The notes under the pieces are model-generated. The model was not told the origin of the DNA. It did not search any database and was given only the letters and a program-made list of their open reading frames with translations. Of a stretch of DNA of 64,000 bases, positions 1 to 64,000 are shown one piece after another. Each line of letters begins with the position of its first letter. Positions within the stretch are counted from its first letter, which is position 1. A program made the translations under genes and the position numbers. The DNA comes from Macrostomum lignano. Its lineage: Eukaryota. Location: the NCBI GenBank assembly GCA_002269645.1, contig NIVC01000781.1, forward strand, positions 1 through 64,000. Reading direction: 5' to 3'.

Positions 1-1251
1 GTTTCTTTCCAAGTCTAAGCCAGATTGGGATTTTCATTCCTCCGAGAGCTCTCTTGAGCTCAAGCGTCTATTTTTGTGTTCCTGTTAAAGTACAGGATAA
101 AAAGCTGTCGACGGTTAATCCCTAAGATTGTATAAATTCTGACAGTTACGAGGGATGCCTGATGCGTGCGTTGCGGGAAGGATATAATTTATTGCTATAC
201 AAGTTCTCATACTTACCATGGAAGCATAAATACAATCGAGAGGACTGAGCGCTCTTCTCCTACAGCCAAATTCATGTGTACAATTGCGATATAGCTGCTA
301 CGACTCTCTGCATGTTGACTTGCTATTGAAGCTATTGCATGTTCACTGGCTGTCCGTGAGTGCCTCTCATTGGCGCGGGCTTATGATCCTACATAGAGCT
401 TTTTTATTCTATTTCTCTCCCTCTCCCTCGACCAGGCTGCTGTTACAAGAGCTGGCTACTATAAGAGCTGTTCAGCTAACATACCTGCCTGGCTACAACT
501 GCATCCAGAATGAAGACGCCCGCTAGCAGTAGTTGCGAAGCCGCGTCACCAAGCACCAGAGAATTCGTCCGCCAGTCATTGCGCAGCTGCCTGTTGAACA
601 CGACACTTCGCGACCGCGTCGGATTGTCACGTCGGAGTACCGCTACTTGAGCTACTTCTGGACGGTTGTTTGCGCGGCTCCCTGTTGCTGCTCACTGTGC
701 ACTTTTACCAGCAGTGCAGACTTACCTGGCCTACCAGACCTACATGCTTCAGACGGATATGACACAGACTAATGCAGCGAAGTTCCCTACTGAGTTTCCC
801 GACATTGTGATCTGTCCGCACCAGATTTTCTCTAGCAGCGGCGCTACAATTGTGGATCAACAACACTGTGAACTCGCCGTGGAAGTGATTCGCGACTATA
901 AGACCCGAACCAATCGCACACTGATAAACTGCTCAAATTTTCAGAGACGGATCTCAGAATCCTGTTGGACTCGTTTAACTATCCGGCAACGTTGGGTTAT
1001 TATTTGAACAGTCTCACGATGAGGAGGTACTGAAGCTGGGCCGAGGCACCGACATGCTGATCGACTGTTCGGTGGCTACTAACGGCCGCAGGAGGACTCG
1101 GCACAACTGTCCAATCAAGCTGAGCAAAGTTATCTATAGGAAATATTTAGTGTGCCTGCAGGTGAGCAGTCAGTTGATGGTCCATTGCGCGGCATATTAT
1201 GCATAGTTAATTTGCTCTTGATTAATTGACTTTAAAACAAAGCCTCTAAAC

Positions 1252-1450
1252 CAGGGTCGGCAAACTTTTATCCCAAAGGCCAGATAGAGAACCTAGCGCA
1301 TGACTGCGGGCCAGAGAGAGGAGAGATGAGATTAGAGAGAATTGAGAGCTGAGAACAGACACGAACCCTGAGCAGGCGTGATTGCTATTGTGAAGTTTCA
1401 GAGGACCCGAGGGCCGGATAGAGAGGCTCATTGCAGGCCAGAGTTTGCCG
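1252..1450. mobile_element. hAT-like MITE
   Basis: CAGGGTCGGCAAACT at the left end and AGTTTGCCG at the right end form a terminal inverted repeat. The internal GGGCCGGAT...GAGAGGCT block recurs at about 3115-3175, and CAGGGGTCAGCAAACT recurs at about 46374. Confidence 0.55.
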
Positions 1451-3694
1451 AGTTTTCCCATGTTAATTACTCGTAAATTGATAATAAAACTTAATGAGTG
1501 ACTCTTCAACGCGTCCACTTACATGCCACGTCACTCAAACGAAGGCACGAAGACGAATGCGCCATGGGATGCTTGGGGTTGACCCTCATAGCTCGTATTA
1601 AGTTCGCGTCGCATGTGTAGGTGGATTTTCTCAGGGTTCAATACAATCAAATTCAAAATCAAAGTACTTTTTTAGGATTATTAATTTAATTTTTTACAAG
1701 CCTGTAAAAAGTGCATGCGCAGCGAATTTGGATGTCTAAACACAAAATGAAATCCCAAGTATTGCCAAAGGAACTAGTTCTTGGCATTGGAGAGTCTGGG
1801 AACGAACGGGAATCCATGGAATGCATTTTGCTGATGTGCGCGGCTGGCATATTTTTTAAGGCTTGGGGTTGGTTGGGGCTTCCCACTGAGTGAGGTTGCT
1901 GCTAATACCAGCTAGGCTAAAAAATCATTCATCAGAATGGACATATAGTCGGTCACACTGTTCCCTATACTGAAAATGTGTGCACTTCAATGATTCCTGT
2001 TTCGCATGAATTCATCGAGAGAGACTCCTATTTCCGTTTTAATTGTGCAGGTCGCTTTCGCCTGCACGTCTACCGGTATAAGGACTGCGATTCCAGTCAC
2101 TATTTATACCTGTAGGATGCCATTAAATTTACTGAGCTAGGTGAGGTACCTTGCCTGGGTTCAGAATTCTCTGTAAAGACCCTCAGCAACCTGAGACGAA
2201 TCAGCATGGTGTTCTGTTTCCTATCGATGAGCTCGAATGTTATTCGAGACGAGATGAAATTATAGAATTACAGATAATAATCTATGCTAGATTTCCCAAC
2301 TAAAGAGTTGAGCATGCTGCTCACTGCATCATGATTTCTTCTCTGGCAATTGGGGAAGGAATCAACTGAAACAGATCGATTTTATTCGATTAAGTCTACT
2401 TGGACACAGCAGACTGACTGCATTAGGGTAGGACGCGCGCAGAATGCGTCGGAGTTATAAAAGTACACAGAAAGTTCTGCACCATTTTGAGAACCGTCTC
2501 CACTTTTTGTCGGTTTGAAAACTGGGCTGAGTTTAACGCTTAATGAATAATTATCAACTTTGACTCCGGGGAGTTCAAAATTGACGGCTAATTTGACAGA
2601 CGGATCGGGGGGGGTAATTTTTCTACATAACTTCTAGCTCCGTTTTCGGAGCGTTTCCAGTTGTATTTTTAGCTCAGTGTTGGTGCTTGACTTTCAATGC
2701 GATTAATGGTAATATTTATTTTGACTATATTAGTAGCAATGTTGGCTCTGCTGCAGATAATATAGTTTTATAGGCAATGTCAACTCAGCTGCTATGCTAC
2801 AATAGCTACAACAGTACAGGTTAATATGTAGAACGCTGGAAAGTTTATGCATTTTGGCCTCCTTCAGGACTTTAAATTGTGAATATAACAGGTTTATCTT
2901 TATGATTTGTTTATCTGTCTGACCCTATAGCCCTCTAAGATATTCTCCAGCTATTTCTTTCTTTGTTAGAGAATGCTTTTCATCAATATAAAAGGCTTTT
3001 TCCAGCCGATTTTGTCCGTGGCAAACCTCGCCAGTTAGCACAACTAAAAATTAGGCGAATCTTTCGGAAATTCGTTTAGAGAGAAGGGAACTGAGAAAAG
3101 ACACAAATATTGATCGGGCCGGATTGCTGTGGAGTTTCAAAGGACCAGAGGGCCGGATGGAGAGGCTTCGCGAGCCTCTGTTTTTTCGACCGACCCCTGC
3201 TCTATACTCTAGTATACAGCTAGTTTTTAACACTCTTTTTGTGGCAAAATTTAGTCCAATATTCGATATATGTCAGATCAAAATACATGCCAATCAAATA
3301 TGCAGGTGACGGTGGATCAGAACGTGTCGCACAGCACGCACGAGGTGAATCTGTTCCTCGATTCCGGGCCTCGATGGGAGTCGCTGAGCTCGGAGTTCAT
3401 GCACCAGATGGTGTCCTTCATGCAGGACTATGAGCAGCTGGGCAGTGGCTTCACCCTGTGGCTTAAACAGCCTGGCAGGCCGTTCGACTCGCTGTCTAAA
3501 AGGATTTACCTACAGCCCGGCAGAGTCAGCCGGGTCACGTTCAAGGAGAGGATCGAGCTTAAAGTGCAAGGTGACTATTGTGTACCGTTTCAACTATAGA
3601 AAATTTCAACAACATCTCCAACTAAACTGTTTACATGTAGAGCAAGCTGTCACTAAAGATTTGTTTGTGTTCTTTGGGACATCTGTTTGGTGCT

Positions 3695-4398
3695 AAAGCC
3701 CCTGGTGCTAAAGCCCCTGGTGCTAAAGCCCCTGGTGCTAAAGCGCTGGTGCTAAAGCCCCTGGTGCTAAAGCCGCTGGTGCTAAAGCCCCTGGTGCTAA
3801 AGCCCCTCGTGCTAAAGCTCCTGGTGCTAAAGCCCCCATGCTAAAGCCCCTCATGCTAAAGCCCCTGGTGCTAAAGCCCCTGGTGCTAAAGCCCCTGGTG
3901 CTAAAGCCCCTTTTGCTAAAGTTCCTGGTGCTAAAGCCCCTGGTGCTAAAGCCGCTGGTGCTAAAGCCCCTAGTGCTAAAGCCCCTCGTGCTAAAGCCGC
4001 TGGTGCTAAAGCCCCCCATGCTAAAGCCCCTCATGCTAAAGCCCCTGGTGCTAAAGCCCCTGGTGCTAAAGCCGCTGGTGCTAAAGCCCCTGGTGCTAAA
4101 GCCCCTCGTGCTAAAGCCGCTGGTGCTAAAGCCCCTCATGCTAAAGCCCCTGGTGCTAAAGCCCCTGGTGCTAAAGCCCCTCATGCTAAAGCCCCTGGTG
4201 CTAAAGCCCCTCATGCTAAAGCCCCTCATGCTAAAGCCCCTGGTGCTAAAGCCCCTCGTGCTAAAGCCGCTGGTGCTAAAGCCCCTCATGCTAAAGCCCC
4301 TGGTGCTAAAGCCCCTGGTGCTAAAGCCCCTCATGCTAAAGCCCCTGGTGCTAAAGCCCCTCATGCTAAAGCCCCTCATGCTAAAGCCCCTGGTGCTA
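3695..4398 (+). repeat. 15-bp minisatellite (GTGCTAAAGCCCCTG)n in a DEG/ENaC intron
   Basis: Tandem unit read directly; it explains the LKPLV and RGFST ORFs. Confidence 0.95.
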
Positions 4399-4699
4399 TA
4401 GTCAGGCTTTTGCCGAAATGTCTAGCGCACATGCTGTTATTCACTAGCCACTTTTATACGTGTGTACTTTTTCGACTGTAATGAGCAGAATTCCCCAAAG
4501 GAGGGGCGTGCAGTAAGTCGTATTGACCAGTTGTTTAGTGTCTTCTTTTCTTTTCCAATTGCTGCTAATCCTATAGGCTATCTTTATAAGCTGCAAAAAA
4601 AGAATTTACCTTCAGATAAAAATAGGCTACAGCATGCAGTTTCAGTAGCAGAGTCTGTATTTTTTTATTTATATTACAATTTTATAAGAGCCTTATAGT

Positions 4700-4810
4700 T
4701 GGGGGACCGAGTACCCGGGTTCGAATCTGTGTGGATTACGGCACACGGTGCACATGCCTAACGATAAGAAAGTCAGGGCCGCTGTACACCCTGTGTGAGC
4801 GTGTGCGTGG
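4700..4810 (+). mobile_element. SINE-like fragment sharing a central domain with the 33.5/44.5 kb SINE family
   Basis: B-box GGTTCGAATC at about 4718, followed by CACATGCCTAACGATAAGAAAGTCAGGGCCGCTGTACACCCTGTGTGAG, which closely matches about 33685-33745. Confidence 0.6.
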
Positions 4811-5960
4811 TGATGGATCAGCGGGTTGACTGCCTTGATTTTGTCTTGCGATAGCGGCCGAATATCGAAAGGAAAATCTGACCTCGATCCGTTCAAAATT
4901 TTTTCTTTGTATTTGATCAGGTGAAATTTTAGCTTCAATTCACTAATCACAGTGCGAGCTAGTCAAGGTTTATATTCACCTTGATCCGAAAAGTGCAGCC
5001 CCCCAATTTGGATTTTAGTTGGCTTACAATTTCTCAGGAAAAATTACCTCAATATGAGTCACTAGATGATAGTGAAAGTGTCAGAACAGAAAGTGTCATA
5101 ACAGAAAGTGTCAGAACAGAAAGTGTCAGAACGGAAATTGTCAGAAAACGAAAGTGTCAGGATTCGAGCTGTCGGTAGTACCAGCGCATGAAGCCAGCTC
5201 ACCCCAATTCCCTATTCCAGGCCCATACCCGGGCAGCTGTGATCCCAGCACTGACTACTCGCAGCAGCAGTGCAGCCTGGCCGCATTCGTCCGCCACGTG
5301 CAGCGCCAATGCAGGTGCAATTATTACGAAGAGCGTTCGCACTGGGAGCCGCAGCTGCCGCACTGCACCGAACTGTTGGACAATCTGACTGAATCTCTGA
5401 TGCAGATCCGATGTGTTGATCAAGTTGAGCACAGCTACACTACCCGGCTGGCAAATCCTTGTCCAGTTGAGTGCCGTCAACCTCTGCTGATTCTATTAAT
5501 AATCGATAATTTGATACTTTTAAATGAGGAAATTATCAGGCTAGAAGTGAATCAATTAAAGTCGTAGATCTGAGCAAGTTACGAGTAGAAGGGTTGCAAT
5601 TTCTTGGTCTGCCCCGGCTAGAGATCTAGATAGGTTGGTGGTCTGAACCAATCAGAATGAACTACGAGCGTATATGTTCTAAACAATTAAAACACTTAAA
5701 GATCTGAGCCAATTAAACTGGGTAGTCAATTAAACAAAGTTCTGAACCAATTAAAATTCGAGGATTGCAGATCTGTAGGCCAATCAGATAAAAAAAGAGA
5801 ATACAAAAATCTTTTCCAGGTGCCTTGCCGGAGACATTTATTCAACATGGATGTCAGCAGCGCAGACTTGGACTTGCCGCGCTGGTTTCTCTGCTTTTTA
5901 CAGCGGCCAATTTTTCAGAATCTCAACACCAGCAATTCTTTGCACAAGTGAGTTGAATTT

Positions 5961-6282
<322 letters not shown>

Positions 6283-6847
6283 GCAGCCATCCCCAACCCC
6301 TCCCAGCTGCCTGGACAACATGAGTCGGTGCAGTGAATACGCCACTCAGCTGGTTCGCTACGTGAGCTCAACAGAGGACAACCTGACCGCGGTGAACCAG
6401 GTGCTGGACAACTGCAACTTGTCGCTATTTGTCAATGTGCCCCTCAACCAGGTGGTCAGTGTGGTTCTGTACCGCGACGGCGACCTACCTGTTGTGCTTC
6501 GTCAGCAGTACATCGTCACGCCTTCATTGCTATTCAGTCAAATCGGTGGCGCCTCCAGCCTCTACCTGGGCCTGTCGCTCACCTTCTTTGCCGAGATTAT
6601 CGACTGGCTGGCCAGGTTAATTATGCACTGGATGCGGCCTTCGGGCAAGGCCACCGCTGCACAGCAGGGGGCCGATGTGAGTGCCGCAGCTATGATAGGC
6701 TTAACTATTGCAGATGACACTGTAGCAGCGGACTTGTAGTGACAGTGCAGCATTCTGCTATTCATACAGATTACCATGTTATATGCTCTTATTTGAGCTG
6801 GCTTGTTGTATTGCTTCAACATGTAGTTCATGCTACATGCATGGTTT

Positions 6848-7090
6848 TGAGGTCTGGGGTGCTCGGGTTTTGAGTCTGGGGTGCTCGGGTTTAAAGTCTG
6901 GGGTGCTCGGGCTTTGAGTCTGGGGTGCTCGGCTTAAAGTCTGGGGTGCTCGGGTTTTGAGTCTGGGGTGCTCGGTTTTGAGTCAGGGGTGCTCGGGTTT
7001 AAAGTCAGGGGTGCTCGGGTTTTAAGTCTGGGGTGCTTGGGTTTTGAGTCTGGGGTGCTCGGGTTTTGAGTCTGGGGTGCTTGGGTTTTG
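6848..7090 (+). repeat. About 22-bp minisatellite (GGGGTGCTCGGGTTTTGAGTCT)n
   Basis: Read directly; lies downstream of the DEG/ENaC stop codon. Confidence 0.9.
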
Positions 7091-7983
7091 AGGTGTGGAA
7101 TGTTCAGATGGTGAAATGTCAAGGGTTTTTCGATGCAGTTAATTATATTTTTCACTTCTTGCCTTCTTTTTCTGTCTTATTTGTTATTCATTGCGCTTAT
7201 TCAAGGGAATAACTGTCAATGTAATGTAAATAAAATATAACTTTTAACTTGTTATCATATTAATCATATTCATATTCCCAAGTCATTCAAGTAAGTTTCT
7301 TAGCATGAATTGGTTATGTCCCATAGAGTCAATGCCTGTGTTCATGCCTGGTGGCATGATGCACTTGATCTAAAAAGTGTCAAAGCTTTTTTAAACAAGA
7401 TTATTTGTCACTGATAAGAAATGCAGCTGTTGGCTCTGAACTTATCACGCCACTGCCTCATGCTGATTAGAGAATTGATTGACAAGGTCAACCTTTGTTG
7501 TTCGCCATGTTATTTAGCCCGCTTAAAAAATAGCGGTTGTCAGTCATTGTTGCAATCTTGACAAAACATGGCTAGCTTTTTCCGCTATCTCTGAACCGAG
7601 TGGCTCATTTAGTTTTTTTAATGCGAATATTTTTTCTCTGCGCAGCTGAGACCGCCTTCATTGTAGAAGTTCATCGAGTAGTGTGATAACGCACTGGGTA
7701 TAAAATACTGGCAGCCAACGCCGCTATAAATCCAGTCCCTGGTCCCAGACAGCGGAAGACTAAACAACTGCTTTACGGCTTGCCTGTTTGTAAAATATTT
7801 CTGCTTTTGTACTTTGCACTTCCAGGTGAGTAGTAGGAAACTGCTTCTCTTCTGAGCATTTTAATACTGGCATTGATGCACTTTGTAGACAGTTATACAG
7901 AAATGTCTCCTTGTCATGTACCTGGAGATTTCTGATTGCTTGTTTTGCCTGCAATCCCCCTCCCTGAAATCTCTCACCCTTTC

Positions 7984-10030
7984 ATCCGTCTCCCTTCAAT
8001 CAGTCTCCCTTCAATCCGTCTCCCTTCAATCCGTCTCCCTTCAATCCGTCTCCCTTCAATCCGTCTCCCTTCAATCCGTCTCCCTTCAATCCGTCTCCCT
8101 TCAATCCGTCTCCCTTCAATCCGTCTCCCTTCAATCCGTCTCCCTTCAATCCGTCTCCCTTCAATCCGTCTCCCTTCAATCCGTCTCCCTTCAATCCGTC
8201 TCCCTTCAATCCGTCTCCCTTCAATCCGTCTCCCTTCAATCCGTCTCCCTTCAATCCGTCTCCCTTCAATCCGTCTCCCTTCAATCCGTCTCCCTTCAAT
8301 CGTCTCCCTTCAATCGTCTCCCTTCAATCCGTCTCCCTTCAATCCGTCTCCCTTCAATCGTCTCCCTTCAATCCGTCTCCCTTCAATCCGTCTCCCTTCA
8401 ATCCGTCTCCCTTCAATCCGTCTCCCTTCAATCCGTCTCCCTTCAATCGGTCTCCCTTCAATCCGTCTCCCTTCAATCCGTCTCCCTTCAATCGTCTCCC
8501 TTCAATCCGTCTCCCTTCAATCCGTCTCCCTTCAATCCGTCTCCCTTCAATCAGTCTCCCTTCAATCCGTCTCCCTTCAATCCGTCTCCCTTCAATCGGT
8601 CTCCCTTCAATCCGTCTCCCTGCAATCCGTCTCCCTTCAATCCGTCTCCCTGCAATCCGTCTCCCTTCAATCCGTCTCCCTGCAATCCGTCTCCCTTCAA
8701 TCCGTCTCCCTGCAATCCGTCTCCCTTCAATCCGTCTCCCTTCAATCAGTCTCCCTTCAATCGTCTCCCTTCAATCCGTCTCCCTTCAATCAGTCTCCCT
8801 TCAATCCGTCTCCCTTCAATCCGTCTCCCTTCAATCCGTCTCCCTTCAATCCGTCTCCCTTCAATCCGTCTCCCTTCAATCCGTCTCCCTTCAATCCGTC
8901 TCCCTTCAATCCGTCTCCCTTCAATCGGTCTCCCTTCAATCCGGCTCCCTTCAATCCGTCTCCCTTCAATCCGTCTCCCTGCAATCCGTCTCCCTTCAAT
9001 CCGTCTCCCTGCAATCCGTCTCCCTTCAATCCGTCTCCCTTCAATCAGTCTCCCTTCAATCGTCTCCCTTCAATCCGTCTCCCTTCAATCAGTCTCCCTT
9101 CAATCCGTCTCCCTTCAATCCGTCTCCCTTCAATCCGTCTCCCTTCAATCCGTCTCCCTTCAATCCGTCTCCCTTCAATCAGTCTCCCTTCAATCCGTCT
9201 CCCTTCAATCCGTCTCCCTTCAATCGGTCTCCCTTCAATCCGTCTCCCTGCAATCCGTCTCCCTTCAATCCGTCTCCCTTCAATCCGTCTCCCTTCAATC
9301 CGTCTCCCTGCAATCCGTCTCCCTTCAATCCGTCTCCCTTCAATCCGTCTCCCTTCAATCCGTCTCCCTTCAATCAGTCTCCCTTCAATCGTCTCCCTTC
9401 AATCCGTCTCCCTTCAATCAGTCTCCCTTCAATCCGTCTCCCTTCAATCCGTCTCCCTTCAATCCGTCTCCCTTCAATCCGTCTCCCTTCAATCCGTCTC
9501 CCTTCAATCAGTCTCCCTTCAATCCGTCTCCCTTCAATCCGTCTCCCTTCAATCCGTCTCCCTTCAATCCGTCTCCCTTCAATCCGTCTCCCTTCAATCC
9601 GTCTCCCTTCAATCCGTCTCCCTTCAATCCGTCTCCCTTCAATCCGTCTCCCTTCAATCAGTCTCCCTTCAATCCGTCTCCCTTCAATCCGTCTCCCTTC
9701 AATCAGTCTCCCTTCAATCCGTCTCCCTTCAATCCGTCTCCCTTCAATCCGTCTCCCTTCAATCCGTCTCCCTTCAATCCGTCTCCCTTCAATCCGTCTC
9801 CCTTCAATCCGTCTCCCTTCAATCCGTCTCCCTTCAATCCGTCTCCCTTCAATCCGTCTCCCTTCAATCAGTCTCCCTTCAATCCGTCTCCCTTCAATCC
9901 GTCTCCCTTCAATCCGTCTCCCTTCAATCCGTCTCCCTTCAATCCGTCTCCCTTCAATCCGTCTCCCTTCAATCCATCTCCCTTCAATCAGTCTCCCTTC
10001 AATCCATCTCCCTTCAATCCCTCTCCCTGC
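7984..10030 (+). repeat. 15-bp minisatellite (CCGTCTCCCTTCAAT)n, about 2 kb
   Basis: Read directly; explains the 709-aa and 731-aa artefact ORFs. Confidence 0.97.
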
Positions 10031-10134
10031 AGCCCCACTCCCTAATTCGTATTCTTGCAATCCCCCTAAAAAAAATCACCAGTCTTCCCACTCCTCGATC
10101 CCACAGCGAATTCCCACCATCAACAATTTAAGTC

Positions 10135-11185
10135 ATGCCGAACAAGAAGTCGCCGCAGCGCCGAATTCTAATTGCAATGGACGGCAGTCTGTACAGCCGT
10201 CGAGCTCTCGAGTGGTACTCGGAGTTTCTGGACCGGCCGGGGGACTACCTGGTGTTCGTGTACGTGGCCGAGCCGCCGCCTGTTGGTGTGGGCGACGGTA
10301 TGGGCATGATCAGGTCCGCTGAGCTGTTTCAAAAACGGCTGGAAGCCATGGTGGAGCGAGCCAGGTGCGTGTTATCGGATATCTATATATCAGTCATAGT
10401 TTTCCCCACGGTAATAAATTTAATAGGGGAGGTCACTGCTCCCTACATTCCTAACTCCCTACATTCCTAACTTCCTACATTCCTAACTCCCTACATTCCT
10501 ACCCCCTACATTCCTACTCCCTACAGTCCTACTCCCTACATGTCTACTCCCTACACTCCTACTCCCTACATTCCTAACTCCCTACGTACATTCCTACTCC
10601 CTTACATTCCTAATCCCTAGCTACATTCCTACTCCCTACATTCCTACTCCCTGCATTCCTACTCCCTGCAGTCCTACTCCCTACATTCCTACTCCCTGCA
10701 GTCCTACTCCCTACATTCCTACTCCCTGCAGTTCTACTCCCTGCAGTTCTACTCCCTACATTCCTACTCCCTACATTCCTACTGCCTCTTCCAGGCAGAT
10801 GGCCACCCTGCTAGATGAGAAATGCGTCCAGCTGGGCATCAGCCGGCCCTACAAATTTGTCGAATGCTTCGCTTCCAATGTTGGAGCTGCCATAATCAGC
10901 TTAGCCGAGCAGGAGTCCGTCAGCTTGATTCTGATGGGCAATCGAGGAGCGAACTCTCTGCGTAGGACCTTCCTGGGCAGTGTGTCTTCCTACGTGCTGC
11001 ATCATTCCTCAATTGCCGTCATCATTGCACCGTTGAAGCCGGAGCCGCGGAACTCGCTGGCCAGTACAGACACGAGCTGGACAACTTCAACTGGCTCACA
11101 GTTGTCCATCACCACTCTGTCAGCTGATGATTCCATTGATGATGATGGTGCGATTGCATCGACTGCCAATGCTCGGGCTTGCTGA
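10135..11185 (+). CDS. Universal stress protein (UspA family), 2 exons, about 206 aa
   Basis: Exons 10135-10364 and 10795-11185 join through a phase-2 GT-AG intron. N-terminal RILIAMDGS; C-terminal ILMGNRGANSLRRTFLGSVSSYVLHHS (G-x-x-G-x9-GS motif). AATAAA at 11265-11270. Confidence 0.92.
10437..10783 (+). repeat. 15-16-bp minisatellite (CCTA(A)CTCCCTACATT)n in the USP intron
   Basis: Read directly. Confidence 0.9.
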
Positions 11186-14100
11186 GCGCAAAATCCTATA
11201 ATGTATATGGACGCTAATAAGCTGCACGTACTGCTATGCATGTAGCTAAGAAATGTTTGCTATAAATAAACATTTACATGTCGGATACACAACATATTCT
11301 GTAAATATATGCATTATGCAATTTCTTGAAAATGAACTTCTTCAAACAATACTTTTATGATACAATTATCAATTCTAATAAAAATGTTTTTGCATGATGA
11401 TTTACACATGGGGAACTCCAACGCTACATGCGAAATTGACTTGTACACCTGGATCGAATCATCGAGCTACGTTGGTAGTATGACCTTCAGCATGTGTACA
11501 CTGTAAATTGCATAAGGTCATGATTAGAGAAAAAAAGCTTTTACTAGACTGGTGATCAAATTGCACGAGCGTTATACATGTTGCTCGACTCGAGAAATTT
11601 TTGCCTAGTTTCATCTAAGTGTTATTTTGCTACTCAGAAGAATTAAGTAGTAAAATAGGGAAAAACTAAGGGTCTACTGCAGCTATTCAGAAATTGCATA
11701 AAGTTATAAAGTTCAGCCTACAAAATATATATGTTTGATATCAGATCGAGTTGCAGAGTCCTTAAGTAGTCATTGTTTCTGCTTCCGATGATTGCGTATA
11801 CATAGAAGTGCTCGTATGATAAAAATTTTCAGCATTGACTAATTTGGCTAATAAATTAAATTAAGAAATCGGTTCCACCGAGTCCTGGCTGCTGCATGCT
11901 TAATTAGTTGAATTATGCCTAAAAAATGCACTCTGACCAAATATTTAATAAAATCAAGTAAATGAAGCGTATTTCTTGTTCAGAGGCGGATTTAGAAATA
12001 TAAAATTGGGGGCGGATTTTTACCATAAAAGTGGGGCGTCAAAATGTACACGAGAGGGGCGCCATGATATAGCCGAGAGGGTGCCATGCTGAGCAAATAG
12101 AGGGCGGTGAGGACCTTTTTTAGCCTAAAGGAAAAGGGGCACTATCATCGCCAACCACAAGGGGGAGCGGCCCCGCGCCCTTGTTGGACTTGTTGGAAAC
12201 TATCTTTAATCTTACACTCTCATACCGTTATACGCGTTCAAAAGCGTTATGGCCTTTGCACAGTAAAATATGGCAAAATTTTAAACAATAAATGCGTTCT
12301 TAGAAAGTGTAAAAATTTTCAAGCAGTATTGCAATTGGCGTCAAAGCCATAAAAACATGATGTTAAAAGAGTCACTGACAGCATAGGCAGTTCTGACAGT
12401 GACAGAGTATGGCACAATTATCCTGTGATGAGTTAACGAATTACTACACATTCAACTTTGAAAGAACATTATATAAAAGTCAAATTTAATTTAAATAAAG
12501 ATTCAGGTTAGGCCTACGGCTTACGCGTTAGTGTTTTCTATGCCTGAACGCAGCAGAACTGGATAATTCAAAGCAAATTTAAATCACTGAAAAAGTGCTA
12601 TAACTTAAGGCCTAGCATATAAAATATCATTGGCTATTCAATTGCCTATTGCTATTAGGCTACTTTGTTAGGATCTATTGAATCTCTCTCGAAAATAGAT
12701 CCATGCCAAAAATTGCTGGTGTAAATTTGGATTAGCGGGTTGCAAGTTTGTTTATAGTTGGCATACTATTTCTACTCCATATTGGGCATAAGAAGTCATT
12801 TAAAAAACTTAGGGCTTGGCATAAACTTTTAATCTATGGTTTGTTCATTCTATTTCAGATGACAGTGCAGTGACTTGTTTAGGGCCTATTGTATGATCTC
12901 CACTGCATTGGGGTAGATACCAAGCTAGGATTTAGATTGTGTAGTAGTGCATGCTAGAATGCAAATCCTATTTTAGCTATACTAATGCATACCAATGGCA
13001 ATTGGCAATATATAAATATATGCCAAAAATGAAAAGGTAAAAAAATCTCTAAATTTTCTAACCATAAAAAACTGCAAGGGGCAAGCAATTGGGATTAATG
13101 TCCCTAATTTTGCTAGGGCCTAGGATTCAAATGTTTTGGACTTTAGGATTTGTCCTATCCTATCACTAATTAGAAATAGATTTGGAGGTATAAATAAATA
13201 AGGACAAATTTTAATCATAAATCGCAAGAATAGAGGCATCATAACATAACATGCACTAGAATAAAGGCACTATTATACTAAGCATTGTAAGCAAACTGAG
13301 GGTAATAAGGACTTTTTTATGATGACTTGAGCTTAAGCTTAATAGTATAAATTTAGCTAGGCAACTTTTATGCTTATGTTTTTTGGCACTTATATCTTTT
13401 TCCTATTTTAGTATAATAGGCTTTGTTTTTAGTAGGCAAAGTTTCCTAATTTCAAAACTATTATTTTGATCAGCTTTAGGGCTGGTACTTGCTTTTGCAT
13501 TAATTATTTCAAGTAGTAAATAGCAACTTTGAAATAGCCCTAAATTGGAGACCTAATAGACTTAACCATTTAGCCAATCTAGCCACAATCTTTACAATGG
13601 GATCCATAAGACAAAAACATAAAATATAAGATGAAAATATGTGAAAAAAACACTCTCTTCTAGAAAATTTAAGAGAAAAAAGAAACAACATAGTTAATTA
13701 AAAAATAATAATAAGAGAGAGTATTAGATACTTAAAGCCGAAAAAAATAGAAGATTTAAATTGCATGCAAAACAGATCTGACACAGATATAGGTATGCCA
13801 TACTGGCCTAGTAAACTTTAAGTTAGGCATTAGGGTAGATAATTTAGCTAAGGCTTGAATTTAAATATAGGTAGCAATTGTTGAAAGGGCACAAGGCTCA
13901 CTCAAAAATCATATTAGTTTATATTCTACCCTATTGAGTTTGCATAATTTAATGGGTCTATAAACTTTGCCAGCAAGAAAGTTGCCAGTTAAGAAAATTT
14001 CCAGTAGGAAAGATTCTAGCTTAGAATTTCAACAGCTTATCACAATTATAAATCAACAAGCTGTTGAAACCCGCGGATTTTGAACCCGGGGAACTCCATT

Positions 14101-15919
14101 CCCCGGAATTATTTTTGCATGTATTCTGAAATCCGAGGTCAAACTCAAACAAAAACTTGTTAATAGTTAGGATGGAGTTAAACATAAAATAGAGTGTACA
14201 TTCGTGTAAAATTAGCATTTGAAGCAAGCATTGATATTGTTGGCTGGGGTACTGCACAGAATGTCAGGCAAACTCTGGCCTCTGCCTCCGCCTCTACCTA
14301 TGTCCCTTGCATCCTTTGAAACTTCCATCTTCTTTTCTGTTTCCTATCTTCTCTCTCGGCTCTTCTCTCTCTCTCCTCTTATCTCTTCTTTTTTCTCTCC
14401 TCTGTCCTCTTTCCTCTCTCCCCTTTTCTCTCTATTCTTTTTTTCTCCTCTCCTCTCTTCTCTCTGGTCTCTCATATCTTCTTTCTCCTCTTTTATCTCT
14501 TCTCATTTCTCTCTGCTCTCTACTCTCTCTTCCCTCTCCCCTCTTCTCACTCCTTACTCTACCCTCTCTCAACACTTCCCTCGTCTCTACTCTCTCCTTT
14601 TCCTCTCTTCTCTCAACTCTCATTTTTCCTCTCTTCTCTCAACTCTCTCCTCTCCTCTGTCCGCTCTCTGCTCTCATCTCTTCTATCGTCTCTTCCCTCA
14701 CCTCCCTTCTCTCTCGTCTTTGCTCTCTTATCTCTCATATCTCTTCTTTTATCTTCTCTCTCTCTCTTATCTTTTCTCATTTCTATCTTCTCTCTCTCCC
14801 CCTCTCTCTCTCCTCTCATCTCTCTGCTCTCTCCTGTCCTATCTCTCTTCTCTCTAATCTCTTCCCTCTTTCCTCTCCTCTCTCGTCCTTTTCACCAGTT
14901 TCACTGTCCTCTAGATTCTCTCCATTCCCCTCCTCTCTCTTCGCTCACTTCTCATCTCTCCCCTGCATACATGCGCAACAGTCGGCCGAGTCGGCCGATC
15001 CGGCCGACCGATTTGGCGGCCAATCAAGGAAGTCGCAAAAATGCCCACCCAAAAAATAACCCGAGTAGTAGTACTAAGTAGCTGACGAGGCATTTTAGCT
15101 TAATAAAACAGTCATAGTTACTCCTGCCGTTTACCCAAAGTTGCATTAATTTTGCTTTTGGGTTTTTTTATATGTAAGTCGCATTTTTGGCCAAAAACTA
15201 CGTCGCATTTTTGTTAAAACTAAGTCGCACGGCTGACCGAATTTTGGAGGTTGCACATGTATGCTCCCCTGTCTCCACCTCTCATCTATTATTTCATATC
15301 TCTCCTCTTTTCTTTCTACTCTCCCATCTCTCGTCTGTTCACTCTCGTTTCTGCTCTCTCATCTCCCCTCTCTCATCTCTCATCTTTACTCTCATATGTT
15401 CCCTCACCTCTCTCTTGTACTCATCTCTTTCCCCTTTTTTGACTCAGGACTCTCTTTCCTTTCTTATTTCTTCTCGTCTCTTCTCTTCTCTCTTCTATAC
15501 TCTCCCTCTCTTGTCTTCTCTCTTCTCTCTCCACTCTCCTCTCTTCTCTCTTATATCGTCTGTTCACTCTCATCTTTGCTCCCTCATTCCCCTCTCTCTT
15601 CTGTCATCTCTACTCTCCTCTCTACTGTGTACTCTTCTCTTCCCCTCTTCTGACTCCTCTCTTTCCTTACTCCTCTCTTCTCTTCCATCTTCTATACTCT
15701 CTCCCCTCTATTTTCTTCTCTCGTCTCTCTGCACTCTGCTCTCTCTTCCTTCATCTCTCATCTCTACTCTCTCGATCATCTTTTCTTTCATCTCTCTCAT
15801 CTCTACAATCTCATCTCTTTCCTCTCTCTTCCTCTTCCCTTTACTCTATCATCTCTCCTTTCTCCTCTCTTCTTTCTCAAATCTCTCTCTCTCTCTCTTA
15901 TCTCTTATCTCATCTTCTC

Positions 15920-15981
<62 letters not shown>

Positions 15982-16723
15982 CTCTCTCTCTCATCTACCT
16001 CTCTGTTCTCTCATCTCTTCTCACTCTTCTCTACTCTCCTCTCTCATCGATCATCTGTCTCATCTCTCGACTCTTCTCTCTCCATCTTCTCACCTCTACT
16101 ATTTCCTCTCCCTCTCTCTTCTCTCCTCTCGCTTCTTCGTCCCATATTCTCTGCTCTCTCCTCAACCCCCTCGTCTCTCCTGATATCTTTCTTTTCTCTT
16201 ATGCCCCTCTCGCCCCTCCTCCCTTTCTAATAGTCTATTCTTTTTCCTTTTCACTTTCATATGGCCCGCAGCCATGAGCTTGATTCTATATCTGGCCTTT
16301 GACGTAAAAAATCCGCCGATCCCTGCTTCGAAATCCAGTTTGTGGGATGTAGTACTATCATGGTTGTTATCATTTCTCACGCTTTAATCACGTCATCTTT
16401 CTGGCCAATTAGCAGCTCTGAGAGGAATTTGTGTATCTCCAGTTCCACCACCACAGTCTGCAGCAGTCTAACAACCAAGGAAATCCGCATTTTTAGGAGG
16501 CCACTAGCAATCTACGCCCCCCGTTGGGGAGCCAAAGAAATGCAATACACGTTTTTTATAAGCTACATATATCCTTGAAATCTTAAAAAAATATCCTGTC
16601 AAACCTTGTAAGCCTTGACATGTCAATAATTCCCCCCACAAGCTTTAACACATCAACTTCCCCCCTTGACATCTAGCAATGCCCCCAATAAGCCTTGGAA
16701 ATCTAAAAATATCTGTCAACCTT

Positions 16724-16779
16724 CTAACCCTAACCCTAGCCTAACCCTAACCCTAACCCTAACCCTAACCTAACCCTAA
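16724..16779 (+). repeat. Interstitial telomeric repeat (CCCTAA)n
   Basis: About 9 units with minor variants; a degenerate copy lies at about 17160-17210. Confidence 0.9.
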
Positions 16780-17689
16780 AGCATTGAAATTTCAGTAATT
16801 CTCTCTGAGAGTCATTATAGCACTACTACAGCATTATAGCGATTCCCTGCAAGTCTCGACATCGTTGGGATTCCCAAATGAATCTCTTAACTTCGACATG
16901 AAGCTTCTTTTATTTTTTTACATTACGCTTTTTTATCAGCGATCCCTCCCCTGAGGAGGTATCAAATAATGTAATAAAAAGTTTTCAATAAACTACATGT
17001 AGCTTCTGACTTTAGCCTTGAAATCTCATTTATACCCCCGTGAGCCTTGACATCTCAGCTATTCCCCCCGTAAGCCTTAACATGTCAGCGATGGCCCCCA
17101 TAAACCTTGAAATCTAAAAAATCCCCTGTTATTCTGTTAACCTTGAAACCCGATAAAATATAACCCTCAACCCACACCTGACCTAAACCTAACTTTAACC
17201 CAACCTAAAGCCTTGAAATCTCAGCAATTCTTCTCCCCTAAGCCTTGACATTTTAGTGATTCCTTCTTTAAGAATCACAGCACTATAACGATTTCCACCA
17301 AGCTTTGACATCGTAGCAATTCCCAAATGAATCTTTTAACTTCGACATGACTTTTCTTTTATGTATACGTAGTGCTACTTTTATTTTTTACATGACTCTT
17401 CTTCTATCAGCGCCCCCCGTGGCGAGCCAACAAAGAATGCAATAAAAAATTGAGTAAAGTACATGAACTTTGAAGTAGCTTCTGACTTTTGCTTTGACAT
17501 CTCATGAACCCCCCCCCGTAATCTCAGTTTTTCTCTAAGAGCCTTGACGTCTCAGTAATTCTCCCCAGCACAGCATTATAGCTTCATTTAATTTTTACAT
17601 GACACCCTTCATGTCTGACATGACGCTTCTTTTATTCTAGCATGATGCTTCTTAATATTTTAAATGACACTTTCATTAGTTTTTAAATG

Positions 17690-19090
17690 AGGCTTCTATG
17701 ATTTTTTCATGACGCTTCTATGATTTTTTACATGACGCTTCTATGATTTTTTACATGACGCTTCTATGATTGTTTACATGACGCTTCTATGATTGTTTAC
17801 ATGACGCTTCTATGATTTTTATATGACGCTTCTACGATTTTTTACCTGGCGCTTCTATGATTGTTTATATGACGCTTCTATGATTTTTAAATGAGGCTTC
17901 TATGATTTTTTACATGACGCTTCTATGATTCATTACATGACGCTTCTATGATTTTTTACATGATGCTTCTATGATTGTTTACATGACGCTTCTATGATTT
18001 TTATATGACGCTTCTATGATTTTTATATGACGCTTTTACGATTTTTTACATGGCGCTTCTATGATTGTTTACATGACGCTTCTATGATTGTTTACATAGC
18101 GCTTCTATGGTTGTTTACATGACGCTTCTATGATTGTTTACATGACGCTTCTATGATTTTTTCATGACGCTGCTACGATTTTTACATGACGCTTCTATGA
18201 TTATTTACATGACGCTTTTGTGATTTTTACATGACGCTTCTATGATTTTTTACATGACGCTTCTATGATTTTTTCATGACGCTTCTATGATTTTTTACAT
18301 GACGCTTCTATGATTGTTTACATGACGCTTCTATGATTGTTTACATGACGCTTCTATGATTGTTTACATGACGCTTCTATGATTTTTTTAAATGACGCTT
18401 CTATGATTGTTTACATGACGCTTCTATGATTGTTTACATGACGCTTCTATGATTTTTGACATGACGCTTCTACGATTTTTTACATGGCGCTTCTATGATT
18501 GTTTACATGACGCTTCTATGATTTTTTACATGACGCTTCTATGATTGTTTACATGACGCTTCTATGATTGTTTACATGACGCTTCTATGATTTTTTTAAA
18601 TGACGCTTCTATGATTGTTTACATGACGCTTCTATGATTGTTTACATGACGCTTCTATGATTTTTGACATGACGCTTCTACGATTTTTTACATGGCGCTT
18701 CTATGATTGTTTACATGACGCTTCTATGATTTTTGACATGACGCTTCTACGATTTTTTACATGGCGCTTCTATGATTGTTTACATGACGCTTCTATGATT
18801 GTTTACATGACGCTTCTATGATTGTTTACATGAAGCTTCTATGATTGTTTACATGACGCTTCTATGATTTTTTAAAAATGACGCTTTTATGATTTTTATA
18901 TAACGCTTCTGCGATTTTTTACATGGCGCTTCTATGATTGTTTACATGACGCTTCTTTGATTTTTTAAATGACGCTTCTATGATTGTTTACATGACGCTT
19001 CTATGATTTTTTAAATGACGCTTCTATGATTTTTTACATGACGCTTCTATGATTGTTTACATGACGCTTCTATGATTTTTACACGACGCT
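17690..19090 (+). repeat. 23-bp minisatellite (CATGACGCTTCTATGATTGTTTA)n
   Basis: Read directly; lies inside Helitron-like copy A. Confidence 0.95.
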
Positions 19091-20260
19091 TCTTTTTAAA
19101 AAGTCTTTTAGTTTTTCTGACGTTGAAAAGCTTTAATTAAAGAAATTATATACTCTATGAAAATTCGAACCATCGTCTCTGCATTTAGCAGTTCAGTAGT
19201 TTGTTCACCTCTAGGCTAGCTCTCATCGTTTTGATATCATCAAATTTTTCACTTATATAATTTAACACTTTAAAATCCAAGCATAAATTAAATCACACGA
19301 AGCAGTTATGACACAATCAGTTTCTCAGTCAGTCAGTATCAGTTAACAATATGGTTACGCAATTTAAATCAAGTTAATTTTTCGCTATTTTTAAAAATGA
19401 TCCCACATCGCCTTGATTTGCCATCCTTGTTTAACTGCTGCAGACTTGTCTATACAGAGGAGTGAGGACAGTGGTTGAATCTCTCGCTAAAGCTCCTCTG
19501 CACGCCTCTCTACTCGCGGGGGGTACAGAGAAGGCTATTAAAAGTTATTCCAAAACACTGTACATTTGCTATGTACATTCAGCCCTATCGCCTGATCCTT
19601 CGGCTGGGCTGGGGAATGAGTGAGTGAGTGGCACAAACACAGAAAAAGCAGACAAACTTCACACGCTTACAGTTTCTTTTCTGAATGAGTTACAGAGTTG
19701 AAACTTTACATTTAGATAGAGAATGAGTCAATGAATAATTGTGTCAAGTTTAAAGTCAATCGCTTCACGTGGAGCAAACTTATGGCAGCTGAAAGTTAGT
19801 CGATTTTGAAACCCATTTTACACATCTGGGCCCAGATCGGAATCGGGAAAGAGAGGCAGGCGGGCGGAGGTTGGGGTGGTTGCTACGCTGAAAAAAGCAG
19901 CCTAACTTTAAAAGTGCACAGCACCGCTCAGGATTAACTTTAAGACTCGAAATTTTACACGATTGTGCTAAAATAGTTTAAGATTGTCTGTGTCAAATTT
20001 GAAGAGAATCGGTAAAAGTGGAGCGGCGCTATGGAGGATTTAGTGAAAAAATCGCGCGTTTTAAGCAGTTTTTTGCACTTTTAGGTAGGAAGACTTGAGT
20101 CTAGGAAATTTAAAGGTAGCCTAAGACATTCTCCGTAGTAAGTTTAGGGTGGGTGTAAAGTTTGGTGTAATTTGGTTGAGCGGTTTGGGAGTCCATAGCG
20201 AAGTAATTTGTCCACAGACAGACAGACAGACAGAGTTTTGGTTTTTACAAATTGTATAGG

Positions 20261-23200
20261 TACAAGCTGTTGAAACCCGCTGAATTTGAACCCGGGGAAT
20301 TCCAATCCCCGGAACTATTTTTGCATGTATTCTGAAATCTGAGCCCATACTCAAACAAAAACTTGTTAATAGTTAGTAGGATAGAGGTAAACAAAATGGA
20401 GTACATTCGCGTACAATTAGGATTCGAGGCAAACATTGATATTGTTAGCTGGGGTGCTTTTTACTTTAAATAGGCAATTAATGTCTGTCTGACTCTAAAA
20501 CATGTACGCTCGTATTGGCAAACTCTGGCCTCTGCCTCTGACTCTCCCTACGTCCCTTGGATCCTTTGAAACTTCTATCTTCTCTTCTGTTTCCTCTCTT
20601 CTCTCTCGTCCCTCATCTCTCCTCTCTGCTCTCTCCCCTCTCCTCTCTTCTCTTTTTCCTCTCTCCTCTCTCCCCTCTTCTCTTGTATCTTACCTCATTT
20701 TTCTTCTTTTTCATCTCTATTATCTCATCTCTTTTCTCTTCTTTTCTCTTATTTTCTCTTTCCTCTCCTCGCACTCAATTCTCTCGTCTTTTCCTTCACC
20801 TCTCTTCTCTCTCGTCTTTATTTGCTCTCTGATCTCTCCTTTCTCTTCTCTCTTCTCTTTTATCTCTTTTCATTTCTCTCTGCTTTCCCCTCTCTCTCTG
20901 CTTCCCCCTCTCTCTCTGCTTCCCCCCTCTCTCTCTGCTTCCCCCCTCTCTCTCTGCTACCCCCTCTCTCTGCTTCCCCTCTCTCTCTGCTTCCCCCCTC
21001 TCTCTGCTTCCCCCTCTCTCTCTGCTTCCCCCCCTCTCTCTGCTTCCCCCTCTCTCTGCTTCCCCCCTCTCTCTCTGCTTCCCCCTCTCTCTGCTTCCCC
21101 CTCTCTCTCTGCTTCCCCCTCTCTCTCTGCTTCCCCCTCTCTCTCTGCTTCCCCCTCTCTCTCTGCTCCCCCCCTCTCTCTGCTTCCCCCCTCTCTCTGC
21201 TTCCCCCCTCTATCTCTGCTTCCCCCCTCTCTCTGCTTCCCCCTCTCTCTCTGCTTCCCCCTCTCTCTGCTTCCCCCCTCTCTCTGCTTCCCCCCTCTCT
21301 CTCTGCTTCCCCCTCTCTCTGCTTCCCCCCTCTCTCTGCTTCCCCCCCTCTCTCTGCTTCCCCACTCTCTCTGCTTACCCCCTCTCTCTGCTTCCCCCTC
21401 TCTCTGCTTCCCCCCTCTCTCTGCTTCCCCCTCTCTCTGCTTCCCACCTCTCTCTCTGCTTCCCCCCTCTCTCTGCTTCCCCACTCTCTCTGCTTCCCCC
21501 TCTCTCTGCTTCCCCCCTCTCTCTGCTTCCCCCTCTCTCTGCTTCCCCCCTCTCTCTGCTTCCCCCTCTCTCTGCTTCCCCCTCTCTCTGCTTCCCCCCC
21601 TCTCTCTGCTTCCCCACTCTCTCTTATCTCTCCTCTCCCATCTTTTTTCTCCTCTCTACTCTCTCCCCTCCATTTTCCTCTTTTCTCTCCTCTCGCCTCA
21701 CTCACTTCTCTCTTCCTTTGTCTCTCCTCTAGTCTCTGTAATCTCTTCTCTCTTATCTCTCTACTGTTCTCTCTACTCTCCCATCTCTCGTCTGTTCATT
21801 TTCGTCTCTGCTCTCAGCTCATCCCCCTTTCATCTGTCATATTTACTGTCTTATGTGTTCTCTCATTCTGTCCTCTGTACTCTTTTCTTTCACCTCTTTT
21901 GTCTCCTCACTTTCCTTTCTCCTTTCTTCTATTCTCTTCTCTTCCCTCTTCTATATACTCTCCCTCTCTTGTCTCGTCTCTTCTCTCTCCACTCTCCTCC
22001 TTTATCTCTCATCTCTCATTTCTCATCTCTCCTTACACCTCTCTCATCTGTACAACCTTATCTCTTCTCTCTTTCATTTACTCTCTCATCTCTCCCTTCT
22101 CCTCTTTACTAACTCCTCTCTGCTCTTCTCTCTGCTCTCCTCTCATCTGCAGCTCTCTGCTCTCTCCTCTCTACTCGCTCCTCTACTCTCTTCTCTCCAC
22201 TCGCTACTCTACTCTCTCCTCTCTACTCGCTCCTCTCTACTCTCTCCTCTCACTCCCTCATCTCTCCTATTATCTTTTATCTTTATCTTATTCCCTCTCT
22301 CACCTCTCCTCTCTTTTCGAATAGTCTATTCCTTCTTCTCCCCACTCTCAACTGCCCCTCAGCCATAAGCTGGATTCTTTTCTGGCCTTTGAGGTAAAAG
22401 TCTGCCCATTCCTGCTTGGAAAGCCAGTTTGTGGGACGTAGTACTCTCATGGCTGTTCTCATGCTTTGATCATGTCATCTTTCTTGCCAATTTGCAAGCC
22501 CTGAAAATAATTTGTGTATCTTTAGCTCCACTGCAGTCTGCATCAGTCTAACAACAAAGGAAATGCGCATTTCTTAGGAGGCCATTTAAATTTTAAAGTA
22601 CCTTTAAGAGAAACCTTAAATTTCCATGGCGTGACTAATTTAGTAGGGTTGTATTGCATTGCATTTGCATCGCCTTTTCATAAATCTTTCGCTTTTACAA
22701 ACCATGCTGGATTCCCTCGATTTGCCAATTACCATCCACTGTTAAACTGCTGCAGAGTTTGCCAATACAGTGGGGAGGGCAGTGGTTAGAATTTCTCACT
22801 AAACTGTTATGGCTAAACGTAGCCTCTCCACTCTCGGGGTGCAGAGAAGGCTATAAATAAAGTTATTCCAAAACACTGTACATTTGCTATGTACATTCAG
22901 TCCTATCGCCTGACCCTTCGTCTGGCTCTGGGGGGAATGAGTGGAGTGAGTGGCACAAACAACAGAAAAAGCAGACAAACTTCACATGCTTACAGTTTCT
23001 TTTTCGGTTGAGTTACAGAGTTGAAACTTTACATTTAGATAGAGAATGGGTCAATGAATAATTGTGTCAAGTTTAAAGTCTTTACGTGGAGCAAACTTAT
23101 GGCAGCTGAAAGTTAGTCAATTTTGAAACCCTTTTACACATCTGGGCCCAGATCGGTATCGGGAAAGAGAGGCAGGCGGGCGGAGGTTGGGGTGGTTGCT

Positions 23201-23529
23201 ACGCTGAAAAAAGCAGCCTAACTTTAAAAGTGCACAGCACCGCTCAGGATTAACTTTGATACTCGAAATTTTACACGATTGTGCCAAAATAGTTAAAGAT
23301 TATCTGTGTCAAATTTGAAGAGAATCGGTAAAAGTGGAGCGGCGCTATGGAGGATTTAGTGAAAAAATCGCGCATTTTGAGCAGTTTTTTGTACTTTTAG
23401 GTAGGAAGACTTGAGTCTAGGAAATTAAAAGGTAGCCTAAGACATTCTCCGTAGTAAGTTTAGGGTGGGTGTAAAGTTTGGTGTCATTTGGTTAAGCGGT
23501 TTGGGAGTCCATAGCGAAGTAATTTGTCC

Positions 23530-23574
<45 letters not shown>

Positions 23575-23597
23575 GTTTTGATTTTTATAGGTAGAGA
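20261..23597 (+). mobile_element. Non-autonomous Helitron-like element, copy B (head-to-tail with copy A)
   Basis: TACAAGCTGTTGAAACCCGC begins immediately after the 3' end of copy A. It shares the terminal and internal blocks and ends (ACAG)n AGTTTTGATTTTTATAGGTAGAGAT. Confidence 0.55.
20540..22340 (+). repeat. CT-rich low-complexity tract with a central about 17-bp repeat (CTCTCTCTGCTTCCCC)n; a similar tract lies at 14320-16230
   Basis: Read directly. Confidence 0.9.
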
Positions 23598-23789
23598 TAG
23601 ATGATAGAAGCTAAAATAAATGAAATTAATTTGTTTATAAGATTAGGCTGTTGTAAATACCTGTTATTTTAAATATTAAATGAATATATTATATGTACTT
23701 AAGCTTTTATAATTGATTAATAATTGTAAAATTACACAGCTGCTGAAATTGAGCTGATACATTCTTTGCTGCAAATTTTCTCTGCTAGT

Positions 23790-23955
23790 AACTTTCTCAG
23801 CTGGCAACTTTCTTGGCTGGCAACTCTTTTGGCTGGCAACTCTTTTGGCTGGCAACTCTCTTGGCTGGCAACTCTCTTGGCTGGCAACTCTCTTGTCTGG
23901 CAACTTTCTTGGCTGGTAACTTTCTTGGGTGGCAACTTTCTCAGCTGGCAACTTT
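23790..23955 (+). repeat. 16-bp minisatellite (GGCTGGCAACTCTCTT)n
   Basis: Read directly; a few related units occur inverted at about 13965-14010. Confidence 0.85.
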
Positions 23956-24110
23956 CTTCATTTCTTGGCTGGCAGAGTTCGTGCTCCATATTTTAATTTG
24001 TGTGTTTGTTCCCAATCCTATTAACCTTTCTGAATCATTTATGAATGATTGCTGTAATGATTAACTGTCGCCTGAACTTTTGCTTCATGATTTATTGATA
24101 ATAATAAATA

Positions 24111-26994
24111 ATGGTACTAAACCTGGACCCCTGCCACGTGCAAGTGCTGCACTGTTCGCACTGCCAATTCCTGACCCTGTCAGTCAGCCGGCTGCTAGAG
24201 CACTGTCACACGCACAGGCAGGCATCCGGGATAGTGTTCTACCAGTGCGAGGCCTGCGGCCTGGTTGGCACCCATCAGTCGCTGCTAGTTGAGCACGCCA
24301 GAGCTTGGCATAGGGATGTGGAGCCGGTGCCAGTGAAGATTCTATCCCGGTCAACTGTTAGCAACGAGGCGCTGGTCACTAGCGCTTGCGCATTCTGCGA
24401 TTTCACCTGTTCAGACGACCTGAGCGAAACTAATAATACTGAGCCGAGCCTGTCTGAGCACTATCAGACTCAGCACAATGTGAAAAATGTCACCGTTGGC
24501 AGCGGCTCCGGTGTGCGGACTCAGCCTCGGCTTCATCACGATCAGGCCCGGCCGGAGGGCGATCCGGACCTTGGCGTGGCCGCGGCGCCTTGTCAACAGA
24601 ATCTTCGCCTTCAACATCAACGTCTGAGCCTTCGACATCGGCGGCCTCGGCGGAATCTTCGTCTGGGCGATTTTGATGATGAGGAGGATGATGATTGCGT
24701 AGTTGGGGACATGGAAGATGACGGTCGCGCTGACGAGGCTGGTGTCTCGAATCACCGTCGGGGAACTGGCGACCTAACCGTCGGCTCCGTCAACGGCGTT
24801 GCTGTCAGCGATCAAGTTGAAGACGAAGACTTTGCGATGGCGACGGTCGGAGTTGGCGACACTGCGGCGATGCGGAACTCGTCGACCGAGATTGCCGACT
24901 GCTTGCTGCCTTCGCATGGGCTGGTGAGACTGGGGATTGTGGGCTGTGTCAGACTGGGGATTGTGGGCTGTGTCAGACTGGGGATTGTGGGCTGTGTCAG
25001 ACTGGGGATTGTGGGCTGTGTCAGACTGGGGATTGTGGGCTGTGTCAGACTGGCGATTGTGGGCTGTATCAGACTGGGGATTGTGGGCTGTGTCAGACTG
25101 TTACAGTCACTGTGTCAGTCTGTTACAGTCACTGTGTCAGTCTGTTACAGTCACTGTGTCAGTCTGTTACAGTCACTGTGTCAGACTGGGGATTGTGGGC
25201 TGTGTCAGACTGTTACAGTCACTGTGTCAGTCTGTTACAGTCACTGTGTCAAACTGTTACAGTCGCTGTGTCAGTCTGTTACAGTCACTGTGTCAGTCTG
25301 TTACAGTCACTGTGTCAGCTGTCATTTGTGTTCCAGACGCTGACGCTGGTGCCCGACGGTCCACCGCCCCAAACCTCGGCCACCATCGACTATTCCGACG
25401 CTGCGGACGCCGACAACGACCCTGTTGAGCTGCCCGACGATGAGGCTGAGTCGTCCACCACCGCCTCCGTTGGCCCGTTTGGCGCCGGTCAAGGCAGCGG
25501 CGGCGGCGCCGGGGGAATCGGCTTTGGCGACGATGACGACATCGAGACCGACGACACTCTGTCTGTGTCGCACAAGACTTCGCTGTTGGCCGATTCTGTC
25601 GACGGATCGACGCCGCTGACTGTGCCGCCGCTGCTGCTATATTCCTCCCGGCCATTGCCGGTGACTACACAGGCAGCGGCGTCATCTTCATCGACGTCGA
25701 CATCGAGGCATTCGACTCGTCGGCCTCCGCTGCCGCAGCTGGCGTCGTTAGCTTCACCAATGGATGATTCGAGCAGCAGTCTGCTGGCTGAGGACAGCGT
25801 ACTGTACGCTGCAAGTGGTGAGCAGTGGCTAGCGGGATCTGTGATCTTCCTTGTCTAGCATAACACTACTCAAAGTTTAATCTATAGCTCCTATTTGTAC
25901 TTGTACTAGACCAAACTTTACTTGTACCAGAGCAACCCTAACCCTGTACCAGAGCAACCCTAACCCTGTACCAGAGCAACCCTAAACATGTACCAGAGCA
26001 ACCCTAACCCTGTACCAGAGCAACCCTAACCCTGTACCAGAGCAACCCTAAACATGTACCAGAGCAACCCTAACCCTGTACCAGAGCAACCCTAACCCTG
26101 TACCAGAGCAACCCTAACCCTGTACCAGAGCAACCCTAAACATGTACCAGAGCAACCCTAACCCTGTACCAGAGCAACCCTAACCCTGTACCAGAGCAAC
26201 CCTAACCCTGTACCAGAGCAACCCTAACCCTTGTACCAAAGCAACCCTAACCCTGTACCAGAGCAACCCTAAACCTGTACCAGAGCAACCGTGACCCTGT
26301 ACCAGAGCAACCCTAACCCTGTACCAGAGCAACCCTAAACCTGTACCAGAGCAACCCTACCCTCTACCAGAGCAACCGTGACCCTGTACCAGAGCAATTA
26401 TAACCCTGTACCAGAGCAACCCTAACCCTGTACCAGAGCAACCCTACCCTGTACCAGAGCAACCCTAACCCTGTACCAGAGCAACCCAAGCTCATACTAA
26501 CCCCATTGACTGCCCATTCGCACCTCTCCAACCCCGCAGGCAGGCACATGAAATGCGACAAATGCGAGATGGTATTTGGCAGCGCCAAGGCGCTCAACCA
26601 TCACCAGTCGAGGGCGCACGGCACCAGAGAGGAGCTGTGCTGCGCCGAGTGTCGCACAAGATTCGCTAGCACGTTCAGCCTTCAAGAGCACACCCTGCTA
26701 GTGCACGGCCGCATCGTTGAACTGTGGTGCTGCGACGTCTGCCAGCGCGTGTTCACCCACCTGAGCTCAATGCGTCGGCACAAACGATTGGCCCATTCGA
26801 ATCAGAAGCCGATTCACTCCTGCGGCCAGTGCGGCATGGTGTTCTCCCGCAAGGACAAACTGCTGCTTCATCATAGGCGTCACATTCCCTGCTCTATGCA
26901 GCCGCCGCCGACTGCGGATGCCGCCGTCAGGAACGCCGAGAAGCGAGCAGCTGCCGCCGCTGCTCAAACTGTTGCCAGAGAGGCGGCTAATTAA
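24111..26994 (+). CDS. C2H2 zinc-finger protein, 3 exons, about 582 aa
   Basis: Exons 24111-24923, 25337-25817 and 26540-26994 with consistent phases (0, 1). Three atypical N-terminal fingers and four C-terminal C2H2 fingers (e.g. CDVCQRVFTHLSSMRRHKRLAH, CGQCGMVFSRKDKLLLHHRRH), separated by an acidic linker. The start codon is not certain. Confidence 0.88.
24925..25320 (+). repeat. Two interleaved minisatellites (24-bp GACTGGGGATTGTGGGCTGTGTCA and 22-bp GTCTGTTACAGTCACTGTGTCA) in ZnF intron 1
   Basis: Read directly. Confidence 0.9.
25922..26487 (+). repeat. 22-bp minisatellite (GTACCAGAGCAACCCTAACCCT)n with a telomere-like core, in ZnF intron 2
   Basis: Read directly. Confidence 0.93.
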
Positions 26995-28450
26995 TTAGTT
27001 TATTTATTTACTGGCTTTTAGAGCTAATTTTAGTTTGAGTTTTAGTTACTAATTAGATGACGAGGCAGAAATTGAATCAAATTTACTCCGGCCGTTTACC
27101 TGTTTATAGCAAAATTCAAATTCAAAATTTGAAAAAGTTAGCATCCTTTGTTAATACTTTACTTTTGCGTTTTTTACTTTCATTTTAGCCTTGCGGTTTG
27201 ATTCCCTCAATATTGCAATAGTTAATCTGCATGGACTAATCCTTTTTAATAACTATATGCGGCATTCTTGTTATTATATTATTATTTATACATACTAACA
27301 GTAGTATGTACATTTATATATCGCGTTTTGTTATAATTTTTATCTTGAAATTGAATACAATTGCTACTACTGCTAGCCTATTATTACAAAGCTACTGTTA
27401 GTAATACATGCGTTGTGGTCATCTTTTCATCATTTCGTTTGTTCATCCGTTATCAATGTTCTATATGTATAAAAATTAACTCATTTTGTTTTAATGAATA
27501 ATTTTTTTTCTAAGACTGTTCTGTCAGGATTTTGTTGGATTTTAGTTATAAATATTGTATTGTTTTAAATATTTATAATAGATAAAAATTGCTTTATTTA
27601 CAATGCTTCATCAAGCATTCGATTGGTTTAATTTTATTATTATGCATTCTTCTACCAAAATAGTGTGCATATCTCCTACTTATACTAGTAGGGATAGTTA
27701 GAAATTTTTCTTCAGCACAAAATTCTAGCATTTTTGTTGCCATTGTGTGTACAGATGTTATTCTACCTGAAAATAATGTGATACGTGGATATAGTGTGAG
27801 CTAATGTTCACAATTATTATTATATCCCTATATAGAATAATTAGAAAAAAAGCAATTTGCTGCAATAATGCAATCATACTACTGCTCTACTACTGTCTCT
27901 CTGTGCTTGCTTTAACTAGCAGCGCTTAGTCGTCTTTGTTCCCCGTTTCCAGCTATGTACCGTGCCTGCCGCATTAAATGTTAAAATTATTCATTAAATT
28001 AGCACATTCTGTTTAGTGCTTTTTGTTATTCATATTATTATATATCATTCTATTCATGAAAAATAAAATTCGCACGGATGCCTGGTCATTTCTTACTGGC
28101 TACTGAAAAAAGCAGAAATCCAAAGTGTCCTTGGTTATTAGTCATTTTTTGAAGTTAAAATATTTACCAATACAATTATTAATGCTTCTTAGAATATAGG
28201 CTAGCAGTGAAAGTACGCTTACAAGTAGGCGGACTCTAAAAAAACACGTTAAGTTAAAAAGTACGCGTGCACTTTTTTAGTACGCGTGCACTTTTTTAGT
28301 ACAATTGATCAAGTACGCAAGCACTAATTAAATACGCGTACATAACCTGCACCAAATACATGAGTGCGTGTGTACCTAAAATTCAAGTACATTAGCACTA
28401 AGCACAAGTATACGCTAAAGGTACGGTTAAAGTACTCGTGCACTTTTCAG

Positions 28451-30553
28451 CAGGAATTGTCCGAGTTTAGCCTGCCGGAGACGGAGCGGTCCAACCCGCT
28501 GACTACCGACATCGATCGCAGCCCGGACCCGGCCGGACTGCTGCACCAGGTCGATCAGCTGCTGCTGGCCGACTTGCGCCAACAGGCTGTCCTGTTGGAT
28601 GTCCAGCTCGACCGGCTGGCCGGCGTTATGGCCGACACTGTCGCTTCCGATGGCGTTGTCGTCCTGTCCGGCTGCGGCACCAGCGGCCGGCTGGCGACTT
28701 TGTGCTGCGCCGTGGCCAATCGGCAACTTCGACTGCGTCAATTGCCGGCCGCATTTCGGCCGTGCCTGGCCGGCGGTCGGTCGGCTTTCGCCGCGTCGGT
28801 CGAACCGGCCGAGGACGCCGCAGGAGAGGGCGTCGCGGAATTGCTTGCGTTGCTAGGGAACAAGGACAAAAGCAGCAAATCGCTTCTAGTCGGTGTCAGC
28901 TGCGGCCTGTCCGCCCCGTTCGTGCTCGGCCAGGTCGGCTTGTGCCTCGGCCGGCCAGACCTGGGCGCCTATCCCGCTCTGATCGGCTTCAACCAAGTTG
29001 GCGACGTGCGCGCCGATCGAGTCGACGGACTGCCCTGGCCGGGCGGGTGTCGCGCGGTTGCTAAACGACTGGCGGAGGCCGACAATGTCGACCGGGGATT
29101 GCTAATTAATCCGTCTATTGGTGTGAGGGAAAGATTATTAAAAGTACTTAAAAAGTGCAAGGTGTACTCAAGTTTGAACGCAAGTGAGATTACGCCTTAG
29201 CGTACATTTGCACTTTTGAATAGGCACCTTTATCTGAAAATTCACTTTTAATGGGTTTATACTGACTCATGAAAGACCATAAAAAGTAGCTTATAAAAAG
29301 TGCATCTAAACTTAATGTTACGAGGGTCCTACAAGTAAAATTTTGTCATTCAAATGTCCCTTTAAATATCAAATATCTAATGCTTCTATATAAAGGGCGC
29401 GTGCGCACTTATGCTATGGTTTATAAAAGTACACATGTAAAGTACAAAATTTAGAATTTCGTCCTGCCTACAATCGTACTTTTGTCTAGTTTTGTTCGTG
29501 CGCCTTCAAAAAATAAAAGTACATTTGATTAGTACATCAGCATCCGCGCAGGCCGAGGCGATCGCAGGTTCGAGTCGGATGAAAGGCGGCACGGCGACTT
29601 TGATCCTGCTGTTCCACGCTGTCGGCAGAATGCTGGCTAATCTCGAGCCGTCAGCTGATCACTCGGTTGCTAGGGGCTGGCTATCGATTTCTGAGCATTT
29701 GGACCTGCTGGACCGGCTGTTGGAATCTGTGAAAGAAGGCGGCGCAGTTTTGAACGACTGGATGGCGCACTTTGGCGACAGTGTCGGCGTCAATGGTGAC
29801 GGCGTTGTCTACGCTTTCGACAATGCCCTCAGCTCCGCCATGGCCGCCATCGACGCCTCCGAGTGTCCGCCAACTTTCGGCGCCTCGGCCGGCGACGTTC
29901 GCGCAATTGGCGACAGTCACGTTGAAGAGTTTCTGGCCGCTATTCCATTGGTTGCTAGAGACGCAGCTATGGTTGCTAAGGAAGCTGAAACGTTAGCTGA
30001 ACCGGTGAATACTGAGAAGGCAGTTGCTACGGACGCTATCGGCTTTGCTCTGACAAGTCCAACTCTCCGATTAGACATTCCAGCCCGAGTCAGCCGCAGC
30101 GTAGCCTTACGGTTGCCTAGCAACCAGCTCAGCGCTATCGTCTACAATGCCGATCTGACTTTGGATCTCTCCTGGCTACCAAACGATCCACTCTGGCTAG
30201 ACTATGCCGGTGTCATAGCAACCAAGCTGACGCTTAATCGCCTATCAACGGGTGGTTTCGTTCGAGCCGGCAAGACGTTCGGCAATCGCATGGTCTGCCT
30301 GCAGCCCTCCAACAGCAAGTTGGCCGACAGAGCGGCTCGGCTTGTCGCTTCCGCAGCTGGCGTGGGACTGACCGAAGCTCGCGCCGCTCTGACGAGGTTC
30401 GGCGAACCACCCGCTGGACAGATGTCGTCTAAGACGGTGTCCCCGGTGGCTGGAGCGGTGCTGCTGCTTCGCCGACCCGAGCTGAGCGTCTCCGAGGCGC
30501 GCCAACTGTTGGCGGACTGCGGTGGGCGACTGAGCGACCTGCTGGTCACTTGA
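28451..30553 (+). CDS. GCKR: Glucokinase regulatory protein-like (two SIS domains, MurQ-related), 2 exons
   Basis: Exons 28451-29122 and 29552-30553 (phase 0). Motifs TERSNP, GCGTSGRL, GVSCGLSAPFV, GSSRMKGGTAT, DASECPPTFG, LNRLSTGGFVRAGK.FGNRM..L..SNSKL match the GCKR/MurQ family. There is no in-frame ATG after the TTTTCAG acceptor until 28628, so the 5' end is unresolved. Confidence 0.88.
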
Positions 30554-31145
30554 TAGTCACGTGACTTTGACTGAGCAATTTGAACAAATTCTCTTTGAAT
30601 CATTCCGTGAATGAGCTTAGAATTATTTGGCGATTTCCCGGTCAATTTATTTATTTGCGCCTAATCACGGTAACAATTTTACAAGTTTTAGTAATTTTTT
30701 ACTAACAGACTTTTGATTTTACTTTATTTGAACACCATTTTTGATTGAAAATGAATATAACAGCAATCGGTGCAAACTGATTTTATTTGCATAATTTTTT
30801 TCGATATTATTTTTACTTTTAAATAATTATCAACCCTTAGATTAAGTGTCCATCATACATTTCATAAGTGAAAACTATGAAATCATTTTGAAGCACATTT
30901 GCGCGTCAGCTACTGCTAGTAGAAATATATACATTTTATAGTATTTTTACTGCCAGGACTATAAAACATTTGTTCGAAGTTGTAGCTATTTGCGCATTAG
31001 GATTAGGATCCAGTATCCTTATATTTAGGCTTGCTAGATTTGACATTTCCAACATTTCCCAGCTAATGCAAATCTGCAGTATTCGGAATTTCACTCCCAA
31101 TTGGTGCTTAAAAAGCGCTGGTGCGGCGTGCACTCGCCGCGTCAG

Positions 31146-31243
31146 CCAATGATAGAGCGTCCGCCTGCCCGGGTTCGAATCCTCAAACCAACAGTTCGCC
31201 TGATTGGCCAATTGGCGTTGAGAGCCGAGCTAAGTCACGTGAC
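31146..31243 (+). promoter_or_regulatory. CCAAT/ATTGG boxes and a GTCACGTGAC E-box at the TERT 5' end
   Basis: CCAAT 31146-31150, ATTGGCCAATTGG 31203-31215, GTCACGTGAC 31234-31243. An identical 10-mer lies at 30556-30565. Function is inferred only. Confidence 0.35.
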
Positions 31244-31682
31244 TGGCTATCGATCGATCTGTCAGGAGATCGAAGCGGCCTACGCTTCGACTGGTCGGGC
31301 CTTCCTAAGCCGCTGGGTTCGCCACCATCGAGTTCGGGATGGCAAACCGTTGAATCCCACGCCGCAATTTGAAGTGGCCGAACTGGCGCGGCGCCTGCTG
31401 GAGCTCACTGTGCGGCCGAGCTGTCAAGGACTGCTAGCCGCTGGCGGGGACTCTTGGCCAGCCGTTGCTAGACTGCTGCGGTACTATGTTGGCCTGAGTG
31501 TTGGCTCAGCTGCCAGGCTGGGTATTTGGCTGGAGGGAGAGCGGCTGGGTGGCCAACAGCGATCGAGACGGCGGCGGCGACGACGGCGGAGGCTGGAGGA
31601 CGGGCAGGACCAGAATGGCAACGGGAGGTGAGAGGCATCGAGGCTGCTGCATTTCAATTAGTTTTTATGTTTGCACATTTAA

Positions 31683-31750
<68 letters not shown>

Positions 31751-31767
31751 CGATAGACAGACAGACC

Positions 31768-31805
<38 letters not shown>

Positions 31806-34739
31806 GACAGACAGACAGAGACAGACAGACAGACAGACAGCTGAAATGACATTAAAAAATTTGTGTCGAATTCATTACTGTTAATACTATACTACTACAG
31901 GGCCGCCAACTCCGGGAACTTGGATCCTGGCCAGCATCAGCTGCATCAAGCCGCAGCGCACGCCATCATCTACGTGTCTATTCGTCATCTTCTTTGTCCG
32001 GCCCTGCGCAGCCTGTTCCACGCTACCACATCTTCTCCTGGCTCCACCGGCGATTGCCTCTATTATCGCAAGCGCGCCTGGTACGGCGCCCTGAAAAGCG
32101 CGCTAGCCGATTTGCATCGCCGAGGCGTACTGGCGCGCCAGCCGACTCCAGTGCGGCGCTTACTAGATGGCGCCTATCTGGGACTGGGTCACCTGCGGCT
32201 TGTCCCAAAGCAGTCCGACTCCACCGGAAGTGGCAGTTTCCGGCCTCTCTGCGTCTTCCCCGCCGCTGTGCCCGCAGCCGGCGCCCTGCTGCGCTGCGGC
32301 TCGTTGAACCGGCGCTTGAGCGACCTGCTGAACGTCCTGCGGCGCCTGTGCCCGCCGCGTCGGTCGCGACAGTCGATGCTGCGCCGGCTGTTGGATTATT
32401 TTCAGCGGCATCGGGACGCTGCGATGGAGGGTGAAAATCAATTTTAATCTAACAAAAAACCCGCCCGAACTCCTCCCCGAAATTCGCCCCCAAATCCACT
32501 TCCAAATTCACCCTCAAATCCGCCTCCAAATCCGCTCTTAAATCCGCCTCTCAATCCGCCCCCAAATCCTCCCCTAAATCTGCTTCTAAATCCGCCCTCA
32601 AATCTACCCCTAAGTCCGCCTCTAAATCCGGCCCCAAATCCGCCCCCAGATCTGCCCTTAAATCCACCCCTAAATCCGCCCCCAAATCCGCTCTCAAATA
32701 CGCCTCTAAATCCTCCCCTAAACCCGCCCTCAAATCCACCCCTAAATCCGCCCCCAAATCCGCTCTCAAATACGCCTCTAAATCTTCCCCTAAACCCGCC
32801 CTTAAATCCGCCCCCAAATCCCCCCTAAATCCGTTCCTAAATCCACCCTTAAATCCACCCCTAAATTCGCCCTCAAATCCGCCCTCAAATCCGCCCCCAA
32901 ATCTGCCCTTAAATTCGCCCTTAAATTCGCCCCTAAATCCGCTCCTAAATCGTCCCCACATCCGCCCCCAGATCCGCCCCTAAATCCGCCCTCAAATCCG
33001 CCCCAAACTGCACCGCCCCACCTCACAGCCGGCGGCTTCAGCCTGATCCGCCTGGACGTGAGTCGCTGCTTCGACTCCATCGATCATCGCCGCCTGCTGA
33101 CTGTCTTCAACGAAGCCGCCGCTGCCGACGCCACTGCCGCAGCGGTGCAGCCGACGACTCCGGCGATGGTGGAAAGAGCCCGTCAGCTGCTTGAACGAAT
33201 GCTGCACCGGCCGGAGGAGGAATCAGAGCCAGTTATTCAGACCAGCGGAGTTCACCTGCGAGTTGGCGACAATTTCTACCAGCTGACCAGGGGCCTGCCG
33301 CAGGGCGCCTCCGTGTCGCCGCTGCTGTGCCACCTGTACTTGGCCAGCTGCGAGCGCGGCTACCTGACGCTGACTGACTCGCTAGAAGCTGGCGATCTCG
33401 GCGATGATGGAAGAGCGCCTCAGAATGATACCGGGCGCCGGCGACCGGACGAACTCCTGCTGTTGAGGTGGGGATTCAGCTGTGTTCCATGTCACACCTG
33501 AGTCCCATCGCACACCTGAGTCAGGGGGGCCGTAGCCCAGCGGTCTAGCGCAGGCTCTGGTGTGCCAGCGACCCAGGCTCGATTCCAAGTGCAGTCCCAT
33601 TAATTTGGGGCTGAATTTGAATCTCGGCTTGGCTCTGCTCGTGCAATTAACGGCCTTGAGAGCCAACCCCCCAAGGCGCAGTGAAGTGTACATGCCTAAC
33701 GATAAAATAAAGTTAGGGCCGCTGTACACTCCTGTGTGAGTGTGTGCCTGCGTACGTATCCGCGCGCTTGTATGCCTGCTCAGGGGAGTCGGCGGAATGG
33801 GCAGTAATGCCTCTCGCCGGTTGTGTGCCTATGTCGCTTAAAGTGCGCCAGGGTGCACACAACCCCCCTGCCTCTACTGTAATAAAAAAAAATAATCGCA
33901 CACCTGAGTCCCATCTCACACATGAGCCCCATCTCACACCTGAGTCCCATACCACACCTGAGTCCCATCTCACACCTGCAATTATCTTACACTTACAGTA
34001 GATCCCATCTCACTCCTAGAGCAGATCCCATCTCACACCTACAGTAGACACCTACTGTAGATCCCATCTCACTCCTAGAGCAGATCCCATCTCACTCCTA
34101 GAGCAGATCCCATCTCACACCTACTGTAGACACCTACTGTAGATCCCATCTCACTCCTAGAGCAGATCCCATCTCACTCCTAGAGCAGATCCCAACTCAC
34201 TCCTAGAGCAGATCCCATCTCACTCCTAGAGCAGATCCCATCTCACACCTACAGTAAATCCCATTCCACACCTAGATTCCGTCCCACATCTATATCTCAT
34301 CCCACGCCTAGATCCTATCTCACATCTGTCTCGCTCTGAACATCCAATGTAACACTCTAAAAAGCTATCTCGTAATCTTACCCTGTATGCCATCTCCAAT
34401 CCCACACCTGATCCCCATCCCAGGTACGCAGACGACTACCTCCTGGCCGGCACCCGGCCAGCTGCCACCGCTCGGCTCCTCCGCAAGCTGAACGCCGCCC
34501 TGTCCCGGCTCGGCTTGTCGGCCAATCGATCCAAACTCCGCCTGACCGGGCCCGTTGCCAACTGTCTCTATGGCAACGGTGGCAACGGTGGTTGTCAAGG
34601 CGATTCCAGCGGCGGCGGCAGCGTTGACTGGCTCGGCTGGCGGCTGACTGCTTGCGGCGGCGTCACCTCGGCAACTGCGGGGGACGCCAGCGCCGAGCTG
34701 TCGGATCGGTGCGTCTGTCTGTCTGTCTGTCCGTCTGTC

Positions 34740-34774
<35 letters not shown>

Positions 34775-34792
34775 CTGTCTGTCCGTCTGTCC

Positions 34793-34826
<34 letters not shown>

Positions 34827-34836
34827 GTGTCCGTCC

Positions 34837-34878
<42 letters not shown>

Positions 34879-35687
34879 ATATTTGTCTGTCTTTTCTATT
34901 ATAAGTAGTGTACTTTTAACTACTGACGTAATTGGCTTTTTTAAATCCTACGGCAGCTACTGCCGCTTCTCCGGCCCCGGCCTGGACTCTGCCGGCGTCC
35001 TGCGCCGACTCCAACGGTTCGCCATTGTCAGCGGGCCGCTCGCTTCGCTGCTGCCGCTGCTCAGCCGGCCGGACAGTCCGGCCACCGAGCTGGCCGTCAA
35101 CGCGTCCGACGCCGGCCGAGCGTTCGCCAGGCGGTTGCGCCGGCTGGTGAAGACCAGCCCGCACCGGGTGCGGCTGCTGGCTGCCCCGGAGCTGGCATGG
35201 GCGGCCAGCCGCTGCCTCATGAGACTGGCCGGCAGGGTAGACCGGCGCGCCGAACTCTGGCGCCGGCGCTTGGCGCTGCAGGTGCGACCGATGACTGCCT
35301 TCTGTCTTCCTTTCTCTTTTGCTTCTCCTGCTACTATTCCACTGCTAATCCGCTGATAATCCGCTGCTAATCCGCTGCTAATTCACTGCTAATCCACTGC
35401 TAATCCGCTGATAATCTGCTGCTAATCCGCTGCTAATTCACTGCTAGTCCACTGCTAATCCGCTGATAATCCGCTGCTAATCCGCTGCTAATTCACTGCT
35501 AGTCCACTGCTAATCCGCTGATAATCCGCTGCTAATCCGCTGCTAATCCCACCGACAGGCGGCGTACACGGCGGCTCGCGATCATTTGCGCCCTTATGCT
35601 GGCGAATTCGCCCAGGTGCTGGCCAGAATGCGCCTCTGCTACCTGGCCAGAATGCGACGGTTGGCCGATCAGCTCAGGCCGCTCTGA
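31149..35687 (+). CDS. TERT: Telomerase reverse transcriptase, 6 exons, about 745 aa
   Basis: Exons 31149-31627, 31901-32430, 33029-33467, 34424-34708, 34906-35281, 35559-35687, all GT-AG with matching phases (2,1,2,2,0), total 2238 nt. Motifs in order: T-like (LRSLFHATT...YYRKRAW), 1 (LRLVPK), 2 (FRPL), A ([12 protein letters not shown]), B' ([17 protein letters not shown]), C (LLLR|YADDYLL), D (GLSANRSK), E (WLGWRL), then a CTE. The start codon is uncertain. Confidence 0.93.
31684..31840 (+). repeat. (GACA)n microsatellite in TERT intron 1
   Basis: Read directly. Confidence 0.93.
32460..33020 (+). repeat. About 12-bp degenerate repeat (AAATCCGCCCCC)n in TERT intron 2
   Basis: Read directly. 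Confidence 0.9.
33523..33894 (+). mobile_element. tRNA-derived SINE (family A), full length, in TERT intron 3
   Basis: tRNA-like head (A-box TAGCCCAGCGG, B-box GGCTCGATTCC) and an A-rich tail. 16-bp target-site duplication ATCGCACACCTGAGTC at 33507-33522 and 33895-33910. A near-identical copy lies at 44533-44896. Confidence 0.92.
33895..34300 (+). repeat. Minisatellite (CCCATCTCACTCCTAGAGCAGAT-type) in TERT intron 3
   Basis: Read directly. Confidence 0.85.
34715..34890 (+). repeat. (GTCT)n microsatellite in TERT intron 4
   Basis: Read directly. Confidence 0.93.
35340..35550 (+). repeat. 11-bp repeat (CCGCTGCTAAT)n in TERT intron 5
   Basis: Read directly. Confidence 0.9.
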
Positions 35688-35784
35688 ACCGCGCCTCAGG
35701 CTGCTGCTGCTTTGCTACTCGGACATGGGATCGAAGCCTTCTTACGAGTATCTGAATGTCAGCTCACCCCTTTGCTAATTCTCC

Positions 35785-38146
35785 TGTCCCTCTCCCCTGT
35801 GCCACTCTCCCCTGTGCCACTCTCCCCTGTGCCACTCTCCCCAGTGCCACTCTCTCCTGTGCCACTCTCCCCTGTGCCACTCTCCCCTGTGCCACTCTCC
35901 CCTGTGCCACTCTCTCCTGTGCCACTCTCCCCTGTGCCACTCTCTCTCCCTGTGCCACTCTCTCTCCCCTGTGCCACTCTCTCTCCCTGTGCCTTCTCTC
36001 TCTCTCTCCCCTGTGCCACTCTCTCTCCCTGTGCCACTCTCTTTCCCCTGTGCCACTCTCCCCTGTGCCACTCTCTCTCCCTGTGCCACTCTCTTTCCCC
36101 TGTGCCACTCTCCCCTGTGCCACTCTCCCCCTGTGCCACTCTCCCCTGTGCCACTCTCCCCCTGTGCCACTCTCCCCTATGCCACTCTCTCCCCTGTGCC
36201 ACTCTGTATCCCTGTGCCACTCTCTCTCCCCTGTGCCACTCTCTTCCCTGTGCCACTCTCCCCTGTGCCACTCTCCCCTGTGCCACTCTCCCCCTGTGCC
36301 ACTCTCTCTCCCTGTGCCACTCTCTTTCCCCTGTGCCACTCTCCCCTGTGCCACTCTCCCCCTGTGCCACTCTCCCCTGTGCCACTCTCCCCTGTGCCAC
36401 TCTCCCCCTGTGCCACTCTCCCCTGTGCCACTCTCCCCTGTGCCAATCTCCCCCTGTGCCACTCTCCCCTGTGCCACTCTCCCCTGTGCCACTCTCCCCC
36501 TGTGCCACTCTCCCCTGTGCCACTCTCCCCCTGTGCCACTCTCCCCTGTGCCACTCTCCCCTGTGCCAATCTCCCCCTGTGCCACTCTCCCCTGTGCCAC
36601 TCTCCCCTGTGCCACTCTCCCCCTGTGCCACTCTCCCCCTGTGCCACTCTCTTTCCCCTGTGCCACTCTCCCCTGTGCCACTCTCTCTCCCTGTGCCACT
36701 CTCTTTCCCCTGTGCCACTCTCCCCTGTGCCACTCTCCCCTGTGCCACTCTCCCCCTGTGCCACTCTCCCCTGTGCCACTCTCCCCCTGTGCCACTCTCC
36801 CCTATGCCACTCTCTCTCCCCTGTGCCACTCTCTATCCCTGTGCCACTCTCTCTCCCCTGTGCCACTCTCTTCCCTGTGCCACTCTCCCCTGTGCCACTC
36901 TCCCCTGTGCCACTCTCCCCCTGTGCCACTCTCTCTCCCTGTGCCACTCTCTATCCCTGTGCCACTCTCTCTCCCCTGTGCCACTCTCCCCCTGTGCCAT
37001 TCTCCCCCTGTGCCACTCTCCCCTGTGCCACTCTCCCCCTGTGCCACTCTCTCTCCCTGTGCCACTCTCCCCTGTGCCACTCTCCCCTGTGCCACTCTCC
37101 CCCTGTGCCACTCTCTCTCCCTGTGCCACTCTCTTTCCCCTGTGCCACTCTCCCCTGTGCCACTCTCCCCCTGTGCCACTCTCCCCTGTGCCACTCTCCC
37201 CCTGTGCCACTCTCCCCTGTGCCACTCTCTTTCCCCTGTGCCACTCTCCCCTGTGCCACTCTCCCCCTGTGCCACTCTCTTTCCCCTGTGCCACTCTCCC
37301 CTGTGCCACTCTCCCCCTGTGCCACTCTCCCCTGTGCCACTCTCCCCTGTGCCAATCTCCCCCTGTGCCACTCTCCCCTGTGCCACTCTCCCCTGTGCCA
37401 CTCTCCCCCTGTGCCACTCTCCCCCTGTGCCACTCTCCCCTGTGCCACTCTCTCTCCCTGTGCCACTCTCTTTCCCCTGTGCCACTCTCCCCTGTGCCAC
37501 TCTCCCCTGTGCCACTCTCCCCCTGTGCCACTCTCCCTGTGCCACTCTCCCCCTGTGCCACTCTCCCCTATGCCACTCTCTCTCCCCTGTGCCACTCTCT
37601 ATCCCTGTGCCACTCTCTCTCCCCTGTGCCACTCTCTTCCCTGTGCCACTCTCCCCTGTGCCACTCTCCCCTGTGCCACTCTCCCCTGTGCCACTCTCCC
37701 CCTGTGCCACTCTCTCTCCCTGTGCCACTCTCTATCCCTGTGCCACTCTCTCTCCCCTGTGCCACTCTCCCCCTGTGCCACTCTCCCCCTGTGCCACTCT
37801 CCCCTGTGCCACTCTCCCCCTGTGCCACTCTCTCTCCCTGTGCCACTCTCTTTCCCCTGTGCCACTCTCCCCTGTGCCACTCTCCCCCTGTGCCACTCTC
37901 CCCTGTGCCACTCTCCCCCTGTGCCACTCTCCCCTGTGCCACTCTCCCCTGTGCCACTCTCCCCCTGTGCCACTCTCCCCTGTGCCACTCTCCCCTGTGC
38001 CACTCTCCCCCTGTGCCACTCTCCCCTGTGCCACTCTCCCCCTGTGCCACTCTCTCTCCCCTGTGCCACTCTCCCCTGTGCCACTCTCCCCTGTGCCACT
38101 CTCCCCTGTGCCACTCTCCCCTGTGCCACTCTCCCCTGTGCCACTC
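35785..38146 (+). repeat. 15-17-bp minisatellite (CCCTGTGCCACTCTC)n, about 2.4 kb, just downstream of TERT
   Basis: Read directly; explains the 740-816-aa artefact ORFs. Confidence 0.97.
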
Positions 38147-38604
38147 TTCTTCAAATAATTGAATTACATGTCTGTGTAACTTATTTTTTGCAATAAGCTT
38201 TTTGCCTTTTTTATTATCTTATATACCAAACCACTCGAAACTATTTTTAGTAAACAGTTTTAAAACCTTCATTCTATCGCATTTGACTACTTAGCAGTAG
38301 TATTGTTATTGTTTCATTCGAAAATTTATTGCACTTTTTTTGAACGAACTTTGGCTATTTTTTATTGTGGCTTTTGAATGAGCTGTTTGACTTTCTATCA
38401 CCCTAAATAATGAAATAGACTAGATTTTTAATTTAGCTACTTTCCCTTTGTATTATGATGTGCAAAGGCTTAATTTTTTACAGATTTTAATTCAAATTTA
38501 GTCATCAAAAGTTCTAATAGAAAATTCGATAAAATAGTATTTTATCGGTACTGAATTAGAAGGTTATAAATTCTTAAAGGGAGTTTATTTTTATTGATAG
38601 CCTC

Positions 38605-38910
38605 GGAGGTTGTAGCCTAGTGGTTAGAGCGTCGGTCTCACAACTTGAAGGTCAGAGGTTCGATTACCGATCCCACTAGAAACAATTTGTGTCCTTAAGT
38701 AAGACGCTTAAATCTGCATTGCTTCAGCCTTCAATTCACCCAGCTGTAAAATGAGTGCCAGCATTAGCTGGGGTAATTCAGGCTGTGTGTGGCAACCCCC
38801 AGTCCCCTTGGACTGAACAGCCGTACGCAGCCTTCAGATGCGCCGCGCAATAGCTGCGGCTGAGCTGTCGGTTGCACATCTGGCTTAATCATATTATATT
38901 ATTATTATTC
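38605..38910 (+). mobile_element. tRNA-derived SINE (family B) with a CORE-like central domain
   Basis: A-box TAGCCTAGTGG and B-box GGTTCGATT (38657), then TGTGTCCTT..AAG..CTTAA..CACCCAGCTGTAAAATG, and an (ATT)n tail. A diverged second copy lies on the minus strand at 47135-47414. Confidence 0.85.
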
Positions 38911-39073
38911 CTGAGAGTACTGTACTTTCTCTTGTTACATTTCTGATACGTATCTAGTTTAACATAGTTTGTTGACGCGTTCAGGACCAAACTTTAGAAA
39001 CTATTTGCTGAAAACTACTTACTAAGTAGTTTAAAAGCATATTTAGCGACAATTTCCCTGAGTTGTTAATTAG

Positions 39074-42000
39074 TTATGTTGAATATTCATCAATCATCTG
39101 TTCAATATTGTGCAGCAGCTGCTTTAAATCGGTGCATATCTCGCGAGCTAGTCCTCTAAGCTGGTCTCCATTCGAACCGTTCTTAATAGGGCCAATTTCA
39201 GTTGCAGACTTGAGCCTGTAGTAGACCAGAGCCTTCCCTAGCAGCGTCCCTGCTAGGCTGGTCAGCGGCTCGCTCTTGCCTCGGGCCGCTGTTAGCTCGA
39301 ATAAATCAATCAGCTGACGAGTGACAGGCGGCATGGGGTCCACCAGAACCTGGGCTAGTCTGGCCGCATCCGAGAACACTGGCACCACGCTGGCCCCTGT
39401 GCTGGTGGAAGCTCGACTGCGCAGAGCTCGAAGGCCTTCAAGGAATCGTTCTTCGGCGTTGCGCGCTTCAAATGCGTCCGACAGGTCGTTGACGAATTTC
39501 GAAGTCACCTGACGGACGGCCCAGCCGGAGCAGTTGGAGATTGCGGACTGCCGCGGTTCGGTGCGATGCCCGCTGCAATTGGGGTGCGGAGGAGTCAGAT
39601 AGACTGCTGGCGACTGCTGCTTACTAGCCTGCGGAACTACCAAGCCTACCTGATCCCCATCCGGCTCCTCTGACTCTCTTATGACCCCATCTGGCTTCTT
39701 TGACCCCCCTATGACCCCTTAAACCTCCTGACCCCATCTGGCTCCTCTGACTCCCTTAATACCCCTCCTGACCCTCATTTGGCTCCTCTGACTCCCTTTA
39801 TACCCTCCTGACCCTCATTTGGCTCCTCTGACTCCCTTAATACCCCTCCTGACCCCATCTGGCTCCTCTGACTCCCCTATGACCCTTCTTGACCCCATCT
39901 GGCTTCTCTGACTCCCTTGTGACCCTCCTGGCCATCATATGACTTCTCTGACTCCCTTAATACCCCTTCTGACCCTCATTTGGCTCCTCTGGCTCCCCTA
40001 TGACCCCTCTTGACTCCATCTGGCTCCTCTGACTCCTCTATGACCCCTTCTGACCCCTATCATCATCAGGTTCCTCTGACCCCCTCCTGTTCCATCTGGC
40101 TCCTCTGACTCCTCTATGACCCCTACTGACCCCTACCAGGTTCCTCTGACCCACCTCTCGACCCTATCTGGCTTCGCTTAAGACCTCTTAAATCATTCCT
40201 GACCCCCTCTTGACTTGATCCTGACCCTTCCCTCCAGACCTGACACACTGTACTTCAGGTGTGTACGCTCGTACTTTGTTATCAGTATATTGTTAATAAA
40301 TCTACTATAAATCTACATAATCTCCAATGCATTCATAAGTAACCGATTCTTGTAACTCAGAAAAACTTCCAGTTAGTCATTCACCCGTGCAACTGGAAGC
40401 GCGCAATCTGCAATATTCAATTCCAGCCATACCTGACCCGCTCATCGCCGCAGTCCTTGGCAAGCCAGTCGCCCAAATCCATCACGAACTTCAGCTGTCG
40501 AACCAATCGCTTGACTGGGCCATCCTTCAATTCGGAATCGAGCTGATTGAGTACGCGAGCCTCTTCTGTTGCTAAGCAGACCAGTTTGGGCCGACTCAAG
40601 CCGAATAGTAGGTGTCCATGAAGTGCGCAGGTGTCTGATTGATGAAGCAGATCGTCTTCCTGGCTCAGCTGCTGCTTGATGACCACTGGCAAGCCGAATA
40701 TCAGATTTACGGTCACCAATTTCTGATTCATTGTCGTTTCCGCAGTCTCCTGGGCCGAGTGCCACTCGAAGTTGAACTGTAAACGCTTCGGCCTGGCGTT
40801 GTCGGTGGAATCTCTGCCAGCGTCAGCTTGGGGTGGCAGCAGCAGCTTCAGGCTCGGATGATTGAAGTCGTTCAACAGGTCGACTGCTCGCTGAAGTACG
40901 GCTCTTTCAATCGTTGAGATGCAGGCCTTTGGAGGGAAGGATCAGGAAGGGTTTTGATTTGACACCGCGGATTTCACTGCTGACGCGTGGTTCGTATTTT
41001 TGTTTTATCACTGTCTTGCAGGCGCTTTGGGACCCCTCTTGCAGAAGCTTTGGCACCCCTCTTGCAGAAGCTTTGGCACCCCTCTTGCAGAAGCTTTGGC
41101 ACCCCTCTTGCAGATGCTTTGGCACCCCTCTTGCAGATGCTTTGGCACCCCTCTTGCAGATGCTTTGGCACCCCTCTTGCAGATGCTTTGGCACCCCTCT
41201 TGCAGAAGCTTTGGCACCCCTCTTGCAGAAGCTTTGGCACCCCTCTTGCAGGCGCTTTGGCACCCCTCTTGCAGATGCTTTGGCACCCCTCTTGCAGAAG
41301 CTTTGGCACCCCTCTTGCAGAAGCTTTGGCACCCCTCTTGCAGGCGCTTTGGCACCCCTCTTGCAGGCGCTTTGGCACCCCTCTTGCAGGCGCTTTGGCA
41401 CCCCTCTTGCAGAAGCTTTGGCACCCCTCTTGCAGAAGCTTTGGCACCCCTCTTGCAGGAGCTTTGGCACCCCTCTTGCAGATGCTTTGGCACCCCTCTT
41501 GCAGAAGCTTTGGCACCCCTCTTGCAGAAGCTTTGGCACCCCTCTTGCAGATGCTTTGGCACCCCTCTTGCAGAAGCTTTGGCACCCCTCTTGCAGGAGC
41601 TTTGGCAACCTTATGCGCCTTGAAGTTAGCATTTCTTTGCTACACACCTGATGCACACTGGTCTCGAAGTCGGTCATTTCCGCGGCGTCACCAGCGCCAG
41701 TTGTCCATCCTCTATCGACGGCCAACACATTGGAACCTTGCGCCTTGGGCCTCAGTCCGCAGAGGCACAACCGGTTCGTGCTGCGCCACTGCGGCAGGCA
41801 GAAGACAAAATCCATCATAGAGCAAGCAGTGCCATCAGCTTTCGGGAAGTCTTCAGACGCTTTGGCTTCAGAGTCCAGCACTATCAGAGCGCTGCCATCA
41901 GCCCAGCTGCCAATCAGCTCCACGTTGGCGCCGGAAAATACTGCTGGCAGCTCAATTGACAGGCAACGCGTCAAGCTGTCCAAAAACTCGCGAACATCGT

Positions 42001-42472
42001 CTAACAGTTGGTGTCTCAACTTTGCTTCCAACCTGACCGTCTGGTTGTCATTGTCAAAGTCGAACGGCGAGGCGATCCGGGAACTGAGCCAGGCGTACGT
42101 TGGACTCTGATGCGTCAGCAGTCGGGCAGTCATTCGCGCTCGCTCGACTATGCTCAGCTGAGCTGTCGCTATAGGATTCTTGACAAGCAGTTCGTCCTGA
42201 CGCAGCAGCCAGACTAGAGTGGATGACGTATCGCTGTTACAAACTGAACAGGCTTGTCGTCCAATGCCGGTCTGGGCGAATCTTTGCAAACGATGGTGAA
42301 GTTCGCCCACCTGATGCCAACTGTTACCGCTCAAGTTTTCTTCTCTATTGGTTTCGATTTCTGCTTCGGATGAACGGTCGCTTTCCCGATGACCTTTATT
42401 GTCCTTGTCACTAACTGCCGTTTGAGGTGCGTCAAGCTCAGAGACGCGATCGGACTGTTGTATTTCGGTCAT
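39074..42472 (-). CDS. Mab-21/cGAS-like (cGLR-type) nucleotidyltransferase-fold protein, about 650 aa
   Basis: Proposed exons 42472-41648, 40926-40433, 40301-40240 (tentative) and 39645-39074, with consistent phases (0, 2, 1). Features: a long spine-like helix, VELIGSWADG...MDFVF, VTVNLIFGLP, EEARVLNQL...KRLVRQLK and a THLK segment, as in Mab-21 domains. Family assignment is from motif order only. Confidence 0.6.
39655..40235 (+). repeat. Degenerate minisatellite (GACCCCATCTGGCTCCTCTGACTCCC-type) in an intron of the minus-strand gene
   Basis: Read directly. Confidence 0.85.
41018..41610 (+). repeat. 23-bp minisatellite (GCAGAAGCTTTGGCACCCCTCTT)n in intron 1 of the minus-strand gene
   Basis: Read directly; produces a 23-aa period in the spurious read-through part of ORF 40907..42481. 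Confidence 0.95.
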
Positions 42473-43339
42473 CTGTGTCAATTTCTGGATTGTAAAATCG
42501 GCTTCTAGCGTGGGTTAATTATCGAATAATTAGTAATTTGCTTTGCGTTGCAGCCGCTATCAAATTTTACAAGTTTACAGGCTTGCTTGGTCGTTCTATT
42601 ATTCTTGGTACAGCGTATTTTAACCGCTGAAACACAGTGTTGTTTCGGGGGGTTATATTATCTTTCAACTTAAGCTTTATTTTACTGCAATACAATTGAA
42701 TGTAGTGTGTGGGCTTTCAATATATCGCAGCTCGCGAGACTGGCTGCCTCGATCTACTCTCGCATCACAATGGAGAGGCCAGCTGAATGCAGTATTATAA
42801 GTGTGCGATGACCTGCTTACATCACTCCTACTTTGTGTCTGTTTGGGGGTTAATTAAGAAAGGTCAGTAAAGGCAATTGAGCTTGAGTTTGGAAAACTGC
42901 ATCTAACCTGAGTGCAGTTTGCGTTCCAGAAATTGCTTAAAGAATTGGTCACAGTGGAAAAGCAGCTTCGCTTGTTCAGCTCTGAGTACAAGAAGACAAA
43001 CTTACTGCAGCACTCTGGACTGAATATATTTTCCATTAAACTTGTAATGAAACGAGTAGATATATTAGATATCAGATACGGAAACACAGGTATGACAGTT
43101 GATTTATAAGCCCTCCTAAACAGTAACATTTTGAATATTTCGTGCCCTTGCATAATTTCTTCATAGTAAATTCCCAGATAAGTACTGTGTAGGTTAAAGC
43201 CAAAAATAATAAATAAATAAGTTATGCGCAAATAATACTACTTTCCAAGCAAATTTCACACTTCCTACGAAAACGCAGTTTTAAGAAATAAGCATTACAT
43301 ATTTTGATAGACCAAGTCTTTGGCATTTTCTTCAACTTC

Positions 43340-43486
43340 AGCTTTGCGCAGTGGCAGTACCGTAACCAATGAGGTTTACCCGAGGTGCGGTTATTGCTAG
43401 TTGAAAACTATACCCAATACCCCGCACAGGATGCGTGAAATACCGTAGCCTAGTGCAATATTTGAGGGCTCTCACTGTAGAGCCTA
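43340..43486 (+). ncRNA. U4: U4 spliceosomal snRNA
   Basis: 5' AGCTTTGCGCAGTGGCAGT matches the U4/U6 stem II region. CAATGAGG...CCGAGG forms the 5' kink-turn stem-loop, followed by TTATTGCTAG (stem I) and TTGAAAAC...CCCAATACCCCGC. The central stem is intact, the Sm-like site is AATATTTGA, and the terminal hairpin is GGCTCT-CACTGT-AGAGCC. Confidence 0.95.
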
Positions 43487-44532
43487 TCAGTGGTTAAAGA
43501 TACGATTCGACAATTCGTCTAATCTTTTAATAGCGCAGCCGTTTAGCTCACCGTGCAGCTGAGGGAATGACGATCTGCATCTGTGGATGAGTAATAAGGA
43601 CATTTACATTCACCAATGCGATGTTGTCCCTTGCCTTGGTTATGGACTACATCGTGTGAAAATTTTGGCAAGCGCGCATTAACTAGAAATTCCTTGAAGA
43701 TCGGGCCTGTATATTGTGAAAATAACTTGGTCCGTAAACGGTGAAGTATTAAGCATACAGCTAGTAATGATTTCATCCAGCGATTCTTGGAATACCTTGT
43801 GCATTACAATGCAATCCTGACCCAGGGGCCAGGTCCCATCCCAATGGCATGGGACGGAATAAAAACACGAATTAATGTAAACCAAAAAAGGAAGTTACAC
43901 TTTTTACAAGTCAAAGGAATATTTTGTCTAAAAGCCAAATTCGAACCTCACATCAAACGAGTACACAAAAACAGATGTAAATGTTATTAAAATAGTTTTT
44001 ATAAATCAGATAAGTTTCGTTGTTAAAACTGGAGGCTAATCCGGAATACATTTGAATGCTCGCTTATCGTTCTCTTCGCGAACTATCGGCGCGGCGCGCT
44101 CTAAACAACCCAAATACTGACAGATCGACAGAATAAAATATAATATTAGTTAGACTAGAGAAATACTTTATCGTATTCACGTTAATTTAATCTAAAGTGT
44201 GGATAGAAATTACACAGACAGGGTAAAGATGGTAGAGATTTAGTATAGTATGTCTGGACTGGGGACTGGATAAATACATGATCTGAGATTTTACTTCTGC
44301 CCACTTCCAATCCAATCGAATTCCACGTGACATGTGCAAATGGCAGTGCCGAGCCAAGCGCAGTATATTTCTACTTTAAATTAGCCAGATAGGAATAACT
44401 TTGCCCCCATTAAGTTATACAGTTAATCTTAAAATTACCAAACATTTTATATACTTTGGCCTATTAATACTTACACACACTCACACAGATCCAAATTTAG
44501 TTTTTGAGCAAATGCATGACACGTTGATAGAT

Positions 44533-44896
44533 TTTTTTTTTATTAGAGGCAGGGGGGTTGTGTGCACCCTGGCGCACTTTAAGCGACATAGGCACACAAC
44601 TGGCGAGAGGCATTACTGCCCATTCCGCCGACTCCCCTGAGCAGGCATACAAGCGCGCGGATACGTATGCAGGCACACACTCACACAGGAGTGTACAGCG
44701 GCCCTAACTTTATTTTATCGCTAGGCATGTACACTTTACTGCGCCTTGGGGGTTGGCTCTCAAGGCCGTTAATTGCACGAGCAGAGCCCAGCCGAGATTC
44801 CAATTCAGCCCCAAATTAATGTGACTGCACTTGGAATCGAGCCTGGGTCGCTGGCACACCAGAGCAGCTGCGCTACCGCTGGGCTACGGCCCCCCT
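44533..44896 (-). mobile_element. tRNA-derived SINE (family A), full length
   Basis: Reverse complement of 33523-33894 with only scattered differences. 13-bp target-site duplication CACGTTGATAGAT at 44520-44532 and 44897-44909. Confidence 0.92.
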
Positions 44897-47134
44897 CACG
44901 TTGATAGATGGATCCTCGAGTTCTGAATTGCAATAGAACTTTTTTTAGCTTTAAAGGTATAAAACAGCATCTTGTTCCTGTTGTCACTAAAATTATTGGT
45001 CATTGAAATGGCCTAGACATTAGGTCTAAGTCTAAGGAATAGGCCTGGGCCTAGCTCAAGTTTTTTCTTTAATTAAGAGGGCAGTCCCTGTCTGGCTGTC
45101 TGGTGTAAGGCCAAGATGGCCACAACATTGAATATCTTTGGCTCTGCTCTCTTTTTATCATTAATTAGCAACATAGTAGCTATTGTTATATTAATTATTA
45201 TGTTTAATCAATCATATTCATAAATACTAATGCAATAATAGATTTGAAACTAATTAATTACTTATAGGGTAATAGGCCTAATACAAAAACTTTTATCTTT
45301 TTCACTGTTTAGCCTATGCCAATTTATTCCCTATCGTTACATCTATCAAATCTATCTATCTATTTATTAATAAACTATTGCTACTAGTAATGCTATACAA
45401 AAATTATGATAAATATGCAACAAGGCAAGGTATTTATTTTGGTTATTGGTATTGCCAATGGGTGAATAAATATCTATAAGTTAAGCTATAATAAAAGCTA
45501 AAACCAAAGGAACAACAATGACTAAGGCCTAAGGGCCTAATATAATACAATTCCAATATAGCATCTTTTTAGTAGGCCTATCTATTTCTCTTATTATTAC
45601 TATTAGTGAATAGGAAATAAGTGAAATATATAGACGTAGGCTTATTATTATCTTATATCTATTTAGACACTTAGAGCTATAGTCATCTTGGTGTGTGGCT
45701 ATCTTGGTGTGTGGCTATCTTGGTCATGCGCCAGCTATCCCACCCAAGGCCTATTACTGTTTATTAGGACCTATAGGCATAGCTATATTTCTTGTTCTGA
45801 TAGGCCTAATCTAAATATCTTATATAATTTTAGCAGCACTATAGTAGGCCTAGCAACTCTTATAATCATAATAATTTTTAAAAATTAATAACAAAAACAA
45901 GTTATGAGCAAAAATATAATACTATAAGAGGCTAGAGAAAGAGTTTTTTGTTTTTATATTTAAAAATAATTTAGAGTAGAAAACTGGAATAGAAAATTGC
46001 TAGTCTTAAAGGCTCATTCACACTGCAATCAAATAAAAGACCAAATCACACAACTTGTTTGACCATATAGAATTTCTATTTTTTGTAGAAATTGAAAAAA
46101 TCACTTGAAAAACTTAGCAAACTTAAAAATTTTCAAATTCAGCAACAAAAGTTAATAATGCAAAGGTTAGTTAATTAACTAAAATGTTATACATTAGTTG
46201 CTTACCTCTTACATAGCATCCCAAGTTGCACAACACACAAAACTAAACTCAAGCCATTCTATTTCAATTTTCAATGATTTGGTCTTTGTCTAGTTTGACT
46301 GTCGCTTCAAAATTGATTGGTCAATATACCAGTTAGGTTAGTAACTATTTTATTATTTTCTATCACATGAGCCAGGGGTCAGCAAACTCTGGCTGGATTC
46401 AATTTGAATTCAAGATTGTTCGTTTCAAAGAATGAAATTGTTTTCTCAAGTTTGCTGAAAATATATACAATTCAGGCTTAGCTAGTGATACATATATACA
46501 AAATTTCTTGTATAACAAATTAATAAACTTGTATTATCTTCCTCTAAACCCTAGCTTAGCTATTCTAGGCTAGGCCTAGATTCTAGGCTAGGCTAGGCCT
46601 AGATTAGGCTAGGCCTCTAAACCCTAGCCAGATAAGACTAATTAGAATATCTTGGATAGGTATAATATAAATCTCAAAACAAAATGAGTATCAAAATACT
46701 ATAGTTAGTATAATGAGCAATAATAGGCTCAGCTAGTGATACATATGCATAATATTTCTTGCACAACAAATTGAAAAACTTGTATTATCCTCTTCTAAAC
46801 CCCAGCCTAGTCATTCTAGGCTAGGCCTTAATACTTGACTCTAGAAGTATTAGAACTTTACTTTTTTGTTTTGGCTTATATCCTATCCTAATCATGTTAT
46901 ATCTCTATAGGCTATTTGTCATCACCTATCAAGATAGCCATTCACCTGCAAAGATAGGTGTTAATAGCAATGGTAGATCCAAAGTGCTCAATATGACCTT
47001 AAATAGGCTAGATTTTTATTATCTTTCAAATTTGTATGTTGCAACAGATATAATGGAGGGGAGCACTCTGATTTGTAGGAAATTAGTGACAATCCAAAGT
47101 TAGCACCTATATAGACACTTTGCAATGGTGTCTC

Positions 47135-47414
47135 ATTTTTTATTACACCTGCCCCAATTGGGCCAGATGTGCAACCAACAGCTCAGCTGCAGCTATTGAA
47201 GACTCTACGGCTGTTCAGTCCAAGGACTGGGGGGTCGCCACACAGCCTCAGTTACCCCAGCTAATGCTAGCACCCATTTTACAGCTGGGTGAACTGAATC
47301 AATACAGAGTTAAGTGTCTTGCTCAAAGATACAAACTGTTCCAGTGGAACGGGAATCGAACCCCTGACCTTTAAGTCGTGAGTTCAACGCTCTAACCATT
47401 GGGTTACAACCCCC
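47135..47414 (-). mobile_element. tRNA-derived SINE (family B)
   Basis: Reverse complement homologous to 38605-38890; the B-box reads GGTTCGATTCCCG on the minus strand. Confidence 0.85.
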
Positions 47415-47715
47415 TAGGAAGTTATTTCTATACACTTATGCACTGTTTATATTGGCACTTTATATACATCTATTTCTTTAAATCAAGTTATGATCAAGGT
47501 TATGTTTTCAACATTTCAGCTCTATACTTTGCTGCTCAATATATAGAAATTGATTGAAAGTCTGCTAAAAAGATACACAATTTGTTGAGGCGATAATTTC
47601 AATCAGTCAATTCCACTGGGGAGTCTTTGGGGGATTTTGGGATTTGGTGAAAGAAAAACATCCTCTCTAGCATCATTTTGATCACAGTCGAACGACAGAA
47701 AGAAGGAAAACAGTA

Positions 47716-49868
47716 ATGACAGACCGAATGCGAGCTGGCGCGGTGCCAACACCGCCAGCCGGTTCCACTGGTCCTCATCTGCTGGATGTCGGCGGTGGCG
47801 GCGGTGGGATTCCGTCAGCTTTTCAACAGTCACATTATCAGTTCCCCGGAGCCACTCAGCAGCAGCTGAGCCAACAATTCGGACCAGGGGCCATCGATCC
47901 AGCAATCTACGCTGCTGGCGGCATTGCCAACGATAAACGATGGGGCAGCAGCGGCGGTGGAGCTTCAACGATTGAAGCAGCCGGAGATCTGGATGTTGCT
48001 AGCCGGTTTGGCAGGCTGAATATCTGGGACCAGCAGGGTCGAGGCGGTGCTGGCGGCGTTGCGGGGGCCTCGGGCGGGCCGAAAGCTGCCTGGGGTGCAC
48101 CGGCCGTCACCGATGGACCGTTCATGGCTGGCAGCGGCGGAGGCTGGCCGTCGAGTCCTCAGTTGATGCAGCAGCAGCAGCAACAGCAGCGGAGGCATCT
48201 GATGCAGCAGCAGCAGCAGCAGCACCCGAGCCTAGGTATCGGTAGCAGCAGCAGCGAGCACGCCATCTCTCAGCCGATCGATGTTGGCGGCGGAAGACGA
48301 GGAGCTGGAGGCGGCGGCGGCCTGAGCGGTGCCGGCGGTGCCTCTGCCGCTTTTCAGGTTGGTGTCTGGTTGAAGAGAGCGAGCCATTTATGCAGCTCGT
48401 TGCGCTCGCTCTTTGATTGTCAGTCATGTTGTTTCACTGTTCGTGCCTTGTCTGCCTGTGTCTGTTAGCTTGTTTATCTGTCTGTCTGTCTGTGTGCATG
48501 CCTGTTTGTCTGTCTGTCTGTGTGCATGCCTGTTTGTCTGTTTATCTGTCTGTCTGTGTGCATGCCTGTTTGTCTGTCTGTCTGTGTGCAAGCCTGTTTG
48601 TCTGTTTATCTGTCTGTCTGTGTGCATGCCTGTTTGTCTGTCTGTCTGTGTGCATGCCTGTTTGTCTGTCTGTCTGTGTGCATGCCTGTTTGTCTGTCTG
48701 TCTGTGTGCATGCCTGTTTGTCTGTTTATCTGTCTGTCTGTGTGCATGCCTGTTTGTCTGTCTGTCTGTGTGCATGCCTGTTTGTCTGTTTATCTGTCTG
48801 TCTGTGTGCATGCCTGTTTGTCTGTCTGTCTGTGTGCATGCCTGTTTGTCTGTTTATCTGTCTGTCTGTGTGCATGCCTGTTTGTCTGTCTGTCTGTGTG
48901 CATGTCTGTTTGTCTGTTTGTTTATCTGTCTGTCTGTGTGCATGCCTGTTTGTCTGTTTGTTTATCTGTCTGTCTGTGTGCATGTCTGTTTGTCTGTTTG
49001 TTTATTTGTCTGTCTGTGTGCATCCCTGTTTGTCTCTGTAGATGCATGTTGGTCTGTCTGTATCTAGATGTAGATGCCTGTTTGTCTTCTGTGTCTGTAG
49101 ATGCCTATTTGTCTGTCTGTGGATGCCTGTTTGTCTGTCTGTTCCTATCTGTCTTCGGTTTTGTTTCAGTCTGTCTGTGTGCATGGCTATGCGTATAATA
49201 AATACCTGTGTTTGGGTATTTAGTATCTGTGTAAGTCAGTTAGTCTGTCTATACTCGTGCTTATCATACCTAACTCTTACTGCATATTCACCAATCCGCC
49301 CAATTCTGCCCAATCGCTGCTGCAGGACGCCCTGTCTCCTAACAGCAGAGACCTGATGGCAACGGGCCTCCAGATAGTTGACCAGGTGCTAGAGAGCGGC
49401 TCTCCTTTAAATAGCGTTGGACATCCGTTGCAACACTTCCAGCAGCAGCAGCAGCAGCAGACTCAACAGCAACAGCAGCAGAACAGCCTTAGCAACGGCT
49501 TAGCAACGGGGCCAATACAGCCGCACGAATATGTCAGCCTGCTGGAGCAGCAGCAGCAGCAGCACTACAGCGAGCTTCAGCGTAGCTTCATGGCCCAGCA
49601 TCATCGGTTGATGGAGAACCAACAGCAACAACAGCAGCACCCGGCAACCGCCTACGGTGCGGCATTCATGCCGTCCACGCCGCCGGAGTCTGGCGAGCTG
49701 GGCCTATTCGAGCAGCATCATCATCCTCGTCATCAGCTGCTTGCTCAGTCTCCGCCTCCGCTGGCCGCCCATCCGCAGCACGTCGTGTTTTCGCCGCCTC
49801 CTCCTCCGCCCCCGCCGCCATCGATGCATCATCAGCAGCATCCGTTTGGAACCTTCACTGACAGAGAT

Positions 49869-49899
<31 letters not shown>

Positions 49900-52800
49900 C
49901 GCCTCAAGCGCCATCAACTCCGCAGCCGCACCAATTCATGCCAGCTTATAATAACTATTCCTTTCAACAGATGCTGCTGCAACAGCAGCGCAGCGCCACT
50001 CCTGGCCAAACTGCCGACTCAACTGTCTTCCCTCATCATCCGCTGATCGATTATTTTGGCTCCTCACCGCCACCTCCGATGACCGTGCCGCCGCCTCCGC
50101 CTCCGCCGTCTCTTCAACAGCAGCAGCAGCAACAGCAGCATCCAACAGTCGCTGCTCCCATCCAGCCTCCTCAGATGATGTCGCAATTCAACGCCGCTGG
50201 TCTGTTTGGCCCCCCACCAGCTCATCACCAGAATTATCCTCCTATGCGATCGTCTAATCATCATCATCAGCTGATGCATCGAGGCGGCGCTCTGGGGCCG
50301 TCTAAAGATTCGCCAATGTCTGTTGCCAATGCCGCGACTGCGGCGGCTGCTGCCGCTGCTGCTGGCCGGTCTCGCCTGCTGGAAGATTTCCGGCAGAACC
50401 GCCTGCCCAATCTTAGCTTGAAAGATCTGGTCGCTGCCGGTCACGTGGTTGAGTTTGCTCTGGTGAGGCGCTGTGTAGCTGACGTGTTGGGATTGACATA
50501 GAGGAGCTGTGGCAGAGCAGGATGGACAGACAGGCAGGAGCTGTGGCAGAGCGGGGTGGACAGACAGGCAGGAGCTGTTGCAGAGCGGGGTGGACAGACA
50601 GACAGGAGCTGTGGCAGAGCGGGGTGGACAGACAGACAGGAGCTGTGACAGAGCGGGGTGGACAGACAGACAGAGGAGGTGTGGCAGAGCGAGCTGGACA
50701 GACAGACAGAGGAGGTGTGGCAGAGCGAGCTGGACAGACAGACAGAGGAGGTGTGGCAGAGCGAGCTGGACAGACAGACAGAGGAGGTGTGGCAGAGCGG
50801 GGTGGACAGACGGAGAGGAGCTGTGGCAGAGCGGGGTGGACAGACAGACAGACAGGAGCTGTGGCAGAGCGGGGTGGACAGACAGACAGACGGACAGGAG
50901 CTGTGGCAGAGCGGGGTGGACAGACAGACAGAAAGACAGGAGCTGTGGCAGAGGGGGTGGACAGACAGACAGAGGAGCTGCGACAGAGCGGGATGGGCAG
51001 ACAGACAGGAGCTGTGGCAGAGCGGGGTGGACAGACAAATGACCATAATATTCCCGCACTGCAGGACCAGCACGGCTCGCGGTTCATCCAACAGAAGCTG
51101 GAATCGGCCAGCCTTCAAGAGAAGACGCAGGTATTCGGCGAGCTGCTGCCGCAGTCCTACAGCTTAATGACTGACGTGTTTGGCAATTACGTGATTCAGA
51201 AATTCTTCGAATTTGGCACACCAGAGCAGCGGCAGATTCTGGCTAGTAGACTTCGCGGTCAGGTGTTGTCGCTGGCGCTGCAGATGTACGGCTGTCGGGT
51301 TATTCAGAAAGCCCTGGAGTCCGTGTCCTCCGACCAGCAGGTGGAAATTGCCAAAGAGTTGGACGGTAACGTGATAAAGTGCGTCAAAGATCAGAATGGC
51401 AATCACGTTGTACAAAAGTGCATCGAATGCGTTGAGCCAAGTAATCTGGACTTTATTATCGACGCGTTTAAGAATGAGGTAAGTTTATTTTGAATCGCTC
51501 AGATAAAATACCCACTCTGGACCTAAATCGCCTAGGATCTTTCTTTATCCAAGTCCGGCCTTCAAATCACCCCGTGTCTTTATCCAAGTCCGGCCTTCAA
51601 ATCACCCCGTGTCTTTATCCAAGTCCGGCCTTCAAATCACCCCGTGTCTTTATCCAAGTCCGGCCTTCAAATCACCCCGTGTCTTTATCCAAGTCCGGCC
51701 TTCAAATCACCCCGTGTCTTTATCCAAGTCCGGCCTTCAAATCACCCCGTGTCTTTATCCAAGTCCGGCCTTCAAATCACCCCGTGTCTTTATCCAAGTC
51801 CGGCCTTCAAATCACCCCGTGTCTTTATCCAAGTCCGGCCTTCAAATCACCCCGTGTCTTTATCCAAGTCCGGCCTTCAAATCACCCCGTGTCTTTATCC
51901 AAGTCCGGCCTTCAAATCACCCCGTGTCTTTATCCAAGTCCGGCCTTCAAATCACCCCGTGTCTTTATCCAAGTCCGGCCTTCAAATCACCAATTGTCTT
52001 TATTCGAAATCTCATAGAATCTGATACAAATTCGCTTGCGGTTTCCTCTTCAGGTATTCTCTCTGTCCACTCATCCGTACGGTTGCCGCGTGATCCAACG
52101 CATACTGGAGCACTGCACGCCGAGCCAAACCCAGCCAATACTGGACGAATTGCATCAGTACACTGAGCGCCTGGTGCAGGATCAGTACGGAAACTACGTG
52201 ATTCAGGTGAGTCGTGCGAGCTATTATCATTTTTTGGTGGGTGTCATTATTAAATTTACCAATGCTATGTGCACGTATGTAACTTACCTATTAATGCACC
52301 TGAATTACCCATGTAGCGTTGTATGCGTCCTTACATAAACCCTGTTTTATTGTTGTTAGTCTCCTTAAATGTCCTCTAGTACTATAAGCATGCCTTTAAA
52401 TGACCCTTCTGTAGTATTACACGCGTGTCCTTAAATGACCCCACTGCAGTATTACACGCCTGTCCTTAAATGACCCCACTGCAGTATTACACTCCTGTCC
52501 TTAAATGACCCCACTGCAGTATTACACGGGTGTCCTTAAACGACCCCACTATAGTATTACTATGACCCCACTGCAGTATTACACGGGTGTCCTTAAATGT
52601 CCCCATTGCAGTATTACACGGGTGTCCTTAAATGACCCCATTGCAGTATTACACGGGTGTCCTTAAATGACGCCACTGCAGTATTACACGGGTGTCCTTA
52701 AATGACCCCACTGCAGTATTACACGGGTGTCCTTAAATGACCCCACTGCAGTATTACACGGGTGTCCTTAAATTTCCCCATTGCAGTATTACACGGGTGT

Positions 52801-53477
52801 CCTTAAATGACCCCACTGCAGTATTACACGGGTGTCCTTAAATGACCCCACTGCAGTATTGCACGCGTGTCCTTAAACGACCCCACTATAGTATTACTAT
52901 GACCCCACTGTAGTATTACACGCGTGTCCTTAAATGACCCTTGTATTATTGCATGCCTAACCTTCAATGACCCCTGTCCTTAAATGACCCCCAACCCTCA
53001 CCCCTCCCTCAATGTCAGCACGTGCTGGAGCACGGCAAGCCGGAAGACAAGAGCCGCATCGTGAGCCTATTGCGCGGCAAATTCATTTCGCTATCGTCGC
53101 ACAAATTCGCCAGCAATGTTATTGAAAAAGTGGTCGCCCACTCGAGTCGACAGGAGCGCCAGGCTTTGATAGCCGAAATACTGGACGATCCGGATCCGCA
53201 AGCTCTGTACAATATGATGAAGGATCAGTTTGCCAATTACGTCATCCAGCGGATGCTGGACGCTGCGGATCCGGGCCAGCGCAAGGCCCTGATGCACCGG
53301 ATCCGGCCGCACATACCCGGGCTGAGGAAGTTCACCTACGGCAAGCATATTATAGCTAAAATTGAAAAGTACTTTTTGAAATCTGGCGAAGGACAGCAGC
53401 AGCATCAGCAAGACTTGGACGGGTACTCAAGCGGCGCCAGCAGTCTTAACAGCAGCCAAAACAATGGCGGATTATAA
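47716..53477 (+). CDS. PUM: Pumilio (PUF-family RNA-binding protein), 5 exons, about 934 aa
   Basis: Exons 47716-48357, 49326-50462, 51065-51478, 52054-52206, 53019-53477, all phase 0. [13 protein letters not shown] precedes eight PUF repeats with recognition motifs SRFIQ, NYVIQ, CRVIQ, NHVVQ, CRVIQ, NYVIQ, SNVIE, NYVIQ, ending [13 protein letters not shown]. The N-terminus is Q/G/P-rich. Confidence 0.96.
48465..49190 (+). repeat. Compound (TGTC)n / TGTGTGCATGCCTGTT repeat in Pumilio intron 1
   Basis: Read directly. Confidence 0.9.
50500..51035 (+). repeat. About 34-bp minisatellite (GGAGCTGTGGCAGAGCGGGGTGGACAGACAGACA)n in Pumilio intron 2
   Basis: Read directly. Confidence 0.9.
51545..51990 (+). 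repeat. 35-bp minisatellite (ATCCAAGTCCGGCCTTCAAATCACCCCGTGTCTTT)n in Pumilio intron 3
   Basis: Read directly; units are essentially identical. Confidence 0.95.
52380..52995 (+). repeat. 35-bp minisatellite (CCTTAAATGACCCCACTGCAGTATTACACGGGTGT)n in Pumilio intron 4
   Basis: Read directly. Confidence 0.92.
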
Positions 53478-53776
53478 TTACTTATTCATTGTTTCCTTTT
53501 GGTTAGTTCCCAATCTAATTAGTGTGCTCTATATTTATATATTTATCATCTAATGGAATCGGTGATCCCGCCATCTTGTCTTCCCTGTAAATCAATAGGT
53601 TGTTGCGGTTGTGCTGGGTTGTTGTCATGTCATTAAATTCCCTGTCGATAACTGACTGGTTTGCTACTAGTTATACTACTGGTAATTAGTTTATTTAGTA
53701 GTATGCTCTTAATCTTATTTACTTGATAGAGTTGAACATGTCAATCTTATAGTTAAATTGTGAATGGTATCATAAT

Positions 53777-55255
53777 CATTAGTGACAGCGTGAACAGTGA
53801 GTGATTATCATTAGTGACAGCGTGAACAGTGAGTGATTATCATTAGTGACAGCGTGAACAGTCAGTGATTATCATTAGTGACAGCGTGAACAGTGAGTGA
53901 TTATCATTATTGACAGCGTGAACAGTGAGTGATTATCATTATTGACAGCGTGAACAGTGAGTGATTATCATTAGTGACAGCGTGAACAGTCAGTGATTAT
54001 CATTAGTGACAGCGTGAACAGTGAGTGATTATCATTAGTGACAGCGTGAACAGTCAGTGATTATCATTAGTGACAGCGTGAACAGTGAGTGATTATCATT
54101 AGTGACAGCGTGAACAGTCAGTGATTATCATTAGTGACAGCGTGAACAGTGAGTGATTATCATTATTGACAGCGTGAACAGTGAGTGATTATCATTATTG
54201 ACAGCGTGAACAGTGAGTGATTATCATTAGTGACAGCGTGAACAGTCAGTGATTATCATTAGTGACAGCGTGAACAGTGAGTGATTATCATTAGTGACAG
54301 CGTGAACAGTCAGTGATTATCATTAGTGACAGCGTGAACAGTGAGTGATTATCATTAGTGACAGCGTGAACAGTCAGTGATTATCATTAGTGACAGCGTG
54401 AACAGTCAGTGATTATCATTAGTGACAGCGTGAACAGTCAGTGATTATCATTAGTGACAGCGTGAACAGTCAGTGATTATCATTAGTAACAGCGTGAACA
54501 GTGAGTGATTATCATTAGTGACAGCGTGAACAGTCAGTGATTATCATTAGTGACAGCGTGAACAGTCAGTGATTATCATTAGTGACAGCGTGAACAGTGA
54601 GTGATTATCATTAGTGACAGCGTGAACAGTCAGTGATTATCATTAGTGACAGCGTGAACAGTCAGTGATTATCATTAGTGACAGCGTGAACAGTCAGTGA
54701 TTACCATTAGTGACAGCGTGAACAGTCAGTGATTATCATTAGTGACAGCGTGAACAGTCAGTGATTACCATTAGTGACAGCGTGAACAGTGAGTGATTAT
54801 CATTAGTGACAGCGTGAACAGTGAGTGATTATCATTAGTGACAGCGTGAACAGTCAGTGATTACCATTAGTGACAGCGTGAACAGTCAGTGATTACCATT
54901 AGTGACAGCGTGAACAGTCAGTGATTACCATTAGTGACAGCGTGAACAGTCAGTGATTTTCATTAGTGACAGCGTGAACAGTCAGTGATTACCATTAGTG
55001 ACAGCGTGAACAGTCAGTGATTACCATTAGTGACAGCGTGAACAGTCAGTGATTACCATTAGTGACAGCGTGAACAGTCAGTGATTTTCATTAGTGACAG
55101 CGTGAACAGTCAGTGATTATCATTAGTGACAGCGTGAACAGTCAGTGATTATCATTAGTGACAGCGTGAACAGTCAGTGATTATCATTAGTGACAGCGTG
55201 AACAGTCAGTGATTACCATTAGTGACAGCGTGAACAGTCAGTGATTTTCATTACT
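53777..55255 (+). repeat. 32-bp minisatellite (CATTAGTGACAGCGTGAACAGT(G/C)AGTGATTAT)n, about 46 units
   Basis: Read directly; begins about 300 bp after the Pumilio stop codon. Confidence 0.96.
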
Positions 55256-56094
55256 GAACTCTGAAAGGAGTTTATTTGTAATAAGAAGCGGAATTTAGCG
55301 GAATTGACTCACCATTCTACTGATTAGTAGTTAAAGCAGCAAGGAGACTTGTAGTTTGCATTCAGAATTGGAACTCCAGCCAACCGTTTTACCTTTGAAG
55401 TCACTCTGTATAATTAATTTCATTTTCTATCGAGTTAGTTTAGCAGCTTTACTTATAATTTTTCAATTGTTTTGAACTTCTTTCCTCTAATCTGTCAACA
55501 TCTGTCTCTGAAGTGTCTGTCCTTGTGAGCACCGACTTGCACTATCATTTTTGTCTCGGGCACTGAACTGCTAATGCTAATTTGTGTTTTTTGCTGTAAT
55601 TTTATTTATTTTAATATGAAGCTCCTATTAGTAAATGCCCCCCGGCACATGGTGTAATTATGTATCATATTGTATTTATTGTATAGTATTTTAAACTGTG
55701 CGTTTTGTTGTCCTTCATTGTTTTAATCATCAGCACAATACATAGCCTAGCCGTTAACTGTGCTTGATTGAGCAAAATGAATCAGTAATTTTTGAAGCAA
55801 TTTCACTCCCAAGGCAAGCATTAATGATTAATGAATGTGAATAATTGTATTTTGTAATTCCCTGAATCATATTTATCCATTCACCTTTAATTTTGTCTTA
55901 TTAATACATTAACAATATAATTATCAAAATTGCAACAATTTCCTACTGTGGTGCAAGTTAATCCATTCTCGGTGCGGGACTGCTTAACGAAATCTCTTAC
56001 TCGTCTGCTTGTTTTAGTGTCTTCTGCTTTTTGCTTTTTTGAAGCTTTTCTGCTTCTGGTGATTGTTGTTTACCGAATGAGACCTGTGTCATCC

Positions 56095-59000
56095 ACGAAC
56101 TTATCTACCCTCTCAGTGTCTACCTTCTCACCCACTCCCCTATCTACCCTCTGAGTGTCTACCCTCTCATCCACTCCCCTATCTATCTCAGTGTCTACCT
56201 TCTCATCCACTCCCCTGTCTATCTCAGTGTCTACCTTCTCATCCACTCCCCTGTCTATCTCAGTGTCTACCTTCTCATCCACTCCCCTGTCTATCTCAGT
56301 GTCTACCTTCTCATCCACTCCCCTGTCTATCTCAGTGTCTACCTTCTCATCCACTCCCCTGTCTATCTCAGTGTCTACCTTCTCATCCACTCCCCTGTCT
56401 ATCTCAGTGTCTACCTTCTCATCCACTCCCCTGTCTATCTCAGTGTCTACCTTCTCATCCACTCCCCTGTCTATCTCAGTGTCTACCTTCTCATCCACTC
56501 CCCTGTCTATCTCAGTGTCTACCTTCTCATCCACTCCCCTGTCTATCTCAGTGTCTACCTTCTCATCCACTCCCCTGTCTATCTCAGTGTCTACCTTCTC
56601 ATCCACTCCCCTGTCTATCTCAGTGTCTACCTTCTCATCCACTCCCCTGTCTATCTCAGTGTCTACCTTCTCATCCACTCCCCTGTCTATCTCAGTGTCT
56701 ACCTTCTCATCCACTCCCCTATCTATCCGTTAAGTGTCTACCTTCTCATCCACTCCCCTGTCTATCTCAGTGTCTACCTTCTCATCCACTCCCCTGTCTA
56801 TCTCAGTGTCTACCTTCTCATCCACTCCCCTGTCTATCTCAGTGTCTACCTTCTCATCCACTCCCCTGTCTATCTCAGTGTCTACCTTCTCATCCACTCC
56901 CCTGTCTATCTCAGTGTCTACCTTCTCATCCACTCCCCTGTCTATCTCAGTGTCTACCTTCTCATCCACTCCCCTGTCTATCTCAGTGTCTACCTTCTCA
57001 TCCACTCCCCTATCTATCCGTTAAGTGTCTACCTTCTCATCCACTCCCCTGTCTATCTCAGTGTCTACCTTCTCATCCACTCCCCTGTCTATCTCAGTGT
57101 CTACCTTCTCATCCACTCCCCTATCTATCCGTTAAGTGTCTACCTTCTCATCCACTCCCCTGTCTATCTCAGTGTCTACCTTCTCATCCACTCCCCTGTC
57201 TATCTCAGTGTCTACCTTATCATCCACTCCCCTATCTATCTCCGTTTCTACCTTCTCATCCACTCCCCTGTCTATCTCAGTGTCTACCTTCTCACCCACT
57301 CCCCTATCTACCCGTTAAGTGTCTACCTTATCATCCACTCCCCTATCTACCCTCTGAGTGTCTACCCTCTCATCCACTCCCCTATCTATTCTACCCTCTG
57401 AGTGTCTACCTTATCATCCACTCCCCTATCTACCCTCTGAGTGTCTACCTTCTCATCCACTCCCCTATCTATCTCAGTGTCTACCTTCTCATCCACTCCC
57501 CTATCTATCTCCTTTGTCTACCTCTCATCCACTCCCCTGTCTATCTCAGTGTCTACCTTCTCATCCACTCCCCTGTCTATCTCAGTGTCTACCTTCTCAT
57601 CCACTCCCCTGTCTATCTCAGTGTCTACCTTCTCATCCACTCCCCTATCTACCCGTTAAGTGTCTACCTTATCATCCACTCCCCTATCTATCTCAGTTTC
57701 TACCTTCTCATCCACTCCCCTGTCTATCTCAGTGTCTACCTTCTCATCCACTCCCCTGTCTATCTCAGTGTCTACCTTCTCATCCACTCCCCTATCTACC
57801 CGTTAAGTGTCTACCTTATCATCCACTCCCCTATCTATCTCCGTTTCTACCTTCTCATCCACTCCCCTGTCTATCTCAGTGTCTACCTTCTCATCCACTC
57901 CCCTATCTACCCGTTAAGTGTCTACCTTCTCATCCACTCCCCTATCTACCCTCTGAGTGTCTACCTCTCATCCACTCCCCTATCTACCCTCTGAGTGTCT
58001 ACCTTATCATCCACTCCCCTATCTACCCTCTGAGTGTCTACCTTCTCATCCACTCCCCTATCTACCCTCTGAGTGTCTACCTTCTCATCCACTCCCCTAT
58101 CTATCTGAGTGTCTACCCTCTCATCCACTCCCCTATCTATCTGAGTGTCTACCTTCTCATCCACTCCCCTATCTATCTGAGTGTCTACCCTCTCATCCAC
58201 TCCCCTATCTACCCTCTGAGTGTCTACCTTCTCATCCACTCCCCTATCTATCTCCTTTTCTACCCTCTCATCCACTCCCCTATCTACCCTCTCAGTGTCT
58301 ACCTTCTCATCCACTCCCCTATCTATCTCAGTGTCTACCTTCTCACCCACTCCCCTATCTACCCTCTGAGTGTCTACCTCTCATCCACTCCCCTATCTAT
58401 CTCCTTTTCTACCCTCTCATCCACTCCCCTATCTACCCTCTCAGTGTCTACCTTCTCATCCACTCCCCTATCTATCTCAGTGTCTACCTTCTCACCCACT
58501 CCCCTATCTACCCTCTGAGTGTCTACCCTCTCATCCACTCCCCTATCTATCTGAGTGTCTACCCTCTCATCCACTCCCCTATCTATCTCAGTGTCTACCT
58601 TCTCATCCACTCCCCTGTCTATCTCAGTGTCTACCTTCTCATCCACTCCCCTGTCTATCTCAGTGTCTACCTTCTCATCCACTCCCCTGTCTATCTCAGT
58701 GTCTACCTTCTCATCCACTCCCCTGTCTATCTCAGTGTCTACCTTCTCATCCACTCCCCTATCTACCCGTTAAGTGTCTACCTTATCATCCACTCCCCTA
58801 TCTATCTCCGTTTCTACCTTCTCATCCACTCCCCTGTCTATCTCAGTGTCTACCTTCTCATCCACTCCCCTGTCTATCTCAGTGTCTACCTTCTCATCCA
58901 CTCCCCTATCTACCCGTTAAGTGTCTACCTTATCATCCACTCCCCTATCTATCTCCGTTTCTACCTTCTCATCCACTCCCCTGTCTATCTCAGTGTCTAC

Positions 59001-62000
59001 CTTCTCATCCACTCCCCTGTCTATCTCAGTGTCTACCTTCTCATCCACTCCCCTATCTACCCGTTAAGTGTCTACCTTATCATCCACTCCCCTATCTATC
59101 TCCGTTTCTACCTTCTCATCCACTCCCCTGTCTATCTCAGTGTCTACCTTCTCATCCACTCCCCTGTCTATCTCAGTGTCTACCTTCTCATCCACTCCCC
59201 TATCTACCCTCTGAGTGTCTACCTCTCATCCACTCCCCTATCTACCCTCTGAGTGTCTACCTTATCATCCACTCCCCTATCTACCCTCTGAGTGTCTACC
59301 TTCTCATCCACTCCCCTATCTATCTGAGTGTCTACCTTCTCATCCACTCCCCTATCTATCTGAGTGTCTACCCTCTCATCCACTCCCCTATCTACCCTCT
59401 GAGTGTCTACCTTCTCATCCACTCCCCTATCTATCTCAGTGTCTACCTTCTCATCCACTCCCCTATCTATCTCCTTTTCTACCTCTCATCACTCCCCTGT
59501 CTATCTCAGTGTCTACCTTCTCATCCACTCCCCTGTCTATCTCAGTGTCTACCTTCTCATCCACTCCCCTGTCTATCTCAGTGTCTACCTTCTCATCCAC
59601 TCCCCTGTCTATCTCAGTGTCTACCTTCTCATCCACTCCCCTATCTACCCGTTAAGTGTCTACCTTATCATCCACTCCCCTATCTATCTCAGTTTCTACC
59701 TTCTCATCCACTCCCCTGTCTATCTCAGTGTCTACCTTCTCATCCACTCCCCTGTCTATCTCAGTGTCTACCTTCTCATCCACTCCCCTATCTACCCGTT
59801 AAGTGTCTACCTTATCATCCACTCCCCTATCTATCTCCGTTTCTACCTTCTCATCCACTCCCCTGTCTATCTCAGTGTCTACCTTCTCATCCACTCCCCT
59901 ATCTACCCGTTAAGTGTCTACCTTATCATCCACTCCCCTATCTACCCTCTGAGTGTCTACCCTCTCATCCACTCCCCTATCTACCCTCTGAGTGTCTACC
60001 TTATCATCCACTCCCCTATCTACCCTCTGAGTGTCTACCTTCTCATCCACTCCCCTATCTACCCTCTGAGTGTCTACCTTCTCATCCACTCCCCTATCTA
60101 TCTGAGTGTCTACCCTCTCATCCACTCCCCTATCTATCTGAGTGTCTACCTTCTCATCCACTCCCCTATCTATCTGAGTGTCTACTCTCTCATCCACTCC
60201 CCTATCTACCCTCTGAGTGTCTACCTTCTCATCCACTCCCCTATCTATCTCCTTTTCTACCCTCTCATCCACTCCCCTATCTACCCTCTCAGTGTCTACC
60301 TTCTCATCCACTCCCCTATCTATCTCAGTGTCTACCTTCTCACCCACTCCCCTATCTACCCTCTGAGTGTCTACCCTCTCATCCACTCCCCTATCTATCT
60401 CCTTTTCTACCCTCTCATCCACTCCCCTATCTACCCTCTCAGTGTCTACCTTCTCATCCACTCCCCTATCTATCTCAGTGTCTACCTTCTCACCCACTCC
60501 CCTATCTACCCTCTGAGTGTCTACCCTCTCATCCACTCCCCTATCTATCTGAGTGTCTACCCTCTCATCCACTCCCCTATCTATCTCAGTGTCTACCTTC
60601 TCATCCACTCCCCTATCTATCTGAGTGTCTACCTTCTCATCCACTCCCCTATCTACCCTCTGAGTGTCTACCCTCTCATCCACTCCCCTATCTATCTCCT
60701 TTTCTACCCTCTCATCCACTCCACTATCTACCCTCTCAGTGTCTACCTTCTCATCCACTCCCCTATCTATCTGAGTGTCTACCTTCTCATCCACTCCCCT
60801 ATCTATCTCCTTTTCTACCTTCTCACCCACTCCCCTATCTATCTGAGTGTCTACCTTCTCATCCACTCCCCTATCTATCTCAGTGTCTACCTTCTCATCC
60901 ACTCCCCTATCTATCTGAGTGTCTACCTTCTCACCCACTCCCCTATCTATATCCTTTTCTACCTTCTCATCCACTCCCCTATCTATCTCAGTGTCTACCT
61001 TCTCATCCACTCCCCTATCTATCTCAGTGTCTACCCTCTTACCCACTCCCCTATCTACCCTCTGAGTGTCTACCTTCTCATCCACTCCCCTATCTATCTG
61101 AGTGTCTACCTTCTCACCCACTCCCCTATCTATCTCCTTTTCTACCTTCTCATCCACTCCCCTATCTACCCTCTGAGTGTCTACCCTCTCATCCACTCCC
61201 CTATCTACCCTCTCAGTGTCTACCTTCTCATCCACTCCCCTATCTATCTGAGTGTCTACCTTCTCATCCACTCCCCTATCTATCTGAGTGTCTACCTTCT
61301 CATCCACTCCCCTATCTATCTCAGTGTCTACCTTCTCATCCACTCCCCTGTCTATCTCAGTGTCTACCTTCTCATCCACTCCCCTGTCTATCTCAGTGTC
61401 TACCTTCTCATCCACTCCCCTGTCTATCTCAGTGTCTACCTTCTCATCCACTCCCCTGTCTATCTCAGTGTCTACCTTCTCATCCACTCCCCTATCTACC
61501 CGTTAAGTGTCTACCTTATCATCCACTCCCCTATCTATCTCCGTTTCTACCTTCTCATCCACTCCCCTGTCTATCTCAGTGTCTACCTTCTCATCCACTC
61601 CCCTGTCTATCTCAGTGTCTACCTTCTCATCCACTCCCCTATCTACCCGTTAAGTGTCTACCTTATCATCCACTCCCCTATCTATCTCCGTTTCTACCTT
61701 CTCATCCACTCCCCTGTCTATCTCAGTGTCTACCTTCTCATCCACTCCCCTGTCTATCTCAGTGTCTACCTTCTCATCCACTCCCCTATCTACCCGTTAA
61801 GTGTCTACCTTATCATCCACTCCCCTATCTATCTCCGTTTCTACCTTCTCATCCACTCCCCTGTCTATCTCAGTGTCTACCTTCTCATCCACTCCCCTGT
61901 CTATCTCAGTGTCTACCTTCTCATCCACTCCCCTATCTACCCTCTGAGTGTCTACCCTCTCATCCACTCCCCTATCTACCCTCTGAGTGTCTACCTTATC

Positions 62001-64000
62001 ATCCACTCCCCTATCTACCCTCTGAGTGTCTACCTTCTCATCCACTCCCCTATCTATCTGAGTGTCTACCTTCTCATCCACTCCCCTATCTATCTGAGTG
62101 TCTACCCTCTCATCCACTCCCCTATCTACCCTCTGAGTGTCTACCTTCTCATCCACTCCCCTATCTATCTCAGTGTCTACCTTCTCATCCACTCCCCTAT
62201 CTATCTCCTTTTCTACCCTCTCATTCACTCCCCTGTCTATCTCAGTGTCTACCTTCTCATCCACTCCCCTGTCTATCTCAGTGTCTACCTTCTCATCCAC
62301 TCCCCTGTCTATCTCAGTGTCTACCTTCTCATCCACTCCCCTGTCTATCTCAGTGTCTACCTTCTCATCCACTCCCCTATCTACCCGTTAAGTGTCTACC
62401 TTATCATCCACTCCCCTATCTATCTCAGTTTCTACCTTCTCATCCACTCCCCTGTCTATCTCAGTGTCTACCTTCTCATCCACTCCCCTGTCTATCTCAG
62501 TGTCTACCTTCTCATCCACTCCCCTATCTACCCGTTAAGTGTCTACCTTATCATCCACTCCCCTATCTATCTCCGTTTCTACCTTCTCATCCACTCCCCT
62601 GTCTATCTCAGTGTCTACCTTCTCACCCACTCCCCTATCTACCCGTTAAGTGTCTACCTTATCATCCACTCCCCTATCTACCCTCTGAGTGTCTACCCTC
62701 TCATCCACTCCCCTATCTACCCTCTGAGTGTCTACCTTATCATCCACTCCCCTATCTACCCTCTGAGTGTCTACCTTCTCATCCACTCCCCTATCTACCC
62801 TCTGAGTGTCTACCTTCTCATCCACTCCCCTATCTATCTGAGTGTCTACCCTCTCATCCACTCCCCTATCTATCTGAGTGTCTACCTTCTCATCCACTCC
62901 CCTATCTATCTGAGTGTCTACTCTCTCATCCACTCCCCTATCTACCCTCTGAGTGTCTACCTTCTCATCCACTCCCCTATCTATCTCCTTTTCTACCCTC
63001 TCATCCACTCCCCTATCTACCCTCTCAGTGTCTACCTTCTCATCCACTCCCCTATCTATCTCAGTGTCTACCTTCTCACCCACTCCCCTATCTACCCTCT
63101 GAGTGTCTACCCTCTCATCCACTCCCCTATCTATCTCCTTTTCTACCCTCTCATCCACTCCCCTATCTACCCTCTCAGTGTCTACCTTCTCATCCACTCC
63201 CCTATCTATCTCAGTGTCTACCTTCTCACCCACTCCCCTATCTACCCTCTGAGTGTCTACCCTCTCATCCACTCCCCTATCTATCTGAGTGTCTACCCTC
63301 TCATCCACTCCCCTATCTATCTCAGTGTCTACCTTCTCATCCACTCCCCTATCTATCTGAGTGTCTACCTTCTCATCCACTCCCCTATCTACCCTCTGAG
63401 TGTCTACCCTCTCATCCACTCCCCTATCTATCTCCTTTTCTACCCTCTCATCCACTCCACTATCTACCCTCTCAGTGTCTACCTTCTCATCCACTCCCCT
63501 ATCTATCTGAGTGTCTACCTTCTCATCCACTCCCCTATCTATCTCCTTTTCTACCTTCTCACCCACTCCCCTATCTATCTGAGTGTCTACCTTCTCATCC
63601 ACTCCCCTATCTATCTCAGTGTCTACCTTCTCATCCACTCCCCTATCTATCTGAGTGTCTACCTTCTCACCCACTCCCCTATCTATATCCTTTTCTACCT
63701 TCTCATCCACTCCCCTATCTATCTCAGTGTCTACCTTCTCATCCACTCCCCTATCTATCTCAGTGTCTACCCTCTTACCCACTCCCCTATCTACCCTCTG
63801 AGTGTCTACCTTCTCATCCACTCCCCTATCTATCTGAGTGTCTACCTTCTCACCCACTCCCCTATCTATCTCCTTTTCTACCTTCTCATCCACTCCCCTA
63901 TCTACCCTCTGAGTGTCTACCCTCTCATCCACTCCCCTATCTACCCTCTCAGTGTCTACCTTCTCATCCACTCCCCTATCTATCTGAGTGTCTACCTTCT
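56095..64000 (+). repeat. About 36-bp satellite (CAGTGTCTACCTTCTCATCCACTCCCCTGTCTATCT)n, about 7.9 kb, running off the window end
   Basis: Read directly; 35-37-bp variant units. Confidence 0.97.

Follow-up and report, generated by a model that had tools for sequence, protein, structure and literature searches.

The 64-kb stretch of Macrostomum lignano DNA analysed here (the window) carries on its + strand a gene whose six exons, running from an ATG at 31149 to a TGA at 35685–35687, join into one 728-aa open reading frame (ORF). Sequence motifs and predicted structure identify the locus as an intact gene for the catalytic subunit of telomerase (TERT). An initial annotation of this DNA had placed the gene at exactly these coordinates (31149–35687) and had described a six-exon TERT with intact catalytic aspartates and a CTE, its exons lying between minisatellites. 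All of this is confirmed, with an array in each of the five introns; the compact size it proposed also stands, with 728 aa in the present model against its estimate of about 745 aa. All five introns begin with GT and end with AG, and the reading frame is intact through every exon junction. The splice sites and the 5' end were placed from sequence and homology only, and because the exon 1/2 junction falls in a non-conserved, low-confidence stretch (aa 130–168), the length could deviate by a few residues from 728 aa. The features of the locus are as follows.

30554–31148: spacer between the GKRP ORF and TERT, 33.6% GC, with just short AT-rich ORFs
31149–31627, + strand: exon 1, aa 1–160, phase-2 donor, defined by the ORF and a GT donor; N-terminal helical half of the predicted TRBD
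31353–31523: QFP-like stretch in exon 1, aa 69–125
31563–31598: poly-Arg tract in exon 1, aa 139–150
31683–31840: (AGAC)n tandem array in intron 1 (TRF)
31901–32430, + strand: exon 2, aa 160–337, with the T motif and motifs 1 and 2; TERT HMM match at 8e-20
32004–32093: T motif in exon 2, aa 195–224
32187–32210: motif 1, GHLRLVPK, in exon 2
32232–32252: motif 2, GSFRPLC, in exon 2
32471–33004: tandem array of a 12-mer in intron 2 (TRF)
33029–33467, + strand: exon 3, aa 337–483, uninterrupted, with motif A, the insertion-in-fingers and motif B'; HMM matches
33037–33084: motif A (D346) in exon 3
33085–33252: short insertion-in-fingers region in exon 3, aa 356–411
33274–33342: motif B' (QG) in exon 3
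33520–33892: repeated element of 373 bp in intron 3 (blastn within the window)
33895–34327: tandem arrays of an 18/23-mer in intron 3 (TRF)
34424–34708, + strand: exon 4, aa 483–578, with motifs C (YADDYLL; the codon of R483 is split by the intron), D (K520) and E (WLGWRL, G554); HMM match at 2e-4
34713–34892: (GTCT)n tandem array in intron 4 (TRF)
34957–35281, + strand: exon 5, aa 578–686, first part of the CTE (thumb), helical in the AF2 model, with two motifs in common with trematode TERTs, DRYCRFSG and a second of 11 residues
35330–35549: tandem array of an 11-mer in intron 5 (TRF)
35559–35687, + strand: exon 6, aa 687–728 and TGA, end of the CTE, defined by frame and AG acceptor
35790–38147: array of a 15-mer 3' of the TERT stop, 2.4 kb (TRF)

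The introns (273, 598, 956, 248 and 277 bp, spanning 31628–35558) each consist mostly of micro- or minisatellite (TRF), and the GC content of the exons ranges from 62 to 75% (62% in exon 1). GC3 in frame is 73%, which is typical for coding sequence here. The start codon lies in a weak context, with C at -3, and the open frame reaches 105 bp 5' of the ATG, to 31044. A resemblance of the region around the start codon to a SINE, or to a tRNA in its 3' half, was considered and rejected, as Rfam at E ≤ 1, ARAGORN and self-blast were all empty. Host genes, namely GKRP, U4 and Pumilio, flank TERT in the window, and self-blast covering the 5' part of the locus found no second copy there. The same-strand GKRP (GCKR) ORF stops at 30553, leaving 595 bp to the TERT ATG, in agreement with the roughly 600 bp first reported. 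At the left edge of the intervening spacer, at 30555–30566, lies a 12-bp palindrome, AGTCACGTGACT, which recurs in exon 1 at 31233–31244; these are its two occurrences in 64 kb, versus 0.08 expected. Matches of the window GKRP, in fish, Lingula, Acanthaster and molluscs, reach only about 33% identity and include no near-identical protein, and a Pumilio PUF fragment has a best match of 81% identity. A search of metagenomes found no relative.

The spliced protein scores an E-value of 1.3e-51, well past anything due to chance, against a 48-TERT profile from which the window sequence was left out; positions 405–616 of that profile match at 90 bits. The initial annotation had advised an HMM search and structure prediction, and both point to TERT: Pfam detects RVT_1 (5.6e-14) and Telomerase_RBD (aa 166–230, 26.3 bits against a gathering cut-off of 25), and the predicted structure has a TERT fold with a TRBD-like N-terminal part, whose own matches include no TEN structure. 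Motifs 1, 2, A, B', C, D and E are all present, the catalytic triad D346/D486/D487 is intact, and the T motif stands immediately N-terminal of RT motif 1. The columns invariant across the 48 TERTs hold F199, T202 and W220 of the T motif, P262, R274, D346 (A), Q428/G429 (B'), D486/D487 (C), K520 (D) and G554 (E). The best sequence match in the PDB is Tetrahymena TERT. A search of 1.84 billion cluster representatives returned 175 matches, the top one at 6.6e-13 with 28–33% identity, and the ten best-scoring of these all carry Telomerase_RBD and RVT_1; searched by word index, the complete TERT protein returned nothing at E ≤ 0.01. The 17 best PDB fold matches of the full-length AF2 model (pLDDT 71.6, pTM 0.71) are all TERTs (5e-15 to 1e-9), and the next RTs, those of R2, LINE-1 and group II, follow at about 1e-6, some three orders of magnitude behind. 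The CTE comprises 174 aa after motif E, versus about 190–200 aa typically, and is modelled as a helical bundle, with a long helix at 678–725 in the exon 6 region; Pfam TERT_C was not detected in the window protein.

The N-terminus is where this protein departs from full-length TERTs, in which 430–720 aa precede the T motif; here 198 aa do so (to F199), close to the estimate of about 200 aa in the initial annotation. The AF2 model of aa 1–244 (pLDDT 74) forms one all-helical domain, whose best matches, end to end and with probabilities of 0.99–1.0, are the isolated TRBDs 4lmo, 2r4g, 7sbe and 5c9h, these being modest matches of a medium-confidence model (E 2e-3 to 3e-2, TM 0.4–0.5, about 235–262 aligned columns). 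No TEN structures appear among the fold matches of this model. In the full-length model aa 1–25 are disordered and the rest of the exon 1 region is all-helical. At the sequence level, aa 1–165 show no significant similarity to any TERT, BLASTP of the window N-terminus against that of Dicrocoelium TERT is not significant, and hhalign of aa 1–180 to TEN and TRBD-N alignments gave no significance for either, so that assignment of the N-terminal domain rests on predicted structure. MAFFT and hhalign place aa 70–116, weakly (E 0.15, probability 0.4), on the QFP columns (TPxxxV...P...G...W), and a CP-like alignment of aa 7–45 by the same methods is unconvincing.

A TERT profile that adds the window protein to the same set of homologues detects the distant TEN domain of Tetrahymena (2b2a, 1.5e-8). 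In six-frame translation of the 64 kb, the profile made without the window sequence matches exons 2–4 only, and no TEN-like ORF was found. The spacer between GKRP and TERT, as read from its sequence, leaves no space for TEN-coding exons. With a predicted TRBD fold at the N-terminus and no TEN-like ORF in 64 kb, the model indicates that the TEN domain is absent from TERT as encoded at this locus, as had first been proposed; a TEN-like protein may be encoded beyond the 64-kb window. The TRAP element, to which TEN binds, is probably missing too, since both length and predicted structure make the region between motifs A and B' short: it spans 82 aa, versus 110–164 aa in 47 of 48 homologues, and the AF2 insertion-in-fingers comprises helices at 356–373 and 381–395 with a 7-residue loop between them. 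The region lies wholly inside exon 3, and the short spacing is therefore no splicing artefact.

The top BLASTP matches of the window protein are trematode TERTs of Dicrocoelium and Paragonimus (2e-25, 28% identity across 468 columns that extend into the CTE), and the alignment to Dicrocoelium TERT runs to window aa 711. The CTE is normally fast-evolving; here it is the region of highest identity, 37.8% identical to the Dicrocoelium CTE. Because the top matches are trematode and identity peaks in the CTE, there is modest support for the flatworm affinity suspected in the initial annotation. The comparators, Dicrocoelium dendriticum CAH8514128.1 (674 aa) and Paragonimus westermani KAF8561157.1 (577 aa; named 'Telomerase reverse transcriptase' in UniRef), are automatic gene models that could themselves be 5'-truncated. 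They likewise consist of TRBD, RT and CTE, start 158 aa ahead of the T motif (198 in the window protein), share the CTE motifs CRFSG and VKTSPxRxxLL and the motif C context RYxDDYL, and, like the window protein, are missed by Pfam TERT_C. Their A-to-B' spacing is 65 aa against 82 aa, the window insertion-in-fingers being 17 aa longer, and identity over the RT and whole CTE is only 27–29%. Two insertions set the window protein apart from them, one poly-Arg/Gly-rich, separating the QFP-like and T regions, and one Gly-rich, separating motif D from motif E; its coding sequence is also far more GC-rich. In a neighbour-joining tree of the RT domain, which is crude, saturated and unreliable (29/100 bootstrap), the window protein falls beside sequences labelled non-TERT that were found to be trematode TERTs. 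The CRFSG following motif E was considered as a triclad-specific CTE marker and rejected; the motif is common in TERTs generally and is therefore no taxonomic marker.

The insect mini-TERTs of Tribolium castaneum (3DU5/3KYL, 596 aa) and Spodoptera frugiperda are without TEN, like the window protein, and without TRAP, which is probably missing from it too, and they keep the ring of TRBD, RT and CTE as it does. The fold match to Tribolium TERT is significant (2.8e-10) and weaker than that to human or Candida TERT (TMq 0.36–0.40 versus 0.56). Insect TERTs show no specific sequence affinity to the window protein, which is about 130 aa longer, and lepidopteran TERT genes are intronless, in contrast to the five introns found here. 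The Tribolium and Spodoptera TERTs are catalytically active, the Spodoptera enzyme being genuine and processive despite its TEN and TRAP losses, and many nematode and arthropod TERTs are without TEN (PMC11892584). In overall fold the closest matches are the canonical TERTs (human 7QXB/7TRD, Tetrahymena 7LMA/6D6V), at 5e-15 and a TMq of about 0.56; they share the T motif, motifs 1 to E, the Asp triad and the CTE. Compared with them, the window protein has neither the linker nor the TEN domain, some 190 aa in length, and its 82-aa A-to-B' spacing stands against about 120–150 aa, TRAP (which contacts TEN and TPP1) being probably gone. The TERTs of triclad planarians and molluscs were reported to have no GQ (TEN) or CP motif, truncated N-termini and few introns, with five introns in Aplysia (Lai et al. 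2017, PMC5405514); the window gene fits this account, matched by description alone. Truncated N-termini were reported across protostomes, as the rule, and platyhelminth sequences outside triclads, including that of Macrostomum, are partial in the published set (PMC5405514).

The most direct challenge to a TEN-less protein is that the gene model is 5'-truncated, with TEN exons missed or lying upstream, beyond or interleaved with GKRP, so that the true protein would have four domains. The placing of the splice sites and 5' end from sequence, the disorder of aa 1–25 and the weak start context leave room for such exons; the frame is open up to 31044, where an acceptor is conceivable, and TEN domains evolve fast and may evade profile searches. 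However, aa 1–244 already make up a full TRBD by fold, the 595-bp spacer (34% GC) is free of long ORFs and is bounded on its 5' side by the end of a same-strand gene, and the 64 kb contain no TEN-like segment, even though a close counterpart of the profile used finds the TEN domain of Tetrahymena. The short, single-exon A-to-B' region also suits TEN-less TERTs, and the Dicrocoelium model begins at the equivalent place. We consider a missed TEN domain unlikely.

Other explanations question what kind of gene this is. A divergent TERT paralogue or decaying copy, with the canonical telomere-maintaining TERT elsewhere in the genome, could account for the extreme divergence (a best match of 6.6e-13 and 28–33% identity among 1.84 billion cluster representatives, and an empty word-indexed search) and for the low-complexity poly-Arg and Gly-rich insertions in a repeat-filled region. 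Such a copy seems improbable for a 728-codon ORF that is intact over six exons with canonical splice sites, retains all catalytic and T-motif residues and has an in-frame GC3 of 73%; similar divergence and compactness are also seen in trematode proteins that bear the name of TERT in their own genomes. By general view the Penelope-like RTs are the closest RT relatives of TERT. Some of these elements lie near telomeres and Pfam Telomerase_RBD is barely over its cut-off, yet the reading as a retroelement RT, domesticated or resident (Penelope-like, Athena or other), in place of telomerase is scarcely credible here. The T-motif residues are invariant with TERTs, and a TRBD fold is predicted at the N-terminus. 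In the PDB the 17 top fold matches are TERTs without exception, about three orders of magnitude ahead of R2, LINE-1 and group II RTs, and Pfam, read up to an E-value of 10, shows neither GIY-YIG nor any other endonuclease domain. Five spliceosomal introns, the lack of a second copy in the window by self-blast over the 5' part, and host genes on either side (GKRP, U4, Pumilio) also argue against a mobile element, and the nearest proteins include a trematode one named TERT. The T motif, TRBD fold and absence of a Pfam endonuclease domain thus uphold the original reading as TERT rather than a Penelope/Athena-type RT.

We consider it likely, with good confidence, that the locus is the host TERT gene and encodes a compact protein of three domains, TRBD (about aa 1–235), RT (about 236–575) and CTE (about 576–728), without TEN and probably without TRAP. 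As in the insect telomerases that have neither, the ring of TRBD, RT and CTE would bind telomerase RNA and copy its template onto chromosome 3' ends. TEN and TRAP normally keep hold of the DNA product while repeats are added and serve in recruitment of the TPP1 type; here these tasks would be dispensable or performed by other factors. The initial annotation had seen in this layout an independent reduction, a view that is unsupported because trematode TERTs are equally compact and alike in layout and because published surveys already report truncated protostome N-termini. Since the layout is common to trematode TERTs, it is most likely a trait of the flatworm lineage or of protostomes more broadly and not a loss peculiar to this species.

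Truncated N-termini have already been described as the rule in protostome TERTs, and so nothing is overturned by these results. For a lineage with partial sequences outside triclads they supply a TERT gene model that is complete and resolved into exons and introns, and they extend the survey of Lai et al. (PMC5405514) in that loss of TEN is accompanied by a shortened insertion-in-fingers, with TRAP probably lost as in insects, a state that trematode TERTs share. If confirmed by cDNA, the protein would be a handy small TERT for the study of recruitment and processivity without the TEN-TRAP-TPP1 interface outside arthropods. It can be proposed only tentatively, and with some doubt, that flatworms as a lineage, comprising the present GC-rich genome, which looks free-living, the trematodes and, going by published surveys of motifs, the planarians, run a mini-telomerase from which TEN and TRAP disappeared separately from their loss in insects and nematodes. 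If that were true, these stem-cell-renewing animals would achieve processivity and recruitment through a different interface. Candidates for it would be a substitute for TEN that acts in trans, a reduction of the telomerase RNA like that of Lepidoptera, or a new accessory protein.

On the forward strand between positions 31149 and 35687, six open segments join, by splicing predicted from the sequence, into a single 2187-nt open reading frame of 728 codons followed by TGA, with canonical GT..AG introns throughout:

31149-31627, forward strand, exon 1
31901-32430, forward strand, exon 2
33029-33467, forward strand, exon 3
34424-34708, forward strand, exon 4
34957-35281, forward strand, exon 5
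35559-35687, forward strand, exon 6

The initial annotation had these outer coordinates and the six-exon count exactly; its estimate of ~745 aa for the product is corrected to 728 aa. The exons have a GC content of 62-75% (73% at third positions), the introns of 42-53%, and the spacer upstream of 34%. Each intron harbors a micro- or minisatellite detected by Tandem Repeats Finder, which also reports a 2.4-kb array of ~146 copies of the 15-mer CTCTCCCCTGTGCCA at 35790-38147, beginning ~100 bp past the stop codon.

This gene codes for a telomerase reverse transcriptase (TERT), as had been proposed initially. Pfam assigned its product RVT_1 (5.6e-14) and Telomerase_RBD (26.3 bits against a cut-off of 25), and no further domain even at E values up to 10. 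A word-indexed protein search found no relative; scanning 1.84 billion cluster representatives exhaustively with HMMER returned 175 hits at E ≤ 1e-3 (best, 6.6e-13). All 10 of the best-scoring hits scanned carry Telomerase_RBD together with RVT_1, most of them TERT_C as well, and the named entries among the best-scoring hits are fungal and plant TERTs; among PDB sequences, Tetrahymena TERT matches best. When aligned with 48 of the hits, the window protein matches the invariant columns in the T motif (F199, T202, W220), motifs 1 (P262) and 2 (R274), motif A (D346, D352), motif B' (G425, Q428, G429, S433), motif C (D486, D487), and motifs D (K520) and E (G554). The spliced product scored E 1.3e-51 against a profile built only from these 48 homologues, with the window protein left out.

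Structure prediction converged on the same identity. The 17 best PDB fold matches of the AlphaFold2 model (pLDDT 71.6, pTM 0.71) are all TERTs (human, Tetrahymena, Candida, yeast, and Tribolium), with E values between 5e-15 and 1e-9, and these outrank the next matches, the G2L4, R2, group II, and LINE-1 reverse transcriptases, at ~1e-6. Together with the Pfam domains, invariant residues, and profile score, this ranking makes it very unlikely that the reverse transcriptase is of retroelement origin. Further against such an origin, Pfam identified no endonuclease domain in the protein, the gene model contains five spliceosomal introns, and the locus is flanked by host genes, namely a glucokinase regulatory protein (GKRP) homologue, a U4 snRNA, and a Pumilio gene. 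Features mapped around the TERT gene are:

24111-25343, forward strand, ORF upstream of GKRP with a zinc-finger-like look at its N-terminus
26506-26994, forward strand, ORF upstream of GKRP with at least three C2H2 zinc fingers (8e-13)
28364-30553, forward strand, GKRP homologue directly upstream of TERT (GKRP_SIS_N, 2.6e-24)
43340-43482, forward strand, full-length U4 spliceosomal snRNA (Rfam RF00015, 108.9 bits, E 8e-24)
~49257-53477, forward strand, Pumilio-family gene (PUF repeats at 50522-51493 and 53022-53477)

The GKRP gene has at least two exons, the one bearing the start codon not having been located; its assembled product is ~33% identical to animal GKRPs (fish, Lingula, Acanthaster, mollusc), and a protein database search found no close relative. 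Pfam matched nothing in the ORF at 24111-25343, which continues into a repetitive VRLGIVGC / CYSHCVSLLQSLCQ array. In the Pumilio gene, a repetitive Gly/Arg/Gln-rich stretch precedes the PUF repeats at 50522-51493 in the same ORF.

The initial claim that this TERT lacks TEN, the N-terminal domain of canonical TERTs, is very probably correct at this locus, judging from a TRBD-like N-terminus, a short upstream spacer, and a six-frame search. Sequence homology to TERTs starts at about aa 165-182, in the T-motif region, which is preceded by 198 aa (~200 in the initial annotation) versus 430-720 aa in full-length TERTs. Residues 1-244 are modeled as an all-helical domain (pLDDT 74) whose best PDB matches are isolated telomerase RNA-binding domains (TRBDs; 4lmo, 2r4g, 7sbe, 5c9h, 4o26) at probabilities of 0.99-1.0 and modest TM scores of 0.4-0.5; no TEN structure appears among its fold matches. 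Because these alignments cover essentially the entire query and the entire target, the N-terminal 200 aa would be taken up by the TRBD. In sequence, nothing matched residues 1-165 significantly, and hhalign placed aa 70-116 on the QFP motif at an E value of only 0.15. Upstream, the same-strand GKRP gene stops at 30553, and the intervening 595 bp (estimated initially at ~600 bp) are AT-rich with short ORFs only, leaving no coding room for TEN. Two TERT profiles run against the six-frame translation of the 64-kb window matched exons 2, 3, and 4 only, at profile positions ~404-854; the N-terminal 400 positions found no match anywhere in it. This search has some power: once the window protein is added to the same set of homologues, the resulting profile picks up even the very distant TEN domain of Tetrahymena (2b2a, 1.5e-8).

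In canonical TERTs, the segment between motifs A and B' houses the TRAP element, which packs against TEN. This segment spans 82 aa in the window protein (D346 to Q428), compared with 110-164 aa in 47 of the 48 homologues and 91 aa in the other. As it lies entirely within exon 3, a missed exon cannot explain its shortness. The model places two helices there, 356-373 and 381-395, with a loop of 7 residues between them. By sequence and predicted structure, the short segment is thus an internal sign of the TEN-less state, independent of the N-terminal evidence.

Several of the hits that Pfam labeled RVT_1 only are trematode proteins, namely KAF8561157.1 from Paragonimus westermani, named 'Telomerase reverse transcriptase' in UniRef, and CAH8514144.1 and CAH8514128.1 from Dicrocoelium dendriticum. 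In a local BLASTP of all retrieved sequences, the trematode proteins rank top, with bit scores slightly above those of fungal TERTs (98 versus 93) and higher identity, and theirs is the only match to extend into the C-terminal extension (CTE). The Dicrocoelium match (2e-25, 28% identity, 468 columns) runs from motif 2 to aa 711 and hence through the CTE; a three-way alignment gives 31% identity across the RT domain and 37.8% across the CTE, ordinarily the part of TERT that is conserved least. These matches lend modest support to the initial guess of a flatworm source. In the 674-aa Dicrocoelium gene model, the T motif is preceded by 158 aa and motifs A and B' are 65 aa apart, which is the same compact layout without TEN and TRAP. 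A trematode TERT of this layout speaks against a reduction confined to this species, and the absence of TEN has already been described in other animals; the independent, surprising loss envisaged initially is therefore not upheld.

The trematode TERTs differ from the window protein in lacking two low-complexity insertions, both modeled with low confidence: a nine-Arg run at aa 139-150 (31563-31598), between the QFP-like and T regions, and a Gly/Asn-rich stretch at aa ~529-548 (34560-34620), between motifs D and E. The Arg run could be a nuclear or nucleolar targeting signal.

Several noncoding features also were observed. The 12-bp palindrome AGTCACGTGACT, with the E-box core CACGTG, occurs at 30555-30566, 2 bp past the GKRP stop, and at 31233-31244, 85 bp into TERT exon 1, bracketing the spacer; 0.08 copies are expected in 64 kb versus the two found, and none of 100 shuffles yielded two or more. 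The human TERT start site is flanked by E-boxes, and the palindromes may be regulatory. The 18-mer minisatellite of TERT intron 3 contains an element of 373 bp (33520-33892) that bears an A-rich tail and has an inverted copy, 95% identical, 11 kb downstream at 44533-44899 on the reverse strand. To the eye, the 5' end of this element resembles a tRNA, but ARAGORN called none in it. The same 16 bp (ATCGCACACCTGAGTC) flank it on both sides and may be a target-site duplication or just units of the array. It probably represents a SINE-like mobile element. Further long satellites with a strand bias are suggested by extreme GC skew (-0.6 to -0.74) over several other multi-kb stretches (~8-10, 14-16, 20-22, and 56-64 kb, the last being the final 8 kb of the window).

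In sequence and predicted structure, the RT active site of the protein is complete, preceded by a TRBD-like fold at the N-terminus that carries the T motif and followed by a helical thumb. The TRBD, RT, and CTE would form the TERT ring, which would bind a telomerase RNA and synthesize telomeric repeats; in the absence of a TEN-TRAP pairing, other surfaces or partners would have to provide for product retention and recruitment, a proposal also made for insects. TEN is missing from many TERTs of nematodes and arthropods, those of Tribolium and Spodoptera lack both TEN and TRAP, and an insect TERT that lacks the two and has a tiny RNA has been shown to be a genuine, processive telomerase (PMC11892584). 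With TEN loss already published, the window gene is of a known type. For trematodes and Macrostomum, the survey by Lai et al. (PMC5405514) had no more than partial TERT sequences. What is new is a complete gene model for this TERT, the finding that flatworm-type TERTs have a short A-to-B' region as well, and the lineage-specific conservation of their CTE.
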